Source of the DNA: Alphaproteobacteria bacterium
GTDB lineage: Bacteria > Pseudomonadota > Alphaproteobacteria > UBA828
Direction: 5' to 3'
NCBI GenBank assembly: GCA_963422645.2
Contig: CAXXVO010000008.1
Coordinates: 160,001 to 224,000 of the forward strand
DNA: 64,000 nucleotides
The stretch's first letter is position 1; the number at the start of each line of letters is the position of its first letter. Positions 1 through 64,000 of the stretch are shown piece after piece. The notes beneath the pieces are model-generated. The model did no database searches. It was given only the letters and a program-made list of their open reading frames with translations, and was not told the origin of the DNA. The translations under genes were made by a program, and so were the position numbers.

Positions 1-100
1 ATCGCACGCGACCCGCGGCGCGCCGATCTCGAAGGGAAGGAGGCCGGCGCGGGGACAACGCCGGCATCGTAGACCGGGCGAGGCGAAGCACCGCGCCGCA

Positions 101-342
101 CCGGGATTTGCCGGCGAATCCGCACCCCCGGAACCGCGCCGATTTACAGGCCTTTCAGCACCCCTGAAACGCCCCGAAAATCCCCGCTTCCAGCCAATTC
201 ACGGCCCTTTCCGGGCCGGATTCGCAAAGACTTTCGTCCGGCCCGCCAGCCCCCGGAAACGCCGCCAACCCCTTGACCGTCCGCCTTCTTCCGCCTTCTT
301 CCCGGCATCTTCCGGATTCGCAATGACTTTCGTCCCCCCACA
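101..342. mobile_element. Terminal ~240 bp of a Mu-like transposable element whose body lies left of or outside the window; ends ...CCCACA at 342
   Basis: Aligns by eye with 29620-29882 (shared CCCCTGAAACGCCCCGAAAATC, TTCCAGCCAATTCACGGCC). The 21-bp end sites ATTCGCAAAGACTTTCGTCCG (220-240) and ATTCGCAATGACTTTCGTCCC (316-336) are followed by 6 nt ending in CA, as at 29882. Confidence 0.85.
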
Positions 343-347
343 CCCGG

Positions 348-2831
348 ATGGCGTCCTGGTTCGCGGCGGCGCCGCCGGTGCCGCACAGCTCGATCCATGC
401 AGTCGCGGCGAAACTGTCCCGGATCGGCCAGCATGCGCCCGTGCCGCGGCTTCATCGCGTCGAGGAGCGCAGCGGTGCCCGGCCGGTGCCGGTGCTGACG
501 CTCTACGGCTGCACGTACAGGCTGCCCCGATTTGTCCATGGCGATTGGCGCGGCACGGGCTACTCCGGCTCGGTCGTCTATCCGTTCGCCCGCCTGGAGA
601 TCGCCTACGAGGGCGCCGTCACCCGGCTCCGTGCCGGGAGGGGAGACGACATTGCGGCGTCGGGCGACAACGGCTTCGCGGTGATACGGCGCGATCGTGC
701 GCGCGAAGCGGCGTTCGAGGAGGCGTTACGGGAGGCGGCGAAGCGGTACGGCTACGAGGATCACGAATTGCTGCGCTACGATCACGCTCTGCCGCGCGAG
801 TTGCGCGAAGCGGATATCGTCTTCCCGCCGGTGGGCGACGAAGACGACGCTGCGGGCGGATCCGGCATCGGTTTTGTCTCGCAGGCGGTTCCGCAGCTCC
901 GCGCCGAGGGCTGGCGTGTCGAGATCGACGGGACGTGGCCGTTCCGCCTGTACGAGGGACCGGTCGCGTACTCGACTTCGCTCGAACCCCGGGGCTCCGA
1001 CTGGTTCTCGCTTCGCCTCTCGCTCGAGGCGAACGGCCGGAAGCTCGACATCGCGCCGATCGTCGTCCAACTCGTCGAGACCCTGCCGGTGGACGAATGG
1101 GGAGCACTGGAGGAAGGCTTCGACGTCGAGAGACATCTGACCGGCAGGGTTTTTCACAGCCGGTTCGAGGACGGAACGTGGCTTGCGATCAACGCGGCGC
1201 GGTTCGCGCGGTTCGCCGAGGCCTTTCTGGAAGCGCAGGGGCTGCTCGGTTTCCACCGGGCCGAGGCGGGCAGGCTGTTCGAGCTCGCCGAGGCGCTGGA
1301 GGGCTGCGGCGCGCCGTGGACCGGGGGACGGGAGATTCTCGATCTCGGCGCCCGTCTCCGGTCTCTCGCCGAGGCCCCGGAAGTGGCGGCTCCCGCCGCG
1401 TTGCGTGGAGAACTGCGCCCCTACCAGCGCGCGGGCTACGGCTGGCTGAGGGCGCTCTCCGAGAGTTGCTTCGGCGGCGTCCTTGCCGACGACATGGGCC
1501 TCGGCAAGACAGTGCAAACGCTCGCCCTGCTGGCGCACCGGCATCTGGAGGAGAAGGTCGCCCTCCCGAGCCTCCTGGTGGTGCCGACGAGCCTGGTTGG
1601 CAACTGGCGGCGCGAGGCCGCGCGCTTCGTGCCGGGCCTGAAGCTCCTGGTGCTTCACGGGCCCGACCGGCGGCATCGCTTTCCGGACATCCCCGACCAC
1701 CACCTCGTCGTCACGACCTATCCGCTGCTGAACCGGGACCATGAAGCGCTGTTCGGGCACGACTACGATACCGCCGTGCTGGACGAGGCGCAGGCGGTGA
1801 AGAACCCGGCGGCGGCCGTCTCGAAACGCATCCGGGAGATTCGCGCCCGCCAGCGTCTGGCGCTGACCGGGACGCCGCTGGAAAACAACCTCCAGGAGCT
1901 GTGGGCGCTTTACGACTGGCTGGTGCCGGGCCTGCTCGGCAATCGCAAGAGGTTTACGGCGGAGTTCCGCACGCCGATCGAGAAGCACGGCGACCGTGCC
2001 AGGCAGCGGCTGCTTGCGGCCCGGATCAAGCCCTTCCTGATGCGGCGCACCAAGGAAGAGGTCGCCCCCGAGCTGCCGGAAAAGACGGTCATCGACGAGC
2101 TGGTCCCGCTCGAAGGCGCCCAGGCCGCGCTCTACGAGAGCATCAGGACGGCGATGGACAAGCGGATCCGCGAGACGATCGCCGCGCAAGGCCTGACGGC
2201 ATCGCAAATGGCGATTTTCGAGGCGCTGCTCAAGCTGCGCCAGGTCTGCTGCGACCCGGGCCTGGTGAAGCTCGACGCCGCCCGCAAGGTCACCGCGAGC
2301 GCCAAGCGGGCGCGGCTTCTCGCGCTGCTCGAGGATCTGGTCGCCGAGGGGCGCAAGGTGCTGGTCTTCTCCCAGTTCGTGGAGATGCTGAAGCTGATCG
2401 AGCGGGACATCGCCGCGCGCGGCTGGGGCTACGCCATGCTGCACGGTTCGACGAAGGACCGGGACGGCCAGATCGCGGCGTTCCAGACCGGGGACCTGCC
2501 GCTCTTCCTGGTGAGCCTGAAGGCCGGCGGTACGGGCCTCAACCTGACCGCGGCCGACACCGTCATTGTCTACGATCCCTGGTGGAACCCGGCGGTGGAG
2601 CGCCAGGCCATGGACCGGGCGCATCGGATCGGCCAGGACAAGCCGGTATTCGTTCATCGGCTGATTGCCGAGAACACCGTCGAGGCCGCCATCCAGCGCA
2701 TGCAGGCGCGCAAGCAGGGCCTGGCCGACGCGCTGTTCGAAGGCACGGGCCGGGGGCCGCTGGGGCTGACGGGTGAGGATATCGACGCGCTGTTCGGGCC
2801 GGCGCAAACGGTTTCCCCCACCGGCCCGTGA
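348..2831 (+). CDS. SNF2-family (DEAD/DEAH-like SF2) helicase, probably missing its N-terminus because of the insertion ending at 342
   Basis: Motifs LADDMGLGKT, DEAQ, TGTPLEN, FSQF, SLKAGGTGLNL, QAMDRAHRIGQ. The ATG lies 5 bp after the element end with no RBS. Confidence 0.9.
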   Translation: MASWFAAAPPVPHSSIHAVAAKLSRIGQHAPVPRLHRVEERSGARPVPVLTLYGCTYRLPRFVHGDWRGTGYSGSVVYPFARLEIAYEGAVTRLRAGRGDDIAASGDNGFAVIRRDRAREAAFEEALREAAKRYGYEDHELLRYDHALPRELREADIVFPPVGDEDDAAGGSGIGFVSQAVPQLRAEGWRVEIDGTWPFRLYEGPVAYSTSLEPRGSDWFSLRLSLEANGRKLDIAPIVVQLVETLPVDEWGALEEGFDVERHLTGRVFHSRFEDGTWLAINAARFARFAEAFLEAQGLLGFHRAEAGRLFELAEALEGCGAPWTGGREILDLGARLRSLAEAPEVAAPAALRGELRPYQRAGYGWLRALSESCFGGVLADDMGLGKTVQTLALLAHRHLEEKVALPSLLVVPTSLVGNWRREAARFVPGLKLLVLHGPDRRHRFPDIPDHHLVVTTYPLLNRDHEALFGHDYDTAVLDEAQAVKNPAAAVSKRIREIRARQRLALTGTPLENNLQELWALYDWLVPGLLGNRKRFTAEFRTPIEKHGDRARQRLLAARIKPFLMRRTKEEVAPELPEKTVIDELVPLEGAQAALYESIRTAMDKRIRETIAAQGLTASQMAIFEALLKLRQVCCDPGLVKLDAARKVTASAKRARLLALLEDLVAEGRKVLVFSQFVEMLKLIERDIAARGWGYAMLHGSTKDRDGQIAAFQTGDLPLFLVSLKAGGTGLNLTAADTVIVYDPWWNPAVERQAMDRAHRIGQDKPVFVHRLIAENTVEAAIQRMQARKQGLADALFEGTGRGPLGLTGEDIDALFGPAQTVSPTGP

Positions 2832-2870
2832 ACGCGGTAGAAAAGCGTCGCGGGGATGAGGAGATCGGGC

Positions 2871-3145
2871 ATGGAGCAGACGATGGAGCGCCGCTGGCAC
2901 GAGGTCTGGAGGGAACAGTGCGAGGCGGCCGAAACGATCCGGCTCAGACACGGCGTCGGGTCGGCCTTCGACTATGCGATCGGCGAGAAGCTGCTCAGCT
3001 TCGCGGAGGCGGCGGAGGAACACCCCGAGTTCGCGCGGGCATTGCCGCAGTTCGTCTCGGAGCTCAGACGCATGTTCACCCCCGAGGAAATCGAAGAGCA
3101 CCTGGCGCGGATCGAGAATGAGCGTCTCCAGCGGACTATGGACAC
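2871..3145 (+). pseudogene. Small hypothetical protein (ERRW..W.EQCEAA family), 3'-truncated paralog of 14859-15236
   Basis: RBS GAGGAG at 2858-2863. ERRWHEVWREQCEAAETI...AFDYAIGEKL...LRRMFT matches ERRWQDVWMEQCEAAEAI...AFDYIVGEKL...LRRMFT. Similarity stops near 3140 and the ORF then reads into the antisense of the antitoxin. Confidence 0.65.
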
Positions 3146-3151
3146 AGTACC

Positions 3152-3433
3152 TCACAGCCTCTCTTCCCGATCTTCCTTCAGCGCATCCGAAATGCTCCCG
3201 GGCAACTCCAGCGGCGGCTCTTCCAGGATCGCGGTGCTCGCGCCGCTGCCCGGCTTCAACAGTCCGTTCCTCACCAGCCGCTCTCGCATTCGGTCCTCGC
3301 ATTGCGCAGCTGGAGGGACGAGCCGCGCGACCACCGCACCCCGATCCTGAACCTGAACTTCGCCGCCGTGCTGGGCCTCACGCACGTATTGCGTGAGGTT
3401 CGAATGAAATTCTGAAACCGACACCACCCTCAT
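3152..3433 (-). CDS. Phd/YefM-family type II antitoxin
   Basis: MRVVSVSEFHSNLTQYVREAQHGGEVQVQDRGAVVARLVP is a typical Phd N-terminus. ATG at 3433 overlaps the upstream stop (ATGA); RBS GGAGGA. Confidence 0.85.
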   Translation of the reverse strand: MRVVSVSEFHSNLTQYVREAQHGGEVQVQDRGAVVARLVPPAAQCEDRMRERLVRNGLLKPGSGASTAILEEPPLELPGSISDALKEDREERL

Positions 3434-3798
3434 GTGCTGATTCCTCCGTCCATCTTGCCGCAACCCGATGCGCAATGTGGCCGTTGGGGAACCCCGGGAT
3501 CCGTTTCCCGGCCTGCCCGGAATTCCCGCCACAGCCCAAGCGCGAGATCGAACTTGCCATCCGTGAGTGCGACCGTCGCGCGTACGGCGATGGAAGCGGG
3601 TGAGCGGTGCAGTGTGCACGCCCTCTCCGCAAGCGCCCGCGCTTCGTCGCTGCGGCCGCTTCGGATGGCGGCTGACGCCCGCCGCCGGCAACCGGCGGCG
3701 GCCCGCTCGACGGCGAGCACCTGGCGAAGGTCGGTCTGGCAGCGATGGCATGACGGGCCGTCAACCCGCTTCGCGCCGCAAGTCGGGCAGCAGTGCAA
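3430..3798 (-). CDS. Small Zn-ribbon plus TPR-like helical protein, last gene of the accessory Hsp70 module
   Basis: CPTC...CHRC followed by Ala-rich helices (DEARALAERACTL). Starts 5 bp after the Hsp70 stop. Confidence 0.7.
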   Translation of the reverse strand: MHCCPTCGAKRVDGPSCHRCQTDLRQVLAVERAAAGCRRRASAAIRSGRSDEARALAERACTLHRSPASIAVRATVALTDGKFDLALGLWREFRAGRETDPGVPQRPHCASGCGKMDGGIST

Positions 3799-3803
3799 GG
3801 GGC

Positions 3804-5564
3804 CTACTCCAGGTAGAAGAGGATTTCGTCGAGGTTCTGTCTGATCGCGGCGGCGTCCTCGGCCTGGCTCTCTCTATCCGCGGCGCGCAAGCGCTCGATC
3901 AGTACGGCTATCTCCTCGCGGTCCTCCTCCGGGGCGGTGTCGAGCGCCAGTTCGGCCCGCTCCAGGGTATCCTGGACCGTGCCCGAGCCATCCGCCGGCG
4001 CGGCAGGCTCGGCGCCGGCGCTCTCCCCGGCTGCCGCCTGCTCGCCCCAGAGCCCCTCGATCCGCTCCTTCGCGGCGGCCAGGTCCTCACCGCTGGAGCG
4101 GCCCGTCGCGTTCTCTACCACGCCGTGAACCTCGCGCCCCGTGCCCCGCTCCACCGCATGCACATTCAAGAGCCCGTCGAGATCGAGATGGTATGTGAAC
4201 AGAAGTCCCTGATCGTATGCCGAGCGGTGCCGGTTCAGCCCGGCGAAGCGGAACGAACCGATCTCCACGTTCTTCAGCGCGTCCGGGTCCTCCCCCTGGT
4301 AGACCTTGATCTCCACCGCTTCCTGCTCCTCGAATACGGTGAAGAAGGCTTCCGTCCGGGTCGCCGGAAGCTTGGTGTTGCGCCGGATGATGGGAACGAA
4401 CTGGTGCGCATAGGGCAGGCCGTGAAGTTTCCCCAGCGTGCTGGTCCCGAAGGTGTAGGGCGTGATGTCGACCAGCACCGCGTGCATGTCCCGGCCCATC
4501 TCGATCCCGGCCTGCACTGCTGCGCCCAGCGCAACGCACAGGTCGGGATCCACCTCGCCGTGGGGCTCCTGTCCCAGCCTCTCCGCGAGCAGTTGCGCGA
4601 TGCGGGGTATGCGCGTGGACCCGCCCACCATTAGAATGCGGTCGAGCTGGCTCGGGCGCACGTCCGCGTCGTTCAGCGCCGTGGTCACCGACTGCATGGT
4701 CCGGGCGAGCGGCTCTTCGATGTCCTGCTCGAACTCCAGGCGGCTCAACTCGCAGGAAAGATGCCTGGCCTCGCCGCCGGCCGACGCTACGTGGTCCTCC
4801 TCCACGTTCACATAGGGTTGGCTCGAGAGCTCGATCTTGGCCGCCTCGGCCGCCCGCCGCAGCCGCGCCTGCAGAACCCGGTCGCCCTGAGCGCCGTCGA
4901 TGCCGAGTTCGCTCTCGACGCGCTCGTTGAGGCGATCGGCGACGATCCTGTCGAAGTCGTCCCCGCCCAGACGGTTGTCCCCGGTCGACGCCAGCACCTC
5001 GACCACGCCTTCCTCGATCGACACCACCGAGACGTCGAAGGTCCCGCCGCCGAGGTCGTAGACCAGGATCGTGCGGCTGCCCTCGCTGAGGCTCTCGTAG
5101 CTGAGCGCCGCAGCCGTCGGCTCGTTGATGATCCGCACCACCTCCATCCCGGCAATCTCGCCCGCTTCCCGGGTCGCCTGCCGCTGCGCGTCGGTGAAGT
5201 AGGCGGGCACCGTAATCACCGCCTTCTGCACGCCGTGGCCCAGGGCGCGTTCCGCCCGTTCCCTCAGCGCCTTGAGGATGAACGCAGAGATCTCCTGCGG
5301 CGTGTACTCCTCCTCACCCATACTCACCCGCTCGCCGGTGCCCATCAGGCGTTTGACGGAAAGCACCGTCCGCTCGGGCGCGGCGGCCCACTGGTTGCGC
5401 GCCTGGCGCCCGACGATGACGCTGCCCGCCTCGTCAACCCCGACGCACGAAGGCAGAATCGCCTCACCGTCCTCGCGGACGACTTCCGGCCTCCCGTCCG
5501 AGAGAATCGCCACCTCGGAGTTGGTCGTGCCCAGGTCAATGCCGATGATCGTATCGGATCCCAT
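3804..5564 (-). CDS. Hsp70-family protein (accessory DnaK-like)
   Basis: IIGIDLGTTNS, AVITVPAYF, IINEPTAAAL, VYDLGGGTFDVS, LGGDDFD, VGGSTRIP; linker VLVDITPYTFG; short C-terminal lid. Confidence 0.95.
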   Translation of the reverse strand: MGSDTIIGIDLGTTNSEVAILSDGRPEVVREDGEAILPSCVGVDEAGSVIVGRQARNQWAAAPERTVLSVKRLMGTGERVSMGEEEYTPQEISAFILKALRERAERALGHGVQKAVITVPAYFTDAQRQATREAGEIAGMEVVRIINEPTAAALSYESLSEGSRTILVYDLGGGTFDVSVVSIEEGVVEVLASTGDNRLGGDDFDRIVADRLNERVESELGIDGAQGDRVLQARLRRAAEAAKIELSSQPYVNVEEDHVASAGGEARHLSCELSRLEFEQDIEEPLARTMQSVTTALNDADVRPSQLDRILMVGGSTRIPRIAQLLAERLGQEPHGEVDPDLCVALGAAVQAGIEMGRDMHAVLVDITPYTFGTSTLGKLHGLPYAHQFVPIIRRNTKLPATRTEAFFTVFEEQEAVEIKVYQGEDPDALKNVEIGSFRFAGLNRHRSAYDQGLLFTYHLDLDGLLNVHAVERGTGREVHGVVENATGRSSGEDLAAAKERIEGLWGEQAAAGESAGAEPAAPADGSGTVQDTLERAELALDTAPEEDREEIAVLIERLRAADRESQAEDAAAIRQNLDEILFYLE

Positions 5565-6238
5565 CAAATTCGCTCCTGCGTGTCATTGCGGTTCACGGCT
5601 ACATCGGCGAGGCGCAGAACGACCTCATCCCGCGTGTATCCGCCGAGCAGCTCCTCGACCACCATACCGTTCTCGACCCGCTCGACCCGGCGCACTTCCG
5701 CCGCATGCATGGTGCGCGCATCGAAGGGCTCCCCGGCGGTCTGCACGCGCCGCACCCCGAACCCGGACAGTATCCGGTCGAAACGCCTGAGCGCCATCTC
5801 GTAGCCTTCCGCGACACCGCGGATGCCACGAGGCGGGCGCCGGAACAGTCCCGGGCGCTCGCGCAGCTCCGTCGCCGCTTCCAGGCCCCGCGCAAGGGCA
5901 TCGCGCACCTCGAGGACGGAGCGCAGGCAGCGGTTCTCGGCCTCGCGCGAAACCCGCCTCTCCAACGCCGCCAGGTCGTCCTCGCGCCGCTTCATCGACG
6001 CTGCCGCGCCGTCGTAGCGCGCCGCCGCCTGCGCAAGCTCCCGCCCCGCCTTCGACTGCTCGCGGTTCTGAAGCCGGATTTCCTGGCGCAGTGCAGCCAG
6101 TTCGGCAAACAGGTCGTGCAGATCGGGCGCCGGCGGCGCCCCGTTCTCCACGTCCCCGGATTCATCACCCAACTCGTCCAGCCAGCGCCCGAAGTCCTCC
6201 AGGGCCCGGCGTTTCCATCCGTCGCCCGGCTCACTCAT
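5564..6238 (-). CDS. GrpE-like nucleotide exchange factor
   Basis: N-terminal coiled coil, then VLEVRDALARG, GEPFDARTMHAAE, GMVVEELLGGY...VLRLADVAV. TGATG overlap with the Hsp70 start. Confidence 0.85.
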   Translation of the reverse strand: MSEPGDGWKRRALEDFGRWLDELGDESGDVENGAPPAPDLHDLFAELAALRQEIRLQNREQSKAGRELAQAAARYDGAAASMKRREDDLAALERRVSREAENRCLRSVLEVRDALARGLEAATELRERPGLFRRPPRGIRGVAEGYEMALRRFDRILSGFGVRRVQTAGEPFDARTMHAAEVRRVERVENGMVVEELLGGYTRDEVVLRLADVAVNRNDTQERI

Positions 6239-6536
6239 CCTGCAGGCCTTCCGCCGCAATCAGCGTCTTCAGGCCGGGTATCGTACGCCGCCGGGGGCGT
6301 GCCTCGACCAGCGCGGCCAGCGCAAGCTCGAAATCGCCGTGCTGCGCCATCCCGAACAGCGCGGTCTCGACACGGGCGCGATCGTCCTTCAGCGCCTCGT
6401 AGGCCGCGACGATCCGTTGGCTGTACTCCGGCTCCCGGCTCGGCGGATGCGCCCGGATCAGCGCCAGATAGCGACGCCGGACATCCTCCCGGGAAGCCGA
6501 GGGGGAGAGCCCAAGAGCAAGATAGTGGGCCAGCAT
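6231..6536 (-). CDS. Small J-domain (DnaJ-like) protein with non-canonical HPPS in place of HPD
   Basis: HYLALGLSPSASREDVRRRYLALIRAHPPSREPEYSQRIVAAYEALKD follows the J-domain helix pattern. Confidence 0.8.
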   Translation of the reverse strand: MLAHYLALGLSPSASREDVRRRYLALIRAHPPSREPEYSQRIVAAYEALKDDRARVETALFGMAQHGDFELALAALVEARPRRRTIPGLKTLIAAEGLQDE

Positions 6537-6539
6537 CGC

Positions 6540-9281
6540 CTATGCGCCCAGACGCCGCCGGCGCCCGTATGCGCGCGGGAAAAGGAAGATGCGCGCCTCC
6601 CGCGTCAGCCCCCCGCGCAGGCCGGCTTCCTCGCACTTGCGCGCGGCCCGGTCCAGATTGTGACGGATCTCCGGCTCGACTCTCGCAAACTCCGCCAACT
6701 CCCTGAGCAGGGGAGAGGGAACGCCCCGAAGCTCGTGCCTGTCGATCAGGCTCTCCAGGGCATCGAGCTCCTCCATCGCCTCGCCGTCGAACAGCATGCC
6801 CTGTCTCGGCTCGTTCGCAGTTCCCTTGCCGAGGCCGGGCCTCAGCGCGTCCATGAATGCTTCGAGCGACGGCCCTTCGTCCTCCAGGTCCTCCTCAGGT
6901 TCCACCAGTGCGTCCAGCAGGCTCGACAACGGCGGGGGAAGGTCATCGCCGAACACAGGCCCGAACGGATCCAGAACCCCGAAGTCCAGGGTCTGCAGGG
7001 CCTCGCGCAGCACGCCGCTCGCGCCGCGCGCAAGCCGCTCTGCCCCCGCCCGCAAGCGTTTGCGGTCGGACGGCGCCGCCGCGTCCAGTGCTTCCTCGAA
7101 ACGCCTGGAATCGTAGTCGTCTCCCTCCTGGTAGCGGATCACCGCGAGGTAAAGGAGAAGCACAGGGTCCCGCCCGGCCTTCTTTTCTCCGGACAGCCGG
7201 CGATTGATCTCCGCGCGCACCGCCTCCCGCCCGCCGCAGCCCATCAAAATGTCGAAGACATCGAGCAGCCCCTCGTCCCTCTGCTTGCGCATGATCGCGC
7301 CCCACCAGTCGAACAGGACCGGCGCGACGTGAAGACGGCCGTAGAGGATACGGAGATCGGCCGGCTGGGGAGCGAGCAGCCCCGCCGCAGCATCCGCATC
7401 GAGCTCGCCGATCAGCGGTGCCTTGAGCGTCAGAAGCCCCCGCACGGCGCTCGCCATGTCCGGCGTCACGTTCTTGATGTTCCTGTTGGCATCCAGCTCG
7501 TGAAGCAGCAGCGCCAGCGTCCTGATCTGGCCGGCAGCGGCAAGGCCCTCCAGATGAGGAGCCACCGTCTCGGCGGCGTCCCGGCCCGACGACACAACCT
7601 CCAGCACAAGGCGCTTCGAGGCCACTATGCCTGTAAGCCCGGCGCGGCCCAGGGCCTCGGCCCGCTCCAGATCCCGCGCCGCCATCTCGAACCGCCCGCT
7701 CTTGCGGCTCTGGTCCGACGACTTGAGAAAGCCCACCGCCTGAAGATCGACGATGCGCTCATCGTGCGGCGCGCAGCGCCGGGCCTCGGCCAGGGCCTGC
7801 TCGGCCTTGCGGTAGGCGTTGCCGGAGTAGTGCAGCGTGGCCAGCTCGAGCCAGGGCTCGGCGTCGTCGGGAAAACGCAACGCCATGTCCTGCAGGACGC
7901 GGCCCTGCCTCGCCTTGTTCTCCCTGCCGCCGCTCAGCAGTTCCACCAGGAAACGGTATCCTTCCCGGTTGTCGGGAGCCGACGCCAGGCTCGCCTCCAT
8001 CAGATCGGCAAACAGCGTCCCGGTCTCGATGCGCGAGACATCCAGAAGCCCGCACAGCGCCCTCTCCATGGGGGGAGGCAGGAACTCGGGCTGGACGGTC
8101 CGATGCCCGGCTCGGGCCAGGGCCTCGAAGACGCGGCCCTTGACCAGCGACCGATCCCCGGCCCGGGGAAACTCTGTCGAAAGACGGCCAAAGAGGGTCA
8201 CCGCCGCCCGGGGATCCCACGAGTCCAGCGACGCCTTCTGGAGAACCAGTCCGATCCTGGCCAGCACCCCCGGAACCCGCCTGCCCGGCAGAAGCTGCTG
8301 CGCAAGCCCCTCGACCGTGCGCAAGGAAAGACGGCTCCGAGCGGTGGCAAGGCCCGCGACCTGCACCAGATCGACCAGTGCCGGCAAGGGATCCTCCGGG
8401 CAGAGAGCGTCGGCCAGGCGGTTCATCAGCCGTTCGATCGCGCGCGGGCGTTCGTTGCTGCGCAGAGCCTGGCGCAACTCGTCCCCCAGCGCGGCCACCG
8501 CCGCGCCGTCCGTCCCCAGCGCCCGTTGCGTCCGCGCCGACCCACCCTTGACACCGGAGCCGCTCACCCCCTTCAACTCGGCAACGGTGTCGGTGAGAAC
8601 GAAGCCGGGAGGCAGCAGCGCAAGTGCCCGGCGCAGCCCTTCGTCGTCGCCCGCCCCGAAACACGCCATGGCCTTGCAGAATATGCGCCAGCCTGCGAAC
8701 GGCGATCGCCGGGGCAGACCGCGCAGCAAGTCGGACGCGCGTGCCCATTCCCCGGCGTCCATCGCCTCCAGGCTGCGCATGACGTGGCCAGCGTCCCGCC
8801 GGAGCGCATGGCCCTCGTCGAGGACCTCCAGCGCCTCCCAGCGTCGCCGGACCACGAGCCGGTCGGCCAGAGACCTCTCGGCCCCGGCGATCGTCGGTCC
8901 CGCTTTCAGGTGCGCCGCATAGGCCGCCACCGCGTCGCCCGCGTCAAGGTGGTCGAAATAACGCAACAGGTCGTCCTCACCGAGCGTCTCCGGGAGTATG
9001 GACGCGCGGTGAGCCGCAGCCCGCGCGCGCATGGAAGCCGCCTCTCTCCGCTGCCCCCTCTCCGCCAGTTCCCGGGAACGCTGGATGAAGGCGCAGAAGT
9101 GTAGGAGCGCCCACTCCTCCAGATCGCCCTCCTTGTCCTGTATCCGCTTTAGCCGTTCGAGGGCACCGCGGGCGTCGCCCTTGGCCAACAGCCGCCGGGC
9201 CTGCTCCAGCAGCTCGCTGGTCGAGACCCTGCCCGACCGTTTCCGCCTGCGCTTCCTTCGGCTGTGCTTCCCCGACGCCAT
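6540..9281 (-). CDS. Large (~913 aa) all-helical TPR-like protein, first gene of the Hsp70 module
   Basis: Basic N-terminus (KHSRRKRRRKR); TPR-like segments (FPDDAEPWLELATLHYSGNAYRKAEQALAEARRCAPHD). Stop lies 3 bp before the J-domain ATG. Confidence 0.75.
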   Translation of the reverse strand: MASGKHSRRKRRRKRSGRVSTSELLEQARRLLAKGDARGALERLKRIQDKEGDLEEWALLHFCAFIQRSRELAERGQRREAASMRARAAAHRASILPETLGEDDLLRYFDHLDAGDAVAAYAAHLKAGPTIAGAERSLADRLVVRRRWEALEVLDEGHALRRDAGHVMRSLEAMDAGEWARASDLLRGLPRRSPFAGWRIFCKAMACFGAGDDEGLRRALALLPPGFVLTDTVAELKGVSGSGVKGGSARTQRALGTDGAAVAALGDELRQALRSNERPRAIERLMNRLADALCPEDPLPALVDLVQVAGLATARSRLSLRTVEGLAQQLLPGRRVPGVLARIGLVLQKASLDSWDPRAAVTLFGRLSTEFPRAGDRSLVKGRVFEALARAGHRTVQPEFLPPPMERALCGLLDVSRIETGTLFADLMEASLASAPDNREGYRFLVELLSGGRENKARQGRVLQDMALRFPDDAEPWLELATLHYSGNAYRKAEQALAEARRCAPHDERIVDLQAVGFLKSSDQSRKSGRFEMAARDLERAEALGRAGLTGIVASKRLVLEVVSSGRDAAETVAPHLEGLAAAGQIRTLALLLHELDANRNIKNVTPDMASAVRGLLTLKAPLIGELDADAAAGLLAPQPADLRILYGRLHVAPVLFDWWGAIMRKQRDEGLLDVFDILMGCGGREAVRAEINRRLSGEKKAGRDPVLLLYLAVIRYQEGDDYDSRRFEEALDAAAPSDRKRLRAGAERLARGASGVLREALQTLDFGVLDPFGPVFGDDLPPPLSSLLDALVEPEEDLEDEGPSLEAFMDALRPGLGKGTANEPRQGMLFDGEAMEELDALESLIDRHELRGVPSPLLRELAEFARVEPEIRHNLDRAARKCEEAGLRGGLTREARIFLFPRAYGRRRRLGA

Positions 9282-10160
9282 GCCCGCTTTCCCCAACGCG
9301 CCCTCAACGATCCAGGTTGATCAGAGAATATCGGCAAAGCCGCCGGCAGGGACCTCCCCGCGGAAAGCCCGGAGCCGTAGAACCGTCGACGCCCCAGGCA
9401 TCATGCACGTCGTCACGACCCCTCTCCCTCGCCAATCCGCCCGGCAATCATCCCCCGACAATCATCCATCTAACGCGTTGCGTCTCTGCCCGCCTGCGGC
9501 GGTTCCGGCAGGCAGGACATCCGACGACAATATCTGCCACCACGTCGCAACAGTACGCAAGGGTCAAGGCTCACGGCAAATTCGTTCTCGGCGCTGAGAT
9601 CGAAGCCCCATCCGTGTACTGCATTGATCCAACAGCAGCTTTCGGACGAGCGCGTCGGTTTTGAAGAGAAGATGACGTTCACGGTAATCGGTTGATTTTA
9701 TGATGATTTCTCGAATGAATAAATCAGCCCTGGGTCAAGGCTGCAGGCACGCTCTACGGTGAGCGTGCGCAATGCAGAGACCCGGTGCCGCAACGCCCGC
9801 GCCAGGTCCAAGTGTCGATGACTGTCCAAGACGCGCATGTTCTGAGATCCGCACATGAGCTTCTTGACGTTACAGCAGCCGGGAAAGTTCACAGCGCAAC
9901 TGTCGGTTGCGGGTTAGTAAGGTAATCTTCGCATGCCTTTCAGTAAGTACGGGATTCCGCTCTACGTCAGCCGCACGCGTATGTGCGCAGAATCTGTCTA
10001 AGTAGCTTTATGAATACCGCTTTCCCTTGTCCCCACGAGCGCTTTCCGTATTGCATTCCCTACTGCCATGCGCTTCAATACGCACCGGTTCGATGTCAGT
10101 CGCTTGCTTGGTGCTTACGAATGCGGCCCGGCCGACAAGACGTCGAAAATTCGCCACCCC

Positions 10161-11396
10161 ATGCCCAGACGATCCGAACTCAGACTCTCCAAGCGCACAA
10201 TCGACGCCCTCCCCGCCGCGGGCGGAGACGCCGTCTTCTGGGACCGCGACCTGCCGGGCTTCGGCATCCGCGTCCATCCCTCCGGCCGCAAGGTCTATCT
10301 CGTCCAGACCAGAGGGCCGAAGGGCTCGAAGCGTGTCTCCCTCGGCCGTCACGGAGACCTCGCTCCGCAGCAGGCCCGCAAGCAGGCCGCCGAGGTCATC
10401 GACCGCATCAAGCGCGGCGAGGAGCCGCTCCCGGCGCCGCCGAAGGCCGAGCCCACAGTGGCCGACCTGGCCGAGCGCTACCTGAGCGCGCATGTCGCGG
10501 TGAACTGCAAGCCCGCGACAGCCGCCGGCTACCGCCGCACCCTGAGCCTGCACATCCTCCCCGAGCTCGGCGCGATGCCCATCGTCTCGGTGGAGCGCAA
10601 GCATGTCGCCGACCTGCACTACAAGATGCGCGACACCCCCACCGAGGCGAACGCCTCGGCGAAGATCCTGTCCAGGATGTATTCCCTGGCCGCAAGCTGG
10701 GGCTTCGAGACGGGCGGCAGGAACCCCTGCCGTTTCGTGCGCGGCTATCGGGAGCGCAGGCGCGAGCGGTTCCTGACGCGCGACGAGTACCGCCGGCTGG
10801 GCGACGCCCTGGAGGAGGCGGAGGCCAAGGGGAGGATGTCGGTTTACACGGTGGCCGCCTTCCGCGTGCTGATGCTGACGGGCTGCCGGCGCAACGAGGT
10901 TCTCGAGTTGAAGTGGGACGACGTTGGCCGGACCATGGGGGAGTTGCGGCTGCGCGACACCAAGACGGGGCCGCGCTGGGTGCCGCTGACGCCGGAGGTG
11001 ACGGGCATTCTGGATGCGCTTCCGCGGGTTGACGGCAACCCCTGGGTGTTCCCGGGCCGCGGCCGGGACGGCCGTCTGGTCAACATCAACCAGCAGTGGG
11101 GCACCCTGCGTTCGCGCGCGGCTCTCAAGGACGTGCGCATCCACGACCTGCGGCATTCGTTCGCCTCGCGCGCGCTTGCGCTGGGCGAGAGCCTGACCAC
11201 GATTGGCGGCCTGCTGGGTCACACGAAGGTGCAGACCACCGCACGGTATGCGCACCTGGCGCGTGACACCGAGATTGCGTCGACGGCGAGGGTCGGGGCG
11301 AGCATCGGCGCCCACATCATGCCGGATGGGACGGATCCCGAACAAGCGCGGCGACCGGCGGAGATCGGAGAGGAGGGTCGGCGATGGCGAAGCTGA
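10161..11396 (+). CDS. Tyrosine recombinase/integrase with N-terminal arm-binding (DUF4102-like) domain, copy 1
   Basis: VFWDRDLPGFGIRV arm domain; catalytic LTGCRRNE, HDLRHS, LLGH, TARYAH. Confidence 0.93.
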   Translation: MPRRSELRLSKRTIDALPAAGGDAVFWDRDLPGFGIRVHPSGRKVYLVQTRGPKGSKRVSLGRHGDLAPQQARKQAAEVIDRIKRGEEPLPAPPKAEPTVADLAERYLSAHVAVNCKPATAAGYRRTLSLHILPELGAMPIVSVERKHVADLHYKMRDTPTEANASAKILSRMYSLAASWGFETGGRNPCRFVRGYRERRRERFLTRDEYRRLGDALEEAEAKGRMSVYTVAAFRVLMLTGCRRNEVLELKWDDVGRTMGELRLRDTKTGPRWVPLTPEVTGILDALPRVDGNPWVFPGRGRDGRLVNINQQWGTLRSRAALKDVRIHDLRHSFASRALALGESLTTIGGLLGHTKVQTTARYAHLARDTEIASTARVGASIGAHIMPDGTDPEQARRPAEIGEEGRRWRS

Positions 11397-12586
11397 AGCG
11401 GCGGTCGATCTCGCGGCGCACGGTGGAGGCGCTGTCGGCAGACAAGGACACGGTGTTCTGGGACCGGGAGCTGACCGGCTTCGGGGTGAGGGTGTATCCG
11501 TCGGGTGCGAAGTACTACATCGTGCAGGTGCGCGGTCCGGCGGGGTCGAAGCGGGTGACGGTGGGCCGCCACGGTGTGCTGACGGCGGACCGGGCGCGCC
11601 GACGGGCGGCGCTGATCATCGCCCGCATCAAGGCGGGCGAGGACCCGATTGCGGCGCCGCTGGCGCCGCCGTCCCCGGAAGGCCCGACGGTAGCCGGGAT
11701 CGCGGCGCGGTACCTGGAGGAGCACGTCGCGGTGCGCTGCAAGCCGAGCACGGCGAGCTACTACCGGCGCAAGATCGAGCGCCACATCCTGCCGGCGTTC
11801 GGCGACCTGCCGCTGTCTGCGGTGGGACGCGAGCAGGTGGCGGAGATTCACTACGGGCTCCGCGACAGGCCGGTGCTGGCGAACCACGTTGTCGAGATCC
11901 TGTCGCGCCTGTTCACGATGGCGGAGTACTGGGGCCTTGCGCCGGAGGGCGGCAACCCTTGCCGCTTCGTGACCCGCTACCGGGTGCGCAGGCGCGAGCG
12001 ATTTCTGACGGAGGAGGAGTTCACGCGGCTGGGCCGGGTTCTCGCCGAGGCGGAGACGGAGGGTCGGGTGATGCCCAGAACGGTGGCCGCCATCCGCCTG
12101 CTGATGCTGACCGGGTGCCGACGCAGCGAGATCCTGGAGCTTCAGTGGGACGACGTCGACCTGGAGCGGCGCCAGTTGAGGCTGCGCGACAGCAAGACGG
12201 GCCCGCCGCGGACGGTGCCGCTGAATCCGGCTGCGGTAGAGGTGCTCTCGGGTCTTCGTCGGGTGCCGGACAATCCCTGGGTGTTGCCCGGCAGGGAGCC
12301 GGGCAGACGCATCGCGAGCCTCAACGCGCCCTGGCTGCGGCTTCGGGCGCGCGCCGGATTGAACGACGTGCGGCTTCATGACTTGCGGCATTCGTTCGCC
12401 TCGCGTGCGTTGGCGCTGGGGGAGAGCCTTCCGATGATCGCGCGGCTATTGGGCCACGCAGAGGTGCAGACGACGGCGCGGTACGCTCACCTGACACGGG
12501 AAGCGATGAACGCGTCGGCAGCGCGGATCGCGGCCAGCATCGGCGAGGACATCCTTCGCGGCAGCGGCAGGCCCTCGTCCCCTTGA
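11384..12586 (+). CDS. Tyrosine recombinase/integrase with arm-binding domain, copy 2 (tandem paralog)
   Basis: VFWDRELTGFGVRV; LTGCRRSE, HDLRHS, LLGH, TARYAH. Overlaps copy 1 by 13 bp; RBS GAGGAGG. Confidence 0.93.
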   Translation: MAKLKRRSISRRTVEALSADKDTVFWDRELTGFGVRVYPSGAKYYIVQVRGPAGSKRVTVGRHGVLTADRARRRAALIIARIKAGEDPIAAPLAPPSPEGPTVAGIAARYLEEHVAVRCKPSTASYYRRKIERHILPAFGDLPLSAVGREQVAEIHYGLRDRPVLANHVVEILSRLFTMAEYWGLAPEGGNPCRFVTRYRVRRRERFLTEEEFTRLGRVLAEAETEGRVMPRTVAAIRLLMLTGCRRSEILELQWDDVDLERRQLRLRDSKTGPPRTVPLNPAAVEVLSGLRRVPDNPWVLPGREPGRRIASLNAPWLRLRARAGLNDVRLHDLRHSFASRALALGESLPMIARLLGHAEVQTTARYAHLTREAMNASAARIAASIGEDILRGSGRPSSP

Positions 12587-12633
12587 GAAACGGTGATCCA
12601 GGGGTCTCGCGCCGCCGCAGTCAGGACCCGCAG

Positions 12634-14862
12634 TCAGGACGCCCGCCGCGCATCGACGGGCTGCAATGGACGGCGATGGCCGAGCCATTCGTCGAGCTTC
12701 GACCAGCGCCGCCGTCCCGAGACGTTGCGCACCGCGATGGCCACCGCCTTCTTCTGGCCCACCAGCACCACCAGCTGCTTGCCCCGCGTGACCCCGGTGT
12801 AGAGCAGGTTGCGCCGCAGCATCGCGTAGTGCTGCGTCAGTACCGGGATCACCACGGCCGGATACTCCGAGCCCTGGCTTTTGTGCACGGTCGCGGCGTA
12901 GGCCGGCACCAGCGTGTCGAGCTCGCCGAAGCCGTAGACGATCTCGCGCCCCTCGAAGCGGGCGGTCAGCTCGCCTTCCTCGGGGTCCACATCGGCGACA
13001 TGGCCGATGTCGCCGTTGTAGACCTCCCTGTCGTAGTCGTTCTCGATCTGCATCACCTTGTCGCCGGGCGCGAAGGTCCAGCCGAAGCGCTCGACCCTGC
13101 GCTCACCGGCCGGGTTGAGCGCGGCTTGAAGCTCGATGTTGAGCGAACGTGCGCCCGCCCCGCCCCGGTTCATCGGACACAGCACCTGGATGTCGCGCAC
13201 GGGGTCGAGACCGAAGCGCTTCGGAATGCGCGCCTTCACCAGCTCCACGATCCTGGCGGCCGCGGTCTTCGGATCGTCGGCCGGCACGAAATAGAAGTCG
13301 CTGTCGCCGGCGGGCCGCGAGAGATCGGGGATGGCGCCCCGGTTGATGCCGTGGGCGCCGGTCACGATCCGGCTGCGTGCCGCCTGGCGGAACACCTCGG
13401 TCAGCCGCACTACCGGGACCGCGCCGGAGGCGATGATGTCGGCCAGCACCTGACCCGGTCCCACAGAGGGCAGCTGGTCCACGTCGCCCACGATCAGCAG
13501 CGCGGCGGTGTCGGGCACCGCCGCCGTCAGCGCCCGCATCAGCATGACGTCCACCATCGAGGTCTCGTCGACCACCAGCAGGCCGCAGTCGAGCGGATTG
13601 TCCGCTTCGCGGCGGAAGCCGCCATGCCTGGGATCGACCTCGAGCAGGCGGTGGATGGTCTTCGCCTCCATCCCGGTGGCCTCGCTCATGCGCTTCGCGG
13701 CGCGCCCGGTCGGCGCGCACAGAAGAAGGTCCACGCCCTTGGCGGAGAGGACCCGCAGGATGGCGTCGACGATCGTCGTCTTGCCCACGCCCGGCCCGCC
13801 GGTGACGACCACGGTCTTGGACGTGAGTGCGAGGCGGACCGCGGCGGCCTGACCCGGCGCCAGTGTCAGCCGCGTCTTTCGCTCGACCCAGGGCAGCGCC
13901 TTCTCCACGTCGATACCGGGCCAGGGCAGCTCGCCCGCCGCGATCGCGAGAAGCCGCTCCGCGATCGCCCGCTCCGCCCGGTACAGGCCGCCGAGGAACA
14001 CGCAGGGCGTGCCTGCCACCGTGTCCGCCACCACGGTGCCTTCGGCGAGTTCCAGATCGAGCGCAGTCCGGATCAGCTCGTCAGTCACCTCCAGGAGGCG
14101 GGACGCAAGCGGCCCCAACTCGTCCGCCGGCAGGCCGCAGTGACCCTCGTCCATCGCCTCGGTGAGCGCGTAGGCGATGCCCGCGCGAACGCGGACCATG
14201 GCCGTCTTCTCGATGCCCAGCTTCATCGCGATCGCATCGGCCGTCCTGAACCCGATGCCGCGGATGTCCCGAGCAAGCCGGTACGGGTTCTCCGTCATGA
14301 CCTCCACGGCATCGGCGCCGTAGGTCTTGAATATCCGCACCGCCCGCGCCGTGCCCACGCCGTGGCTGTGCAGGAAGACCATGATCTCGCGGACGACCTT
14401 CTGCTCCGCCCAGGCGTCGGTGATGCGTTTCGCCCGCACCTTGCCGATCCCGGTCACCTCGCGCAGCCGCTCGGGCTCCGCCTCGATCACGTCGAACACC
14501 TTCTCGCCGAAGGCACGCACCAGCTTGCCGGCATAGACCGGGCCGATACCCCGGATCATGCCCGAGCCCACGTACCTCTCGATGCCCTCGACCGAGGACG
14601 GGGCGGACGTGCGCATGAAGCGCGCCTTGAACTGGTGCCCGTGGGTGCGGTCGTTGATCCACTCGCCGGACGCCGTGATCCATTCCCCGGCCCCGACCAT
14701 GGCGGCGTGGCCCACCACCGTGACCAGGTCGCGATGGCCCCGCGCCTTGGTCCGCAGCACGCAGAAGCCGTTCTCGGGGTTGTGGAAGGTGACGCGCTCG
14801 ACCAGCCCGGCCAGGACCTCGCGATCCGAGGACTGCGCTTGCGGCCGGGCGCCCCGCGTCAC
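12634..14862 (-). CDS. RecD2-like ATP-dependent DNA helicase (SF1B)
   Basis: VERVTFHNPENGFCVLR N-terminus, HhH GIGPVYA/GIGKVRA, Walker A TGGPGVGKT, VVDETSM, QLPSVGPG, YAATVHKSQGSEY. GTG start overlaps the upstream stop. Confidence 0.93.
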   Translation of the reverse strand: MTRGARPQAQSSDREVLAGLVERVTFHNPENGFCVLRTKARGHRDLVTVVGHAAMVGAGEWITASGEWINDRTHGHQFKARFMRTSAPSSVEGIERYVGSGMIRGIGPVYAGKLVRAFGEKVFDVIEAEPERLREVTGIGKVRAKRITDAWAEQKVVREIMVFLHSHGVGTARAVRIFKTYGADAVEVMTENPYRLARDIRGIGFRTADAIAMKLGIEKTAMVRVRAGIAYALTEAMDEGHCGLPADELGPLASRLLEVTDELIRTALDLELAEGTVVADTVAGTPCVFLGGLYRAERAIAERLLAIAAGELPWPGIDVEKALPWVERKTRLTLAPGQAAAVRLALTSKTVVVTGGPGVGKTTIVDAILRVLSAKGVDLLLCAPTGRAAKRMSEATGMEAKTIHRLLEVDPRHGGFRREADNPLDCGLLVVDETSMVDVMLMRALTAAVPDTAALLIVGDVDQLPSVGPGQVLADIIASGAVPVVRLTEVFRQAARSRIVTGAHGINRGAIPDLSRPAGDSDFYFVPADDPKTAAARIVELVKARIPKRFGLDPVRDIQVLCPMNRGGAGARSLNIELQAALNPAGERRVERFGWTFAPGDKVMQIENDYDREVYNGDIGHVADVDPEEGELTARFEGREIVYGFGELDTLVPAYAATVHKSQGSEYPAVVIPVLTQHYAMLRRNLLYTGVTRGKQLVVLVGQKKAVAIAVRNVSGRRRWSKLDEWLGHRRPLQPVDARRAS

Positions 14863-15236
14863 GATGTCCCGAGCGCGGGAGCGAACAGCAGCTCCCTGAG
14901 AAGACCCAGCTGCCGCGCCCGTTCGGCGGGCGCCTTCGGATCCTCGATGCTCAACTCGGGGGCTTCCGACGCAGTCTCTTCCCTGTCCCGCAACAGCCGC
15001 TCGAACCGGGTGAAATTGTCCTGCATCTCCTCCGCCGTGAACATGCGCCTCAGCCGCGACACGAAACCCGGCAAAGCCTGCGCGAACTCCGGGCGCTCCG
15101 CAGTCGCCTGCGCGAAGCTCACCAGCTTCTCGCCGACGATGTAGTCGAAGGCGGGCTCGACGCCGAAGCGGTGCATGATGGCCTCGGCGGCCTCGCACTG
15201 CTCCATCCAGACGTCCTGCCAGCGCCGCTCGGTCAT
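14859..15236 (-). CDS. Small hypothetical protein (125 aa) coupled to recD2; paralog of 2871-3145
   Basis: GTGA overlap with recD2; clear similarity to the 2871 ORF. Confidence 0.75.
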   Translation of the reverse strand: MTERRWQDVWMEQCEAAEAIMHRFGVEPAFDYIVGEKLVSFAQATAERPEFAQALPGFVSRLRRMFTAEEMQDNFTRFERLLRDREETASEAPELSIEDPKAPAERARQLGLLRELLFAPALGTS

Positions 15237-15443
15237 GCGCCCGATGCCCTTTCGACGGTGCCGTCCCACGCGGCCCACGGAACGCGGCTTCCGCCTCGAA
15301 AGCCAATCGATTCCCTATTTTGAGGCGTCGCTGCGCTCCCGGCAACGACGTGCCTCGCGCCCTCGCCGCCGGCACGAGAATGACCCTTGTTTCCCATGCC
15401 GCGCATGCCATGATCGACCGGCGGCCCACGGGGGAAACAGCCC

Positions 15444-17033
15444 ATGGCAGGAAGGAGCGCGTTGGTGCTGGAAGACGATCGGCTTCGTTCCCTGCTCAAG
15501 CAACTCGGCAGGGCAGACGGCCCCGACGCCGTGATGCGCCTGGCGCAGGACCGCGGCACTTCGCTCCTGGGGACACCCGGTTCCGCCTCGGCGCTGATTT
15601 CGGGCGGGGAGGCGGACGCAGACGCCCGCCTGACCCTGTTCACGCTGCTGCTCGACCAGGCGCGTATGAACAGGGAGAACCGGGGACGGCTGGGCGCCGG
15701 CTTTCTGTCGGAGGCGGAAGAGGCGATCGCCGCGCTGTGCGGGTCCGGCGGCCTGGATCTTGATACGGGCGTTTCCCTGGCCCGGGCCTACGCCATTGCC
15801 GAGCTGGACGTGCCGCAGGCCCTGGTGTCGGCTCTTATGACGGGCGCGGGGAGCGCAATCGAGGCGGAAGGGCTGCCGGACGACTTCGATGCACGGATCG
15901 ACGATCTCCGCCGCGAGGCGGACGGCGACGACTACATGCTGCACGGCTTTCTGAACGAGCTGCTGAGCGGGATGCCGCCGCCGTTGCGTCCGGTCTTCGT
16001 GCACCAGGTGGCGGGGCGTGACGAGGCGTGGTGCAGCCCCCTTGCGCTCTATTGGCTGCTGGATCCGGCGCCGGAGGTGCGCCGGGCGGCGGCGGAAGGC
16101 CTTGGGGAGCGGGCGGAACGGGGCAGCCTCGATGCTGCGGCCGCCTCGGCTCTGCCGCTGATCCGGACGTGGGTTCCTGCGGACGACGCCCGCGCGGCGT
16201 TGGACGCGGCTCTTCGGGGCGCGCGGCGGCACGAGCTGGCCGGGCCGCTCGAGCGTCCTGCGCTTCGGCCTGTCGGGCTTCTCGGATCGTTGCCGGACGG
16301 CTCGGGCAGCCAGAGCTTCGCGGTCTCGCTCGAGGGCGCGGACGGGCCTGCGGCTGCCCTGGTTCTCCTGAAGATCGGTCATGGGGTGAAGGAGGCCTTC
16401 CTGGTCTGGGGGGAGGAGGCGGGAGCCATGCTGTCGGGCCAGTTGGCTCGGACGTGCAACATGGAGCTGGCTTTGGAGGCGCTGGAGCCTGCGCTTTCGG
16501 CGGCGCTTGCGGAGGGTCTGTCTGCCGGGAAGCCCGGGCCGCCGGGCCTGATCGACGTGGCCCGGGCCTGCGGCCTGGGCACGCTGAAGCCGCAGCCGAT
16601 GACGGCGCAGGACTGGCTCTTGCACGTTGACCCTGCGGGCGAGATCGCGGGCTTGCGGCCTCGCGAGCGTGCGCGGCTGATCGAGCGGAGCGCCGAGTGG
16701 CCCTACGACCACAGTCTGGTGAAGACCTGGTTCGAGGGCACGGCGGTCGTGGACGAGGCAGTGAAGGGGATCGGCGGCCGGCGGCAAGCGAATGCGGCGT
16801 TCCGGGCGGCGCTCGACAAGCGGCGCGGCTACTGGTCGCTTCTCATTGCGCGAGCGGCACACGTGTTGAATGCCGCAACGGGGGAGGGGGACTGGCGGTC
16901 CTTCGCCGCGACGGCGGCATCGTTGATCGACGGCGCGGCACTGCAGACGCTCCCGGTCATGGAGCATGTTCTCGACTCGAGTCTGGCCGCCTGGCGGGCG
17001 GAGGAATACGCTCTGGACGGCAGGGGACGCTGA
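15444..17033 (+). CDS. Hypothetical helical protein (529 aa), paralog of 20164-21381
   Basis: Long ORF in host-like codon style. Shared blocks LALYWLLDPAPEVR vs AALYWLLDRSPEVR and MTAQDWL vs MTAPDWL. Confidence 0.8.
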   Translation: MAGRSALVLEDDRLRSLLKQLGRADGPDAVMRLAQDRGTSLLGTPGSASALISGGEADADARLTLFTLLLDQARMNRENRGRLGAGFLSEAEEAIAALCGSGGLDLDTGVSLARAYAIAELDVPQALVSALMTGAGSAIEAEGLPDDFDARIDDLRREADGDDYMLHGFLNELLSGMPPPLRPVFVHQVAGRDEAWCSPLALYWLLDPAPEVRRAAAEGLGERAERGSLDAAAASALPLIRTWVPADDARAALDAALRGARRHELAGPLERPALRPVGLLGSLPDGSGSQSFAVSLEGADGPAAALVLLKIGHGVKEAFLVWGEEAGAMLSGQLARTCNMELALEALEPALSAALAEGLSAGKPGPPGLIDVARACGLGTLKPQPMTAQDWLLHVDPAGEIAGLRPRERARLIERSAEWPYDHSLVKTWFEGTAVVDEAVKGIGGRRQANAAFRAALDKRRGYWSLLIARAAHVLNAATGEGDWRSFAATAASLIDGAALQTLPVMEHVLDSSLAAWRAEEYALDGRGR

Positions 17034-17185
17034 CCGGAGCGGGCGGTCCGTTGGCGCGTGGCGAGGCCTGCCGGTTCCTTTCCCGATGCCGGCCGGGCGC
17101 GCGGGACGATCGCACGCGGCCTTGGCAGCGGCTTGCCGGCGTAGTATCCAGCCGCCCTCAGCCACACCGTCGGAGGCTCAAGACA

Positions 17186-17382
17186 TGGCGGCATCCCCTC
17201 CCCGCAAGGCCACCGCGCTCAAGAAGGCGATGACCAAGAGCCAGCTGACCGCGTCGCTGTCCGAATCGACGGGGCTTCCGAAGAAGGACGTCTCGGCGGT
17301 GCTCGACGAACTGGGGCTTCTCATCGAGCGCCACATCAAGAAACGCGCCGTCGGCACCTTCACGCTTCCCGGCCTTCCGTAA
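17186..17382 (+). pseudogene. HU-family DNA-binding protein, C-terminally truncated
   Basis: MTKSQLTASLSESTGLPKKDVSAVLDEL...GTFTLPGL is the HU N-terminal half. A stop follows at once and the beta-arm (NPxTGE) region is absent. Confidence 0.75.
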
Positions 17383-17593
17383 TGGGGCGGTTGATGTCAA
17401 GCACCGATCTGCACGATCTTCCGGCCGAGCACGGTCATTCGAACATGAGGCGTAACTACCCAGGTACCCCAATCCTGAGTTGAGGACGGTGATTATGGCG
17501 GCGGCCGCGGTCTGGTTCTGCCACCGCGATTGGTTCTTGACCTCATAGAGTTGCGGGACTATGGACTGCTCTCTCGCGTGACGGGAGCGGTCC

Positions 17594-17615
17594 ATGGGGT
17601 ATTTCGGCTCGAAGG
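17594..17615 (+). pseudogene. 5' stub (MGYFGSK) of a gene cut by IS21, possibly a D12-class/Dam-like adenine methyltransferase
   Basis: RBS GGGAG at 17583-17587 and ATG at 17594. YxGSK resembles the Dam-family motif X start. Possible promoter TTGACC-N17-TATGGA at 17537-17565. Confidence 0.4.
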
Positions 17616-17817
17616 TGTCAATCGGCTTTCAATACTGACCCCCGATCGGCGTGCAAAATTGACCCCCCTGAGTGGCACGGCGGAGGTTGTCCCGGTAGCC
17701 AATAGGGGGGACCCGCGCGGCTTCGTGTGGCGCCCTGCGCTACGCGGAGCGAAGCCGCGTGGGGGGTCCCTGTTGGCCCACCGGGGCAACCGGGCCGCAA
17801 GGGAGGCCGGCGGCGGG

Positions 17818-18546
17818 TCAGGAGCGGTTCTTGAAGCGCCAGCTCTCGTTGCCGGTCTCGATGATCTCGCAATGATGGGTGAGGCGATCGAGCAGCGCTG
17901 TGGTCATCTTGGGGTCGCCGAAGACGGATGGCCATTCGCCGAAGGCGAGGTTTGTGGTGATGACGATCGAGGTGCGCTCGTAGAGCCGGCTCATCAGATG
18001 GAAGAGCAGCTGCCCACCGGCCTGGGCGAAGGGCAGGTAGCCGAGCTCGTCGAGGATGACGAAGTCGCGGCGGACGAGCTGGTCTGCAGTGCGGCCCTGG
18101 CGTCCGGCGCGAAGCTCGGCCTCGAGGAGGTTGACCAGGTCGACGACGTTGTAGCACCGGCCGCGCGCGCCCTTGCGGATGCAGGACCGCGCGATGGCGA
18201 CGGCGAGATGGGTCTTGCCGGTACCGGTGCCGCCGACCAGCACGATGTTGCGTTTGCCCTCGAGGAAGCCGCCGCCGGCGAGCTCCTGGATCAGGGGCTC
18301 GTTGACCGGCGAGGCGGCGAAGTCGAAGTCGGCCAGCTCCTTGACCGTCGGCAGCTTGGCGGAGGCCATCTGGTACTTGATCGAGCGGGCCCTCTTGTCG
18401 GCGATCTCGACCTGCAGCAGCGTACCGATGATCTGTTGCACCGGATGGCGGCGCTTGAGCCCGTCGGCAAGGATGTCGTCGTAAGCGGCGCGCATACCTG
18501 CGAGCTTCAGCTGGGTCATCATCTCCAGCACATCATGACGCTCCAT
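17818..18546 (-). CDS. istB: IS21 helper ATPase IstB
   Basis: [42 protein letters not shown]. Confidence 0.96.
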
Positions 18547-20047
18547 GACCGGCCTCCCTCAGGCTGTCGTAGCGCTGACAGTCGGCTACCGGCTTGTGGC
18601 GAAGCTGCAGGCCCTCGGGCGTCGGGATGATTGCCGGCGGTGCCGGCTGGCGCTGCCGGGCGAGGATGTTGAGCACCACGTCGGCGCTGCAGGCACCGCA
18701 GTCGAGCGTCTCGGCACAGGCCGCCTCAACCGCCTCCAGTCCGTCCTCCAGCACCGCCGCGAGCACCTTGACGAACTGCCGGTCGCCGTCGTCGTGGCCC
18801 GCGAGCCGGGTTCGCAGGCGGCCGAGCGCGTTGGGCAACTGCCAGTCCTTGAAGGGCGCGCCATTGCGTAGCGCGCCGGGCTTCCGCGTCAGGATCGGCA
18901 CGTAATGCCACGGATCGTAGACGAACCGGCCGCGCCCGAAGCTGCGGGGGTGCTCGGCAACGGTCTCGCCGTCCTGGCGGATGACGATCCGATCGGCATA
19001 GGCCCGCACGTCCACCGGCCGGCCGACGGCGCGGGCCGCGACGCTGTACTGGTTGTTGTCGAAGCGCACCAGACAGGTCTTCGAGACCGACACCTCGCTG
19101 GCATGGAAGCCGTCGAAGGGGCCGCGATACGCCATCAGGAAGGGCTGCTCCTCCTCGAACACCTGCCACACCGTCTTGCCCGGGATTGTCGGATGCGGAT
19201 GCTTCTTGGCGTCCTCGATGCACCGATCCATCAGCCACTCGTTGATCTCGGCGTAGGAGCGGCCCCGCGGGATGGGCACGAACAGGCGGCCGCGAAGGTC
19301 ACCCACCTGCTTCTCGACCTGCCCCTTCTCCCAGCCAGCCCCTGGCGTGCACGCCACAGGCTCCACCAGATGGTGCGAGCACAGCTCCTGGAAGCGGCGG
19401 TTGTAGTCCCGCTTCTTGCCCACGAAGATCGTGCTCACCGCCGTCTTCATGTTGTCGTAGATGCCCCGCCGGCAGACCCCGCCGAAGAAGCGGAAGGCAC
19501 GCTCGTGCGCCTCGAAGACCATCTCCTGGCTCTCGCGGGGAAAGATCTGGACCAGATACATCCGGCTGTGGCACAGCCGCATGTGCGCCGCCTTCACCCT
19601 GGTCGTCGCGCCCGACAGACGCGCGTACTCGTGGCTCCAGTCGAACTGGTAGGCCTCGCCGGGATCGAAGATCAGCGGCACATAGGCCTGCGCCGGCGAC
19701 AACAGCCGCCACCGGCGCCGCCAGGCCCTGGCATAGCGGCGAACCGCGTCATAGCCGCCCTTGTAGCCCAGCGACACAAGGTCTTCATGAATCCGCAGAA
19801 GAGACAGCCGATCCTTGCGTGCCTTCTTCTCGTTGGCCTTCAGCTGGCGCTCAAGCTCCTCCACCCACAGCCCAAGCTTCGGCATCGGCTGGATCTTGCG
19901 CTCGTAGCTGTGCGAGGTCGCATCGCCCCGCACCACCTTGCGTATCGTGTTCTTGGAAACCCTCAAATCCCGGGCGAGCTTCTTGATCGGAACGCCCTTC
20001 ACCAGATGATCCCGACGGATCTTCGCGATCGTTTCCACAACCAGCAT
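18533..20047 (-). CDS. istA: IS21 DDE transposase IstA
   Basis: N-terminal [38 protein letters not shown]. Confidence 0.96.
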
Positions 20048-20163
20048 CTCCCCCACCACCCCGTCCGTCCAAACGACGAGGTGTGTTCATGGACACAAAT
20101 CCAAGGGGGTCAATTTTGGACGCCGATCACCCCCAATAGGGGGTCACTTTTCCACGCTTAACA

Positions 20164-21381
20164 ACACTCCGCGTCGGGCAGGCCGGCGATCGCGCCTCCC
20201 GGGTCGAGTTCCGTGAGCCAGTCGGGCGCCGTCATCGCCCGCGGGCGCAGCTCGGAAAGGCCAAAGCCGGCGGCGACGTCGATCAGATAGGCCGGTGGAG
20301 GCCGCCCTTCGGCAAGTCCGTCCGCGAGCGCGGCGGAAAGCGCGGTCTCGAAGGCTTCGAACGGTACGTCGAGCGCCCCCAGCTCGTCCTCCAGGTTGCA
20401 CGCGGCACTCAGGGCTTCGTCGTCCCGGAAGATGCGCGCGATGGTGACGCCGTGGCCGGCCTTGACCACCACCACCGCGCAAGCGGGTCCGTCCGCAGGG
20501 TCGAGCATGGCGGCGAGATGCTGCATGCTCGAGCCGGCCGGCAGGGCGGCGAGGAAACGCGTCGGACGGCCCGCGGGGCGCGCCATCGGGTGGAAGCGGC
20601 CCCGCAGCCGGGTCTCGCGCAGGGCGGTATCCAGCAAGGGACGCGCGGAATCCGCCGGCATCCAGTTCCGGATGAGCGGCACGAGCGCCGGCAGGGCGGG
20701 CTCCATGGCGTCGCCCCGCACCCGGCCGGAGAGGCCGCTGGCGGCCGCCAGGCGAACCTCGGGCGAGCGGTCCAGCAGCCAGTAGAGGGCGGCGCGGCCG
20801 TACCGCTCCTCTTCGCGCCCCGAAACATGGTGGACGAAGGTCGGCCTGAACTCGGACGGAAGGACCGCCATCAGGTTGGCGAGGAGGTCGTGCAGCAGAT
20901 GATCGTCGCCGCCCGCATGGCGCGCGAGACGGTCGATCTCCCCGTCCAGCAGGCCGGGAAACGCGGCAAGCGCCTGGCCGGTGCCGGGTTCGCCGGCGAA
21001 GATCGGGAAGAGGCATTCCGGCGCATCCAGGCCTGCGCGGATGAAGGCGCGTGCCAGACCGAGCGCGGCGTGGTCCGGGAGGTCGCCGCGGGCGGCCAGG
21101 GTATCGATGGCGCCGCGCGCCTCGGCGAGGAAGGGCTCGCCGAAGCGGCGTCGGTTCTCGGCATCGCGTTGCGCCCGTTCGACCAGGACCCCGAACAGGT
21201 CGAGCGGAGCGTTGCGCTCCGAGTCCGCGGTCCGCGCGATGCGGGCGGCGAGCATGGAAGCCATGCCCGTCCTGCCGAGAAGCACCGGCGCGTGCTGCTC
21301 CGCCAGCTCCCTTCGGTCGAGGAAGTCGTCGAAGCCGTCGAGCTCGTCGAGGCAGGCTTGCAGAAGATCGGCTTCGGGCAT
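20164..21381 (-). pseudogene. Paralog of 15444-17033, 3'-truncated by IS21
   Basis: Similarity runs up to WLTELDPGGAIAGL at the IS end; roughly the last 120 residues of the paralog are missing. Confidence 0.8.
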
Positions 21382-21515
21382 GGTCGTGTCCGGGATAGAG
21401 GGCTGATGCCGGGGATCGAGACGCATCGTGCCATGGCGAGCCCGGTCGTTGAAGACGGCAGGGAGAGACGAAGAGGCGGCGGGGCGCCCGCAGCGGACAC
21501 CCCGCCGACGGTGGA

Positions 21516-21836
21516 TCAGCGGCGCCGGGCGTCGACGAAAATGCCCGCCGCGTAGCTCCCCCACATTTGCATGCCCGAGTCCGTCAGGTTGACCCCGGTG
21601 CAGACGATGACCTCGTGGCGCTCGGGCCGCAGCCGCTGAACGGCCCGCAAGCTCATCGCCTTGCGCGCCTGCTTGCGTCCGCCCTTCGATCCCTTGCCGG
21701 GCCGCCAGGGCCGGATCTGGCCCTAGTAGTCGGACAGGTACCGCTCGACCACGTAGCGCTGGTCATCGAGCCCTTGCCCGAACAGGTGGGTGAGGTAGGT
21801 TCGGGCGTTTCCATGGAGTGTGCCGTTGATCTGCAT
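21516..21836 (-). pseudogene. ~106-codon hypothetical gene with an internal TAG (21723-21725)
   Basis: RBS GGGAGG and ATG at 21836. MQINGTLHGNARTYL...YLSDY*GQIRPW...GIFVDARRR* stays in frame across the amber codon. Confidence 0.45.
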
Positions 21837-22278
21837 GTGCCGCCTCCCGCTAGCCTGTGAGTGGAAGCGGCGAGGACGCCTCTCGCCGGACGCCGCACGC
21901 CGCGCCCCGCTTCAGGCCGGGCTCTCCCTCCTGCCGGCGTGAGGGCGCCGGCGCGGAGCAAGGATCGTGATGCGGGTTGAAGGCGGGGGGCCGCACGCCG
22001 CCGGGCCGGGCGGCCCTGCGGCGCCGCCGAGGCCCGGATGGGCGACGGCATGGCTGGGCCGTGCGCGGCTGCGGAGGACGGGGCGGCGATCCCGCTGCCG
22101 GGGTTTCCGCGGGCTTTTGAGGTCAGGAGTGGTCTGGAGTTTACTTCGGGGTGGTTACTGGGTGATTATTTTCCTCGTTCCGGCGTCGGGCACACGCTCG
22201 TGTCTTCTCCCAAGCTATTGAAATGAAATGGTTATGCGCGACGGCGCGCCCAACCGTGTTGGTGGTGAGAAATCCGGG

Positions 22279-22887
22279 CTAGCTGCCGCCGCCGTCCAGG
22301 TCTTCGGCGAGGGCGTCGCGGGTTTCTTCCGGCATGACCGCGAGATGGCCGTAGGCCGGGTGCTCGATGCCGAGCAGCACGCGCGTCCCCGGTATGTGGA
22401 ACCGCGCGGCCGAGGCAGGCTGGAAGGGGAAGCGGAGGAAATGGATCGAGGAGGTCTTGCCGTCTTCGGTTGTCCGCGCGACCTCGTCCTCGATCGGCTG
22501 GGCGGCGACGGAGGCCCCGCCGACCTCCAGCTTGATGGTGTCCTCGATCCCGGCCAGGCGGTAGAGCTCGCGCTCCCTGCGCGCCGGATCGTCGATCTCC
22601 AGCATCATCGTCGCGATCAGGGCATCGCCGCGCGGAACCAGAGGATTGTAGGCCTCGAGCTCGCCCGCGATCTGCTCTTCCCCACCGCGCTCGATATAAA
22701 GCATCTCGTGGACCTGCATCCACATGGTCTCGAAGCTCTCGAAATGGAAGGTGGCGAAGGGGCCGACGGCGAGTCGGCGGTTGCGCTTCAGCGCCGCAAT
22801 GGCGACGCGGCGCTCCTTGCGGACCCTGGCGTAGTCCGCCATGTCCATGATGTCGTCGCGGGTGAGCGCGCGGCGCTGCTGGCTCAT
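22279..22887 (-). CDS. DUF3501-family protein
   Basis: FESFETMWMQVHEMLYIE, ELEAYNPLVP, ATMMLEIDD, KTSSIHFLRF. Confidence 0.88.
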   Translation of the reverse strand: MSQQRRALTRDDIMDMADYARVRKERRVAIAALKRNRRLAVGPFATFHFESFETMWMQVHEMLYIERGGEEQIAGELEAYNPLVPRGDALIATMMLEIDDPARRERELYRLAGIEDTIKLEVGGASVAAQPIEDEVARTTEDGKTSSIHFLRFPFQPASAARFHIPGTRVLLGIEHPAYGHLAVMPEETRDALAEDLDGGGS

Positions 22888-22891
22888 CGTC

Positions 22892-24250
22892 TCAGGCGAG
22901 GCCGTAGGCGCGGGCCAGCAGCTCGATCGGGTGATGGGCGCGGCCGGCGGTGGGTGCGCCGGCGGCAGGATCGCCGTCCTTGGCCGCCTGTCGGGCCATC
23001 CCGTTCACGATGTGGGCGCCGGCGAGCGGGCATTCCGAGGCAAGATAGGGATTCGCCGCCTCGCGCGCACGGCGCGCGGTGGTCCGGCCGACCTTCAGTG
23101 CGGTCTCGTGGAAGCCCTTGGTGACGCCGATGGAGCCGCCGTGGCCGGAGCAGCGCTCGATGATGGAGACCTCGGTGTCCGGCACCAGCGCCAGCATGTC
23201 CGCCGATTTGCGCCCGACATTCTGAGCCCGCTCGTGGCAGGGCAGGTGCAGCGTGATGCCACCGTCGATGGGGGCAAGGCCCGGCGCCAGCCCCTCCGAC
23301 CGTGAGATGCCGACGACGTATTCACAAATGTCATAGCTGTGCTTGGCGAGTCGCTCGACCGCCGGGTCGTCCGGCAAGATCAGCGGCCATTCGAGCTTGA
23401 GCATGAGCGCGCAGCTCGCGACCAGGGCGATCACGTCGTAGCCCTTGTCGATCCACTCGCCGAGCGCTCCCGCCACATGCCGCGCGTTGTCTGCGACCCG
23501 CTCAATATCGCCTTCTTCCAACTGCGGCATGCCGCAGCAGCGGGGGTAGACGACGGTAGTCTCGACGCCGTTGTGCGCCAGCACCTTGCGGGCCGCCGCG
23601 CCAACCTCCGGCTGGTTGTAGTTGGCGAAGCAGGTCGCGTAGATCACCGCCTTGCGCCCGTTCGCGGGCGCCTGCCGGTTGACCGCCGGCCCTCCCTTGG
23701 CCGCACGGTCGAGCATGGTGCGGCGGTGGTAGCGCGGCAGCGGCGCCTCCTTGTGGACGCCCGCGACGGCCTCCATCAATGGCCGGGTGAGCCGGTTGTC
23801 CTGGGCGGAGCCCCAGTTCAAGACCGGTGCGAAGGTACGGGCCAAGCGGCCGTTTCGGTCGGTCTCCGCAAGCCCTTTGGACGCGGTGGTATGGCGCCGG
23901 CCCGCGCGGCGGTCCGCGGCGCGGTGGCGCAGCATGAGATGGGGAAAATCGACGTCCCACTCATGCGGCGGCGTGTAGGGGCACATGGTCATGAAGCACA
24001 TATCGCAGAGCGTGCAGGCATCCACGACCGACTTGAAACCGGACGAATCAACGGAATCGAGCTCGCCCGTCTCGGACTCGTCGATCAGGTCGAAGAGCCG
24101 CGGGAAGGAATCGCACAGGCTGAAGCAGCGCCGGCAGCCATGGCAGATATCGAAGACCCGGCGGGTCTCCTGCTCCAGCGCCGCGCTGTCGTAGAATTCG
24201 GGGTTTCGCCAGTCTATCGGATGGCGGAAGGGCGCACCCTCGTCGGCCAT
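22892..24250 (-). CDS. Fe-S oxidoreductase (GlpC/heterodisulfide-reductase-like, CCG domains)
   Basis: CHGCRRCFSLC, CTLCDMCFMTMCPY, RCCGMP, CSGHGG, SECPLA. Confidence 0.9.
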   Translation of the reverse strand: MADEGAPFRHPIDWRNPEFYDSAALEQETRRVFDICHGCRRCFSLCDSFPRLFDLIDESETGELDSVDSSGFKSVVDACTLCDMCFMTMCPYTPPHEWDVDFPHLMLRHRAADRRAGRRHTTASKGLAETDRNGRLARTFAPVLNWGSAQDNRLTRPLMEAVAGVHKEAPLPRYHRRTMLDRAAKGGPAVNRQAPANGRKAVIYATCFANYNQPEVGAAARKVLAHNGVETTVVYPRCCGMPQLEEGDIERVADNARHVAGALGEWIDKGYDVIALVASCALMLKLEWPLILPDDPAVERLAKHSYDICEYVVGISRSEGLAPGLAPIDGGITLHLPCHERAQNVGRKSADMLALVPDTEVSIIERCSGHGGSIGVTKGFHETALKVGRTTARRAREAANPYLASECPLAGAHIVNGMARQAAKDGDPAAGAPTAGRAHHPIELLARAYGLA

Positions 24251-24263
24251 CGCGACGGCAGCG

Positions 24264-24398
24264 TTACCGGCACGAACCGCAGAGACGGTTACCCGGCCCT
24301 GCGCTATCGAAGAGGCGGCTACAGCGCAGGCAGCGGCGCTGGCTCTCTTGTGCCTCCAGGCGATCGAGCTCCGCGAGTTCGTCGGAGAGCGAGATCAT
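24264..24398 (-). CDS. 44-aa CxxC...CxxC zinc-finger miniprotein
   Basis: MISLSDELAELDRLEAQESQRRCLRCSRLFDSAGPGNRLCGSCR; stop lies 13 bp before the Fe-S oxidoreductase ATG. Start uncertain. Confidence 0.55.
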   Translation of the reverse strand: MISLSDELAELDRLEAQESQRRCLRCSRLFDSAGPGNRLCGSCR

Positions 24399-24610
24399 CC
24401 CGGGTCCGCGATCTACATTCCTGGCGGCTTCACGCCGCGCATCCCATTTGGTCCGTCGTTGAGGCGCGAGCGACATCATTTGGCGCGAGTTCCCTAGCGA
24501 AGTCGTCTGGTGGGCATCCGGTAGGACCATTGTAGCGGAACACGGCGCCCGATCTAAGCCGAAATTTCATATCGGGTGCCCAAAATAGACACCTAATACC
24601 CTGTGGGGGG

Positions 24611-24753
24611 CTATTCGGCGGCCTCAGTGCTGCCTGCGGGCGTGCGGAAGGCCGGAATCACGGCCTCGGCGAAAAGCCGCAGGCTTTTCAATAGATTATC
24701 CGCGCCGTAATAGGGCGGGTAGTGAAGCAGTAGGGAATCGAGTCCGGTGGCGG
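24611..24753 (-). pseudogene. 3' part of an LLM-class flavin-dependent oxidoreductase split by the Mu-like element
   Basis: TGLDSLLLHYPPYYGADNLLKSLRLFAEAVIPAF is the typical LLM C-terminus and joins in frame to 29883-30824. Confidence 0.9.
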
Positions 24754-24759
24754 TGTAGC

Positions 24760-24803
24760 CGGCCAGAAGTCTTTGCGAATCGCGGCCAGAAGTCTTTGCG
24801 AAT
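24760..24803 (+). repeat. Two tandem 21-bp putative transposase-binding sites CGGCCAGAAGTCTTTGCGAAT
   Basis: Exact copies at 24760-24780 and 24783-24803; inverted related copies at 29740-29760 and 29856-29876. Confidence 0.88.
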
Positions 24804-24860
24804 GGCCTGGAAAACAGGCTGATTTTCGGGGCTGATTCGGGCTGGAAAAACGGCCTCTGC

Positions 24861-25334
24861 ATCGGCAGGACGCAGAAGGAGATCCTCGGCGTTCTGAACG
24901 CCGCCCTCGGGGAGCGCGGCGAGGAACCCATCGGCGCCGCCTCGCTCAACCGCTACGTCAACCGCCCCGCGATCCGGGCGCTCGCCGAGCGCGCCCGGGC
25001 GGCGTGCGAGATGGGCGCCGCGATCGCGCAGTCGGCCGGGGAGGGCGCCGGCGCCGCGCTCGACCGCGGACTGGTCCAGGCGGGCCAGACGCTCGCCATG
25101 GAGGCGCTGCCCGCCATCCCCTGGGACGAGCTCGAGCCCGAGGACAGGGTGAAGCTGATCGCCAATTTCGGGCTCGCCGTGCGCCGCTTCGCATCGTCGG
25201 CCGCCGTGGCCGACGCCCGCGGGCGAGCGATCCGCGCCGATGCCGCCGAAGCCGCCGTGAAGGAAGCGCGCAGACAGGGGCTGTCGGCCGAGGGCGCGGC
25301 GAAGATCCGCGCGCAAATCGAGGGGGCGGCATGA
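24861..25334 (+). pseudogene. Mu gp27-like (DUF3486) putative small terminase, 5'-truncated
   Basis: The frame is open upstream of ATG 25011 (GRTQKEILGVLNAAL...IGAASLNRY), but no ATG/GTG/TTG occurs before the in-frame TAG at 24756. C-terminus GLSAEGAAKIRAQIEG; ATGA overlap with terL. Confidence 0.7.
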
Positions 25335-26767
25335 GCCGGGCGCTCCTGCCCTACCAGAGCCGCTGGGTTGCAGACAGGGCACAGCTCAAGATCGTCGAGA
25401 AGTCGCGCCGCATCGGCCTGTCCTGGGCCGAGGCCTACGACGCCGTGATGCACGCCGCCGTGGGTGGGGGCAACGTCACCTACCAGTCCTACGACAGGGA
25501 GATGACCAGAGGCTTCGTCGACGACTGCGCGGACTGGGCGGAGCACCTGGACTTCGAGGCCGGCGCCATCGGCGAGAGCGTCATCGATGCCGGCAATGCC
25601 AGGGCCGTGCAGGTGTTCCGCATCCGGCTCGCATCGGGGAAGACCATCACGTCGATGACCAGCGCGCCGCGCGCGCTCAGGTCCAGGGGACGCCCCGGAG
25701 ACCGGGCGATAATCGACGAGGCCGCCTTCGTCGACGACCTGGGCGAGGTGCTCAAGGCCGCGCTCGCCTTCCTCACGTGGGGCGGGCGGGTCCATGTGAT
25801 CTCGACCCACAACGGCGAGGCCAGCCCCTTCAACCTGCTGCTGCGCGACGTGCGCGAGGGCCGCCAGCCGGGGTCGGTCCACAGCATCCCCTTCCGCCGG
25901 GCCGTCGCAGAAGGGCTGGGCCGGCGCATCTTCGAGGTGACGGGCAAGGAGTACTCGCCCGGGGCGGAGGCCGAATGGGAGGCCGGGATCCGGCGCACCT
26001 ACGGCCACCGGGGCGCCGAGGAGCTCGACTGCGTGCCCAGTGCAGGGACCGGCGCCTGGCTCGCATGGGACCTGATCCGCGAGCGCGAGCACCCGGACGC
26101 GGGCGATCCTGTGCGCCACGCCGGCGGGAGCACCTGGATCGGCGTCGACGTGGCGCGGCGCCGCGATCTCTGGGTCGCCGCCGTCATCGAGAAGGCCGCC
26201 GACGCGCTCTGGGTGCGCGAGATCGTCGCCCGCCAGGGCATCCCGTTCAGCGAGCAGCGCAGGATCGTGCGCGGCCTCGCCGAACGCTACCGCCCGCTCC
26301 GCATCGCGGTCGACCAGACCGGCATGGGCGAGGCCGTGGTCGAGCAGTGGCAGGAGGACCACGGCACGCTGCGGGTCGAGGGCGTGCTCATGACCGGCCC
26401 GCGCCGGCTGGATGCCGCCACCGCGCTGCGCGAGGCCATGGAGGACAAGCGCCTGCGCCTCCCCGCAGACGAGGCATTGCGCCGCGACCTCCACGCCGTG
26501 CGCGCCGAGGCCGGACCCACCGGCTCGCCCCGCCTGGTCGCCGAGCGCTCGGGCACCGACGGCCACGCCGACCGCTTCTGGGCGCTCGCGCTCGCCTGCC
26601 TCTCGGCCTCGCAGGCATCCGGCCCCTTCCAGGCCTGGATCGGCGAGGGCCGCCACGCCGTCCATGACATGCCGGGCTCCCCCTTCGACGGCGATACCGG
26701 CTACCGCATCGACACCGAACTCGGCGTCGTCCATTCCCCCCTCTCCGCCCTGAACGGCTGGCGATAG
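25331..26767 (+). CDS. Mu gp28-like terminase large subunit
   Basis: LLPYQSRW, EKSRRIGLSW, AIIDEAAF, ISTHNG, IGVDVARRRD, DQTGMG, HADRFWALALA. Confidence 0.92.
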   Translation: MSRALLPYQSRWVADRAQLKIVEKSRRIGLSWAEAYDAVMHAAVGGGNVTYQSYDREMTRGFVDDCADWAEHLDFEAGAIGESVIDAGNARAVQVFRIRLASGKTITSMTSAPRALRSRGRPGDRAIIDEAAFVDDLGEVLKAALAFLTWGGRVHVISTHNGEASPFNLLLRDVREGRQPGSVHSIPFRRAVAEGLGRRIFEVTGKEYSPGAEAEWEAGIRRTYGHRGAEELDCVPSAGTGAWLAWDLIREREHPDAGDPVRHAGGSTWIGVDVARRRDLWVAAVIEKAADALWVREIVARQGIPFSEQRRIVRGLAERYRPLRIAVDQTGMGEAVVEQWQEDHGTLRVEGVLMTGPRRLDAATALREAMEDKRLRLPADEALRRDLHAVRAEAGPTGSPRLVAERSGTDGHADRFWALALACLSASQASGPFQAWIGEGRHAVHDMPGSPFDGDTGYRIDTELGVVHSPLSALNGWR

Positions 26768-26770
26768 CCC

Positions 26771-28258
26771 ATGGCCGCGCCCGCCCCCGCACGTCCCGGG
26801 ACCGCCGAGATCGCAGGCCCGCAGGCCGGCATCGGCGGCATCGGCGAGCTCGTCCTCCCCTGGCTCGACAGCGACCCGGCGCTCGGCGCCGACCCCCGCC
26901 AGTGGCAGGCCGATCCCACCGGGATCGCGGCCGCACAGGCCGCGCTCCGCGACCCCCACGCCCGCGCCGTCCTCGACCAGCGCCTCGACGCCGTCACGGC
27001 CGCCCCCCTCGATATCGAACCCGGCGGCCCGATGCGCCGCGACAGACAGGCCGCCGGGGACCTCGCGGACCAGTTCGGCGGGATCGGGATCGACCGCATC
27101 TCCCGCGAACTCCTCCACGCCGCCTGGTACGGATACAGCATCGCCGAGTGCATCTGGGAGATCGACGGCGCCCGCGTCCGCCTCGCCGATCTCAAGGTCC
27201 GCGACCCCGCCCGCTTCCGCTGGCGCAGGGACGGAACCCCGCTGCTCGTTACCCGCGAGAACCCGCGCGGCGCCGAACTCCCGCCCGCCAAGTTCGTCGT
27301 GCTCGCCCAGCCCCGCAGCCACGGCGGCCAGCCCCACGGCCCCGGCGCCGCACAGTGGTGCCTCTGGCCGGTCTGGCTCAAGCGCCAGGCTGTGCGCATG
27401 TGGGCGGTCGCGCTCGAGAAGTTCGGCAGCCCCACCGCCATCGGCACCGTCCGCCGCGACGCGCCGGCGGCCGAGATCGAGACGATGCTCCAGGCCCAGC
27501 GCGCCATGGCCGGAGGCACCGGCCTCGTCATCCCCGAAGGCCAGGAACTCAAGCTGCTCGACTCGGTCCGCCGCGCCGGCGGCGACTACGGCGCCTTCGT
27601 CGCAGCCCTCGACGGCATGATCGCGGACGCCGTCCTCGGCCAGCGCGCAACCTCCGAGATCGGACCCTGGCGCGGCACCGCCGAAGTCCAGGCCAAGGTG
27701 CTGGAGCGCCTCGTCGCCGCCGACGCCCGACGGCTCTCCGCCGCGCTGCGCAACTCCGTCGCCGCCTGGCTCACCCAATGGAACTTCCCCGGCGCAGACG
27801 TGCCCGAACTCGCCCGCAACACCGCGCCCCCCGAGGATCTCGTGGCCCGCGCCAGGCGCGAGGAGACCGTCGCCCGAACCTCGGGCCTCCGCCCCACCCC
27901 CGCCCATGTCGAGCAGGTCTACGGCGGAGAATGGGAGAAAGCCCCCGCCCCACCCCCGACGCCAGGCGGCGATCCCCGCCCCGCGCGCCTCGCCGAGCCG
28001 GCGCAGCAGGACGACGACGCCATCGACGACGCCGTGGACGCGATCGCCGCAGACTGGCAGCCCCTCGTGGAGCCGGTCGTCGCCCCCGTGCTCGGCGCCG
28101 CAGAGAACGCCGACAGCCTCGGCCGCTTCCGTGCCGCGCTCGACGAGCGCCAGCTCTGGGAGGACATGAACGCAGACCGCATCGCCCGCCGCCTCCGCCG
28201 CACCGCATTCTCCGCCCGCCTCTCCGGCGACGCAGGCCTCGACGAGGGCGAGGGCTGA
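26771..28258 (+). CDS. Mu gp29-like portal protein (DUF935)
   Basis: AAWYGYSIAECIW, LWPVWLKR, WAVALEKFGSP, VLGQ, WNFPG; located between terL and gpF. Confidence 0.88.
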   Translation: MAAPAPARPGTAEIAGPQAGIGGIGELVLPWLDSDPALGADPRQWQADPTGIAAAQAALRDPHARAVLDQRLDAVTAAPLDIEPGGPMRRDRQAAGDLADQFGGIGIDRISRELLHAAWYGYSIAECIWEIDGARVRLADLKVRDPARFRWRRDGTPLLVTRENPRGAELPPAKFVVLAQPRSHGGQPHGPGAAQWCLWPVWLKRQAVRMWAVALEKFGSPTAIGTVRRDAPAAEIETMLQAQRAMAGGTGLVIPEGQELKLLDSVRRAGGDYGAFVAALDGMIADAVLGQRATSEIGPWRGTAEVQAKVLERLVAADARRLSAALRNSVAAWLTQWNFPGADVPELARNTAPPEDLVARARREETVARTSGLRPTPAHVEQVYGGEWEKAPAPPPTPGGDPRPARLAEPAQQDDDAIDDAVDAIAADWQPLVEPVVAPVLGAAENADSLGRFRAALDERQLWEDMNADRIARRLRRTAFSARLSGDAGLDEGEG

Positions 28259-29451
28259 TGCCCGCGCCCGAGATCCTGGACGTACCCCCCGCCGAGGCCG
28301 TCGAGCACTTCCGCGCCAGGGGCTTCCACACAGGCTTCGACTGGCGCGACACCGATGCCGAGCAGCACCTGGTCTCCTTCACCGCCGCCAAGGCCGCGAA
28401 GCTCGACATCCTCCAGGACCTGCGCACCGCCGCCGACAAGGCCATCGCGGACGGCACAACCTTCGAGACCTTCGCCAGGGAGCTGCAGCCCACCCTGGTC
28501 CGCAAGGGATGGTGGGGCAGGCAGCCCATGACCGATCCCCTCACCGGCAAGACGCGCATCGTCCAGCTCGGCTCGGCCCACCGCCTGCGCATTATCTTCG
28601 ATACCAACATCCGCATGGCCTACGCCCGCGGCCGATGGGAGCGCATCGAGCGCCTCAGGGAGGCCATGCCCTGGCTCCGCTACGTCGCCGTCCAGGACGC
28701 CCGCACCAGGCCCGACCACCTCGCATGGCACGGCACCATCCTTCCGGTCGATCACCCCTTCTGGCAGACGCACTACCCGCCCAACGGATGGAAGTGCCGC
28801 TGCATCGTCCAGCAGCTCGGAGACGACGACCTGGAGCGCTACGGATACAAGGTGTCCGAGGGTCCGCCGCCCGGCTCCGGGCGCACCAGGCCCTGGAAGA
28901 ACCGCCGCACAGGCCGCATCCACCAGGTCCCCCTCGGCATCGATCCCGGCTTCCAGCACAACGTCGGCCGCGCCCGGCCCGGGCGCGACAGCGCAAACCG
29001 CCTGATCGAGAAGATCGACGACGCGCCCCCCGACCTCGCACGCGCCGCCATAGGCCAACCCTGGCGCGGGCAGCTCTTCCGCCGCCACCTCGAAGGCCGG
29101 TCCGACGCCGACTGGCCCGCGGCCGTGCTCTCCGCCCCGGTGCGCGGCGCCATCGGCGCACGCTCCCGAACCGTCCGCCTCTCCACAGAAACCGCCGCAA
29201 AGCAGGCCAGGCGACACCCCGATCTCGAACCCGCAGACTACGCCCGCGTCCAGCGCATCCTCGATCAAGGGGAGATGTTCGCCGGCTACGAACGTCAGGC
29301 CGTCGGCTTCCTCGAAGAGAACGGCCGCCTGTGGCGCGCCGTCGTCAAGGCCACCGTGGACGGCTCCGAGACTTATCTCGTGACCCTTCACAAGGCGCAG
29401 CCCCGGGACCGCGACGTGGCGCAGCGGCGTTGGGTCAGGATCGAGCTTTGA
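28258..29451 (+). CDS. Mu gpF-like head morphogenesis protein with a ~150-aa C-terminal extension (possible PBECR/BECR fold)
   Basis: RLRIIFDTNIRMAYARGRW, YVAVQDARTRPDHLAWHG, FWQTHYPPNGWKCRC, IDPGFQHNVG, then extension KQARRHPDL...WRAVVKAT...YLVTLHK. TGATG overlap with the portal gene. Confidence 0.88.
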   Translation: MPAPEILDVPPAEAVEHFRARGFHTGFDWRDTDAEQHLVSFTAAKAAKLDILQDLRTAADKAIADGTTFETFARELQPTLVRKGWWGRQPMTDPLTGKTRIVQLGSAHRLRIIFDTNIRMAYARGRWERIERLREAMPWLRYVAVQDARTRPDHLAWHGTILPVDHPFWQTHYPPNGWKCRCIVQQLGDDDLERYGYKVSEGPPPGSGRTRPWKNRRTGRIHQVPLGIDPGFQHNVGRARPGRDSANRLIEKIDDAPPDLARAAIGQPWRGQLFRRHLEGRSDADWPAAVLSAPVRGAIGARSRTVRLSTETAAKQARRHPDLEPADYARVQRILDQGEMFAGYERQAVGFLEENGRLWRAVVKATVDGSETYLVTLHKAQPRDRDVAQRRWVRIEL

Positions 29452-29460
29452 AGGGAAAGA

Positions 29461-29528
29461 TGGCGCCGGGCGGGCCGCAACCCCCGCGCTCGCCCGAAGG
29501 CATGAGAGTCATGCGTGCTTCCAGCGCC
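29461..29528 (-). ncRNA. Predicted 68-nt tRNA-like structured RNA convergent with gpF
   Basis: GGCGCUGG/CCGGCGCC 8-bp closing stem plus 3' A; GCAUGA-CUC-UCAUGC hairpin; C(UUCG)G loop; GCGGG/CCCGC arm directly 5' of the closing stem; promoter correctly spaced upstream. Confidence 0.55.
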
Positions 29529-29534
29529 ACGCCG

Positions 29535-29563
29535 ACCCTACGCGCCGCCGCACGCCACCTCAA
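29535..29563 (-). promoter_or_regulatory. Putative sigma70 promoter TTGAGG-N17-TAGGGT driving the tRNA-like RNA
   Basis: -35 at 29563-29558, -10 at 29540-29535, 17-bp spacer; +1 would fall at or near G29528, the first base of the stem. Confidence 0.55.
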
Positions 29564-29882
29564 GCCGATTCAGCGCCCCGGCGCGGGCCGCCGCCAGCCT
29601 CGCGGGACGGGCGCCTCGCCCCGGATTTTCCAGCCGAATCCGATACCCCGAAACCGACCCGATTTGCCGCCGTCGCAAGACCCCTGAAACGCCCCGAAAA
29701 TCGCCGTTTCCAGCCAATTCACGGCCTCTGCACGGCCCGATTCGCAAAGACTTCCGTCCGCACGCCAGCCGCCGCACCGCCACCGTGCCGCCGCGCATCC
29801 CCTTGAGATTCCGCCACCTTCCGCCCGATTCCGCCTGATTCCACCCCTTGACCCGATTCACAACGACTTTCGTCCGTCTACA

Positions 29883-30824
29883 GGCGGCGCGCAGCGCCCG
29901 GATGCGGGCGATCACGGTCTCGGGCGAGCCGTGGACCAGGGTGGTCTCCAGCAGCGTGTCGTAGTCGAACGCCCCGGCGCTCTCCTTCTCCGAGACGTTG
30001 CCGAGGTAGCCTGCGGTCTTTTTGCCGAGGAACGCTTCGAGGTGGCGGATGATCCCTGCCTCGCTCTCCTCCCGCGCCTTGGCGTCGGTCTCGGCCACAT
30101 AGATCCAGCGGGCGATATTGATGGAGCCGAAGGCCGGATTGGCGTTCCAGGGTGCCGGGGCGTGGGTCATGGTCTCGCGATAGAGGGCGATCTGCCCAGC
30201 GAGGGTCTCGAACGAAGGCAGGGTGGAGAGCATCAGGCCGAAGCCGTGGCGCGCCGCGATTTCGATTGAACGGTTCGTGCCGGCGGCCATGTAGAATGGC
30301 GGATGCGGCTGCTGCACGCTCACGGGGTAGATCTCGTAGTCGCCCTCGACCCGGTGCTGGAAGTGGGCGCCCTCATGGCTGACCTTCCGCGTATGGAAGG
30401 CGTCGAGAATCAAGGGGATGGCTTCTTCCTGAATGTCGTGGCGTGCGTCGAAGGGGATCCCGAAGCCCTCGTATTCGTAGGGCCGATAACCGGAACCGAG
30501 GCCCAGGCTGAGCCGCCCGTTGCTCAAGATGTCAACGAAGGCCGCGTTCTCGACGATCCGAACCGGGTTGTGGAGCGGGAGCGTCATCACCGCCGTGCCG
30601 AGCCCGATGCGGCTGGTCTTGGGCGCCAGATAGGCCAGATAGACGAAGGGATCCGGCAGCACGCCGTACTGGTTGGAGAAGTGGTGTTCGGCGATCCAGG
30701 CGGTGTCGTAGCCCAGCCGGTCCGCCTCCACGATCTCGCGGGTCACGCGCGCGTGCACGGCGCGGTGCGGATAAGGTTCAACATCGAGATTGGGCTGAGA
30801 GGTAACCAGAACACCGAATTTCAT
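29883..30824 (-). pseudogene. 5' part of the LLM-class flavin-dependent oxidoreductase (luciferase-like monooxygenase), interrupted
   Basis: MKFGVL, AWIAEHHFS, RIGLGTAV, GRLSLGLGSGY, QQPHPPFYMAA, GSPETVIARI. Removing the element and one GGCGG restores a 359-aa ORF. Confidence 0.92.
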
Positions 30825-30882
30825 CGTTCACTCCGCGGGCCGCCCGCTGCGGATGCACGATCGCACGCAGCGGGAGCGGCAC

Positions 30883-31101
30883 CTATTCTCGATAAACTGT
30901 CCACGCGCCGTCCTCGCCAGTCAGCAGACCCTCGCCCGGCGGATTCTCGTCCAGTGCGTCCTTCCAATTGCTGGGATGAAGCGGCTCGCCGCAGGCCGCG
31001 AGCCCGACGACGGCCGCGATGGCCGGGACCGGGACGATGAGTGCTGCAGCGCGGCGCGAGCCTGCTCTCGCCCGGCGCAGGGGGCGCAAACCGGTTTCCA
31101 C
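30883..31101 (-). CDS. Small putative lipoprotein
   Basis: Hydrophobic stretch and lipobox LAAC, then GEGLLTGEDG; 6 bp behind mlaC. Confidence 0.55.
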   Translation of the reverse strand: METGLRPLRRARAGSRRAAALIVPVPAIAAVVGLAACGEPLHPSNWKDALDENPPGEGLLTGEDGAWTVYRE

Positions 31102-31107
31102 GCCGGG

Positions 31108-31740
31108 CTATTCCCCGACCGGCGCCTCGACCCGCGCCCGCAGGTCGCCCAACAGGCCGTCGATCCCCTTGCGATTGACGACCGAGGCGAACTCGACCCG
31201 ATGGGTGTGCAGCATGCTGATGCCTTCGACGTTCACGTCGATGACCTTGTAGCCTTCGTCCCGCTTCCGCACGCGAAAATCGACGTCGATCGGATTACCG
31301 CCGGAGGGCCGCACGATCTGCGCCCGCACGATCTTGTCGCCGCTCTCGTCATTGATCACCAAGCGCGCAGTGAACAGCTCGCCGCCATAGGAATCGAAGC
31401 GGCTGGCGTACACGCGTACGATAAATTCGACGAAGATCGCCCGGTATTCCTTGCGCTGTTCCTTGGTTGCCGTTTTCCAGTGCCGCCCGAGCACGAAACG
31501 GCTGACAATCGGAATGTCGAAACCCTCCACCATGACCTCGCGGAACGCCGCCTCCCGCTCTTTGAATGTCGAGTTGGCCTTGTCCTTGAGGACCGCGATG
31601 GCCTGGTCGCCGAGCCCCTGAATGAACGCCAGCGCCGGGTCGTCGGAGGCGGAGGCCCGCTCTGCGCCGATCGCGGATACCAATACGGCCGCAGCGAGAG
31701 CAGCGGCCGCAAAGAAGCGTCGAGAGATGAAGATGCTCAT
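31108..31740 (-). CDS. mlaC: MlaC/Ttg2D phospholipid-binding periplasmic protein
   Basis: Signal peptide; SRFVLGRHW, YKVIDVNVEGISM, GIDGLL; adjacent to mlaA. Confidence 0.9.
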   Translation of the reverse strand: MSIFISRRFFAAAALAAAVLVSAIGAERASASDDPALAFIQGLGDQAIAVLKDKANSTFKEREAAFREVMVEGFDIPIVSRFVLGRHWKTATKEQRKEYRAIFVEFIVRVYASRFDSYGGELFTARLVINDESGDKIVRAQIVRPSGGNPIDVDFRVRKRDEGYKVIDVNVEGISMLHTHRVEFASVVNRKGIDGLLGDLRARVEAPVGE

Positions 31741-31794
31741 GGCTATTCGTCTCTGCTTTAGCCGGGTGCGCCGCGCGCGAAGCTCTTCCCCGGA

Positions 31795-32610
31795 TCACTC
31801 CTCATCGAATTTCTCGTCGAAATCTTCATCGAAGTCGAAGTCGGGGATCTCCATCGCGGGTGGCGGCGCACCGTCCCTGATCTCCGTCGCACGATACTGC
31901 CGGTATAGCTCACGCAATGCAGCATAAAAATCGATCGAAGTGGCTTCCAGCGTTTCCAGCTCTTCGAGGTACTGGGCACGCTGGGAGACGCCGCTCGTCA
32001 CGCTGCGGGCGAGCCCAGCCTCGGCCGGCAGAAGATAGCTGTAGGGATCCGCGATCCAATCGACCACGAAGGCCCCCGCGTCGCGGGGATTGGTCGGTCC
32101 CAGCAGCGGCAGCATGAGGAAGGGCTCGTCGCCAACGCCCCATTCCGCGAGAGTCTGCCCAAAATCCTCGGGCGCTCGCTCGTATCCCCAGTCAGAGGCC
32201 ACATCGAAGATGCCGCCGACACCCATGGTGGTGTTGATCGTGAAGCGCATGAGCGTCGAGCCTGCCCGTTCGAACTTGCCCTGGGCCGCGTTGTTCACCA
32301 GGTTGAGCGGCTCACCAAGATTGCCCAGAACATTGGCAATTCTGTGGCGAACCTCGTTCGGAAAAACGAACACGTAGAACTCGGCCACCGGCTTCAGCAG
32401 GAAACGGTCGATCGTCTGGTTGACGTCGAACATCACCCGGTTGAAGTCCTCGAGAGGATCGTTCTCGCCGTAAGGATCCTGGGCGCGGCCATCGGTGGCG
32501 ACGAAGAGGAGCGCACCGGCGAGCAGCAGGATCGCCAGAAGGCGCTGCGGGGCGGCCAGGAGGCCGGTGGCGCGGGGCGGAGCGGGCTGTCGCGGAAGGC
32601 TCTCGCTCAT
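31795..32610 (-). CDS. mlaA: MlaA/VacJ-family protein
   Basis: DPLEDFNRVMF, RFTINTTMGVGG, EDFGQTL, LPLLGPTNPRD, IDFYAALR. Start at ATG 32610. Confidence 0.92.
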   Translation of the reverse strand: MSESLPRQPAPPRATGLLAAPQRLLAILLLAGALLFVATDGRAQDPYGENDPLEDFNRVMFDVNQTIDRFLLKPVAEFYVFVFPNEVRHRIANVLGNLGEPLNLVNNAAQGKFERAGSTLMRFTINTTMGVGGIFDVASDWGYERAPEDFGQTLAEWGVGDEPFLMLPLLGPTNPRDAGAFVVDWIADPYSYLLPAEAGLARSVTSGVSQRAQYLEELETLEATSIDFYAALRELYRQYRATEIRDGAPPPAMEIPDFDFDEDFDEKFDEE

Positions 32611-32618
32611 GCCAAGTG

Positions 32619-34646
32619 TCAGTTGTCCTCCTTCGCGGCGGCGAGCACATCGTCGGCGAGACGCCCGGTGAGCTCCTGAAGACGGTCGAACTGGGATTCG
32701 AAGATGCCGACGCCGAGGGTGAGCGAGCGAAGCTCGATGATCAGGTCGTGCATCTCCGCTTGCGGCATTTGGCTCGTGAGTTCGTCCCAGCCGGACCAGT
32801 CCTCGCGCGCCTGGTAGCCCAGCACCTGACCGCGCCGTCCGGTCACCAGGCGCTGGACGTTTGGCGTGAACTCGCTCGGCACCGATATCCTGACCTCGCA
32901 GATGGGCTCCAGCAGCACCGGGTTGCACTTGGGCAGCGCTTCGGCCATCGCCATGCGGCCGGCGGTCTTGAAGGCCATCTCCGAGCTATCGACGGAATGG
33001 TGCTTGCCGTCGGTGAGCGTCACCGAGACGTCGACGACCGGGAAGCCGAGCGGCCCGCTGGTCAGATAGTCGCGCACGCCGGCCTCCACCGCAGGGATGT
33101 ACTGGCGCGGCACAGCGCCGCCCACGACCTTATTCTGAAACTCGAAGCCGGTGCCGCGCGGGAGCGGCTTCACATCGATATGCACGTCGCCGAACTGGCC
33201 GTGACCACCGGTCTGCTTCTTGTAGCGCGCGCGCTGGGAGACCGGCTTACGGATCGCCTCCTTATAGGCAACACTCGGTCTGTAGGTCTGCATGGTGAGC
33301 CCGTATTTGCCGGCCAACCGGTCGAGCGCGACCTTCAGATGCATCTCGCCCTGGCCCCAGAGCACCGCCTCCTGGGTGTCGGGATTGGGCTGGAAGCTCA
33401 GCGAGGGGTCCTCCATGGCGAGGCGGCTCATTGCGCCCGACACCTTGACTTCGTCCTCGCGCCGGCTCGCCCGTACCGAGAAGGCATAAACCGAGGAGGG
33501 CAGCTCGGCGCGAGGCAGGTGCTCGACCTCGGGCCCGTCGGCGGGAGCGATCGTATCCCCGGTGACGATGGAGTCGAGTCGCCCGAGGCCGACGATATCG
33601 CCAGCGTGCGCCTTGTCGATCTTGCCCTGCTGTTGACCCCGCATCCGGTACATCCCGCCAATGCGCTGGCCGTCGTTGAGCGTCGTGCCGTCTTCGATGG
33701 TCCCCGCCCAGATCCGCGCGAGCGAAACCTTGCCGCCGTGCTGGGTCATGTAGGTCTTGATGACCTGGCCGACCGTTGCGCCGTCGGCACCGGCCGGCAG
33801 CCGCCGCGCCGCAAGCGCGTCGCCGGGCGCAAAGTCGATCAGCGTTTCCAGCAGGCGACGCACGCCCCAATCCCGCTCCGCCGATCCCATCGTCACCGGC
33901 ACCACGCCCGCATCGGCCAGCACGCCGCGCAGGTAGGCCTGAATCTCTTCGGGCTTGGGAATCTCGTCCTCGAGCAGGCTTTCCAAGAGCGTATCGTCGA
34001 AGTCCGCCAGGCTCTCGAGAAGCTGCGTGCGCGCGTCCTCCCGGCGCTCCGAAACCGTTTCCGGCGCGTCGACGCCAACGGCACCTTCCTGATCGCGATA
34101 CTCGTAGGCCTTGCCGCTGATCAGATCGACATAGCCCGTGACGCTGTCGCCATCGCGGATCGCGACCTGGCAAGGCACCAGCGGCCGGTCACTGACCGGC
34201 TCCATCGCCTCGATCAGCTCGGCGACCCGCACCGCAGTCTCGTCCATCCGGTTGGCGAACAGAACGTGCGGGATCTGGTGCTGGGCCAGGAACTTGAGCA
34301 GCCGCCCCATGGTCCAGACCCGGTTCAGATCGGGCGTGCAGACGATGACGGCGAGATCGACGCCCATGAGCGCATTGGCGGTCTCGGCGAAGAACTCGAT
34401 CGAGCCCGGACAGTCCAGGATCGTGAAGCGGCGGTCCCGGAACTCGAACGAGGCGGCATTGACCTCCACGCTCGACTGGCGCGCGCGGGCCTCGTCGGAC
34501 CAGTCGCCTACCGTGTTGCCTTCCGTGACCTTGCCCTTGCGGCCGATTGCCCCGGCCACGAACAACATGCTTTCCAGAAGCGTGGTCTTGCCGCTCGTAT
34601 AGGGGCCGACAAGCGCAACGTTCAGCGCCCCGGTCGAATCGCTCAT
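32619..34646 (-). CDS. Elongation factor G-like protein (EF-G2 type paralog)
   Basis: GPYTSGKTT, DCPG, NRMD, EDPSL, GQGEMHL, KKQTGGHGQFG, HSVDSSEMAF, LLEPI. Confidence 0.92.
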   Translation of the reverse strand: MSDSTGALNVALVGPYTSGKTTLLESMLFVAGAIGRKGKVTEGNTVGDWSDEARARQSSVEVNAASFEFRDRRFTILDCPGSIEFFAETANALMGVDLAVIVCTPDLNRVWTMGRLLKFLAQHQIPHVLFANRMDETAVRVAELIEAMEPVSDRPLVPCQVAIRDGDSVTGYVDLISGKAYEYRDQEGAVGVDAPETVSERREDARTQLLESLADFDDTLLESLLEDEIPKPEEIQAYLRGVLADAGVVPVTMGSAERDWGVRRLLETLIDFAPGDALAARRLPAGADGATVGQVIKTYMTQHGGKVSLARIWAGTIEDGTTLNDGQRIGGMYRMRGQQQGKIDKAHAGDIVGLGRLDSIVTGDTIAPADGPEVEHLPRAELPSSVYAFSVRASRREDEVKVSGAMSRLAMEDPSLSFQPNPDTQEAVLWGQGEMHLKVALDRLAGKYGLTMQTYRPSVAYKEAIRKPVSQRARYKKQTGGHGQFGDVHIDVKPLPRGTGFEFQNKVVGGAVPRQYIPAVEAGVRDYLTSGPLGFPVVDVSVTLTDGKHHSVDSSEMAFKTAGRMAMAEALPKCNPVLLEPICEVRISVPSEFTPNVQRLVTGRRGQVLGYQAREDWSGWDELTSQMPQAEMHDLIIELRSLTLGVGIFESQFDRLQELTGRLADDVLAAAKEDN

Positions 34647-34848
34647 GCTATCTCCCTTTACCCAGAACCGCGCCGGCGGGCTTCGTCCCGCGGTCGCGGG
34701 GCCGGCATGTTTCCAGTGCCCCGGCCGGAATGCAACCGCGATTAGCAATCGTCCGTCGACGGGGCCTCCTAGTTGAGGCGCCCAGTCTGGCGTGGGTGCG
34801 GTGGGGCCGGTATGGTGACCAGGGTCAGGCTGCGAGGGCGGGCTTCGG

Positions 34849-35592
34849 TTGAGTATCTGGGGCAAGATCATCGGCGGCGCCGCGGGGTTCGCGCTGGGTG
34901 GCCCCATCGGCGCAATTCTGGGCGTGGCCGCCGGCCACTTCGTGGACCGCATGGCGACCGGCCGCCGCGTCCGGCGTATCGGCGCGGGCGATCAGGAGAC
35001 CAAGCAGGCCGCGGTCTCGGTCGCGTTGGTGGTGCTCGCCGCCAAGATGGCGAAGGCCGACGGCCACGTCACCCGCGAGGAAATTGACGCGTTCAAGCGG
35101 GTCTTCGCCGTCCCCGATGCCCATGCCGCCGCCATCGGGCGGATCTGGGACGAGGCGCGGCGCGAGGCGACCGGCTTCGAGCCCTATGCCGAGCAGATCG
35201 TGCAGATCTTCCCGCACGACACCACCATGCGGGAGGAGCTGCTCGGCGCACTCTTCCAGATCGCCATGGCCGACGGCGAGCTGCATGAGGGGGAGCGCGC
35301 CTTTCTTTCCCGCGTTGCTGAGATCTTCGGCTTCGATGAGCGCGGCTTCGCGCAGATCATGTCGCGCCACATGGGCGGCGGCGAGACCGACCCCTACCAG
35401 GTGCTCGGAATCGAGCCCAGCGCCTCGGACGACGAGATCAAGCAGACCTACCGCCAGCTGATCCGCGAGCATCATCCCGACAAGCTCATCGCCGAAGGCA
35501 TGCCGGAGGAGATGGTCCAGGTCGCCAACGAGCAGATGGCTGCGATCAACGCGGCCTACGACAGGGTCGCCAAGCTTCGCGGGCTGCGCTGA
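34849..35592 (+). CDS. djlA: DjlA-like co-chaperone (TM + TerB-like + J domain)
   Basis: WGKIIGG...GGPIGAILG, AKMAKADGHV, DPYQVLG, EHHPDK. Confidence 0.9.
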   Translation: MSIWGKIIGGAAGFALGGPIGAILGVAAGHFVDRMATGRRVRRIGAGDQETKQAAVSVALVVLAAKMAKADGHVTREEIDAFKRVFAVPDAHAAAIGRIWDEARREATGFEPYAEQIVQIFPHDTTMREELLGALFQIAMADGELHEGERAFLSRVAEIFGFDERGFAQIMSRHMGGGETDPYQVLGIEPSASDDEIKQTYRQLIREHHPDKLIAEGMPEEMVQVANEQMAAINAAYDRVAKLRGLR

Positions 35593-35650
35593 CCGCACGC
35601 TAAGCGCGCCCGCGCCGCCGCTACTTCCGCTCCTACCGCGTTCCCCCGTC

Positions 35651-36523
35651 ATGCAGCCGAGTCACATTGCGATCGCGGTCGGCACGGCCCTGCTCTGGGG
35701 CTTCGGCTTCGTGACCAGCAAGTACGGCGCGGACCACATGCCGCCGCTGTTCTTCCTGGCGCTGCGCTTTGCGCTGATGACGCTGATGCTGGTCTGGTTC
35801 GTGCGCCCGCCCCGCGGCCGCTGGCTCGCCGTGAGCTCCTTCGCTCTGACCATGGGCGTCGGCCATTTCGGCCTGTTCTACATCGCGCTCAACATCGGCG
35901 TGGAGGCTTCGACCGCGGCGATCATCTGGATCACGCAGGTGCCGCTCAGCGCCGTGCTGGCGGGGCTGGTCCTGCGCGAGCGGCCCGGCTGGGCGGCGAT
36001 CGTTGGCATTGCCATCGCCCTCGGCGGCGCCGTCGTGCTGGTTGGCGAGCCACGTCATACCGGCAACGCGCTGGGGATCGGACTGATGTTCGGCTCCAGC
36101 ATCGCGTGGGCCATCGCCAGCGTGCAGGTCAAGCGCCTCACGGATATCTCTCCGCTGGCGCTGAACGGCTGGATGTCGGCGATCTCCGCCCTGTTCCTGT
36201 TCCCGCTTTCCTTCGCCCTGGAGGAGGGGCAGCTCGCGAGCCTGCTGCAGCCCGACTGGCGGCTGCACGGCTCGCTCATCTATCAGGTCGTGGGCTCGAC
36301 CCTGCTCGCCTATTGGGCCTGGTACCATCTGCTCGCGCACAACAAGGTGGCGACGGTCGCGGGCTTCATGCTGCTGGTGCCGATGCTGGGCGTGATCTTC
36401 GGCGTCTTCCTACTGGGCGAGCCGATCACCTGGCAGTCTCTCGTGGGCGGCGTCATCATCGTCTCCGGCGTCGCCCTCATCGTGCTCAAGCGCTCGGAAG
36501 AGACCGCAGTGAAGACGAGATGA
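35651..36523 (+). CDS. EamA/DMT-family transporter
   Basis: About ten hydrophobic helices; LLWG, PPLFFLALRF, LLGEPIT. Confidence 0.9.
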   Translation: MQPSHIAIAVGTALLWGFGFVTSKYGADHMPPLFFLALRFALMTLMLVWFVRPPRGRWLAVSSFALTMGVGHFGLFYIALNIGVEASTAAIIWITQVPLSAVLAGLVLRERPGWAAIVGIAIALGGAVVLVGEPRHTGNALGIGLMFGSSIAWAIASVQVKRLTDISPLALNGWMSAISALFLFPLSFALEEGQLASLLQPDWRLHGSLIYQVVGSTLLAYWAWYHLLAHNKVATVAGFMLLVPMLGVIFGVFLLGEPITWQSLVGGVIIVSGVALIVLKRSEETAVKTR

Positions 36524-36568
36524 CGTCCCGGCTGGGATAGGCGGCGGCAGGACAGTTCGGAGCGGAGC

Positions 36569-37345
36569 GTGAGCCAAGAGACCGTTGCCGGGCGCGGGGT
36601 GATTGACAGGGCTTCGCCCAACTGGGACGAGCGGCCTGGAGATGCCGGCCCGGTCGATACCCTGGTCCTGCACTACACCGGCATGGTCTCGGCCGAGGCC
36701 GCGCTCGCACGGATGACGGATCCTGCGGCCAAGGTCAGCGCGCACTGGTGCATCGGGGAGGATGGCACCCTCTGGCGGCTGGTGTCCGAGGAGCGCCGCG
36801 CCTGGCACGCCGGGGTGAGCGAATGGCGCGGCCGGCGCTCGCTGAACGACCGTTCCGTCGGGATCGAGCTGGTCAATCCAGGCCACGAGCACGGCTACCG
36901 CCCGTTCCCTCCCGCGCAAATGGATGCACTGGTCGACCTCGCCCGCGCCATCGTCGCGCGCCTCCCCATCGAGCCCCGCAACGTGGTGGCGCATTCCGAC
37001 ATCGCGCCGGCGCGCCGGAAGGACCCCGGCGAGCTTTTCGACTGGGCGCGTCTCGCCCAGGCAGGCATCGGCCTCTGGCCCGAGGTGGGGAAGGGGAGAG
37101 CACAGGACCGCCCGCCGCTCCACCAGGTCGACAGCGGTGCTGCCGTGCGACGGCAACAGGAACGTCTGTGCACAGTCGGTTACGGCATTGTGACCGATGG
37201 CGACTTTGGCGCGGCCACCGCGGCAGTTGTGCGTGCCTTCCAGCGGCACTTCCGCCAGACCCGCGTCGACGGCGTGATCGATGACGGCACAGCGGAAGTT
37301 CTGGAGCGAGTGAGCGCGCTCCTGGCGGGCGGCGCCCAGGCTTGA
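36569..37345 (+). CDS. N-acetylmuramoyl-L-alanine amidase (AmpD/AmiD-like) with peptidoglycan-binding domain
   Basis: SPNWDER, LVLHYTGM, VSAHW, RAWHAG, SVGIEL, HSDIAPARRKDPG, AFQRHFR. Confidence 0.93.
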   Translation: MSQETVAGRGVIDRASPNWDERPGDAGPVDTLVLHYTGMVSAEAALARMTDPAAKVSAHWCIGEDGTLWRLVSEERRAWHAGVSEWRGRRSLNDRSVGIELVNPGHEHGYRPFPPAQMDALVDLARAIVARLPIEPRNVVAHSDIAPARRKDPGELFDWARLAQAGIGLWPEVGKGRAQDRPPLHQVDSGAAVRRQQERLCTVGYGIVTDGDFGAATAAVVRAFQRHFRQTRVDGVIDDGTAEVLERVSALLAGGAQA

Positions 37346-37376
37346 CCGGGTCCGTGCGCTTGCGTAGTCAGGGCGG

Positions 37377-37781
<405 letters not shown>

Positions 37782-37888
37782 ATTTCTCCCGCCGCCACCC
37801 TCAATATGTTGCGGAGCGAGAGCCCCTCCACCCAATATATTCCGCTATTGAGGCTTGTCTTGGCAGCAAAGCCCAGTAACCGATAATA

Positions 37889-37903
37889 GAACATAAAGAG
37901 AAC
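37889..37903. promoter_or_regulatory. Putative alphaproteobacterial LexA (SOS) box GAAC-N7-GAAC
   Basis: GAACATAAAGAGAAC with an AT-rich spacer, in the rnpB-mraZ intergenic region. Confidence 0.6.
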
Positions 37904-38050
37904 ATATAGTTGATCTCCGCCGAGACTTGAGCCCTCTCCCCGGTAACTGGCGCTCTAGTTTTTCCTCGCCGGTCTTCATCCGTCGTCAGGTCAGAGTGGT
38001 CGGGCCGCTGCTTTTGCGTGTCCACCTGAACACTTGAATTTTTGTCTTGC

Positions 38051-38094
38051 AACCATATTTTCCCATAGAGTACCATGCTGTCCCATGGCATCCC
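38051..38094. promoter_or_regulatory. MraZ operator: 10-bp-phased (T/A)(C/A)CCAT repeats
   Basis: AACCAT, TCCCAT, TACCAT, TCCCAT, TCCC at 38051/61/71/81/91; reverse complement of the TGGGN MraZ repeat. Confidence 0.7.
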
Positions 38095-38160
38095 GGATCA
38101 GAGCGGGAACAGGTTAGGGCGAAGGCACGACGAACGGGACGCGACCCAAGGAGCAACGCG

Positions 38161-38598
38161 GTGGCTCTCTTTACTTACACGTTCGTCAACAAGGTGGATC
38201 GGAAGGGACGGGTCTCCGTCCCCGCCTCCTTCCGCAACGAGCTCGCTCGGCAATCCTTCAACGGGGTTGCGGTCTACCCCTCGATCGATGGCAGCAAGTC
38301 CCTGACCGGTTGCGAGGAAGAAGTCCTCAGGCAGTGGAGCGACAACTACCGGGCGGACGATCCCTTCGACACCCTTTCCACCAAGAAGCGAATGAGGCTC
38401 TTCTCTTCCGTCCAGCGTCTCCCCCTGGACGCCGACGGTCGGGTGCTGCTGCCGGCCGAGCTGCTTGCCCATGCGGGGATCACCACCCATGCCGCATTCG
38501 TCGGCATGGGCCACGAGTTCCAGATCTGGGACCCCGCGACCTTCGAGGCAGCCGGGGACGCGGAGGAGCAATCCGCCGAGCCGGGGGGCGATCAATGA
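38161..38598 (+). CDS. mraZ: Transcriptional repressor MraZ
   Basis: NKVDRKGRVSVPASFR, LDADGRVLLP, FVGMGHEFQIW; RBS AAGGAG, GTG start. Confidence 0.93.
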   Translation: MALFTYTFVNKVDRKGRVSVPASFRNELARQSFNGVAVYPSIDGSKSLTGCEEEVLRQWSDNYRADDPFDTLSTKKRMRLFSSVQRLPLDADGRVLLPAELLAHAGITTHAAFVGMGHEFQIWDPATFEAAGDAEEQSAEPGGDQ

Positions 38599-39593
38599 GC
38601 GTTTCGCCGGAAAGCGAGCGGCGGACCATCTCGCCCGGGCACGTCCCGGTCATGACGGAGACGATGCTCTCGCTCATCGCGCCCAAGGACGGCGGCGTCT
38701 ATGTCGACGGCACCTTCGGCGGCGGCGGCTACAGCCGGGCCCTGCTGGAGGCGGCCTCCTGCACGGTCTACGGGATCGACCGCGACGCCGACGCGCTCAG
38801 CGCAGGCCAAGCGCTTTCGGTGCGCTTCGACGGCAGGCTGATCCTGCTCCATGGCCGCTTCTCCGAGATGGCAACCCTGCTCGCGCCCCATCAGGTGAGC
38901 GCCGTGGATGGCATCGCCCTCGATCTCGGCTTCTCCTCGCTTCAGCTCGACGACGGCGCGCGGGGCTTCTCGTTCCGGCTCGACGGGCCGCTCGATATGA
39001 AGATGGATCAGAGCGATCCGGGGCCGACGGCGGCCGACCTGGTCAACAATGAGTCTGAGGCCGAACTGGCTGCCATCATCGCGGGCTTCGGCGAGGAGCG
39101 TCGGGCGCGCGCGATTGCGCGGGCCATCGTCGCGGCCCGTGCGGACGGCCCGATCACCGGCACCGGCCAGCTTGCCGAGATCGTCCGGGGCACGGTGGCG
39201 CGGCGGTCGCAGGCCGGAATCGATCCGGCAACTCGCACCTTTCAGGCTCTCCGCCTCCGCGTGAACAACGAAATTTACGAGATCGAGCGGGGGCTCCGCC
39301 AGATCGAGCGGCTCCTGCGGCCCGGCGGCCGCGCCATCGTGGTGTCCTTCCACTCTCTGGAGGACCGGCCCGTGAAGCGCTTCTTCCGCGAGCGCAGCGG
39401 GGGGCGGCAGCCCAATCGCCATGAGCCGCCCGCTGCCAAGAAATCGCCCGATCCGACCTTCAGGCTGCTGACCCGCCGGGCGCGCAAGCCGGAAGGCGCG
39501 GAGGTCTCGGCAAACCCGCGTGCGCGCTCGGCACGGCTGCGGGCGGCCGAGCGCACCGGCGCACCGCCGTGGCACGAGAGGCTCGTCGCATGA
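38595..39593 (+). CDS. rsmH: 16S rRNA C1402 methyltransferase RsmH
   Basis: HVPVM, VDGTFGGGGYS, RGFSF, PATRTFQALR, SFHSLEDR, NPRARSARLR. Confidence 0.96.
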   Translation: MSVSPESERRTISPGHVPVMTETMLSLIAPKDGGVYVDGTFGGGGYSRALLEAASCTVYGIDRDADALSAGQALSVRFDGRLILLHGRFSEMATLLAPHQVSAVDGIALDLGFSSLQLDDGARGFSFRLDGPLDMKMDQSDPGPTAADLVNNESEAELAAIIAGFGEERRARAIARAIVAARADGPITGTGQLAEIVRGTVARRSQAGIDPATRTFQALRLRVNNEIYEIERGLRQIERLLRPGGRAIVVSFHSLEDRPVKRFFRERSGGRQPNRHEPPAAKKSPDPTFRLLTRRARKPEGAEVSANPRARSARLRAAERTGAPPWHERLVA

Positions 39594-39907
39594 TGCGGCA
39601 CCTGGTCCTCATATCGATCGCAGCGTTCGTCGCCGCGATGCTCGCGCTCTTTCTCGTGAAGCACGAGGTGAGGGGGCTCGAACGCGAGCTCACCGCGCTC
39701 GAGCTCGACCGCAAGCGCCATGTCGAGGCGATCCGGGTGCTCCGCTCCGAGTGGAGCTACCTGACCCGCCCGTCTCGGCTCGCAGCTTTGGCCGAGCGCA
39801 ACCTCTCGCTTGAGCAGGTGCAGGCCGCTCAGGTGCGCTGGCTGCCCGGTCGGCCCGCCGGGCCCTCCGCCCTGGTGCTGCCGATCGGCGGGGAGCTCGA
39901 GCAGTGA
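39590..39907 (+). CDS. ftsL: Cell division protein FtsL
   Basis: TM helix, coiled coil, LRSEWSYLTRPSRL; between rsmH and ftsI. Confidence 0.85.
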   Translation: MMRHLVLISIAAFVAAMLALFLVKHEVRGLERELTALELDRKRHVEAIRVLRSEWSYLTRPSRLAALAERNLSLEQVQAAQVRWLPGRPAGPSALVLPIGGELEQ

Positions 39908-41643
39908 GAGACCTGGCCATAGGGCGCTGGTGGCGCCGCGATCGGGCGCAGGCTGCGGGTACCGCTTCCGAGCCGGCGCCTTCCACGCGTCTGGAGCGTG
40001 CGCGAATCCGCCTGCTGGCTACCGGCATGATCCTTGCTGTCTGTTTCGGCGCTGTGGTGTTGCGCACCCTTGACGTGGCGGTGATCGGCGCTCCTGCCGG
40101 CATCGGCGCCGCCGGCAGCGTCACCGTCCTCGAGCCTGCCGCGCGGGCCGACATCGTGGACCGCAATGGCGTGCTCCTCGCCTCCAACCTGCCCACCCAT
40201 ACGCTCTACGTCGAGCCGGACAAGATCTTCGATCGCGCGGAAGCGGTCGCCGCGCTGGGACGCGTGTTCCCCGATCTCGACCTGGAGCGCGCGGCCGCCC
40301 TCATCGCGTCTGGCAAAAAGACCGCCCTGCTGCGACACAACCTCACGCCGGAGCAGGCCGACGCCATCAACCGGCTCGGCATCCCCGGCCTGTGGCTTGA
40401 GCGCCAGGAGCAGCGCTTCTATCCGCAAGGTCGTCTCTTCGCCCACGCGATCGGGTTCACGGACGTGGACAACCGCGGGCTCGCCGGCGTGGAGAAGGCG
40501 GCCGACGACGAGCTGCGCCGGCGCGCCCGGGACCGCAGCGGACCGCTCGCGCTCTCCCTCGATATCCGGGTGCAGCACGTTCTCGCCCAGGCGCTTCAGG
40601 ACACCATGACCGTCCATCAGGCGCTCGGCGCCGCCGGCATGGTGATGGATGTGGAGACCGGCGAGCTGCTGGCCCTGGTCAGCCTGCCCTCGTTCAATCC
40701 CAAGGCGCCGGATCGCAGCGCGTCGGAAGCTCGCTTCAACCGCGCCACGCTCGGCACCTACGAGCTCGGCTCCACCTTCAAGCCCTTCACCGTGGCCATG
40801 TCCCTCGACCTCGGCATCGCCGGCATCGAGGACAGCTACGACGCCACCGAGCCGATCAGGGTCTCGCGCTATCTGATCCGCGACCACCATCCCGAGAACC
40901 GCTGGCTCACGGTGCCGGAGATCCTCATCCATTCCTCCAACATCGGCGCGGCGCGGATGGCGATGGAGGTAGGCGCGGAGCGTCAGCGGGCCTTCCTCGA
41001 CTCGCTCGGCATGTTCGAGCGGATGCCGCTTGAGACGTCCGAGCGCGGCCGGCCCCTCGCGCCCCGGCGCTGGTCCAAGCACACCACGATGACGGTGAGC
41101 TACGGTCACGGGCTCGCGGTGACGCCGCTGCACGTGATCGCGAACTACGCCGCGCTGGTGAACGGCGGCGTCACGGTGACGCCCACGCTTCTGAAGCGCG
41201 AGCCTGACGAGCCGCTGGTGCAGCGGCGGGTCATCAGCGCCGAGACCTCCGCCGTCATGCGGATGCTGCTCTACGCTGTGGTGGCCGAGGGCACCGGCAA
41301 GAACGCGGCGGTTCCCGGCTATCTGGTGGGCGGCAAGACCGGCACCGCCGAGAAGGCCATCGGCGGCAAGTACAAGCACGACGGCATGATCACCAACTTC
41401 GTCGGCGTCTTCCCCATCGACCGGCCCCGCTACGCGGTGCTGACGATGATGGACGAGCCCAAGGGGACCAAGGAGACCTTCGGCTTCGCGACGGCGGGCT
41501 GGACCGCAGCGCCGGTAGCCGGCGCGGTGATCGAACGCATTGCGCCACTTCTCGGCGTGCCGGCCATCATTGAGCCCGATGAGACCGAAGGGGAGCCCGC
41601 GTTCGCCCGTTGGGACGGCGGAGAACGTCATGCGTCTTTCTAG
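39904..41643 (+). CDS. ftsI: Penicillin-binding protein 3 (FtsI)
   Basis: RADIVDRNG, GSTFK, SSN, KTGT. Confidence 0.95.
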   Translation: MRDLAIGRWWRRDRAQAAGTASEPAPSTRLERARIRLLATGMILAVCFGAVVLRTLDVAVIGAPAGIGAAGSVTVLEPAARADIVDRNGVLLASNLPTHTLYVEPDKIFDRAEAVAALGRVFPDLDLERAAALIASGKKTALLRHNLTPEQADAINRLGIPGLWLERQEQRFYPQGRLFAHAIGFTDVDNRGLAGVEKAADDELRRRARDRSGPLALSLDIRVQHVLAQALQDTMTVHQALGAAGMVMDVETGELLALVSLPSFNPKAPDRSASEARFNRATLGTYELGSTFKPFTVAMSLDLGIAGIEDSYDATEPIRVSRYLIRDHHPENRWLTVPEILIHSSNIGAARMAMEVGAERQRAFLDSLGMFERMPLETSERGRPLAPRRWSKHTTMTVSYGHGLAVTPLHVIANYAALVNGGVTVTPTLLKREPDEPLVQRRVISAETSAVMRMLLYAVVAEGTGKNAAVPGYLVGGKTGTAEKAIGGKYKHDGMITNFVGVFPIDRPRYAVLTMMDEPKGTKETFGFATAGWTAAPVAGAVIERIAPLLGVPAIIEPDETEGEPAFARWDGGERHASF

Positions 41644-44488
41644 CCTGATCCCTCAAGCCGCGCCGGACGTGGAGATCACGGGGCTCGCTTCGGATTCGCG
41701 CGATGTGCGCCCCGGCTACCTGTTTGCGGCGCTGGCCGGCACGCGTGCCACGGGCGTCGACTTCATTCCCGATGCCCTGGCGCGCGGTGCGGCTGCCGTG
41801 CTTGCGCCCGAGGGAACCGACCACGCCCTCGCGGAGGGGGTCAGCCTGGTGACCGACCCCAACCCGCGTCTCCGGCTCGCGGTCGCGGCCGCCCGCTACC
41901 ACGGTCCGCAACCGGAAGTCGTGGTTTGCGTCACCGGCACCAACGGCAAGACCTCGGTGGCGGACTTCACCCGCCAGATCTGGCGGGCCTCGGGCCGCAA
42001 GGCTGCCTCCCTCGGCACCCTGGGCGTCAACGCGGATGGCGCGTGGCGCCCCCTTCTACACACGACGCCCGATCCGATTGCGCTGCATCGCGTGCTCGCC
42101 GAGCTCGCGGAAGACGGCATCGACCACTTGGCGCTGGAAGCCTCGAGCCACGGGCTCGCGCAGTATCGCTTGGACGGGGTGCGCGTCGCGGCGGCGGCGT
42201 TCACCAACGTCACCCGCGACCACATGGACTACCACCCGGACGCCGACGCCTACTTCGAAGCCAAGGCGGGCCTCTTCGAGCGGGTCATGGCGGCGGATGG
42301 AACCGCCGTGCTCAACGTCGACGACGAGCGCGTGGCAGGACTCGCGGCGCGTTGCCGGGCGCGCGGGCAGAAAGTGCTCACCTTCGGCACCGGCGACGCG
42401 GACATTCATCTCCTGGCACGGCAGGATACCAAGCAAGGCCAGCGCCTCAGCATCGCCGCCGCCGGCGCGGTGCACGAGGTCGCGCTGCCGCTCCCCGGCG
42501 CATTCCAGGCACTGAACGCGCTGGCCGCTCTCGGCCTCGCAATGGCGACGGGTGTGGAGGCGGCGGACGCGATCCGAGCGCTTCATGGCGTGGAAGGCGT
42601 GCCGGGCCGGCTGCAACGGGTGGCGGGCCATCCGGCCGGCGCCGCCGTCTTCGTGGACTACGCACACACGCCCGACGCTCTGGCCACGGCCCTGCGTTCC
42701 GTGCGTCCGCTCATACCCGGCACGCTGGTGGTGGTCTTCGGCTGCGGCGGCGAGCGGGACATCGGCAAGCGACGCGAGATGGGCGAGATCGCGGCGAAGC
42801 TCGCGGACCGGGTCGTTGTCACCGACGATAACCCCCGCCGCGAGGAACCGGCCTCGATTCGCCAGGCCATTCTCGACGCCTGCCCCGGTGCCGAGGAGAT
42901 CGGCGACAGGGCGCGGGCCATTCGCACCGCCATCGAGGGGCTGGGCGCGGACGACGGTCTGCTCATCGCCGGCAAGGGCCATGAGCGGGAGCAAGTGGTG
43001 GGCGATCGCACGATCGCGTTCGACGATGTCGGCGTGGCCCGGAGCGCGGTGGCCGGCATGATCAGGCCTGCTCACAAGGTCCCGCTGTGGACCTCGGCGG
43101 AGGCCGTTGCGGCAACGGGCGGTAAGGCGCCCGAGGCCTGGAGCGCGACCGGCGTCTCCATCGATAGCCGCAGCGTCGAGGCGGGCGATCTGTTCGTGGC
43201 CCTCGCGGGCCCAAACCACGACGGCCACGACTACGTGCAGGCGGCGTTCGACCGCGCGGCGGCGGCGGCGATGGTGAGCCGGCAGCCCGAAGCGCAACCC
43301 GAGGGCGCGCCGTTCCTGCTGGTGGTCGATACTTACGACGGCCTGCGTACCCTCGCCGCCCGTGCCCGCGAGCGGAGCGCGGCCCACGTCGTTGCGATCA
43401 CCGGCAGCGTGGGCAAGACCGGGACCAAGGAGCTGCTCGCCGGCGCGCTCGCAGGCTGCGGCACCACGCTCGCGAGCGCAGGCAATCTCAACAACCACAT
43501 CGGCGCCCCGCTCAGCCTCGCCCGCCTGCCGCAGAGCACCGACTACGGCGTGTTCGAGCTCGGGATGAACCATCCCGGCGAGATCGCCCCGCTCTCGCAA
43601 CTGGTCCGCCCGCACACTGCGCTGATCACCACGATCGCGGCGGTGCACACCGAATTTTTCTCAGACCTCGACGCCGTCGCCGACGCGAAGGCCGAAATCT
43701 TCGAGGGTCTCGAGCCCGGCGGCACGGCCGTGCTCTACCGGGACAACGCCTATTTCGACCGCCTCGCTGCCGCCGCGCGGAGCGCTGGCGCAGGCCGGAT
43801 CGTCTCGTTTGGCGAGAGTGCGCAAGCCGATGCCCGGCTCCTCGCATGGCAGCCGGCTGCCTCAGGCGGCACCGTGACCGCCCTAATCGACGGCGCCGAG
43901 ATCGACTACGAAATCGCCTTTTCCGGCAGACACTGGGCGCTGAACAGTGTAGCTGTGCTGGCCTGCGCCCATGCGGCCGGCGCACCGGTGGAGCAGGCCG
44001 CCGGCTCGCTTCGGACCGTCTCCCCCGTTGCGGGCCGCGGCGTGCGCCACCGGGTCCCGCTGGCAGACGGCGCCTACGAGCTGATCGACGAGAGCTACAA
44101 CGCGAGCCCCGCCGCCGTCCGCGCCGCAATCGCGACGCTGGCCGAGGCCGCACCGCCGGCGAGCGGTGGCCGGCGGATCGCCGTCCTCGGCGACATGCTG
44201 GAGCTCGGCGGGGATGCGCCGCGCTGGCACGCCGATCTCGCCGGCGATCTCGAAGCCGCCGAAATCGATCTCGTCTACACCGCGGGCTCGCTAATGGCCC
44301 ACCTTCACAAAGCCCTCGACCCCGCGCAGCGCGGCAGCCACGCGCCGGATGCGGAAAGCCTGACCGACATCCTGCAAGCGGAGATCCGCGCCGGCGATGT
44401 CGTGCTGGTCAAGGGCTCGCTCGGCAGTCGCATGGGGCCGATCGTGCGGCGTCTCCTTGCCGACGCGCCGGCCGCTCACCGGCCATGA
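41630..44488 (+). CDS. murE/murF: Fused MurE-MurF ligase (952 aa)
   Basis: MurE: VTGTNGKTS, EASSHGL, VDYAHTPD, DDNPR, AGKGHE. In-frame MurF from M at 43058: SIDSR, ITGSVGKT, ELGMNHPGEI, DESYNASP, VKGS. Confidence 0.93.
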   Translation: MRLSSLIPQAAPDVEITGLASDSRDVRPGYLFAALAGTRATGVDFIPDALARGAAAVLAPEGTDHALAEGVSLVTDPNPRLRLAVAAARYHGPQPEVVVCVTGTNGKTSVADFTRQIWRASGRKAASLGTLGVNADGAWRPLLHTTPDPIALHRVLAELAEDGIDHLALEASSHGLAQYRLDGVRVAAAAFTNVTRDHMDYHPDADAYFEAKAGLFERVMAADGTAVLNVDDERVAGLAARCRARGQKVLTFGTGDADIHLLARQDTKQGQRLSIAAAGAVHEVALPLPGAFQALNALAALGLAMATGVEAADAIRALHGVEGVPGRLQRVAGHPAGAAVFVDYAHTPDALATALRSVRPLIPGTLVVVFGCGGERDIGKRREMGEIAAKLADRVVVTDDNPRREEPASIRQAILDACPGAEEIGDRARAIRTAIEGLGADDGLLIAGKGHEREQVVGDRTIAFDDVGVARSAVAGMIRPAHKVPLWTSAEAVAATGGKAPEAWSATGVSIDSRSVEAGDLFVALAGPNHDGHDYVQAAFDRAAAAAMVSRQPEAQPEGAPFLLVVDTYDGLRTLAARARERSAAHVVAITGSVGKTGTKELLAGALAGCGTTLASAGNLNNHIGAPLSLARLPQSTDYGVFELGMNHPGEIAPLSQLVRPHTALITTIAAVHTEFFSDLDAVADAKAEIFEGLEPGGTAVLYRDNAYFDRLAAAARSAGAGRIVSFGESAQADARLLAWQPAASGGTVTALIDGAEIDYEIAFSGRHWALNSVAVLACAHAAGAPVEQAAGSLRTVSPVAGRGVRHRVPLADGAYELIDESYNASPAAVRAAIATLAEAAPPASGGRRIAVLGDMLELGGDAPRWHADLAGDLEAAEIDLVYTAGSLMAHLHKALDPAQRGSHAPDAESLTDILQAEIRAGDVVLVKGSLGSRMGPIVRRLLADAPAAHRP

Positions 44489-44509
44489 GCAGGAAAGGCG
44501 CGCCGAGCG

Positions 44510-45595
44510 ATGTTCTTCAACCTGCTCTATCCGCTCTCGGACTCGATCGGCATCTTCAACGTCTTCCAGTATCTGACCTTCCGTACCGGTGCGGCAGTGC
44601 TCACGGCACTGCTGATCAGCTTCGTCTTCGGTCCGCCGCTGATCCGCCTGCTGCGGGCGCGTCAGGAGCACGGCCAGCCGATCCGCAGCGACGTGCCGGA
44701 GAGCCACGCGGCCAAGGCGGGGACGCCGACCATGGGCGGGGTGATCATTCTCCTCGCCGTCACGGTCTCGACGCTGCTCTGGGCCGACATGACCAACCCG
44801 CTCATCTGGGCGCTGCTGGTGGTCACGATCGGCTTCGGCGCCATCGGCTTCACCGACGATGCGATGAAGCTGCTGAACCGCAGCCACCGCGGCCTGAACA
44901 TCCGCATCAAGGTCGCGGCCGAGCTGGTGCTCGCGGTAGGGGGCGTCTTCTGGGTCACGATGATCCTGGAGGCACCGCTCGATCACGGCCTGGCACTGCC
45001 CTTCGTCAAGTCGGTCCTGCTCGACATCGGCTGGTTTACGGTGCCCTTCGCCGCCTTCGTGGTCATCGGCTCGTCCAATGCCGTCAACCTGACCGACGGC
45101 CTCGACGGTCTCGCGATCGTGCCGATCATGATTGCCGCCGCGTGCTTTGCGCTGATTGCCTATGTGGTGGGCAACACCGTGTTCACCGAGTACCTCCAGG
45201 TCCACCACGTTCCCGGCACCGGCGAGCTCTCTGTCTTCTGCGGCGCTCTGGTCGGCGCGGGACTGGGCTTCCTCTGGTTCAACGCGCCGCCGGCGATGGT
45301 CTTCATGGGCGACACCGGCTCGCTCTCCACCGGCGCGGCGCTCGGCCTCATCGCGGTTATGACCAAGCACGAGATCGTGCTCGCCATCGTGGGCGGCCTC
45401 TTCGTGCTCGAAGCGGTCTCGGTGATCGTGCAGGTCGCCTCGTTCAAGCTCCTGGGGCGGCGGGTCTTCGCCATGGCGCCGCTGCACCATCACTTCGAGC
45501 AGAAGGGGGTTGCCGAGCCCACCATCGTCATCCGCTTCTGGGTGATCGCCGTGATCCTTGCCCTGATCGGGCTCTCGACGCTGAAGCTGAGGTGA
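44510..45595 (+). CDS. mraY: Phospho-N-acetylmuramoyl-pentapeptide transferase MraY
   Basis: [38 protein letters not shown]. Confidence 0.97.
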
Positions 45596-45599
45596 GCCT

Positions 45600-46979
45600 G
45601 TGATCCGGGTCCCCCTCTATCGCAACCGCACCGTGGCCGTGCTGGGGCTCGCGCGCTCCGGCCTCGCCGCGGCGCGGGCGCTCAGCGCCGGCGGTGCCCG
45701 CGTGCTCTGCTGGGACGATTCGCCGGAAGCGCGGACAGCGGCACGCGAACAGGGCTTCGAAGTCCGCCCCACCGGGCCCGAGGACGGGATCGCCGCCCTG
45801 GTGCCGAGCCCCGGCGTTCCGCTCTCGCATCCGATGATCGTTGCCGCGCATGACGCCGGTATCGAGGTCGCGGGCGATATCGAGCTCCTGTGGCGCGTGC
45901 TGCCGGAGCCCCGCTACATCGCCGTCACCGGCACCAACGGCAAGTCGACGACCACCGCGCTCATCGGTCACCTGCTGCATTCGGCCGGCGCCCGTCACAT
46001 CCGCGTCGGCGGCAATCTGGGAACGCCGGTACTCGATCTGACGCCGGTGCCGGGCGAGGGGACCATCGTTCTCGAGCTCTCCTCCTACCAGCTCGATCTG
46101 ACCGTCGAGGCGACCTTCGACATTGCCGTGCTCCTGAACGTGGCCCCGGATCATCTCGATCGCCACGGGACCATGGCGGCCTACGTCGACGCGAAGCGCC
46201 AGGTCTTCCGCCCGGGCCGGCTCCAAACCGCTGTCGTCGGCATCGACGATCCGATCTCGCGGGATGTGCGCGACGTGCTCGGGGCGCGTGACCAGCTTCA
46301 GGTGGTGCCGGTGACCGTGGAGGGGACGTCGCGCGAAGGCGTCTTCGTCATGGATGGACTCCTCCACGAAGACGGCGAGCCGGTCTGTGATCTGTCGAAG
46401 GCGGCAGCGCTGCCGGGCGAGCATAACTGGCAGAACGCGGCGGCGGCCTATGCGGCGGCGCGGGCTTGCGGGCTCTCGCCCGAGCGGCTGGTGCCGGCCC
46501 TCCTCGACTTCCCCGGCCTGCCGCACCGCATGGAGACGATCGGCAGCGTCAGCGGCATCCCGGTCGTCAACGACAGCAAGGCCACCAACGCCGAGGCGGC
46601 GGCGCGGGCGATCGCCTGCTACGAGAACGTCTACTGGATCGCCGGCGGACGGCCCAAGGAGGGCGGGATCGATGCCATGGCGTCCGTCTTCCCGCGCATC
46701 GCCCACGCCTTCCTCATCGGCGAGGCGGAAGAGTCCTTTGCCGCCACTCTGGAGGGGCAGCTGCCGGTGACCCGCTGCGGCACGCTCGACCGTGCGGTGG
46801 CGGCCGCGCTCAACGCCGCGTGCAGCAACGGGCGCAAGGGCACCGTGGTGCTGTTCTCGCCGGCCTGCGCATCGTTCGACCAATTCAGCGATTTCGAGCA
46901 GCGCGGCGATCGCTTCCGCGCGCTGGTGCCCGTGGAAGAGGGCGCCACCAAGGGGGAGGCCACGCCGTGCATTCGGTGA
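45600..46979 (+). CDS. murD: UDP-MurNAc-L-Ala-D-Glu ligase MurD
   Basis: GLARSG, VTGTNGKSTT, ELSSYQL, DHLDRH, NDSKATN, SPACASFDQF. Confidence 0.96.
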   Translation: MIRVPLYRNRTVAVLGLARSGLAAARALSAGGARVLCWDDSPEARTAAREQGFEVRPTGPEDGIAALVPSPGVPLSHPMIVAAHDAGIEVAGDIELLWRVLPEPRYIAVTGTNGKSTTTALIGHLLHSAGARHIRVGGNLGTPVLDLTPVPGEGTIVLELSSYQLDLTVEATFDIAVLLNVAPDHLDRHGTMAAYVDAKRQVFRPGRLQTAVVGIDDPISRDVRDVLGARDQLQVVPVTVEGTSREGVFVMDGLLHEDGEPVCDLSKAAALPGEHNWQNAAAAYAAARACGLSPERLVPALLDFPGLPHRMETIGSVSGIPVVNDSKATNAEAAARAIACYENVYWIAGGRPKEGGIDAMASVFPRIAHAFLIGEAEESFAATLEGQLPVTRCGTLDRAVAAALNAACSNGRKGTVVLFSPACASFDQFSDFEQRGDRFRALVPVEEGATKGEATPCIR

Positions 46980-48103
46980 CTCCCTTCTCCCGCACCGACA
47001 CCAGCGTGCTCGGCCGCTGGTGGTGGACCGTCGACCGCTGGATGCTGACGGCGGTGATGCTGCTCATGCTGCTGGGTGCTGCCCTGGCGCTGGCTGCGAG
47101 CCCGGCGGCGGCCGAGCGGATCGGCCTCGATTCCTTCCACTTCGCGCGGCAGCAGCTCCTCTTCCTGCCAGTGGCTCTGATCGTGATGATCGGTGTCTCG
47201 CTGCTCTCCCGCACCGGGATTCAGCGCATCGCCACGGCCGGCACCGTGCTCGGCATCGTCCTGCTCGCGTTCACGCTCATCGTCGGGCTGGAGCTGAACG
47301 GCGCGCGCCGTTGGCTGCCGCTCGGCAGCTTCAATCTGCAGCCGTCGGAGTTCGTGAAGCCCTGCCTCGCGGTTTTCATGGCCGCTGTCCTCGTGCGGCC
47401 GCGGGACGAGCAGCTGCGCTACGGCACGCTCCTCGCGTCGATCCCCGTGGTGCTCGCAGCACTTCTCCTCGTCCTGCAGCCCGACATCGGGATGGCGGTG
47501 ACGGTGGCCGCCGTCTGGTTCGTGCAGATGTTCGTGGCCGGCATGCCGTTTGTGCTTGCCGTGTTGGGCGCCACCGCCACCGCTGGCGGCCTCGTGTTCG
47601 CCTATCACAACCTGACGCACGTCAAGGCCCGCATCGACCAGTTCATCGATCCCACGATCGGCGACACCTATCAGGTCGACACTTCGCTCCGTGCCTTCGA
47701 GGCGGGTGGGCTCTTCGGCCGCGGCCCCGGCGAAGGAGTCGTCAAGAGCGTGTTGCCCGATGCCCACACCGACTTCATCTTTGCCGTTGCGGCCGAGGAA
47801 TTCGGCGTCATCGCCTGCATCGTCATCGTCGGGCTGTTCGGCTTCATCGTCTTCCGCGGCTTCGCCCGCGCCATGCGCGGCGGCGATCTGTTCTCGCTGG
47901 TCGCGGTCGCCGGCCTGCTTGCTCAGTTCGGTTTCCAGGCCCTGATCAACATGGGAGTCGCGATCCGGCTCCTGCCCGCCAAGGGGATGACCCTTCCGTT
48001 CCTGAGCTACGGCGGCTCGTCGACGATGGCGACCGCAATCGGCCTCGGAATGGTGCTCGCGCTGACCCGCGAACGGCGGAGCAATGAAGGATATGTGCTT
48101 TGA
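46967..48103 (+). CDS. ftsW: SEDS peptidoglycan glycosyltransferase FtsW
   Basis: WWWTVD, GARRW, QPSEFVK, QPDIG, PDAHTDF, PAKGMTLPFLSYGGSS. Start at GTG 46967 or 46976. Confidence 0.95.
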   Translation: MHSVTPFSRTDTSVLGRWWWTVDRWMLTAVMLLMLLGAALALAASPAAAERIGLDSFHFARQQLLFLPVALIVMIGVSLLSRTGIQRIATAGTVLGIVLLAFTLIVGLELNGARRWLPLGSFNLQPSEFVKPCLAVFMAAVLVRPRDEQLRYGTLLASIPVVLAALLLVLQPDIGMAVTVAAVWFVQMFVAGMPFVLAVLGATATAGGLVFAYHNLTHVKARIDQFIDPTIGDTYQVDTSLRAFEAGGLFGRGPGEGVVKSVLPDAHTDFIFAVAAEEFGVIACIVIVGLFGFIVFRGFARAMRGGDLFSLVAVAGLLAQFGFQALINMGVAIRLLPAKGMTLPFLSYGGSSTMATAIGLGMVLALTRERRSNEGYVL

Positions 48104-49250
48104 GAACGCCTGCGCCCAACCCTCCCATTCTCCTCGCAGCAGGCGGAACTGGCGGCCACGTGTTTCCGGCTGAAGCCCTCGCGGCTGAGCTGGAAGCACG
48201 TGGCCGTCGTCTTGTTCTCATGACGGATCGGAGGGGCGCCGCCTTCGGCGACGTACTGGGGCGCATCGAAAGACACGCCATCGCGGCCCGCAGCCCGAGC
48301 GTGCGCGGGCCCGTGGCACGCGTCATGGCCGTGCTCGGTCTCGCGCGTGCGGTCATGCAGGCGGCGCGCGTGCTGCGCCGGATTCGACCGGCCGCCGCCG
48401 TGGGCTTCGGCGGCTACCCATCGGTGCCGCCGCTGGTGGCGAGCGGACGGCTCGGCATTCCCAGCGTGCTGCACGAGCAGAACGCGGTGCTCGGCCGCGC
48501 CAACCGGATGTTGGCCCGCCGTGCATCGGCGATCGCCACGTCCTTCCCGGAAACCGAGCGCATCCCGCGCCGTCGCGCGGCTCTCGTCACCCATGTGGGC
48601 AACCCGGTGCGCGCGGCCATCGCGGCGCTGCGCGGCGCCGACTACGTCCCGCCTGCATCGGATGGTCAATTCCGCCTGCTGGTCACGGGTGGGAGCCAGG
48701 GTGCGCACATTTTCGCCGAGGTCGTGCCGGCGGCCATCGCGGCGCTGCCGCAGGCTTCGCGCGAGCGGATTGAGGTGAGCCAGCAGTGCCGCCCCGAGGA
48801 CCTCGCCGACGTCGAGCGCGCCTATACCGATGAGGGAGTCGAGGCGCGGCTTGCGCCCTTCTTCGATGATATCCCGGCGCGTCTCGGCGAATCCCACCTC
48901 GTGATCTGTCGGGCGGGCGCGTCGACCATCGCAGAGCTCGCTGCGGCGGGACGCCCGGCGATCCTGGTGCCGCTGCCCATCGCCGCCGACGACCATCAGA
49001 GCGCGAACGGGCGGGCCCTGGTTGCGGCCGGCGCGGCGATCATGATCCCGCAGCAGTCGTTCACACCGGCGGGGCTGGCCCGGGAGCTCGAATCCCTGAT
49101 GGCGGAGCCTGCGCAGCTAGCGCAGCAGGCCGCCGCCGCGGCGAGCTTCGCGCGGCCCGAAGCGGCGTGCGCGCTTGCGGATCTGATCGAGGGGCTGATC
49201 AACGGGTCGCTCCCGGGACACCCGGTGCCGGAGCGTGCGGGGGGCGCGGC

Positions 49251-49254
<4 letters not shown>
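48100..49254 (+). CDS. murG: Glycosyltransferase MurG
   Basis: [34 protein letters not shown]. Confidence 0.96.
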
Positions 49255-50692
<1,438 letters not shown>

Positions 50693-50696
<4 letters not shown>

Positions 50697-51658
50697 TCGC
50701 GCACAGCAGGACCATGGATTGGGTCGACCGGCTACCTGCGGTTCGTGGCCGCTACTCCTTCGATGTCGACCTCTCCCGCACCGTCTGGTTCCGCGCCGGT
50801 GGGCGCGCAGACGTGGTGTTTCGGCCGGCGGACGTCGACGACCTGGCGCACTTCCTCGCTTCTCGGCCCGCCGGCGTACCGGTGACTGTCATAGGCCTCG
50901 GCTCCAATCTGCTTGTGCGTGATGGCGGCGTGGAAGGCGTTGTCATCCGCCTGCGCCAAGGCTTCCGGGACGTGGATGTGCGCTGGGAGGGCGAGCGTGC
51001 GCTGGTGGAGGTCGGTGCCGGCGCCCTCGACGTGAACGTCGCCCGCCATTGTCGCGCTCAGGGGGTCGACGGATTGGCCTTCCTGAGCGGCATCCCCGGC
51101 AGCATCGGCGGTGCGCTCCGCATGAACGCGGGCGCCTACGGGTACGAGTTGGCCGATGTCGTGGTCGAGGCACGAGCGCTCGATCGCGAAGGCGCCACGC
51201 ACGTGCTCACGCCGGACGCCATGGGACTCTCCTACCGCCACTCGGCAGTGCCGGACGACTGGATCTTCGTCTCCGCCTTGCTTGCCGGACGGTGCGGGGA
51301 GCCCGCCGCCATTGCCCGCCATATGGAAGAGATCAATGCCCAGCGTGAGGCGAGTCAGCCGATCCGCGCCCGCACCGGCGGCAGCACCTTCACCAACCCC
51401 GCAGATCGTTCCGCTTGGGAGCTGATCGACGAGGCCGGCTGCCGCGGGCTCACGCGCGGGGGCGCGCAGATCTCCGAGCAGCACTGCAACTTCATCGTCA
51501 ATGCCGGCGGTGCGACGGCTTCCGACATCGAGGGATTGGGCGAGGAGGTCCGCCGCCGGGTCGAGGAGAAGGCCGGCCTCTCGCTCCAGTGGGAGATCCG
51601 CAGGATCGGCCGTCACGGAAGCTGGCCGCAAGGCCAAGATGGGGAGAGCGCCAAGTGA
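50693..51658 (+). CDS. murB: UDP-N-acetylenolpyruvoylglucosamine reductase MurB
   Basis: [40 protein letters not shown]. Confidence 0.96.
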
Positions 51659-52575
51659 GCGCCGCAGGCAAGCACGTCGCCGTGCTGATGGGCGGCTGGT
51701 CCGCCGAGCGCGAGGTGTCGTTGGTCTCCGGCGCCGCCGTCGAGCTCGCGCTCGCCGCAAGCGGCTATCGCGTGACCGGCATCGACGTGACCCGCGATCT
51801 ACCCGCGGCGCTGGCGGAGGTCCAGCCAGATGTCGCGTTCAACGCCCTGCACGGCTCCATCGGCGAGGACGGCTGCGTCCAGGGGCTGCTTGAGGTCATG
51901 GGCCTGCCCTACACCCATTCCGGCGTGCTCGCTTCGGCACTGGCGATGGACAAGCCCGCAGCGAAGCAGCTTTTCGCCGATGCCGGGCTCACCTGCCCCG
52001 AGGGTCGGGTGATGTGCCGCACCGATATCGCGGCGGGTGCTGCAGGCGAGCCGCCTTACGTGATCAAGCCGCTCGATCAGGGCTCCAGCGTGGGCGTCCA
52101 CCTGGTCTTCGGCGGCGACAACGCGAGGCTCCCGAACGGCGATTGGCCCTATGGCGACCAGGTGCTCGTCGAGCGCTACATCCCGGGCCGCGAAATCCAG
52201 GTCGCGGTGATGGGGGCGCGCGCGCTCGGCGCCATCGAGATCAGGCCGAAGGGGCGCTTCTATGATTACGAGGCGAAGTACACCGAGGGCCGGGCCGACC
52301 ATTTCATGCCGGCTCCCATCCACCCCGATGCGTACAAGGAGGCGCTGGAGATCGCGCTTACGGCTCACATGGCGCTCCGCTGCCGCGGCGTGACCCGTGC
52401 CGATCTCCGCTACGACGACACCGCCGGCGAGCCCGGCCGCTTCTACTTGCTGGAAATCAACACCCAGCCGGGCATGACGCCGCTCTCGCTCGTGCCCGAG
52501 ATCGCCGCTGATGTCGGCATCAGCTTCGAGGATCTCGTCTGTTGGCTCGTGGAGAACGCCACATGCGACAGCTGA
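51655..52575 (+). CDS. ddl: D-alanine-D-alanine ligase
   Basis: GGWSAEREVSL, LHG...GEDG, GSSVGV, YDYEAKY, EINTQPGMT. Confidence 0.96.
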   Translation: MSAAGKHVAVLMGGWSAEREVSLVSGAAVELALAASGYRVTGIDVTRDLPAALAEVQPDVAFNALHGSIGEDGCVQGLLEVMGLPYTHSGVLASALAMDKPAAKQLFADAGLTCPEGRVMCRTDIAAGAAGEPPYVIKPLDQGSSVGVHLVFGGDNARLPNGDWPYGDQVLVERYIPGREIQVAVMGARALGAIEIRPKGRFYDYEAKYTEGRADHFMPAPIHPDAYKEALEIALTAHMALRCRGVTRADLRYDDTAGEPGRFYLLEINTQPGMTPLSLVPEIAADVGISFEDLVCWLVENATCDS

Positions 52576-53408
52576 GCCTCTTCGGCACGCGAAAGCAGGC
52601 TGCAGGCCCGGCGCGGCGTCCGAGCGTCTACCGCCTCGCGTCGCGGCGCGCGCTCAAGTGGGCGGCAATCGCGTTGACAGGCGGCGGTATCGTCGCTGCG
52701 GCGATCTGGTTCGTACAGCCCGGCACGCTCGCAAGCGTGGGAGACGACATTCGGACGGGCTTCGAGTCGGCGACTGCGAGCGCGGGCATGACGGTGCAGA
52801 AGATCGAAGCGTCGGGCACCGCGCGGGCATCGGCAAGGGCAATCCGCACCGCAGTCGGTGTCGAAATCGGCACGCCCATCTTCGAGGTCGATCTCACTGC
52901 CGCACGCGACCGCGTTCAGACAATCGGCTGGGTCGACTACGCGACGGTCGAACGCCGTCTGCCGTCGACTCTCCATGTGCGGATCGTCGAGCGCATGCCG
53001 GTGGCGCTCTGGCAACGCAATCAGAAGCTGGTCATGGTCGACCGCGCCGGCGTTGAAATTGCTGCCGAATCCGTCAGCCAGTTCGCCCACCTGCCGGTCG
53101 TCGTGGGCGACGGTGCGCTTGCTTATATGCCGACCCTGCTCGATGCCATGGCGGCCGACCCAGCGTTGTCGCAACGCGTCCAGTCGGCAATCTGGATTGG
53201 GGGGCGGCGCTGGACGCTCCACTTCGACAACGGTCTCGAGGCCAAGCTGCCGGAGAGCGAGATCGGAGCGGCGTGGGCCCGCCTGGTCCGGGAGATCGGC
53301 GACCATCACCTGCTCGACCAGCCGATTGCGGTGGTCGACCTGCGCCTTCCCGACCGGACAATCCTGCGCGCCCGGCCGCCCAAGCCGCCGGCCGACGACC
53401 GGACATGA
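52563..53408 (+). CDS. ftsQ: Cell division protein FtsQ
   Basis: TM helix, POTRA (WVDYATVERRLPSTL), RRWTL, VDLRLPDR. Confidence 0.9.
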   Translation: MRQLSLFGTRKQAAGPARRPSVYRLASRRALKWAAIALTGGGIVAAAIWFVQPGTLASVGDDIRTGFESATASAGMTVQKIEASGTARASARAIRTAVGVEIGTPIFEVDLTAARDRVQTIGWVDYATVERRLPSTLHVRIVERMPVALWQRNQKLVMVDRAGVEIAAESVSQFAHLPVVVGDGALAYMPTLLDAMAADPALSQRVQSAIWIGGRRWTLHFDNGLEAKLPESEIGAAWARLVREIGDHHLLDQPIAVVDLRLPDRTILRARPPKPPADDRT

Positions 53409-53430
53409 CGAGACGAGGAGCCCTGAGACC

Positions 53431-54693
53431 GTGATTGCCGCCCTCGATATCGGCACGACCAAGGTGGCCTGCCTCGTCGCTCAGCGCGACGCCGAGGGCG
53501 CACTGACGGTCGCCGGCAGCGGCCAGGAAGTGGCCGCCGGCATGCATGCCGGCCGTGTCGTCGACATGGAGGCGGCGGAGGAGACGATCCGCACCGCGGT
53601 TCATCGCGCGGAGCGGATGGCCGGCGAGAACGTCCGCAGCATCTTCATCGGCACGTCGGGCGGCGCACCCAGCTCCAGCTTCGCCGATATCGAGGTCGGC
53701 ATCGGCGGACGCGAGGTTGCCGAGCGCGACATCCAGCGCGCGTTCGACCAGCTTCAGACGACCGATGAGGGGCAGGAGCGCGACATCGTGCATGCCGTGC
53801 CCATCGACTACGCCCTCGACGGATCGCCGGGAATCCTGGACCCGCGCGGCATGTATGCCGGCAATCTCCAGGTGCGGTTGCACATGGTGAGCGTCGCCCA
53901 CGGCAGCCTGCGCAACCTGCTCTCCTGCGTCTCCCGCTGCGATCTGCAGGTCGCCGCCCCGGTTGCGGCCGCCTACGCCTCGGGGCTCGCGTGCCTGGTC
54001 TCCGACGAAATCGATCTCGGCGCGACCTGTATCGACATTGGCGGCGGTACGACCAAGCTCGCGATCTTCGGCGGCGGCAAACTGATTTGGACCGAGACAC
54101 TCCCGCTCGGCGGGGATCACGTCACCAACGACATTGCGCAGGGGCTGTCCACGCCGATCGCCAGCGCCGAGCGCATGAAGCGGCTTCACGGCAGTCCGGC
54201 TGACGATTCGGCGGACCCGAGCGAGAGCATCGAGGTGCCGGAAATCGGGCCCGAGAACGGCGGCTCAGGCACCGCTCATCACGTGCCGCGCTCGTTGCTC
54301 TCGCGGATCGTGCGTGCGCGGCTGGAGGAGATCTTCGAGTTCGCCCGCGCCCGTGTCGAGGCGAGCGGGCTCGACCCGTGGTCGGGAAACCGCGTCGTCA
54401 TCAGCGGCGGTGTGAGCCAGACGACCGGCCTCGGCGAGCTCGCGGGCCGCATCCTCGACAAGCAGGTGCGGCTCGCCCGGCCTCTTTCCCTACCCGGTCT
54501 GGCGCAAGCCGTCTCTGGCCCCGAATTCGCGACCTGCGCCGGCCTGCTCGTCTATGCGGCACAGAAGCACACGGAACCTTGGGCCAAGCCCGCGCGCGAC
54601 GCCGCTGCCGGGCGCTTCACCAGCTCCCTGTCGCACCTCGGCCGGTGGCTGAGGGGCAACTTCTGGGAACACACGGATCAAAGAGCACCGTAA
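53431..54693 (+). CDS. ftsA: Cell division protein FtsA
   Basis: [35 protein letters not shown]-terminal amphipathic helix LGRWLRGNF; GTG start with GAGGAG RBS. Confidence 0.95.
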
Positions 54694-54704
54694 AGGAGGA
54701 CACC

Positions 54705-56687
54705 ATGACCATCGATTTCATGCCTGAACGGCAGCCGGAAAACAGACCGCGCATCACGGTCTTCGGGGTTGGCGGCGCGGGCGGCAATGCCGTCAACAAC
54801 ATGATCGCCGGCGAGCTCGAGGGCGTAGACTTCGTCGTCGCCAATACCGACGCGCAGTCGCTCTTCCAGTCGCTGTGCGAAAACCGGGTCCGCCTCGGTG
54901 TCAACATCACTCAGGGGCTGGGCGCCGGCGCCCGCGCCGATATCGGCAAGGTAGCCGCGGAGGAAGCCCTCGACGATATTCAGAGCTTTCTCCAAGGGAA
55001 CAACATGGTGTTCATCGCCGCCGGCATGGGCGGCGGTACCGGCACCGGTGCCGCGCCCGTGATCGCCCGCGCAGCCCGGGAGCACGGCATCCTCACGGTG
55101 GGCGTCGCCACCAAGCCGTTCCACTTCGAGGGATCGCAGCGCATGCGGGTCGCGGAACGCGGCATCCAGGAGCTGCACCAATACGTGGACACGTTGATCG
55201 TCATCCCGAACCAGAACCTGTTCCGCGTCGCGAGCGATCAGACCACCTTCGCGGATGCCTTCGGCATGGCTGACGACGTGCTGCACGCGGGCGTGCGCGG
55301 CGTGACCGATCTGATGGTCAATCCCGGCCTCATCAACCTCGATTTCGCCGATATCCGCACGGTGATGGGCACCATGGGCAAGGCCATGATGGGCACCGGC
55401 GAGGCCGAAGGCGAGAGCCGCGCGACCGATGCGGCCGAGGCGGCGACCAACAACCCGCTCCTCGACAATGCGTCGATCGAAGGCGCGCGCGGAGTGCTGA
55501 TCAACGTCACCGGCGGTACCGACGTCACGCTGCACGAAGTGGATGAGGCGGCGTCGCGCGTCTGCAAGCAGGTGGACGAGGAAGCCACGATCATCTTCGG
55601 CACCAGCCTCGATCAGAAGATGGACGGTCACATGCGCGTCGCCGTGATCGCGACCGGCATCGATTCCGATGAGGTTCGTGCGCCGATCCCCGACTCCACC
55701 GACAACATCCATGTCCTCGGCTTTTCCGATCGCAAGGGCGCGAGCGGTGGCGGCACCACGCTGTCGGCGGCAGAGTCCGAGACGGAAGTAGTCGAACCGG
55801 AAGCGGCCCCGTCCTCCGCCGCGACCGGAATCGACCCCTCCGACATCGTCATCCCTGTGGCCGAGGCAGTTGTCGAATCGGCGACGGCCGTGGGCGGTGG
55901 CGGCACCCAGTCCGCGCCGGCAGTGACCACCACGCCGCAGCCGTCGGCCTCACCGCGTGCTCAGAGCCCGGCGTCAACCGAGGCGCGGGCCAAGTCGGAG
56001 CACAGGGCGGTGGCGGCCAACGCAGCCGGTGCCGTCGCAGCGAGGGCGACCGTCGCGGCCGCCGAGGCGAAGGCGGAGCGACCGGCAGCGCGGTTCACGC
56101 CGCCCGAAGCCCGGGCGCCCGAGAAGAGGCCGAGCCCGGCGGTGGAGCGGCCGACGATCGAACGTCGTCGGGTCGAGCGCCCGGCGATCGAACGGCCGAC
56201 ACCCTCGACGCGCCGTGCGGAAAGCGACGATGCGCCGCAGACCGGCAAGCCCTCGCTCTTCGAGCGGATGACGGGTACGGGTCGGGCGCGGCGGAATGGC
56301 GCCGACGGAGATGCGTCGCCCGCCAGCACGCAGCCGCGCACGCCCCCCTCCGCGGAGGCGAAGCCGGCAAGCCCACAGAAAAGCGCTCCCGAGGCCCGGC
56401 TCCGCTCCGACCCGCCGTCGCGCACCGAAAAGGCGCCGGCGCTCGGCGGTGGGATGCCGAAGCCGGCAGCCCCGGCCTCGACGCCTGCGCCGACGCTGGG
56501 CGGCGATGCGCGCGAGGCAGCGACACCGGCACCGAAGCCGTCGCCGGACCTCGGCGCTCAGGCGCCCACGGCGGTGGCTCCGACGCCGGAGCCCTTCCTC
56601 GACGGGTTTTCGCCCTCCAACCGGGCTCCCGGTCGCACGGAGGACCCGCTCGACATCCCGGCATTTCTCCGCCGCCAGGCCAACTGA
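54705..56687 (+). CDS. ftsZ: Cell division protein FtsZ (660 aa, very long linker)
   Basis: [30 protein letters not shown]-terminal [12 protein letters not shown]; RBS AAGGAGG. Confidence 0.97.
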
Positions 56688-56890
56688 GCCCGGCGTTGGA
56701 CTGACTGAACGGGAGATGGGACGGTAACAAACTGTAACAAACAGTGATTTGCCCGCTGATGGCACGTTTGCCAGGATCGTGGCGACTTAGATCGCCGAAT
56801 CCCTTCGGGGTTGTGTCGGGTCCGGTTGGCAAACGTGCCGTCTGCCGTGACGTACCCGAAGAAATCAAGGGGGGCGGCGATTCAGTGTGA

Positions 56891-57838
56891 ATGGCCAAGG
56901 GGGCGGCTCGCGCCCGTACAGCAATGATCCCACAGCAAACCCTCAAGTCGGCCATTCACTGTGCCGGTATTGGCGTACACAGCAACCGCAAGGTGCGCAT
57001 GGAGTTGCGCCCGGCGCCGCCGGGTACCGGCATCGTCTTCTGCCGCACTGACCGGCCGGCCGGCTCCGCTCGGACAATCGAGGCGGTCTACGACAACGTC
57101 GTCGACGCGACGCTCTGCACGGCGATCGGCAACGGCAGGGTCACGGTCCGCACCATCGAGCACCTGATGGCCGCCTTCGCTGGCTGTGGCATCGATAATG
57201 CGGTCGTCGAGCTGGACGGCGAAGAGGTTCCCGCGATGGACGGGAGCGCCGCGCCCTTCGTCTTTCTGATCGAATGTGCCGGCGTCGTCGAGCAGTGCGC
57301 CCCCCGGCGCATGATCGAGGTGCTCAAGCCGATCAGGCTCGGCGACGAGAACCGGTACATCACCATCACGCCGGCCGAGAGGTTCTCCATTCGCTGCGAT
57401 ATCGATTTTGATCATCCGGCGCTCGGCTATCAGTCGGTCGATTTCGATCCGCTGCACACCTGTTTTCGCACGGAGCTCGCGCGGGCCAGGACATTCTGCC
57501 GGGAGTCGGATGTGGCGAGCATCCTCGCCGCTGGCATGGGCCGCGGCGGGTCACTGGAGAACACCGTGGTCATCGGCGACGACGGCCCCCTCAACGAGGA
57601 CGGGCTGCGCTACGCCGACGAGTGCGCGCGCCACAAGGCGCTCGACTGCTTCGGCGACCTTTACCTCGCGGGAGCGCCGATCATCGGCCATGTCCGCTGC
57701 CTGCGCTCCGGCCACGGCATGAACCACGCGCTGCTCGCTGCCCTGTTCGACGATCCCGGCGCGTGGCGCCTCGTCGGCGCGGAGCAGGATACAGGCTTCG
57801 GAGAAGCGGACCGCGAGCCGGTTGCCGCCATCGCGTGA
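56891..57838 (+). CDS. lpxC: UDP-3-O-acyl-GlcNAc deacetylase LpxC
   Basis: QQTL, GIGVHS, TIEHLMAA, MDGSA, ARTF, RHKALDCFGD. Confidence 0.95.
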   Translation: MAKGAARARTAMIPQQTLKSAIHCAGIGVHSNRKVRMELRPAPPGTGIVFCRTDRPAGSARTIEAVYDNVVDATLCTAIGNGRVTVRTIEHLMAAFAGCGIDNAVVELDGEEVPAMDGSAAPFVFLIECAGVVEQCAPRRMIEVLKPIRLGDENRYITITPAERFSIRCDIDFDHPALGYQSVDFDPLHTCFRTELARARTFCRESDVASILAAGMGRGGSLENTVVIGDDGPLNEDGLRYADECARHKALDCFGDLYLAGAPIIGHVRCLRSGHGMNHALLAALFDDPGAWRLVGAEQDTGFGEADREPVAAIA

Positions 57839-57988
57839 TGCCAGGCCGCTTGAATAGCGGCGCCGCACGGCTAATTCCAATCCCGATATAGAAGAGTGCT
57901 ATGAGACGCCAACGCGTGCGGCCCTCGCCCGCGTTCGGCAGGTTCGTCTGACGCGTACCCGCGAAGGCCTTCGGATAGAGGAGCGACG

Positions 57989-58999
57989 GTGAGAGCCTGG
58001 GAGCTCGGTGGCCAACAGGGCAGCGTGGACAGTCTGCGGTTGGTCGAACGACCCGATCCCGTACCGGCGGCAGGCGAGGCTCTGGTCCGGATTCGGGTGA
58101 GTGCGCTCAACTACCGCGATCACATGATCCTCAACCTGATCGACAGCGCGCCGAAGCCCGAGCACAGGATCCCGCTGAGCGACGGTGCCGGCGAGGTCAT
58201 GGCGGTAGGCGCCGGCGTGGATCGGGTCAAGCCCGGCGATCGCGTGATGGTGAGCTTCTTTGCGAGCTGGCTCGACGGCCCGCTGCAGCCTGCGCACTTC
58301 GGCACCGATCTTGGCGGCGGCTGCGACGGGACGTTGGCGGAGCTCGCCGCCTTCCCGGCGTCGTCGCTCGTGGCGATCCCCGACTCCCTCAGCGACGAAG
58401 AGGCTGCCTGCCTCCCCTGCGCCGGGCTCACGGCCTGGGTCTCGCTGGTCGAGTTCGGGCAGATGAAGGCGGGCCACACGGTGCTCCTGCTCGGCACCGG
58501 CGGCGTCTCAATCTTCGGCCTCCAGCTCGCGCGCATGATGGGGGCCGACGCGGTCATAACCTCGTCGAGCGACGACAAGCTCGACCGCGCCCGCGCGCTG
58601 GGCGCCACCCACGGCATCAACTACAAGGACGATCCGAGCTGGGGCACAACGGTCGCCGAGCTCACCGGCGGCGCCGATCTGATCATCGAGACCGGCGGCG
58701 CCGCGACGCTGGCACAGAGCATCGAGGCCGCCGCCTTCCACGCGCGCATCGCGCTGATCGGCATGCTGGGCGGGGTCGGAATCGAGAATGACCCGCTCGC
58801 GCTGATCTGGAAGAACGTCCACCTCAAGGGCGTGCTGGTGGGTAGCCGGCGCTCCCTCGAAGAGATGACGAAGGCGATCGACCGCAACGGGCTCAAGCCG
58901 GTGATCGACCGGCGCTTCCCCTTCGCCGAAGCACCGGCTGCTTACCGCCACCTCGCCTCAGGAGCGCATTTCGGCAAGATCGTGATCACTCACGATTAG
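57989..58999 (+). CDS. NAD(P)-dependent MDR-family (alcohol dehydrogenase/quinone reductase-like) oxidoreductase
   Basis: LNYRD, PLSDGAGEV, LPCAGLTAW, GTGGVS, PVIDRRF, HFGKIVI. Confidence 0.92.
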   Translation: MRAWELGGQQGSVDSLRLVERPDPVPAAGEALVRIRVSALNYRDHMILNLIDSAPKPEHRIPLSDGAGEVMAVGAGVDRVKPGDRVMVSFFASWLDGPLQPAHFGTDLGGGCDGTLAELAAFPASSLVAIPDSLSDEEAACLPCAGLTAWVSLVEFGQMKAGHTVLLLGTGGVSIFGLQLARMMGADAVITSSSDDKLDRARALGATHGINYKDDPSWGTTVAELTGGADLIIETGGAATLAQSIEAAAFHARIALIGMLGGVGIENDPLALIWKNVHLKGVLVGSRRSLEEMTKAIDRNGLKPVIDRRFPFAEAPAAYRHLASGAHFGKIVITHD

Positions 59000-59023
59000 G
59001 CACTGGCGTAGCCCAAAGCCCCA

Positions 59024-59469
59024 TCAATAAGTGTTCAGCCTTTCGAGGTTGGTCTTCCGCAGCTCGTCCTCGGTCAGGCCGAGATCGTAAGCAGGTGAGA
59101 GAATCATCTCGGCTGCCGTCACGGTGATGCTCACGTAGGCGCTCATGCTGGGCCGGTACGGACCCCACGCGGCGTCGAAGGCGGCGTCGAGCGCGGCGTC
59201 GGCGTCGTTCTGGCGAACGATCGCGGCCGTGCCGGTCACCCGCACCGCCCTGCGGGTGACGACGTCGGTGAAGCAGACCTCGACCGCGGGATTGCGGCGC
59301 AGGTTCGCCACCGTCCCGGCGAGCGGATATGGCCGAAGGCGAGGGTGCGCTCGTCCAGAACCACGAAGGTTGCCTTGGGCGAGACCGACGGCGTGCCGTC
59401 GGCGTTCACCGTCGCGACGGCACCGGCGGAAAACCGCCGGATCAGCGTCTGCATCTCATCGGTCAGCAT
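59024..59469 (-). pseudogene. Pyridoxamine 5'-phosphate oxidase-like protein with a 1-nt frameshift near 59315
   Basis: MLTDEM...VATVNADGTPSVSPK...IRSPG continues in another frame as TVANLRRNPAVEV...SPAYD. Confidence 0.8.
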
Positions 59470-59492
59470 CGCGGCCTCTCCACTGGTGGGTT

Positions 59493-59960
59493 CTACGGGT
59501 TCGCGCCCCAGTCCGGATCGTCGCTGGGTGCGGCCGGGTTTTCGCCAGCGAGCAAACCCTTGCCCGGGATGTGGTTGATCTCCAAGCGAATTCCATCGGG
59601 ATCCTCGAAGACCACGAAGTAGTAGCCGGGCGCCCACTCTCGCTCCATCGGCCCGCGGTCGATCGTCGCGCCCATCGCGCGAAGCTTCGCCGCCGCCTTG
59701 TCGACGTCCTCGCGCGAGCGCGCACGCAGGCACAGGTGGTGCAGCCCCACCCGGTTCTGCACGAAGCGCTCGCCCTCGTAGTCCGGCGCCGCGCGCTGGA
59801 TGCCGAGCGCGGTGCGCCCGCCCACGTGGTAGACGAAGTCGTTGCCGTCGAAGACCCTGTGCATGCCGAGGAAGGGCAGCAGTTCGCAGTAGAACGCCCG
59901 CGCCTCGTCGAAGCTGCTCACGGTGAGCACGACGTGGGCCATGCCGTTGATCTCGATCAT
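59493..59960 (-). CDS. VOC/glyoxalase-family protein
   Basis: AHVVLTVS, ARAFY, GLHHLCLRA, YYFVVFEDPDGIRLE. Confidence 0.9.
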   Translation of the reverse strand: MIEINGMAHVVLTVSSFDEARAFYCELLPFLGMHRVFDGNDFVYHVGGRTALGIQRAAPDYEGERFVQNRVGLHHLCLRARSREDVDKAAAKLRAMGATIDRGPMEREWAPGYYFVVFEDPDGIRLEINHIPGKGLLAGENPAAPSDDPDWGANP

Positions 59961-60031
59961 CGGGCTCCTCTGGATTACCCGGTGCCGTGACGAGCGGCGC
60001 GGGTAGCGCCGCCGATCAATACAGCACTCCC

Positions 60032-61087
60032 TCAGGCTGCCCGGGATCCCAGCGGCTGACTGCCGCCGAGGCGGTTGAAGACGGCAAGCGAGTCCTCGAT
60101 CAGCGCCCGCTCCAGGCCGCGCACGATGAAGACGACGCGGGATTGGCGGCTCTCGTCCGGCCAGGCGTCGAGGTGCATCGGCGGGTGGATAATGTGCTGC
60201 ACGCCGTTGATGACCACCGGCGTGTCGACGCCTTCAACGTTCAGCAACCCCTTCACTCGTAGGATGTTCTCGCCGTGGGTGTGCAGCAGCATGGTGAGCC
60301 AGATGCCGAAGGCGGTCCAATCCACCGGCTCGTCGTGGACTAGGCAGAACGAGTGGATGCTGGCGTCGTGCCGGTTCACATCGTGGATGTGGCCGTGCAA
60401 CTGGGGTGCCGCCGTCTCCGCCTCGATCCAGCGCAACACTTCCCGGCCCTTGGTGGCGGGGTCGTAGACATCGGCGCGGAGCACGCGCTCCACGTCGACC
60501 GCGCCGTGCTGGCCGATCAGAAACTCGGCCGACGGGTTGATCTGGTCGAGCCGCTGCCTCAACGTCTCGACCGCCTCCGCCTCGGCGATATCGGTCTTGG
60601 TCAGCACGATGCGGTCCGCCACCGCCGCCTGCTTGAGCGATTCCTCCTGGCGGTCGAGCTGGCCGAGGCCGTTCACGGCATCGACCGTGGTGATGATCGT
60701 GCCGAGCCGGTAGTGGTAGCGGAGCGAGACGTCGTTCATCAGCGTGGCGAGGATCGGCGCGGGGTCGGCGAGCCCGGTGGTCTCGACGATCATGCGCCGA
60801 AAAGGCGGCACGATGCCGCGGGCGCGCTTGTCGTGGACCTCCATGATCGCCTGCTTGAGGTCGTCCCGGATGGTACAGCAAAGGCAGCCACTCGAGAGCA
60901 GGACCGTGCTCTCGTCTACGGTTTCGACGAGTTGATGGTCGATGCCGACCTCGCCGAACTCGTTGATGAGCACCGCCGCGTCGCCGAGGGAGGGGTGCTT
61001 CAGCAGGCAGTTGAGCAGCGTCGTCTTGCCGCTGCCCAGAAAGCCGGTCAGCACGATGATCGGCGTCAGTTCGGTATAGGCGCTCAG
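60032..61087 (-). CDS. CobW/COG0523-family GTPase metallochaperone (probable CTG start)
   Basis: LTGFLGSGKTT, NEFGEVGID, GCLCC, VETTGLADP, short His-rich stretch, LRVKG. Confidence 0.92.
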   Translation of the reverse strand: MSAYTELTPIIVLTGFLGSGKTTLLNCLLKHPSLGDAAVLINEFGEVGIDHQLVETVDESTVLLSSGCLCCTIRDDLKQAIMEVHDKRARGIVPPFRRMIVETTGLADPAPILATLMNDVSLRYHYRLGTIITTVDAVNGLGQLDRQEESLKQAAVADRIVLTKTDIAEAEAVETLRQRLDQINPSAEFLIGQHGAVDVERVLRADVYDPATKGREVLRWIEAETAAPQLHGHIHDVNRHDASIHSFCLVHDEPVDWTAFGIWLTMLLHTHGENILRVKGLLNVEGVDTPVVINGVQHIIHPPMHLDAWPDESRQSRVVFIVRGLERALIEDSLAVFNRLGGSQPLGSRAA

Positions 61088-61132
61088 CGCGGTCTCTCCC
61101 GAGTGGCGTTCGCTCTCGCGCGGGCGGGACGA

Positions 61133-62017
61133 TCAGTCCGCGTCTTCGGCCGCGGCACTGCCCTTGCGCCGGTGGCGCTTCGCCTCGTCGGCAACTGCCG
61201 ACGCATCGGCATCGTAGACAAGGCGGTCTGCACCAGCGAGAGCGATGAAGCGCTTGCCACGCGCGCGCCCGATCAGTGTGAGATTGGCCTGGCGGGCGAG
61301 CTCGACGCCCCAGGCGGTGAAGCCCGAGCGCGAGATCAGGATCGGGATGCCCATGGTCACCGTCTTGATGACCATCTCGCTGGTGAGCCGGCCGGTGGTG
61401 TACATGATCTTGCCAGAGGCTCCGATTCCTTTCTGGAACATGTAGCCCGCGATCTTGTCGATGGCGTTGTGACGGCCGACATCCTCCATGTAGATGAGCG
61501 GCCGCGACTCTTCGCAGAGCACGCAGCCGTGGATGGCGCCCGCCGCGAGATAGAGGCTCGGCTGCATGTTGATGGCCCGGCTCAATGCATAGAGCCACGA
61601 GGTCTTGAGGCGAGCCTCCGGGTCCAGCACGGTCGCCTCGAAGCGCTCCATCAGGTCGCCGAACACGGTTCCCTGGGCGCAGCCCGAAGTTAGCGTTTTC
61701 TTGCGGAGCGTTTCCTCAAAATCGGTCGCGCGCTCGGTGCGGACGACGACCGTCTCGATGTCCTCGTCGTAGTCTATGCCGGTCACCTCGTCGTCGTGGC
61801 TCAGCATGTTCTGGTTGAGCAGGTAGCCGAGCGCCAGGTAATCCGGGTAATCGCGGATCGTCATCACCGTGACGATCTCCTGCCCGTTGAGGAAGAGTGT
61901 CAGGGGCCGTTCTTCGACGACGCGGGCTTCGGCCGCCGCGCCGTCCTGATCGACGCCATCGAGCAGGCGCGTGAGGCGCCCGTCCTCGGGGTCCGGCTTG
62001 ACCACGAATGTCCGCAT
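61133..62017 (-). CDS. fdhD: Formate dehydrogenase accessory sulfurtransferase FdhD
   Basis: ERPLTLFLNG, TSGCAQG, GAIHGC, EDVGRHNAIDK, TGRLTSEMVIK. Confidence 0.92.
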   Translation of the reverse strand: MRTFVVKPDPEDGRLTRLLDGVDQDGAAAEARVVEERPLTLFLNGQEIVTVMTIRDYPDYLALGYLLNQNMLSHDDEVTGIDYDEDIETVVVRTERATDFEETLRKKTLTSGCAQGTVFGDLMERFEATVLDPEARLKTSWLYALSRAINMQPSLYLAAGAIHGCVLCEESRPLIYMEDVGRHNAIDKIAGYMFQKGIGASGKIMYTTGRLTSEMVIKTVTMGIPILISRSGFTAWGVELARQANLTLIGRARGKRFIALAGADRLVYDADASAVADEAKRHRRKGSAAAEDAD

Positions 62018-62127
62018 GGCGCGCAGGGTGCCACGGCCCGGCGCGGGGTTCCAGAACCGTGCGTCTTTCTCCTATTCCCGCTGGCGCTCTGCGATACTAG
62101 TCGAGGTAGCGGTGGAGTCGCCGACTC

Positions 62128-63564
62128 ATGACACGCAAGACATCCCCGGCCGAGCCGCCGGCGCCCGAGGCGGGCGCCGGGAACGCGCCCAACCGCATGT
62201 GGGGCGGCCGGTTCGAAGCATCGCCCGACGAGGTGATGGAGGCGATCAACGCGTCCATCGACTTCGACCGCCGGCTCTACGCCGAGGACATCGCGGGCTC
62301 CATTGCCCACGTGACCATGCTGGCCAAGCAGGGGATTGTCTCGCATGACGACGCCGAGGCGATCGCGGACGGCCTGCGCCGTGTTCAAGCCGAGATCGAG
62401 GCCGGCGGCTTCTCCTTCGACCGCGCGCTCGAAGACATCCACATGAACATCGAGGCCCGGCTTGCCGCCTTAATCGGCCCGGCGGCCGGCCGCCTCCACA
62501 CCGCGCGCTCGCGCAACGACCAGGTCGCGACCGACCTCCGGCTCTGGCTGCGCGCGCGTCTGGGCCAGGCCGACGAGGCGTGCCGCGCCCTTCAGGGCGC
62601 GCTCATCGATCGGGCCGAGGAGCACGTAGCCACGGTCATGCCGGGTTTCACCCACCTGCAGGTGGCGCAGCCGGTCTCCTTCGGCCATCACCTGCTCGCC
62701 TATGTCGAGATGATCGGGCGCGACCGCGGGCGCCTTGCCGACTGCCGCAAGCGCCTCAACGAATCGCCGCTCGGCGCCGCTGCGCTCGCCGGGACCTCGT
62801 TTCCCATCGACCGCGCCATGACCGCCGAGCTGCTCGGCTTCGACCGGCCCGCGGCCAATTCCATCGACGCGGTCTCCGACCGCGACTTCGTCGTGGAGGC
62901 GCTCGCGGCGGCGGCGCTGATCGCCATGCACCTCTCGCGCTTCGCGGAAGAATTGGTTCTCTGGTCGAGCGCGCAGTTCGGCTTTATCGCGCTCTCCGAC
63001 CGCTTCTCGACCGGCAGCTCGATCATGCCGCAGAAGCGCAACCCCGATGCCGCCGAGCTGGTGCGCGGCAAGAGCGGGCGCATCGTCGGCGCGCTGATCA
63101 GCCTTCTCACCATGATGAAGGGCCTCGCGCTCACCTATTCGAAGGACATGCAGGAGGACAAGGAGCCCTTGTTCGACGCCTTCGATTCGCTCGCGCTTTG
63201 CCTCGCGGCAACGACGGGCATGGTGCGCGACATGTCCGTGAACGCGAACGCGATGGCGCGCGCCGCCGGCACCGGTCACGCAACGGCGACCGACCTTGCC
63301 GACTGGTTGGTGCAGGAGGCAGGCGTTCCCTTCCGCGAGGCGCACGCGATCACCGGGCGGATCGTGCGGCTTGCCGATGAGAACAGTTGTGATCTTAAAG
63401 ACTTGGCGCCTGCCGACCTGCAAGCCATCGAGCCCCGGATTACCGCCGACGTGGTGGCACTACTCGACCCCGCCACGGCCATCGCGCGACGCACCAGCGA
63501 GGGCGGCACGGCGCCGAGCGAGGTCGCGAAACAAGTTGCCCGCGCCCGGCAGCGTTTCTTATAA
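62128..63564 (+). CDS. argH: Argininosuccinate lyase
   Basis: [40 protein letters not shown]. Confidence 0.97.
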
Positions 63565-63624
63565 GCGCTTCTTATAGAGGCGCCCCTCAGCCGGGCAGAA
63601 GGGCCGCTCGGAGGGCCTAATCAC

Positions 63625-63777
63625 ATGATACGCAAGCTCAGCCTGCTGATGACGATCGTTGCGGCGATCGGCCTGGTCGTCGCCCTGTCGAGCTGCGGCA
63701 GAAAGGGGCCGCTCGAGCCCCCGCCCGCTGAGGCCCACGTGGTGCCTCACGCCGCTCCTGCTACGTTCCAAGCCTGA
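63625..63777 (+). CDS. lptM: LptM/YifL-like small lipoprotein (50 aa; absent from the ORF track)
   Basis: MIRKLSLLMTIVAAIGLVVALSSCGRKGPLEPP: lipobox plus CGxKGPL; conserved argH-lipoprotein-lysA order. Confidence 0.8.
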   Translation: MIRKLSLLMTIVAAIGLVVALSSCGRKGPLEPPPAEAHVVPHAAPATFQA

Positions 63778-63789
63778 CGGGCGCCTGAC

Positions 63790-64000
63790 GTGGATGCATT
63801 CGTCTACCGGGAGGAGAACGGCAGCAGCGTTCTTCACGCCGAGGGAGTCTCCCTCCCCGCGATCGCGGCGCAGTTCGGCACACCCACCTATTGCTACGCG
63901 AACGGGGTCCTCGTCGCCCGCTATCAGGCGCTTGCCCAGGCTGCACCCAACGCGCTCGTCTGCTACGCGGTCAAGGCCAACGACACCCTTGCGGTTGTCC
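63790..64000 (+). CDS. lysA: Diaminopimelate decarboxylase, 5' part (runs off the window)
   Basis: LHAEGVSLPAIAAQFGTPTYCY...CYAVKAN (PLP lysine motif). Confidence 0.9.
   Translation, partial: MDAFVYREENGSSVLHAEGVSLPAIAAQFGTPTYCYANGVLVARYQALAQAAPNALVCYAVKANDTLAVV

Follow-up and report, generated by a model that had tools for sequence, protein, structure and literature searches.

Comparative sequence analysis points to an undescribed family of folded small RNAs encoded opposite and directly behind MuF genes of Mu-like and related phages

Phage-encoded small RNAs as such are already known. The lambda OOP RNA and the 3'-overlapping antitoxin RNAs of type I systems (RatA and SR4) are ~77-100 nt long, have their own promoters, and run convergently into the 3' end of a gene. 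The ToxI antitoxins of type III systems (ToxIN) are tandem repeats located upstream of the toxin gene on the same strand and are processed by the toxin. The pRNA of phage phi29, which to our knowledge is confined to phi29-like Bacillus phages, is a structured RNA with a three-way junction and is linked to the portal and packaging machinery. On the protein side, MuF polymorphic toxins with a downstream immunity gene have been described (Jamet et al. 2017, PMC5576092; drawn on here in part). Further, Iyer et al. 2017 (PMC5512222), in the portions of the paper drawn on here, present PBECR as six families and describe the MuF-C PBECR domain for gp30 of phage Mu and its orthologues, predicting that it binds RNA (in Mu, where it is the inactive form) or, in active orthologues, acts as an RNase; the same portions make no mention of an RNA gene adjoining MuF-C.

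We analysed a stretch of 64,000 nucleotides (the window) from an Alphaproteobacteria bacterium (assembly GCA_963422645.2, contig CAXXVO010000008.1), in which a MuF gene is located at the right end of a Mu-like element. The protein-coding surroundings, in positions of the window, are as follows.

24759-28258, plus strand: packaging module, Mu-type (Pfam Phage_Mu_Gp27, Terminase_6C, Portal_Mu)
24759-25334, plus strand: gp27-like gene (Pfam Phage_Mu_Gp27)
25004-26767, plus strand: large terminase (Pfam Terminase_6C)
26771-28258, plus strand: Mu-type portal (Pfam Portal_Mu)
28258-29451, plus strand: MuF (gp30-like), 397 aa (Pfam Phage_Mu_F at residues 54-184, E 1.3e-22)
29164-29430, plus strand: MuF-C/PBECR-like domain, approximately residues 303-391 (RelE/BrnT/colicin D-type fold in a predicted model)
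29452-29882, plus strand: non-coding right-terminal region of the multi-copy Mu-like element (terminus ...CTACA at 29882)
29883-30824, minus strand: luciferase-like monooxygenase gene, interrupted by the insertion (Pfam Bac_luciferase, residues 1-314 of 428)

The near-identical copies of the element that we list all end within a few nucleotides of 29882, and the genome has 76 such termini, ending ...ACA. The terminal region carries two direct repeats of ~28 bp, of the type CCCGATTC..GACTT..CGTCCG, at 29738-29766 and 29853-29882. All nine candidate end pairs begin TGTAG and end CTACA, and identical 5-mers flank five of the nine; these are the TG...CA termini and 5-bp target duplications of a Mu-like element. 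The only transposase-type genes seen were the IS21-type IstA/IstB; a search for a MuA-type transposase with PF09299 (Mu-transpos_C) gave no match, but the control genomes were silent too. We rejected the presence of an intact Mu-like prophage in this genome, in which Mu gpT had no match, and the 22.9-kb stretch between two element ends on C15 is single-copy, host-like DNA. We also note that the element has many internally deleted copies and that its right arm consists of gp27, terminase, portal and MuF only. The frame of the interrupted monooxygenase remains open through the transposon end to 29538. We do not regard this 428-aa minus-strand ORF as a genuine full-length gene, since its Pfam domain stops at residue 314 and its codon-position GC signal stops near 29880, at the transposon end. 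No coding signal was detected in 29452-29880, and the long frames behind MuF (29515-29838 on the plus strand and the tail of the run-on minus-strand frame 29541-30824) had no Pfam or PHROG match there. This agrees with the original prediction, made from the letters of the window, that no immunity protein gene is located downstream of MuF: the next 431 bp are non-coding and constitute a transposon end.

In that position the original prediction had placed a discrete structured RNA gene, encoded on the minus strand, convergent with MuF and equipped with its own promoter. The sequence parts on which it was built (the outer stem, the abutting GCGGG/CCCGC, C(UUCG)G, GCAUGA-CUC-UCAUGC, and TTGAGG-N17-TAGGGT) are all present. 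Our comparative model divides the element as follows.

29535-29563, minus strand: predicted promoter with -35 TTGAGG (29563-29558), a 17-nt spacer and -10 TAGGGT (29540-29535)
29462-29528, minus strand: small RNA core (P1, J1/2, P2, P3, P1'); covariance model matches at 29460-29530 of 89.7 bits (R1) and 85.7 bits (R2)
29521-29528, minus strand: P1 5' strand, partner of 29462-29469
29507-29520, minus strand: J1/2, of varying length, which starts with a conserved A-R-N-C-A and contains a CGCA segment
29489-29506, minus strand: P2, CUC-AU-GCC(UUCG)GGC-GAG, from the RNAalifold consensus, with compensatory changes in L065 and others
29470-29487, minus strand: P3, GCGGG-GGUUGCGG-CCCGC, 5 bp with an 8-nt loop
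29462-29469, minus strand: P1 3' strand, 10 nt off the MuF stop codon

The closing stem P1 has 8 bp, formed by GGCGCUGG (29528-29521) with CCGGCGCC (29469-29462) and including one G.U pair. P2 consists of 6 bp in two 3-bp runs, contains a 2-nt bulge and is capped by UNCG, J2/3 is 1 nt long, and P3 directly adjoins the 3' strand of P1 with no nucleotide between them. A discriminator-like A is located at 29461, 9 nt from the end of the MuF stop (29451). The promoter, which is of the sigma-70 type, ends 4-6 nt upstream of P1; the transcript probably begins a few nucleotides upstream of the core, near 29530-29533, and probably ends in a C/U-rich tail near 29445-29460.

When the minus strand of this copy was folded as a single sequence, RNAfold gave -34.3 kcal/mol (z -0.68), and 47 of 200 shuffles were as good. 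The tRNA-like identity originally suggested found no counterpart in the tRNA finder or in Rfam: ARAGORN reported no genes in the whole window, and Rfam gave no match at E<=10 in 28000-31500 and none at gathering score in 18 loci with homologues, and on this basis we rejected a tRNA or tmRNA gene and a known RNA family. A fold no better than shuffles and the lack of tRNA and Rfam matches would also suit functionless chance hairpins in G+C-rich DNA, a reading that is barely credible because the helices covary and the element recurs at the same place in unrelated flanks. Within this genome, 12 copies of the element follow MuF genes, and it takes the same position in 5 of 20 congeners as well as in MAGs, viral contigs and a cultured Ochrobactrum phage, POA1180, with copy lengths of 70, 71, 73, 74, 75 and 81 nt. 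Conserved across the members are the outer stem P1, the UUCG-capped hairpin, the T-like arm P3 and the promoter. In 33 sequences aligned to the model, 95.3% of cells were paired, compared with 42-49% with slid partners, and 13 of 19 pairs had changed on both sides (75 cells), a number reached by none of 500 shuffles; the alignments behind these pair counts were fitted to the model, and one of them, A4, includes two doubtful rows (L131:1964 and L091). The covariation that the original prediction expected behind homologous MuF genes was therefore found. Both-side changes affected 6 of 8 pairs in P1 (33 sequences) and 3 of 5 pairs in P3, where 97% of cells were paired; in a set of 25 sequences, they affected 10 of 19 pairs. 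The relative L065 alone has compensatory changes in P1, in three pairs of P2 and in P3. In phage Mu, D3112 and Alteromonadaceae phage B23, we detected no significant model match to the RNA, and SuMu gave only a 9-bit match, at the correct place. The one tandem arrangement observed (G015) represents a duplication taking in a MuF 3' remnant. Overall, the comparison settles what the single fold could not, and we consider the predicted small RNA confirmed as real at the level of sequence comparison.

Because helices are symmetric, the covariation fits both strands, and we therefore considered that the structure might act in the plus-strand late transcript or in the DNA (as a terminator, a 3' stabiliser of the MuF mRNA, or a transposition or packaging site), with the minus-strand promoter being incidental. 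The plus strand of this copy does fold better against shuffles than the minus strand (z -2.04 vs -0.68), and eight A.C cells become G.U in the plus sense. However, the promoter is conserved in place: the layout TTG-N16-18-nAnnnT occurs at the fixed position in 21 of 32 distinct flanks, compared with 22 of 2173 (1%) control windows, and apart from this layout the flanks cannot be aligned between genomes. Examples are TTGAAA/TACATT (L065), TTGAAT/TATTTT (L113), TTGCCT/CATATT (phage POA1180) and TTGACA/TATCAA (G122). At our locus, a consensus promoter scan did not call TTGAGG/TAGGGT because it matches at 7 of 12 positions only. Further, P2 is capped by UUCG, UCCG or UGCG in 18 of 31 sequences, and the distant members L119 and L150 have, by eye, GCGA or CUUG at the tip; UNCG- and GNRA-type caps are special loops in the minus sense only. 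The helices contain 14 G.U against 8 A.C cells, a mild preference for the minus sense. The terminator scan at the locus was empty, the plus-strand stem is not followed by a U-tract, and the element is found in the middle of phage genomes as well as at the transposon end. Taken together, a function in the plus strand or in the DNA appears quite improbable. Also on the plus strand, we rejected a small ORF starting from the ATG at 29460, as the start codons do not lie in one frame and the copy lengths differ by non-multiples of 3. A long hairpin, CGGGCG...CGCCCG, in place of P3 is disfavoured, since it clashes with the covarying sixth pair of P1, and it has uncompensated changes in G015c and G011a. 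The consensus fold and the promoter conservation thus bear out the original prediction of a separate minus-strand RNA gene, including a reverse promoter conserved behind homologous MuF genes. We conclude that the predicted RNA is roughly 75-95 nt long, compactly folded and provided with its own predicted transcription, and that it is a member of a family located on the opposite strand directly behind MuF (gp30-type) genes with MuF-C/PBECR in Mu-like and related phages and prophages. A search of the literature on the topic did not find this family.

The detailed likeness to tRNA held up in part. The hairpin centred on CUC, which had been read as anticodon-like, is present only in this copy and its near-identical twin (C9:19378) and is broken in other copies of the same genome and in aligned relatives. 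Similarly, C(UUCG)G, formerly assigned to a variable-arm loop, belongs to the conserved middle hairpin P2 (29506-29489). What remains of tRNA mimicry is topology (P3 stacked on P1, an arm in the middle, and the P3 loop possibly paired with the strand at the D position); the anticodon arm, a 7-nt loop, the T-loop motif and CCA did not stand, in line with the results from ARAGORN and Rfam. The resemblance would be one of topology only. The possible pairing involves the CGCA segment of J1/2 and UGCG in the P3 loop, which could form a pseudoknot. Across members, complementary segments of 4-6 nt with apparent compensatory changes can be picked out by eye in J1/2 and the P3 loop (CGCAA/UUGCG, UCGUA/UACGA, CCGCC/GGCGG, UCGCCA/UGGCGG, CGCU/AGCG and UUGGA/UCCGA). 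The complementarity of each J1/2 to its own P3 loop scored 293, compared with a mean of 268 when partners were swapped (~2.2 sd; 271 of 20000 permutations as high), and a parallel-orientation control gave 275. We treat the candidate pseudoknot as suggestive only.

The neighbouring protein was assigned to PHROG 220, 'minor head protein and DNA pilot', over residues 5-364 (E 1e-94), and Pfam gave no match for its C-terminal part. An AlphaFold2 model of MuF residues 234-397 (pLDDT 93.6) has a helix at 92-104 and strands at 106-109, 114-121, 124-132 and 139-147. The best rows of a VIA-align search with this model, covering model residues 70-158, were BECR RNase toxins at Z 5.7-4.7, i.e. a RelE-like toxin (7vd7, Z 5.7), CdiA-CT (5i4q, 5.6), BrnT (5.5) and the colicin D tRNase (4.7); Z scores of 5-6 are modest. 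Foldseek pointed to BrnT (prob 0.98, TMt 0.70). The model and its structural matches support the BECR-like C terminus of the original prediction, and by this model the MuF C terminus does have a BECR-type RNase fold. It is, however, not a polymorphic-toxin extension, as had been proposed: with 51 homologues found, the domain is the already described, conserved MuF-C PBECR domain (PMC5512222, as far as drawn on here) and not a swapped toxin cassette. A conserved polar pattern, S..T..KQ...H...Y plus a T/S in the last long strand, is widespread in the homologues, and our protein has both the His of RRHPD (residue 87 within the 164-aa piece) and, in that strand, T143. We saw no tie between presence of the RNA and the K-Q-H residues of MuF-C: RNA-bearing loci include variants that are devoid of them (L119, L123, L087 and L090), so that the RNA cannot be tied cleanly to an 'active' site.

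How the RNA is coupled to MuF bears on what it might do. Among 85 MuF-C loci, model R2 gave 25 matches at E<=5, of which 20 were directly behind MuF on the opposite strand, and the five misplaced matches all had E>=0.28. In the second element family of this genome, MuF is 313 aa long and lacks the C-terminal domain, and this family had no significant RNA match; in phages Mu and D3112, gene G directly follows F, with no intergenic space. Beyond the RNA, the DNA varies by locus, being a transposon end here and a protease gene in POA1180. One possible but doubtful explanation is that the RNA is a cis-antisense regulator, made constitutively, that pairs with the late mRNA behind MuF and with its last codons, such that cleavage or a block of read-through lowers MuF or downstream head gene products in lysogens. 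The RNA is convergent and has its own promoter, P1 is separated from the MuF stop by -3 to +11 nt in 23 of the 28 loci where MuF-C was matched, and the C/U-rich tail after P1 runs into the last MuF codons, to which it is antisense. In intact phages, the late operon runs on across the RNA gene (in POA1180, it connects MuF with the protease), and the RNA is therefore fully complementary to the intercistronic stretch; further, its size of ~75-95 nt is like that of OOP. However, plain antisense action needs no closed three-helix fold with a tetraloop cap, and the compensatory changes and the UNCG/GNRA caps imply that the structure matters in itself. The fold would leave little single-stranded RNA to pair, and the overlap with coding sequence is a few codons at most. 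Moreover, in this genome MuF is the final gene ahead of the transposon end, which leaves no cistron downstream for the RNA to control; even so, the RNA is retained in 12 copies.

An unlikely explanation is that the RNA is a trans-acting 'moron' RNA of the phage with a target outside the locus (host mRNAs, a defence or tRNA-handling protein for which it is a decoy, or a role as virion RNA), for which the site behind MuF is merely permissive. Accessory genes under promoters of their own do occur behind F/G in Mu-like phages, one being the anti-CRISPR gene AcrF2 of D3112, and the promoter here appears constitutive. The RNA is also sporadic among MuF-C loci, 70 of the 85 having no in-place R2 match at E<=0.05. 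A permissive spot alone is hard to reconcile with a P1-stop spacing kept within a few nucleotides at MuF-C identities of 24-67%, and the distant members share no common conserved single-stranded seed.

The reading that we favour, tentatively and with less than even confidence, is that the RNA is a folded, protein-binding partner of the RNase-type C-terminal domain of MuF rather than a plain antisense RNA. The compact fold, with its structural P2 tetraloop and the possible pairing of J1/2 with the P3 loop, argues for a protein-binding RNA. Against this reading, most MuF-C loci gave no RNA match with our models, and if MuF-C needs an inhibitor, most phages do without this one. As a folded partner, the RNA would bind the domain and most likely keep it inactive, in the manner of an antitoxin or decoy, in cells carrying or producing the element; instead, it may be an RNA ligand of the domain. 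A more specific form, which we hold to be doubtful, is that MuF takes its RNase-fold domain into the virion and that this domain has a tRNA-shaped inhibitor or ligand in the RNA. The RNA could then replace an immunity protein as the 'immunity factor' against an injected endoribonuclease, or the domain could be loaded with a dedicated RNA before packaging.

The family has unusually clear comparative support and keeps the same register relative to a single gene in MAGs of Alphaproteobacteria, in viral contigs and in a cultured phage, and its context, a Mu-type transposable element with 5-bp target duplications, is notable. In phages such as POA1180, the RNA accounts for the 'empty' gap of ~300 nt that follows MuF. 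It provides an experimental handle on the RNase-fold C terminus of MuF/gp30, the role of which has so far only been predicted, and allows a test of whether an RNA can replace the immunity protein of a virion-borne nuclease. Were the inhibitor or ligand reading true, the locus would represent an undescribed toxin-antitoxin-like pair, in which a single convergent RNA with its own promoter is matched with a structural virion protein, and the long-unexplained C-terminal domain of the Mu gp30 type would have a concrete RNA partner.

Compared with the MuF polymorphic toxins, as described in the parts of PMC5576092 drawn on here, the locus has in common the MuF N-terminal module, an RNase-type C terminus and the temperate element, but the C terminus belongs to a conserved family and no protein gene comes next; instead, the RNA and the transposon end take that position. 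With PBECR, in the corresponding parts of PMC5512222, it shares a domain located C-terminal to the MuF head-morphogenesis domain in a packaging cluster, with a BECR-type fold in the model. Like OOP, RatA and SR4, the RNA is small, has its own promoter and is convergent with the 3' end of a phage or prophage gene; here, the overlap is a few codons at most and the RNA has a closed, covarying three-helix fold. Further, type I toxins are small hydrophobic membrane peptides, whereas the neighbour here is a 397-aa virion protein. ToxIN shares the idea of an RNA that neutralises an adjacent endoribonuclease, but the RNA described here is present as one unit, located downstream on the other strand and with its own promoter, and the protein side is matched by a predicted RNase-type fold only. 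The phi29 pRNA is likewise a structured phage RNA near packaging genes, but is longer; no terminase subunit is replaced in our locus. Finally, the RNA resembles tRNA, D-armless mitochondrial tRNA and the tRNA-like domain of tmRNA in having a closing stem of 7-8 bp, an abutting 5-bp arm and a middle arm, and the possible pairing of the strand at the D position with the loop of the T-like arm recalls the tRNA elbow; it differs in having a tetraloop instead of an anticodon loop, a 1-nt J2/3, and neither a T-loop motif nor an encoded CCA.

The original prediction described a tRNA-like small RNA with its own promoter, convergent with a MuF gene and a candidate antitoxin or decoy of the MuF C-terminal domain. 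The features of the locus are as follows.

28258-29451, plus strand: MuF gene, 397 aa, with Phage_Mu_F (Pfam) at residues 54-184 and PHROG 220 ("minor head protein and DNA pilot") at residues 5-364
29528-29462, minus strand: core of the candidate small RNA
29452-29882: right end of a multi-copy element, with the terminus ...CTACA
29883-30824, minus strand: luciferase-like monooxygenase gene, cut by the insertion, with a run-on frame to 29538

Upstream of MuF lie a gp27-like gene, the large terminase gene, and a Mu-type portal gene. When the sequence was re-read, the minus-strand letters from 29528 to 29461 were exactly as first described, and TTGAGG-N17-TAGGGT was found at 29563-29535 of the same strand, a site not called by the consensus promoter scan. 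The fold of this copy taken alone is unremarkable (-34.3 kcal/mol, z -0.68; 47 of 200 shuffles were equally good). The proposed tRNA likeness drew nothing at the locus from either ARAGORN, which called no tRNA, or Rfam, which gave no match at E<=10.

When the genome's own copies were aligned, similarity restarted at 29461, past diverged MuF 3' ends, and in BLAST searches against 40 relatives only the first ~80 nt of the stretch behind MuF matched, in several congeneric genomes and after MuF-like 3' ends. A first covariance model (R1), built from 13 distinct sequences, detected the RNA in 6 of 44 genomes of the family, namely the window's genome (12 copies) and 5 of 20 congeners, and in none of 23 genomes from nine other genera of the family. 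R1 also matched strongly in four MAGs (labelled Rhodospirillales, Alphaproteobacteria, Rhodobacteraceae, and Defluviicoccus) and two metagenome contigs, and weakly in four viral contigs, with place and strand unchanged. We collected 85 loci encoding relatives of the MuF C-terminal domain (26 genome, 39 viral, and 20 metagenome contigs), over which a second model (R2), built from 25 sequences, gave 25 matches at E<=5. Of these, 20 were in place, directly behind MuF and on the strand opposite it, and the other 5 were misplaced, each with an E of at least 0.28; 15 of the 85 loci had an in-place match at E<=0.05. The cultured, temperate Ochrobactrum phage POA1180 carries a homologue (27.4 bits, E 1.4e-4).

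L150 (the POA1180 locus) 3194-3502, record 5143-5451: RNA homologue in a 309-nt unannotated gap between head-morphogenesis GP04 and protease GP05, with the promoter TTGCCT-N17-CATATT

Sampling 150 further genomes of the class added one carrier, in which the RNA again stands directly behind a MuF gene. The model had no significant match in phages Mu and D3112, where gene G abuts F with zero intergenic space, or in phage B23.

The RNAalifold consensus, in the minus sense, consists of an 8-bp closing stem (P1), a variable strand from P1 to P2 (J1/2), a middle hairpin (P2), one nucleotide, and a final hairpin (P3).

P2: CUC-AU-GCC(UUCG)GGC-GAG
P3: GCGGG/CCCGC, loop of 8-9 nt, abutting the 3' strand of P1 directly

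Across 33 sequences, standard pairs fill 95.3% of cells, as against 42-49% for slid partners, both sides have changed in 13 of 19 pairs (75 cells), and 0 of 500 shuffles matched these values; a 25-sequence set gave 95.2% paired and both-side changes in 10 of 19 pairs; both alignments are of related sequences fitted to the model, and the 33-sequence set has two doubtful rows. Covariation of an RNA flanking MuF is thereby upheld; the anticodon hairpin GCAUGA/UCAUGC of the original prediction is broken in the aligned relatives and in the genome's other copies, a near-identical twin (C9:19378) excepted. Visual inspection shows 4-6 nt of J1/2 to be complementary to the P3 loop and to co-vary with it (CGCAA/UUGCG, UCGUA/UACGA, CCGCC/GGCGG, UCGCCA/UGGCGG, CGCU/AGCG, and UUGGA/UCCGA). 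In a formal test this putative pairing is only suggestive: the complementarity score was 293 for own pairs, averaged 268 (sd 11) for swapped ones, and was 275 in the parallel-orientation control, and a value at least as high as the own score arose in 271 of 20000 permutations and in 20 of 2000 J1/2 letter shuffles. The element was also considered as a coding sequence and rejected, being non-coding by comparison of copies.

P2 is capped by UUCG in 16 of 31 sequences, by UGCG and UCCG in 1 of 31 each, and, by eye, by GCGA or CUUG in more distant members; these caps are stable loops in the minus sense only. Helix cells hold 14 G.U versus 8 A.C. The flanks of the RNA are otherwise unalignable between genomes, and in 21 of 32 distinct flanks the model match is preceded, at 1-6 nt, by TTG-N16-18-nAnnnT, a pattern present in 22 of 2173 control windows from the same loci; most of the remaining flanks have a near-miss in one hexamer. 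The reverse promoter is conserved in place, and its position is, from the sequence comparison, decisive for the predicted strand and transcription of the RNA. Set beside these minus-sense caps and this promoter, a plus-strand or DNA-level element ranks fourth among the readings and is very improbable. Because a C/U-rich tail follows P1 and is U-rich in A+T-richer contigs (e.g. UUUAAUUUUCCCC in locus L113), P1 and the tail may act as a terminator.

MuF-C (the C-terminal PBECR/BECR RNase-fold domain) is matched on the strand opposite the RNA at 28 loci, three further loci having no such match. In 23 of the 28, the distance from the MuF stop codon to P1 is -3 to +11 nt; in the other five it is -44, -34, 180, 291 (the second copy of a tandem pair), and 701 nt. 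The tandem pair, ~210 nt apart (L023 1211-1291 and 1500-1569; G015:C1:501277-501635), has, for each copy, a promoter-like flank and a preceding MuF 3'-end-like tail. A decayed orphan copy in the window's genome (G000:C13:123493-123566; 55-65 bits, P3 broken) has neither a nearby MuF nor a promoter-like -10 box. The MuF-then-end layout recurs in the genome's second element family, whose 313-aa MuF lacks the C-terminal domain and in which the RNA model has no significant match. Whether a locus has the RNA shows no visible relation to the conserved K-Q-H residues in MuF-C. Together, the alignments show a new conserved, structured, putative small-RNA gene with its own predicted promoter, held in fixed register to the end of MuF genes that bear MuF-C. 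Given this convergent register, a cis-antisense, OOP-like role ranks second and is possible, if somewhat doubtful; a trans-acting accessory RNA ranks third and is unlikely. The neighbourhood beyond the RNA differs among loci.

The RNA lies within the end of a Mu-like transposable element. BLAST against the own genome gave 11 whole-length copies of this end (420-430 bp, 81-100% identity), shorter pieces (82-100%), and ~25 second-family copies (73-76%), and all matched copies stop at or within a few bases of 29882, in ...CTACA. Genome-wide, MuF is present in 12 copies, full or partial, and there are 76 termini of three end types; opposite-end candidate pairs start TGTAG and finish CTACA, with identical flanking 5-mers in 5 of 9. 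Ends of the form TG...CA, together with a 5-bp duplication, are characteristic of Mu-type transposition. Copy number drops inward from both ends, which fits internally deleted derivatives, and many copies are internally deleted to 0.3-0.9 kb (e.g. C22:13199-14091). The copy at C13:162347-170596, with a 5-bp duplication, spans 8,250 bp (~6.1 kb minus an inserted repeat) and contains little beyond gp27, terminase, portal, and MuF. In the genome neither the Mu major head gene nor Mu-transpos_C was found, the search controls for the latter being silent too.

For the copy in the window, no opposite end lies within reach. Its left boundary, 24394-25345, does not coincide with an element end; the gp27-like gene there and the terminase gene's 5' part are found nowhere else in the genome, and beyond, on the other strand, are host-type genes (a CCG-domain protein and DUF3501). 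On the right, the 428-aa minus-strand frame at 29538-30824 resembles luciferase-like monooxygenase in its first 314 residues only, and the codon-position GC signal ends near 29880, because 29452-29882 is the right end of the multi-copy element; the run-on frame is open across the transposon end, and its stop TAG is the start of the RNA's -10 box. Elsewhere in the window, 97-342 is the right end of a second-family element, whose terminase-portal-MuF genes (MuF of 313 aa without the C-terminal domain) lie just before the window at C9:156325-160343. At L017 10034-10846 (G000:C6), 3-4 kb upstream of the packaging module of a second-family element, there is an HNH-like ORF together with a gene for GemA (Mu gp16-like); an IS21 copy has inserted next to them, and the two may be left over from a longer Mu-like element. 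Three further repeats stand side by side at 17451-22282: a unit of 165 bp, present about sixty times in near-identical form; an IS21-type element of ~2,552 bp that encodes IstA (with a Mu-transposase-like C-terminal domain) and IstB and is found at 99-100% identity in several dozen places, several of them inside Mu-like ends; and a repeat of 2,116 bp, present about five times.

MuF residues 235-397 have 51 homologues at E<=1e-3, and the C-terminal part matched no Pfam family and, by sequence, no PDB chain. An AlphaFold2 model of residues 234-397 (31-row alignment) reached a pLDDT of 93.6, and its geometrically consistent Foldseek matches were RelE-type toxins only (best BrnT; prob 0.98, TMt 0.70, E 0.08). 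Over 48,161 chains, VIA-align returned a uniform list of modest Z values, led by a RelE-like toxin (5.7), CdiA-CT of E. coli NC101 (5.6), and BrnT (5.5), followed by another CdiA-CT (5.0), colicin D tRNase (4.7), and, lower, RelE, YafQ, and ParE. The model thus agrees, at modest Z, with the BECR-type fold first proposed for the MuF C terminus.

The RNA matches no Rfam family, and no mention of such an RNA turned up in topic searches of a paper library or in main-text passages of PMC5512222. We tentatively favor the reading that the RNA would be a protein-binding partner of MuF-C, as inhibitor or ligand, because it combines a closed fold with structural loop caps and a fixed link to one domain of an RNA-binding type. 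Among known systems, the MuF C-terminal domain is the one described as MuF-C among phage BECR (PBECR) domains, of which that of Mu gp30 has been called inactive and probably RNA-binding, and those of its orthologues probably RNases (Iyer et al. 2017, PMC5512222).
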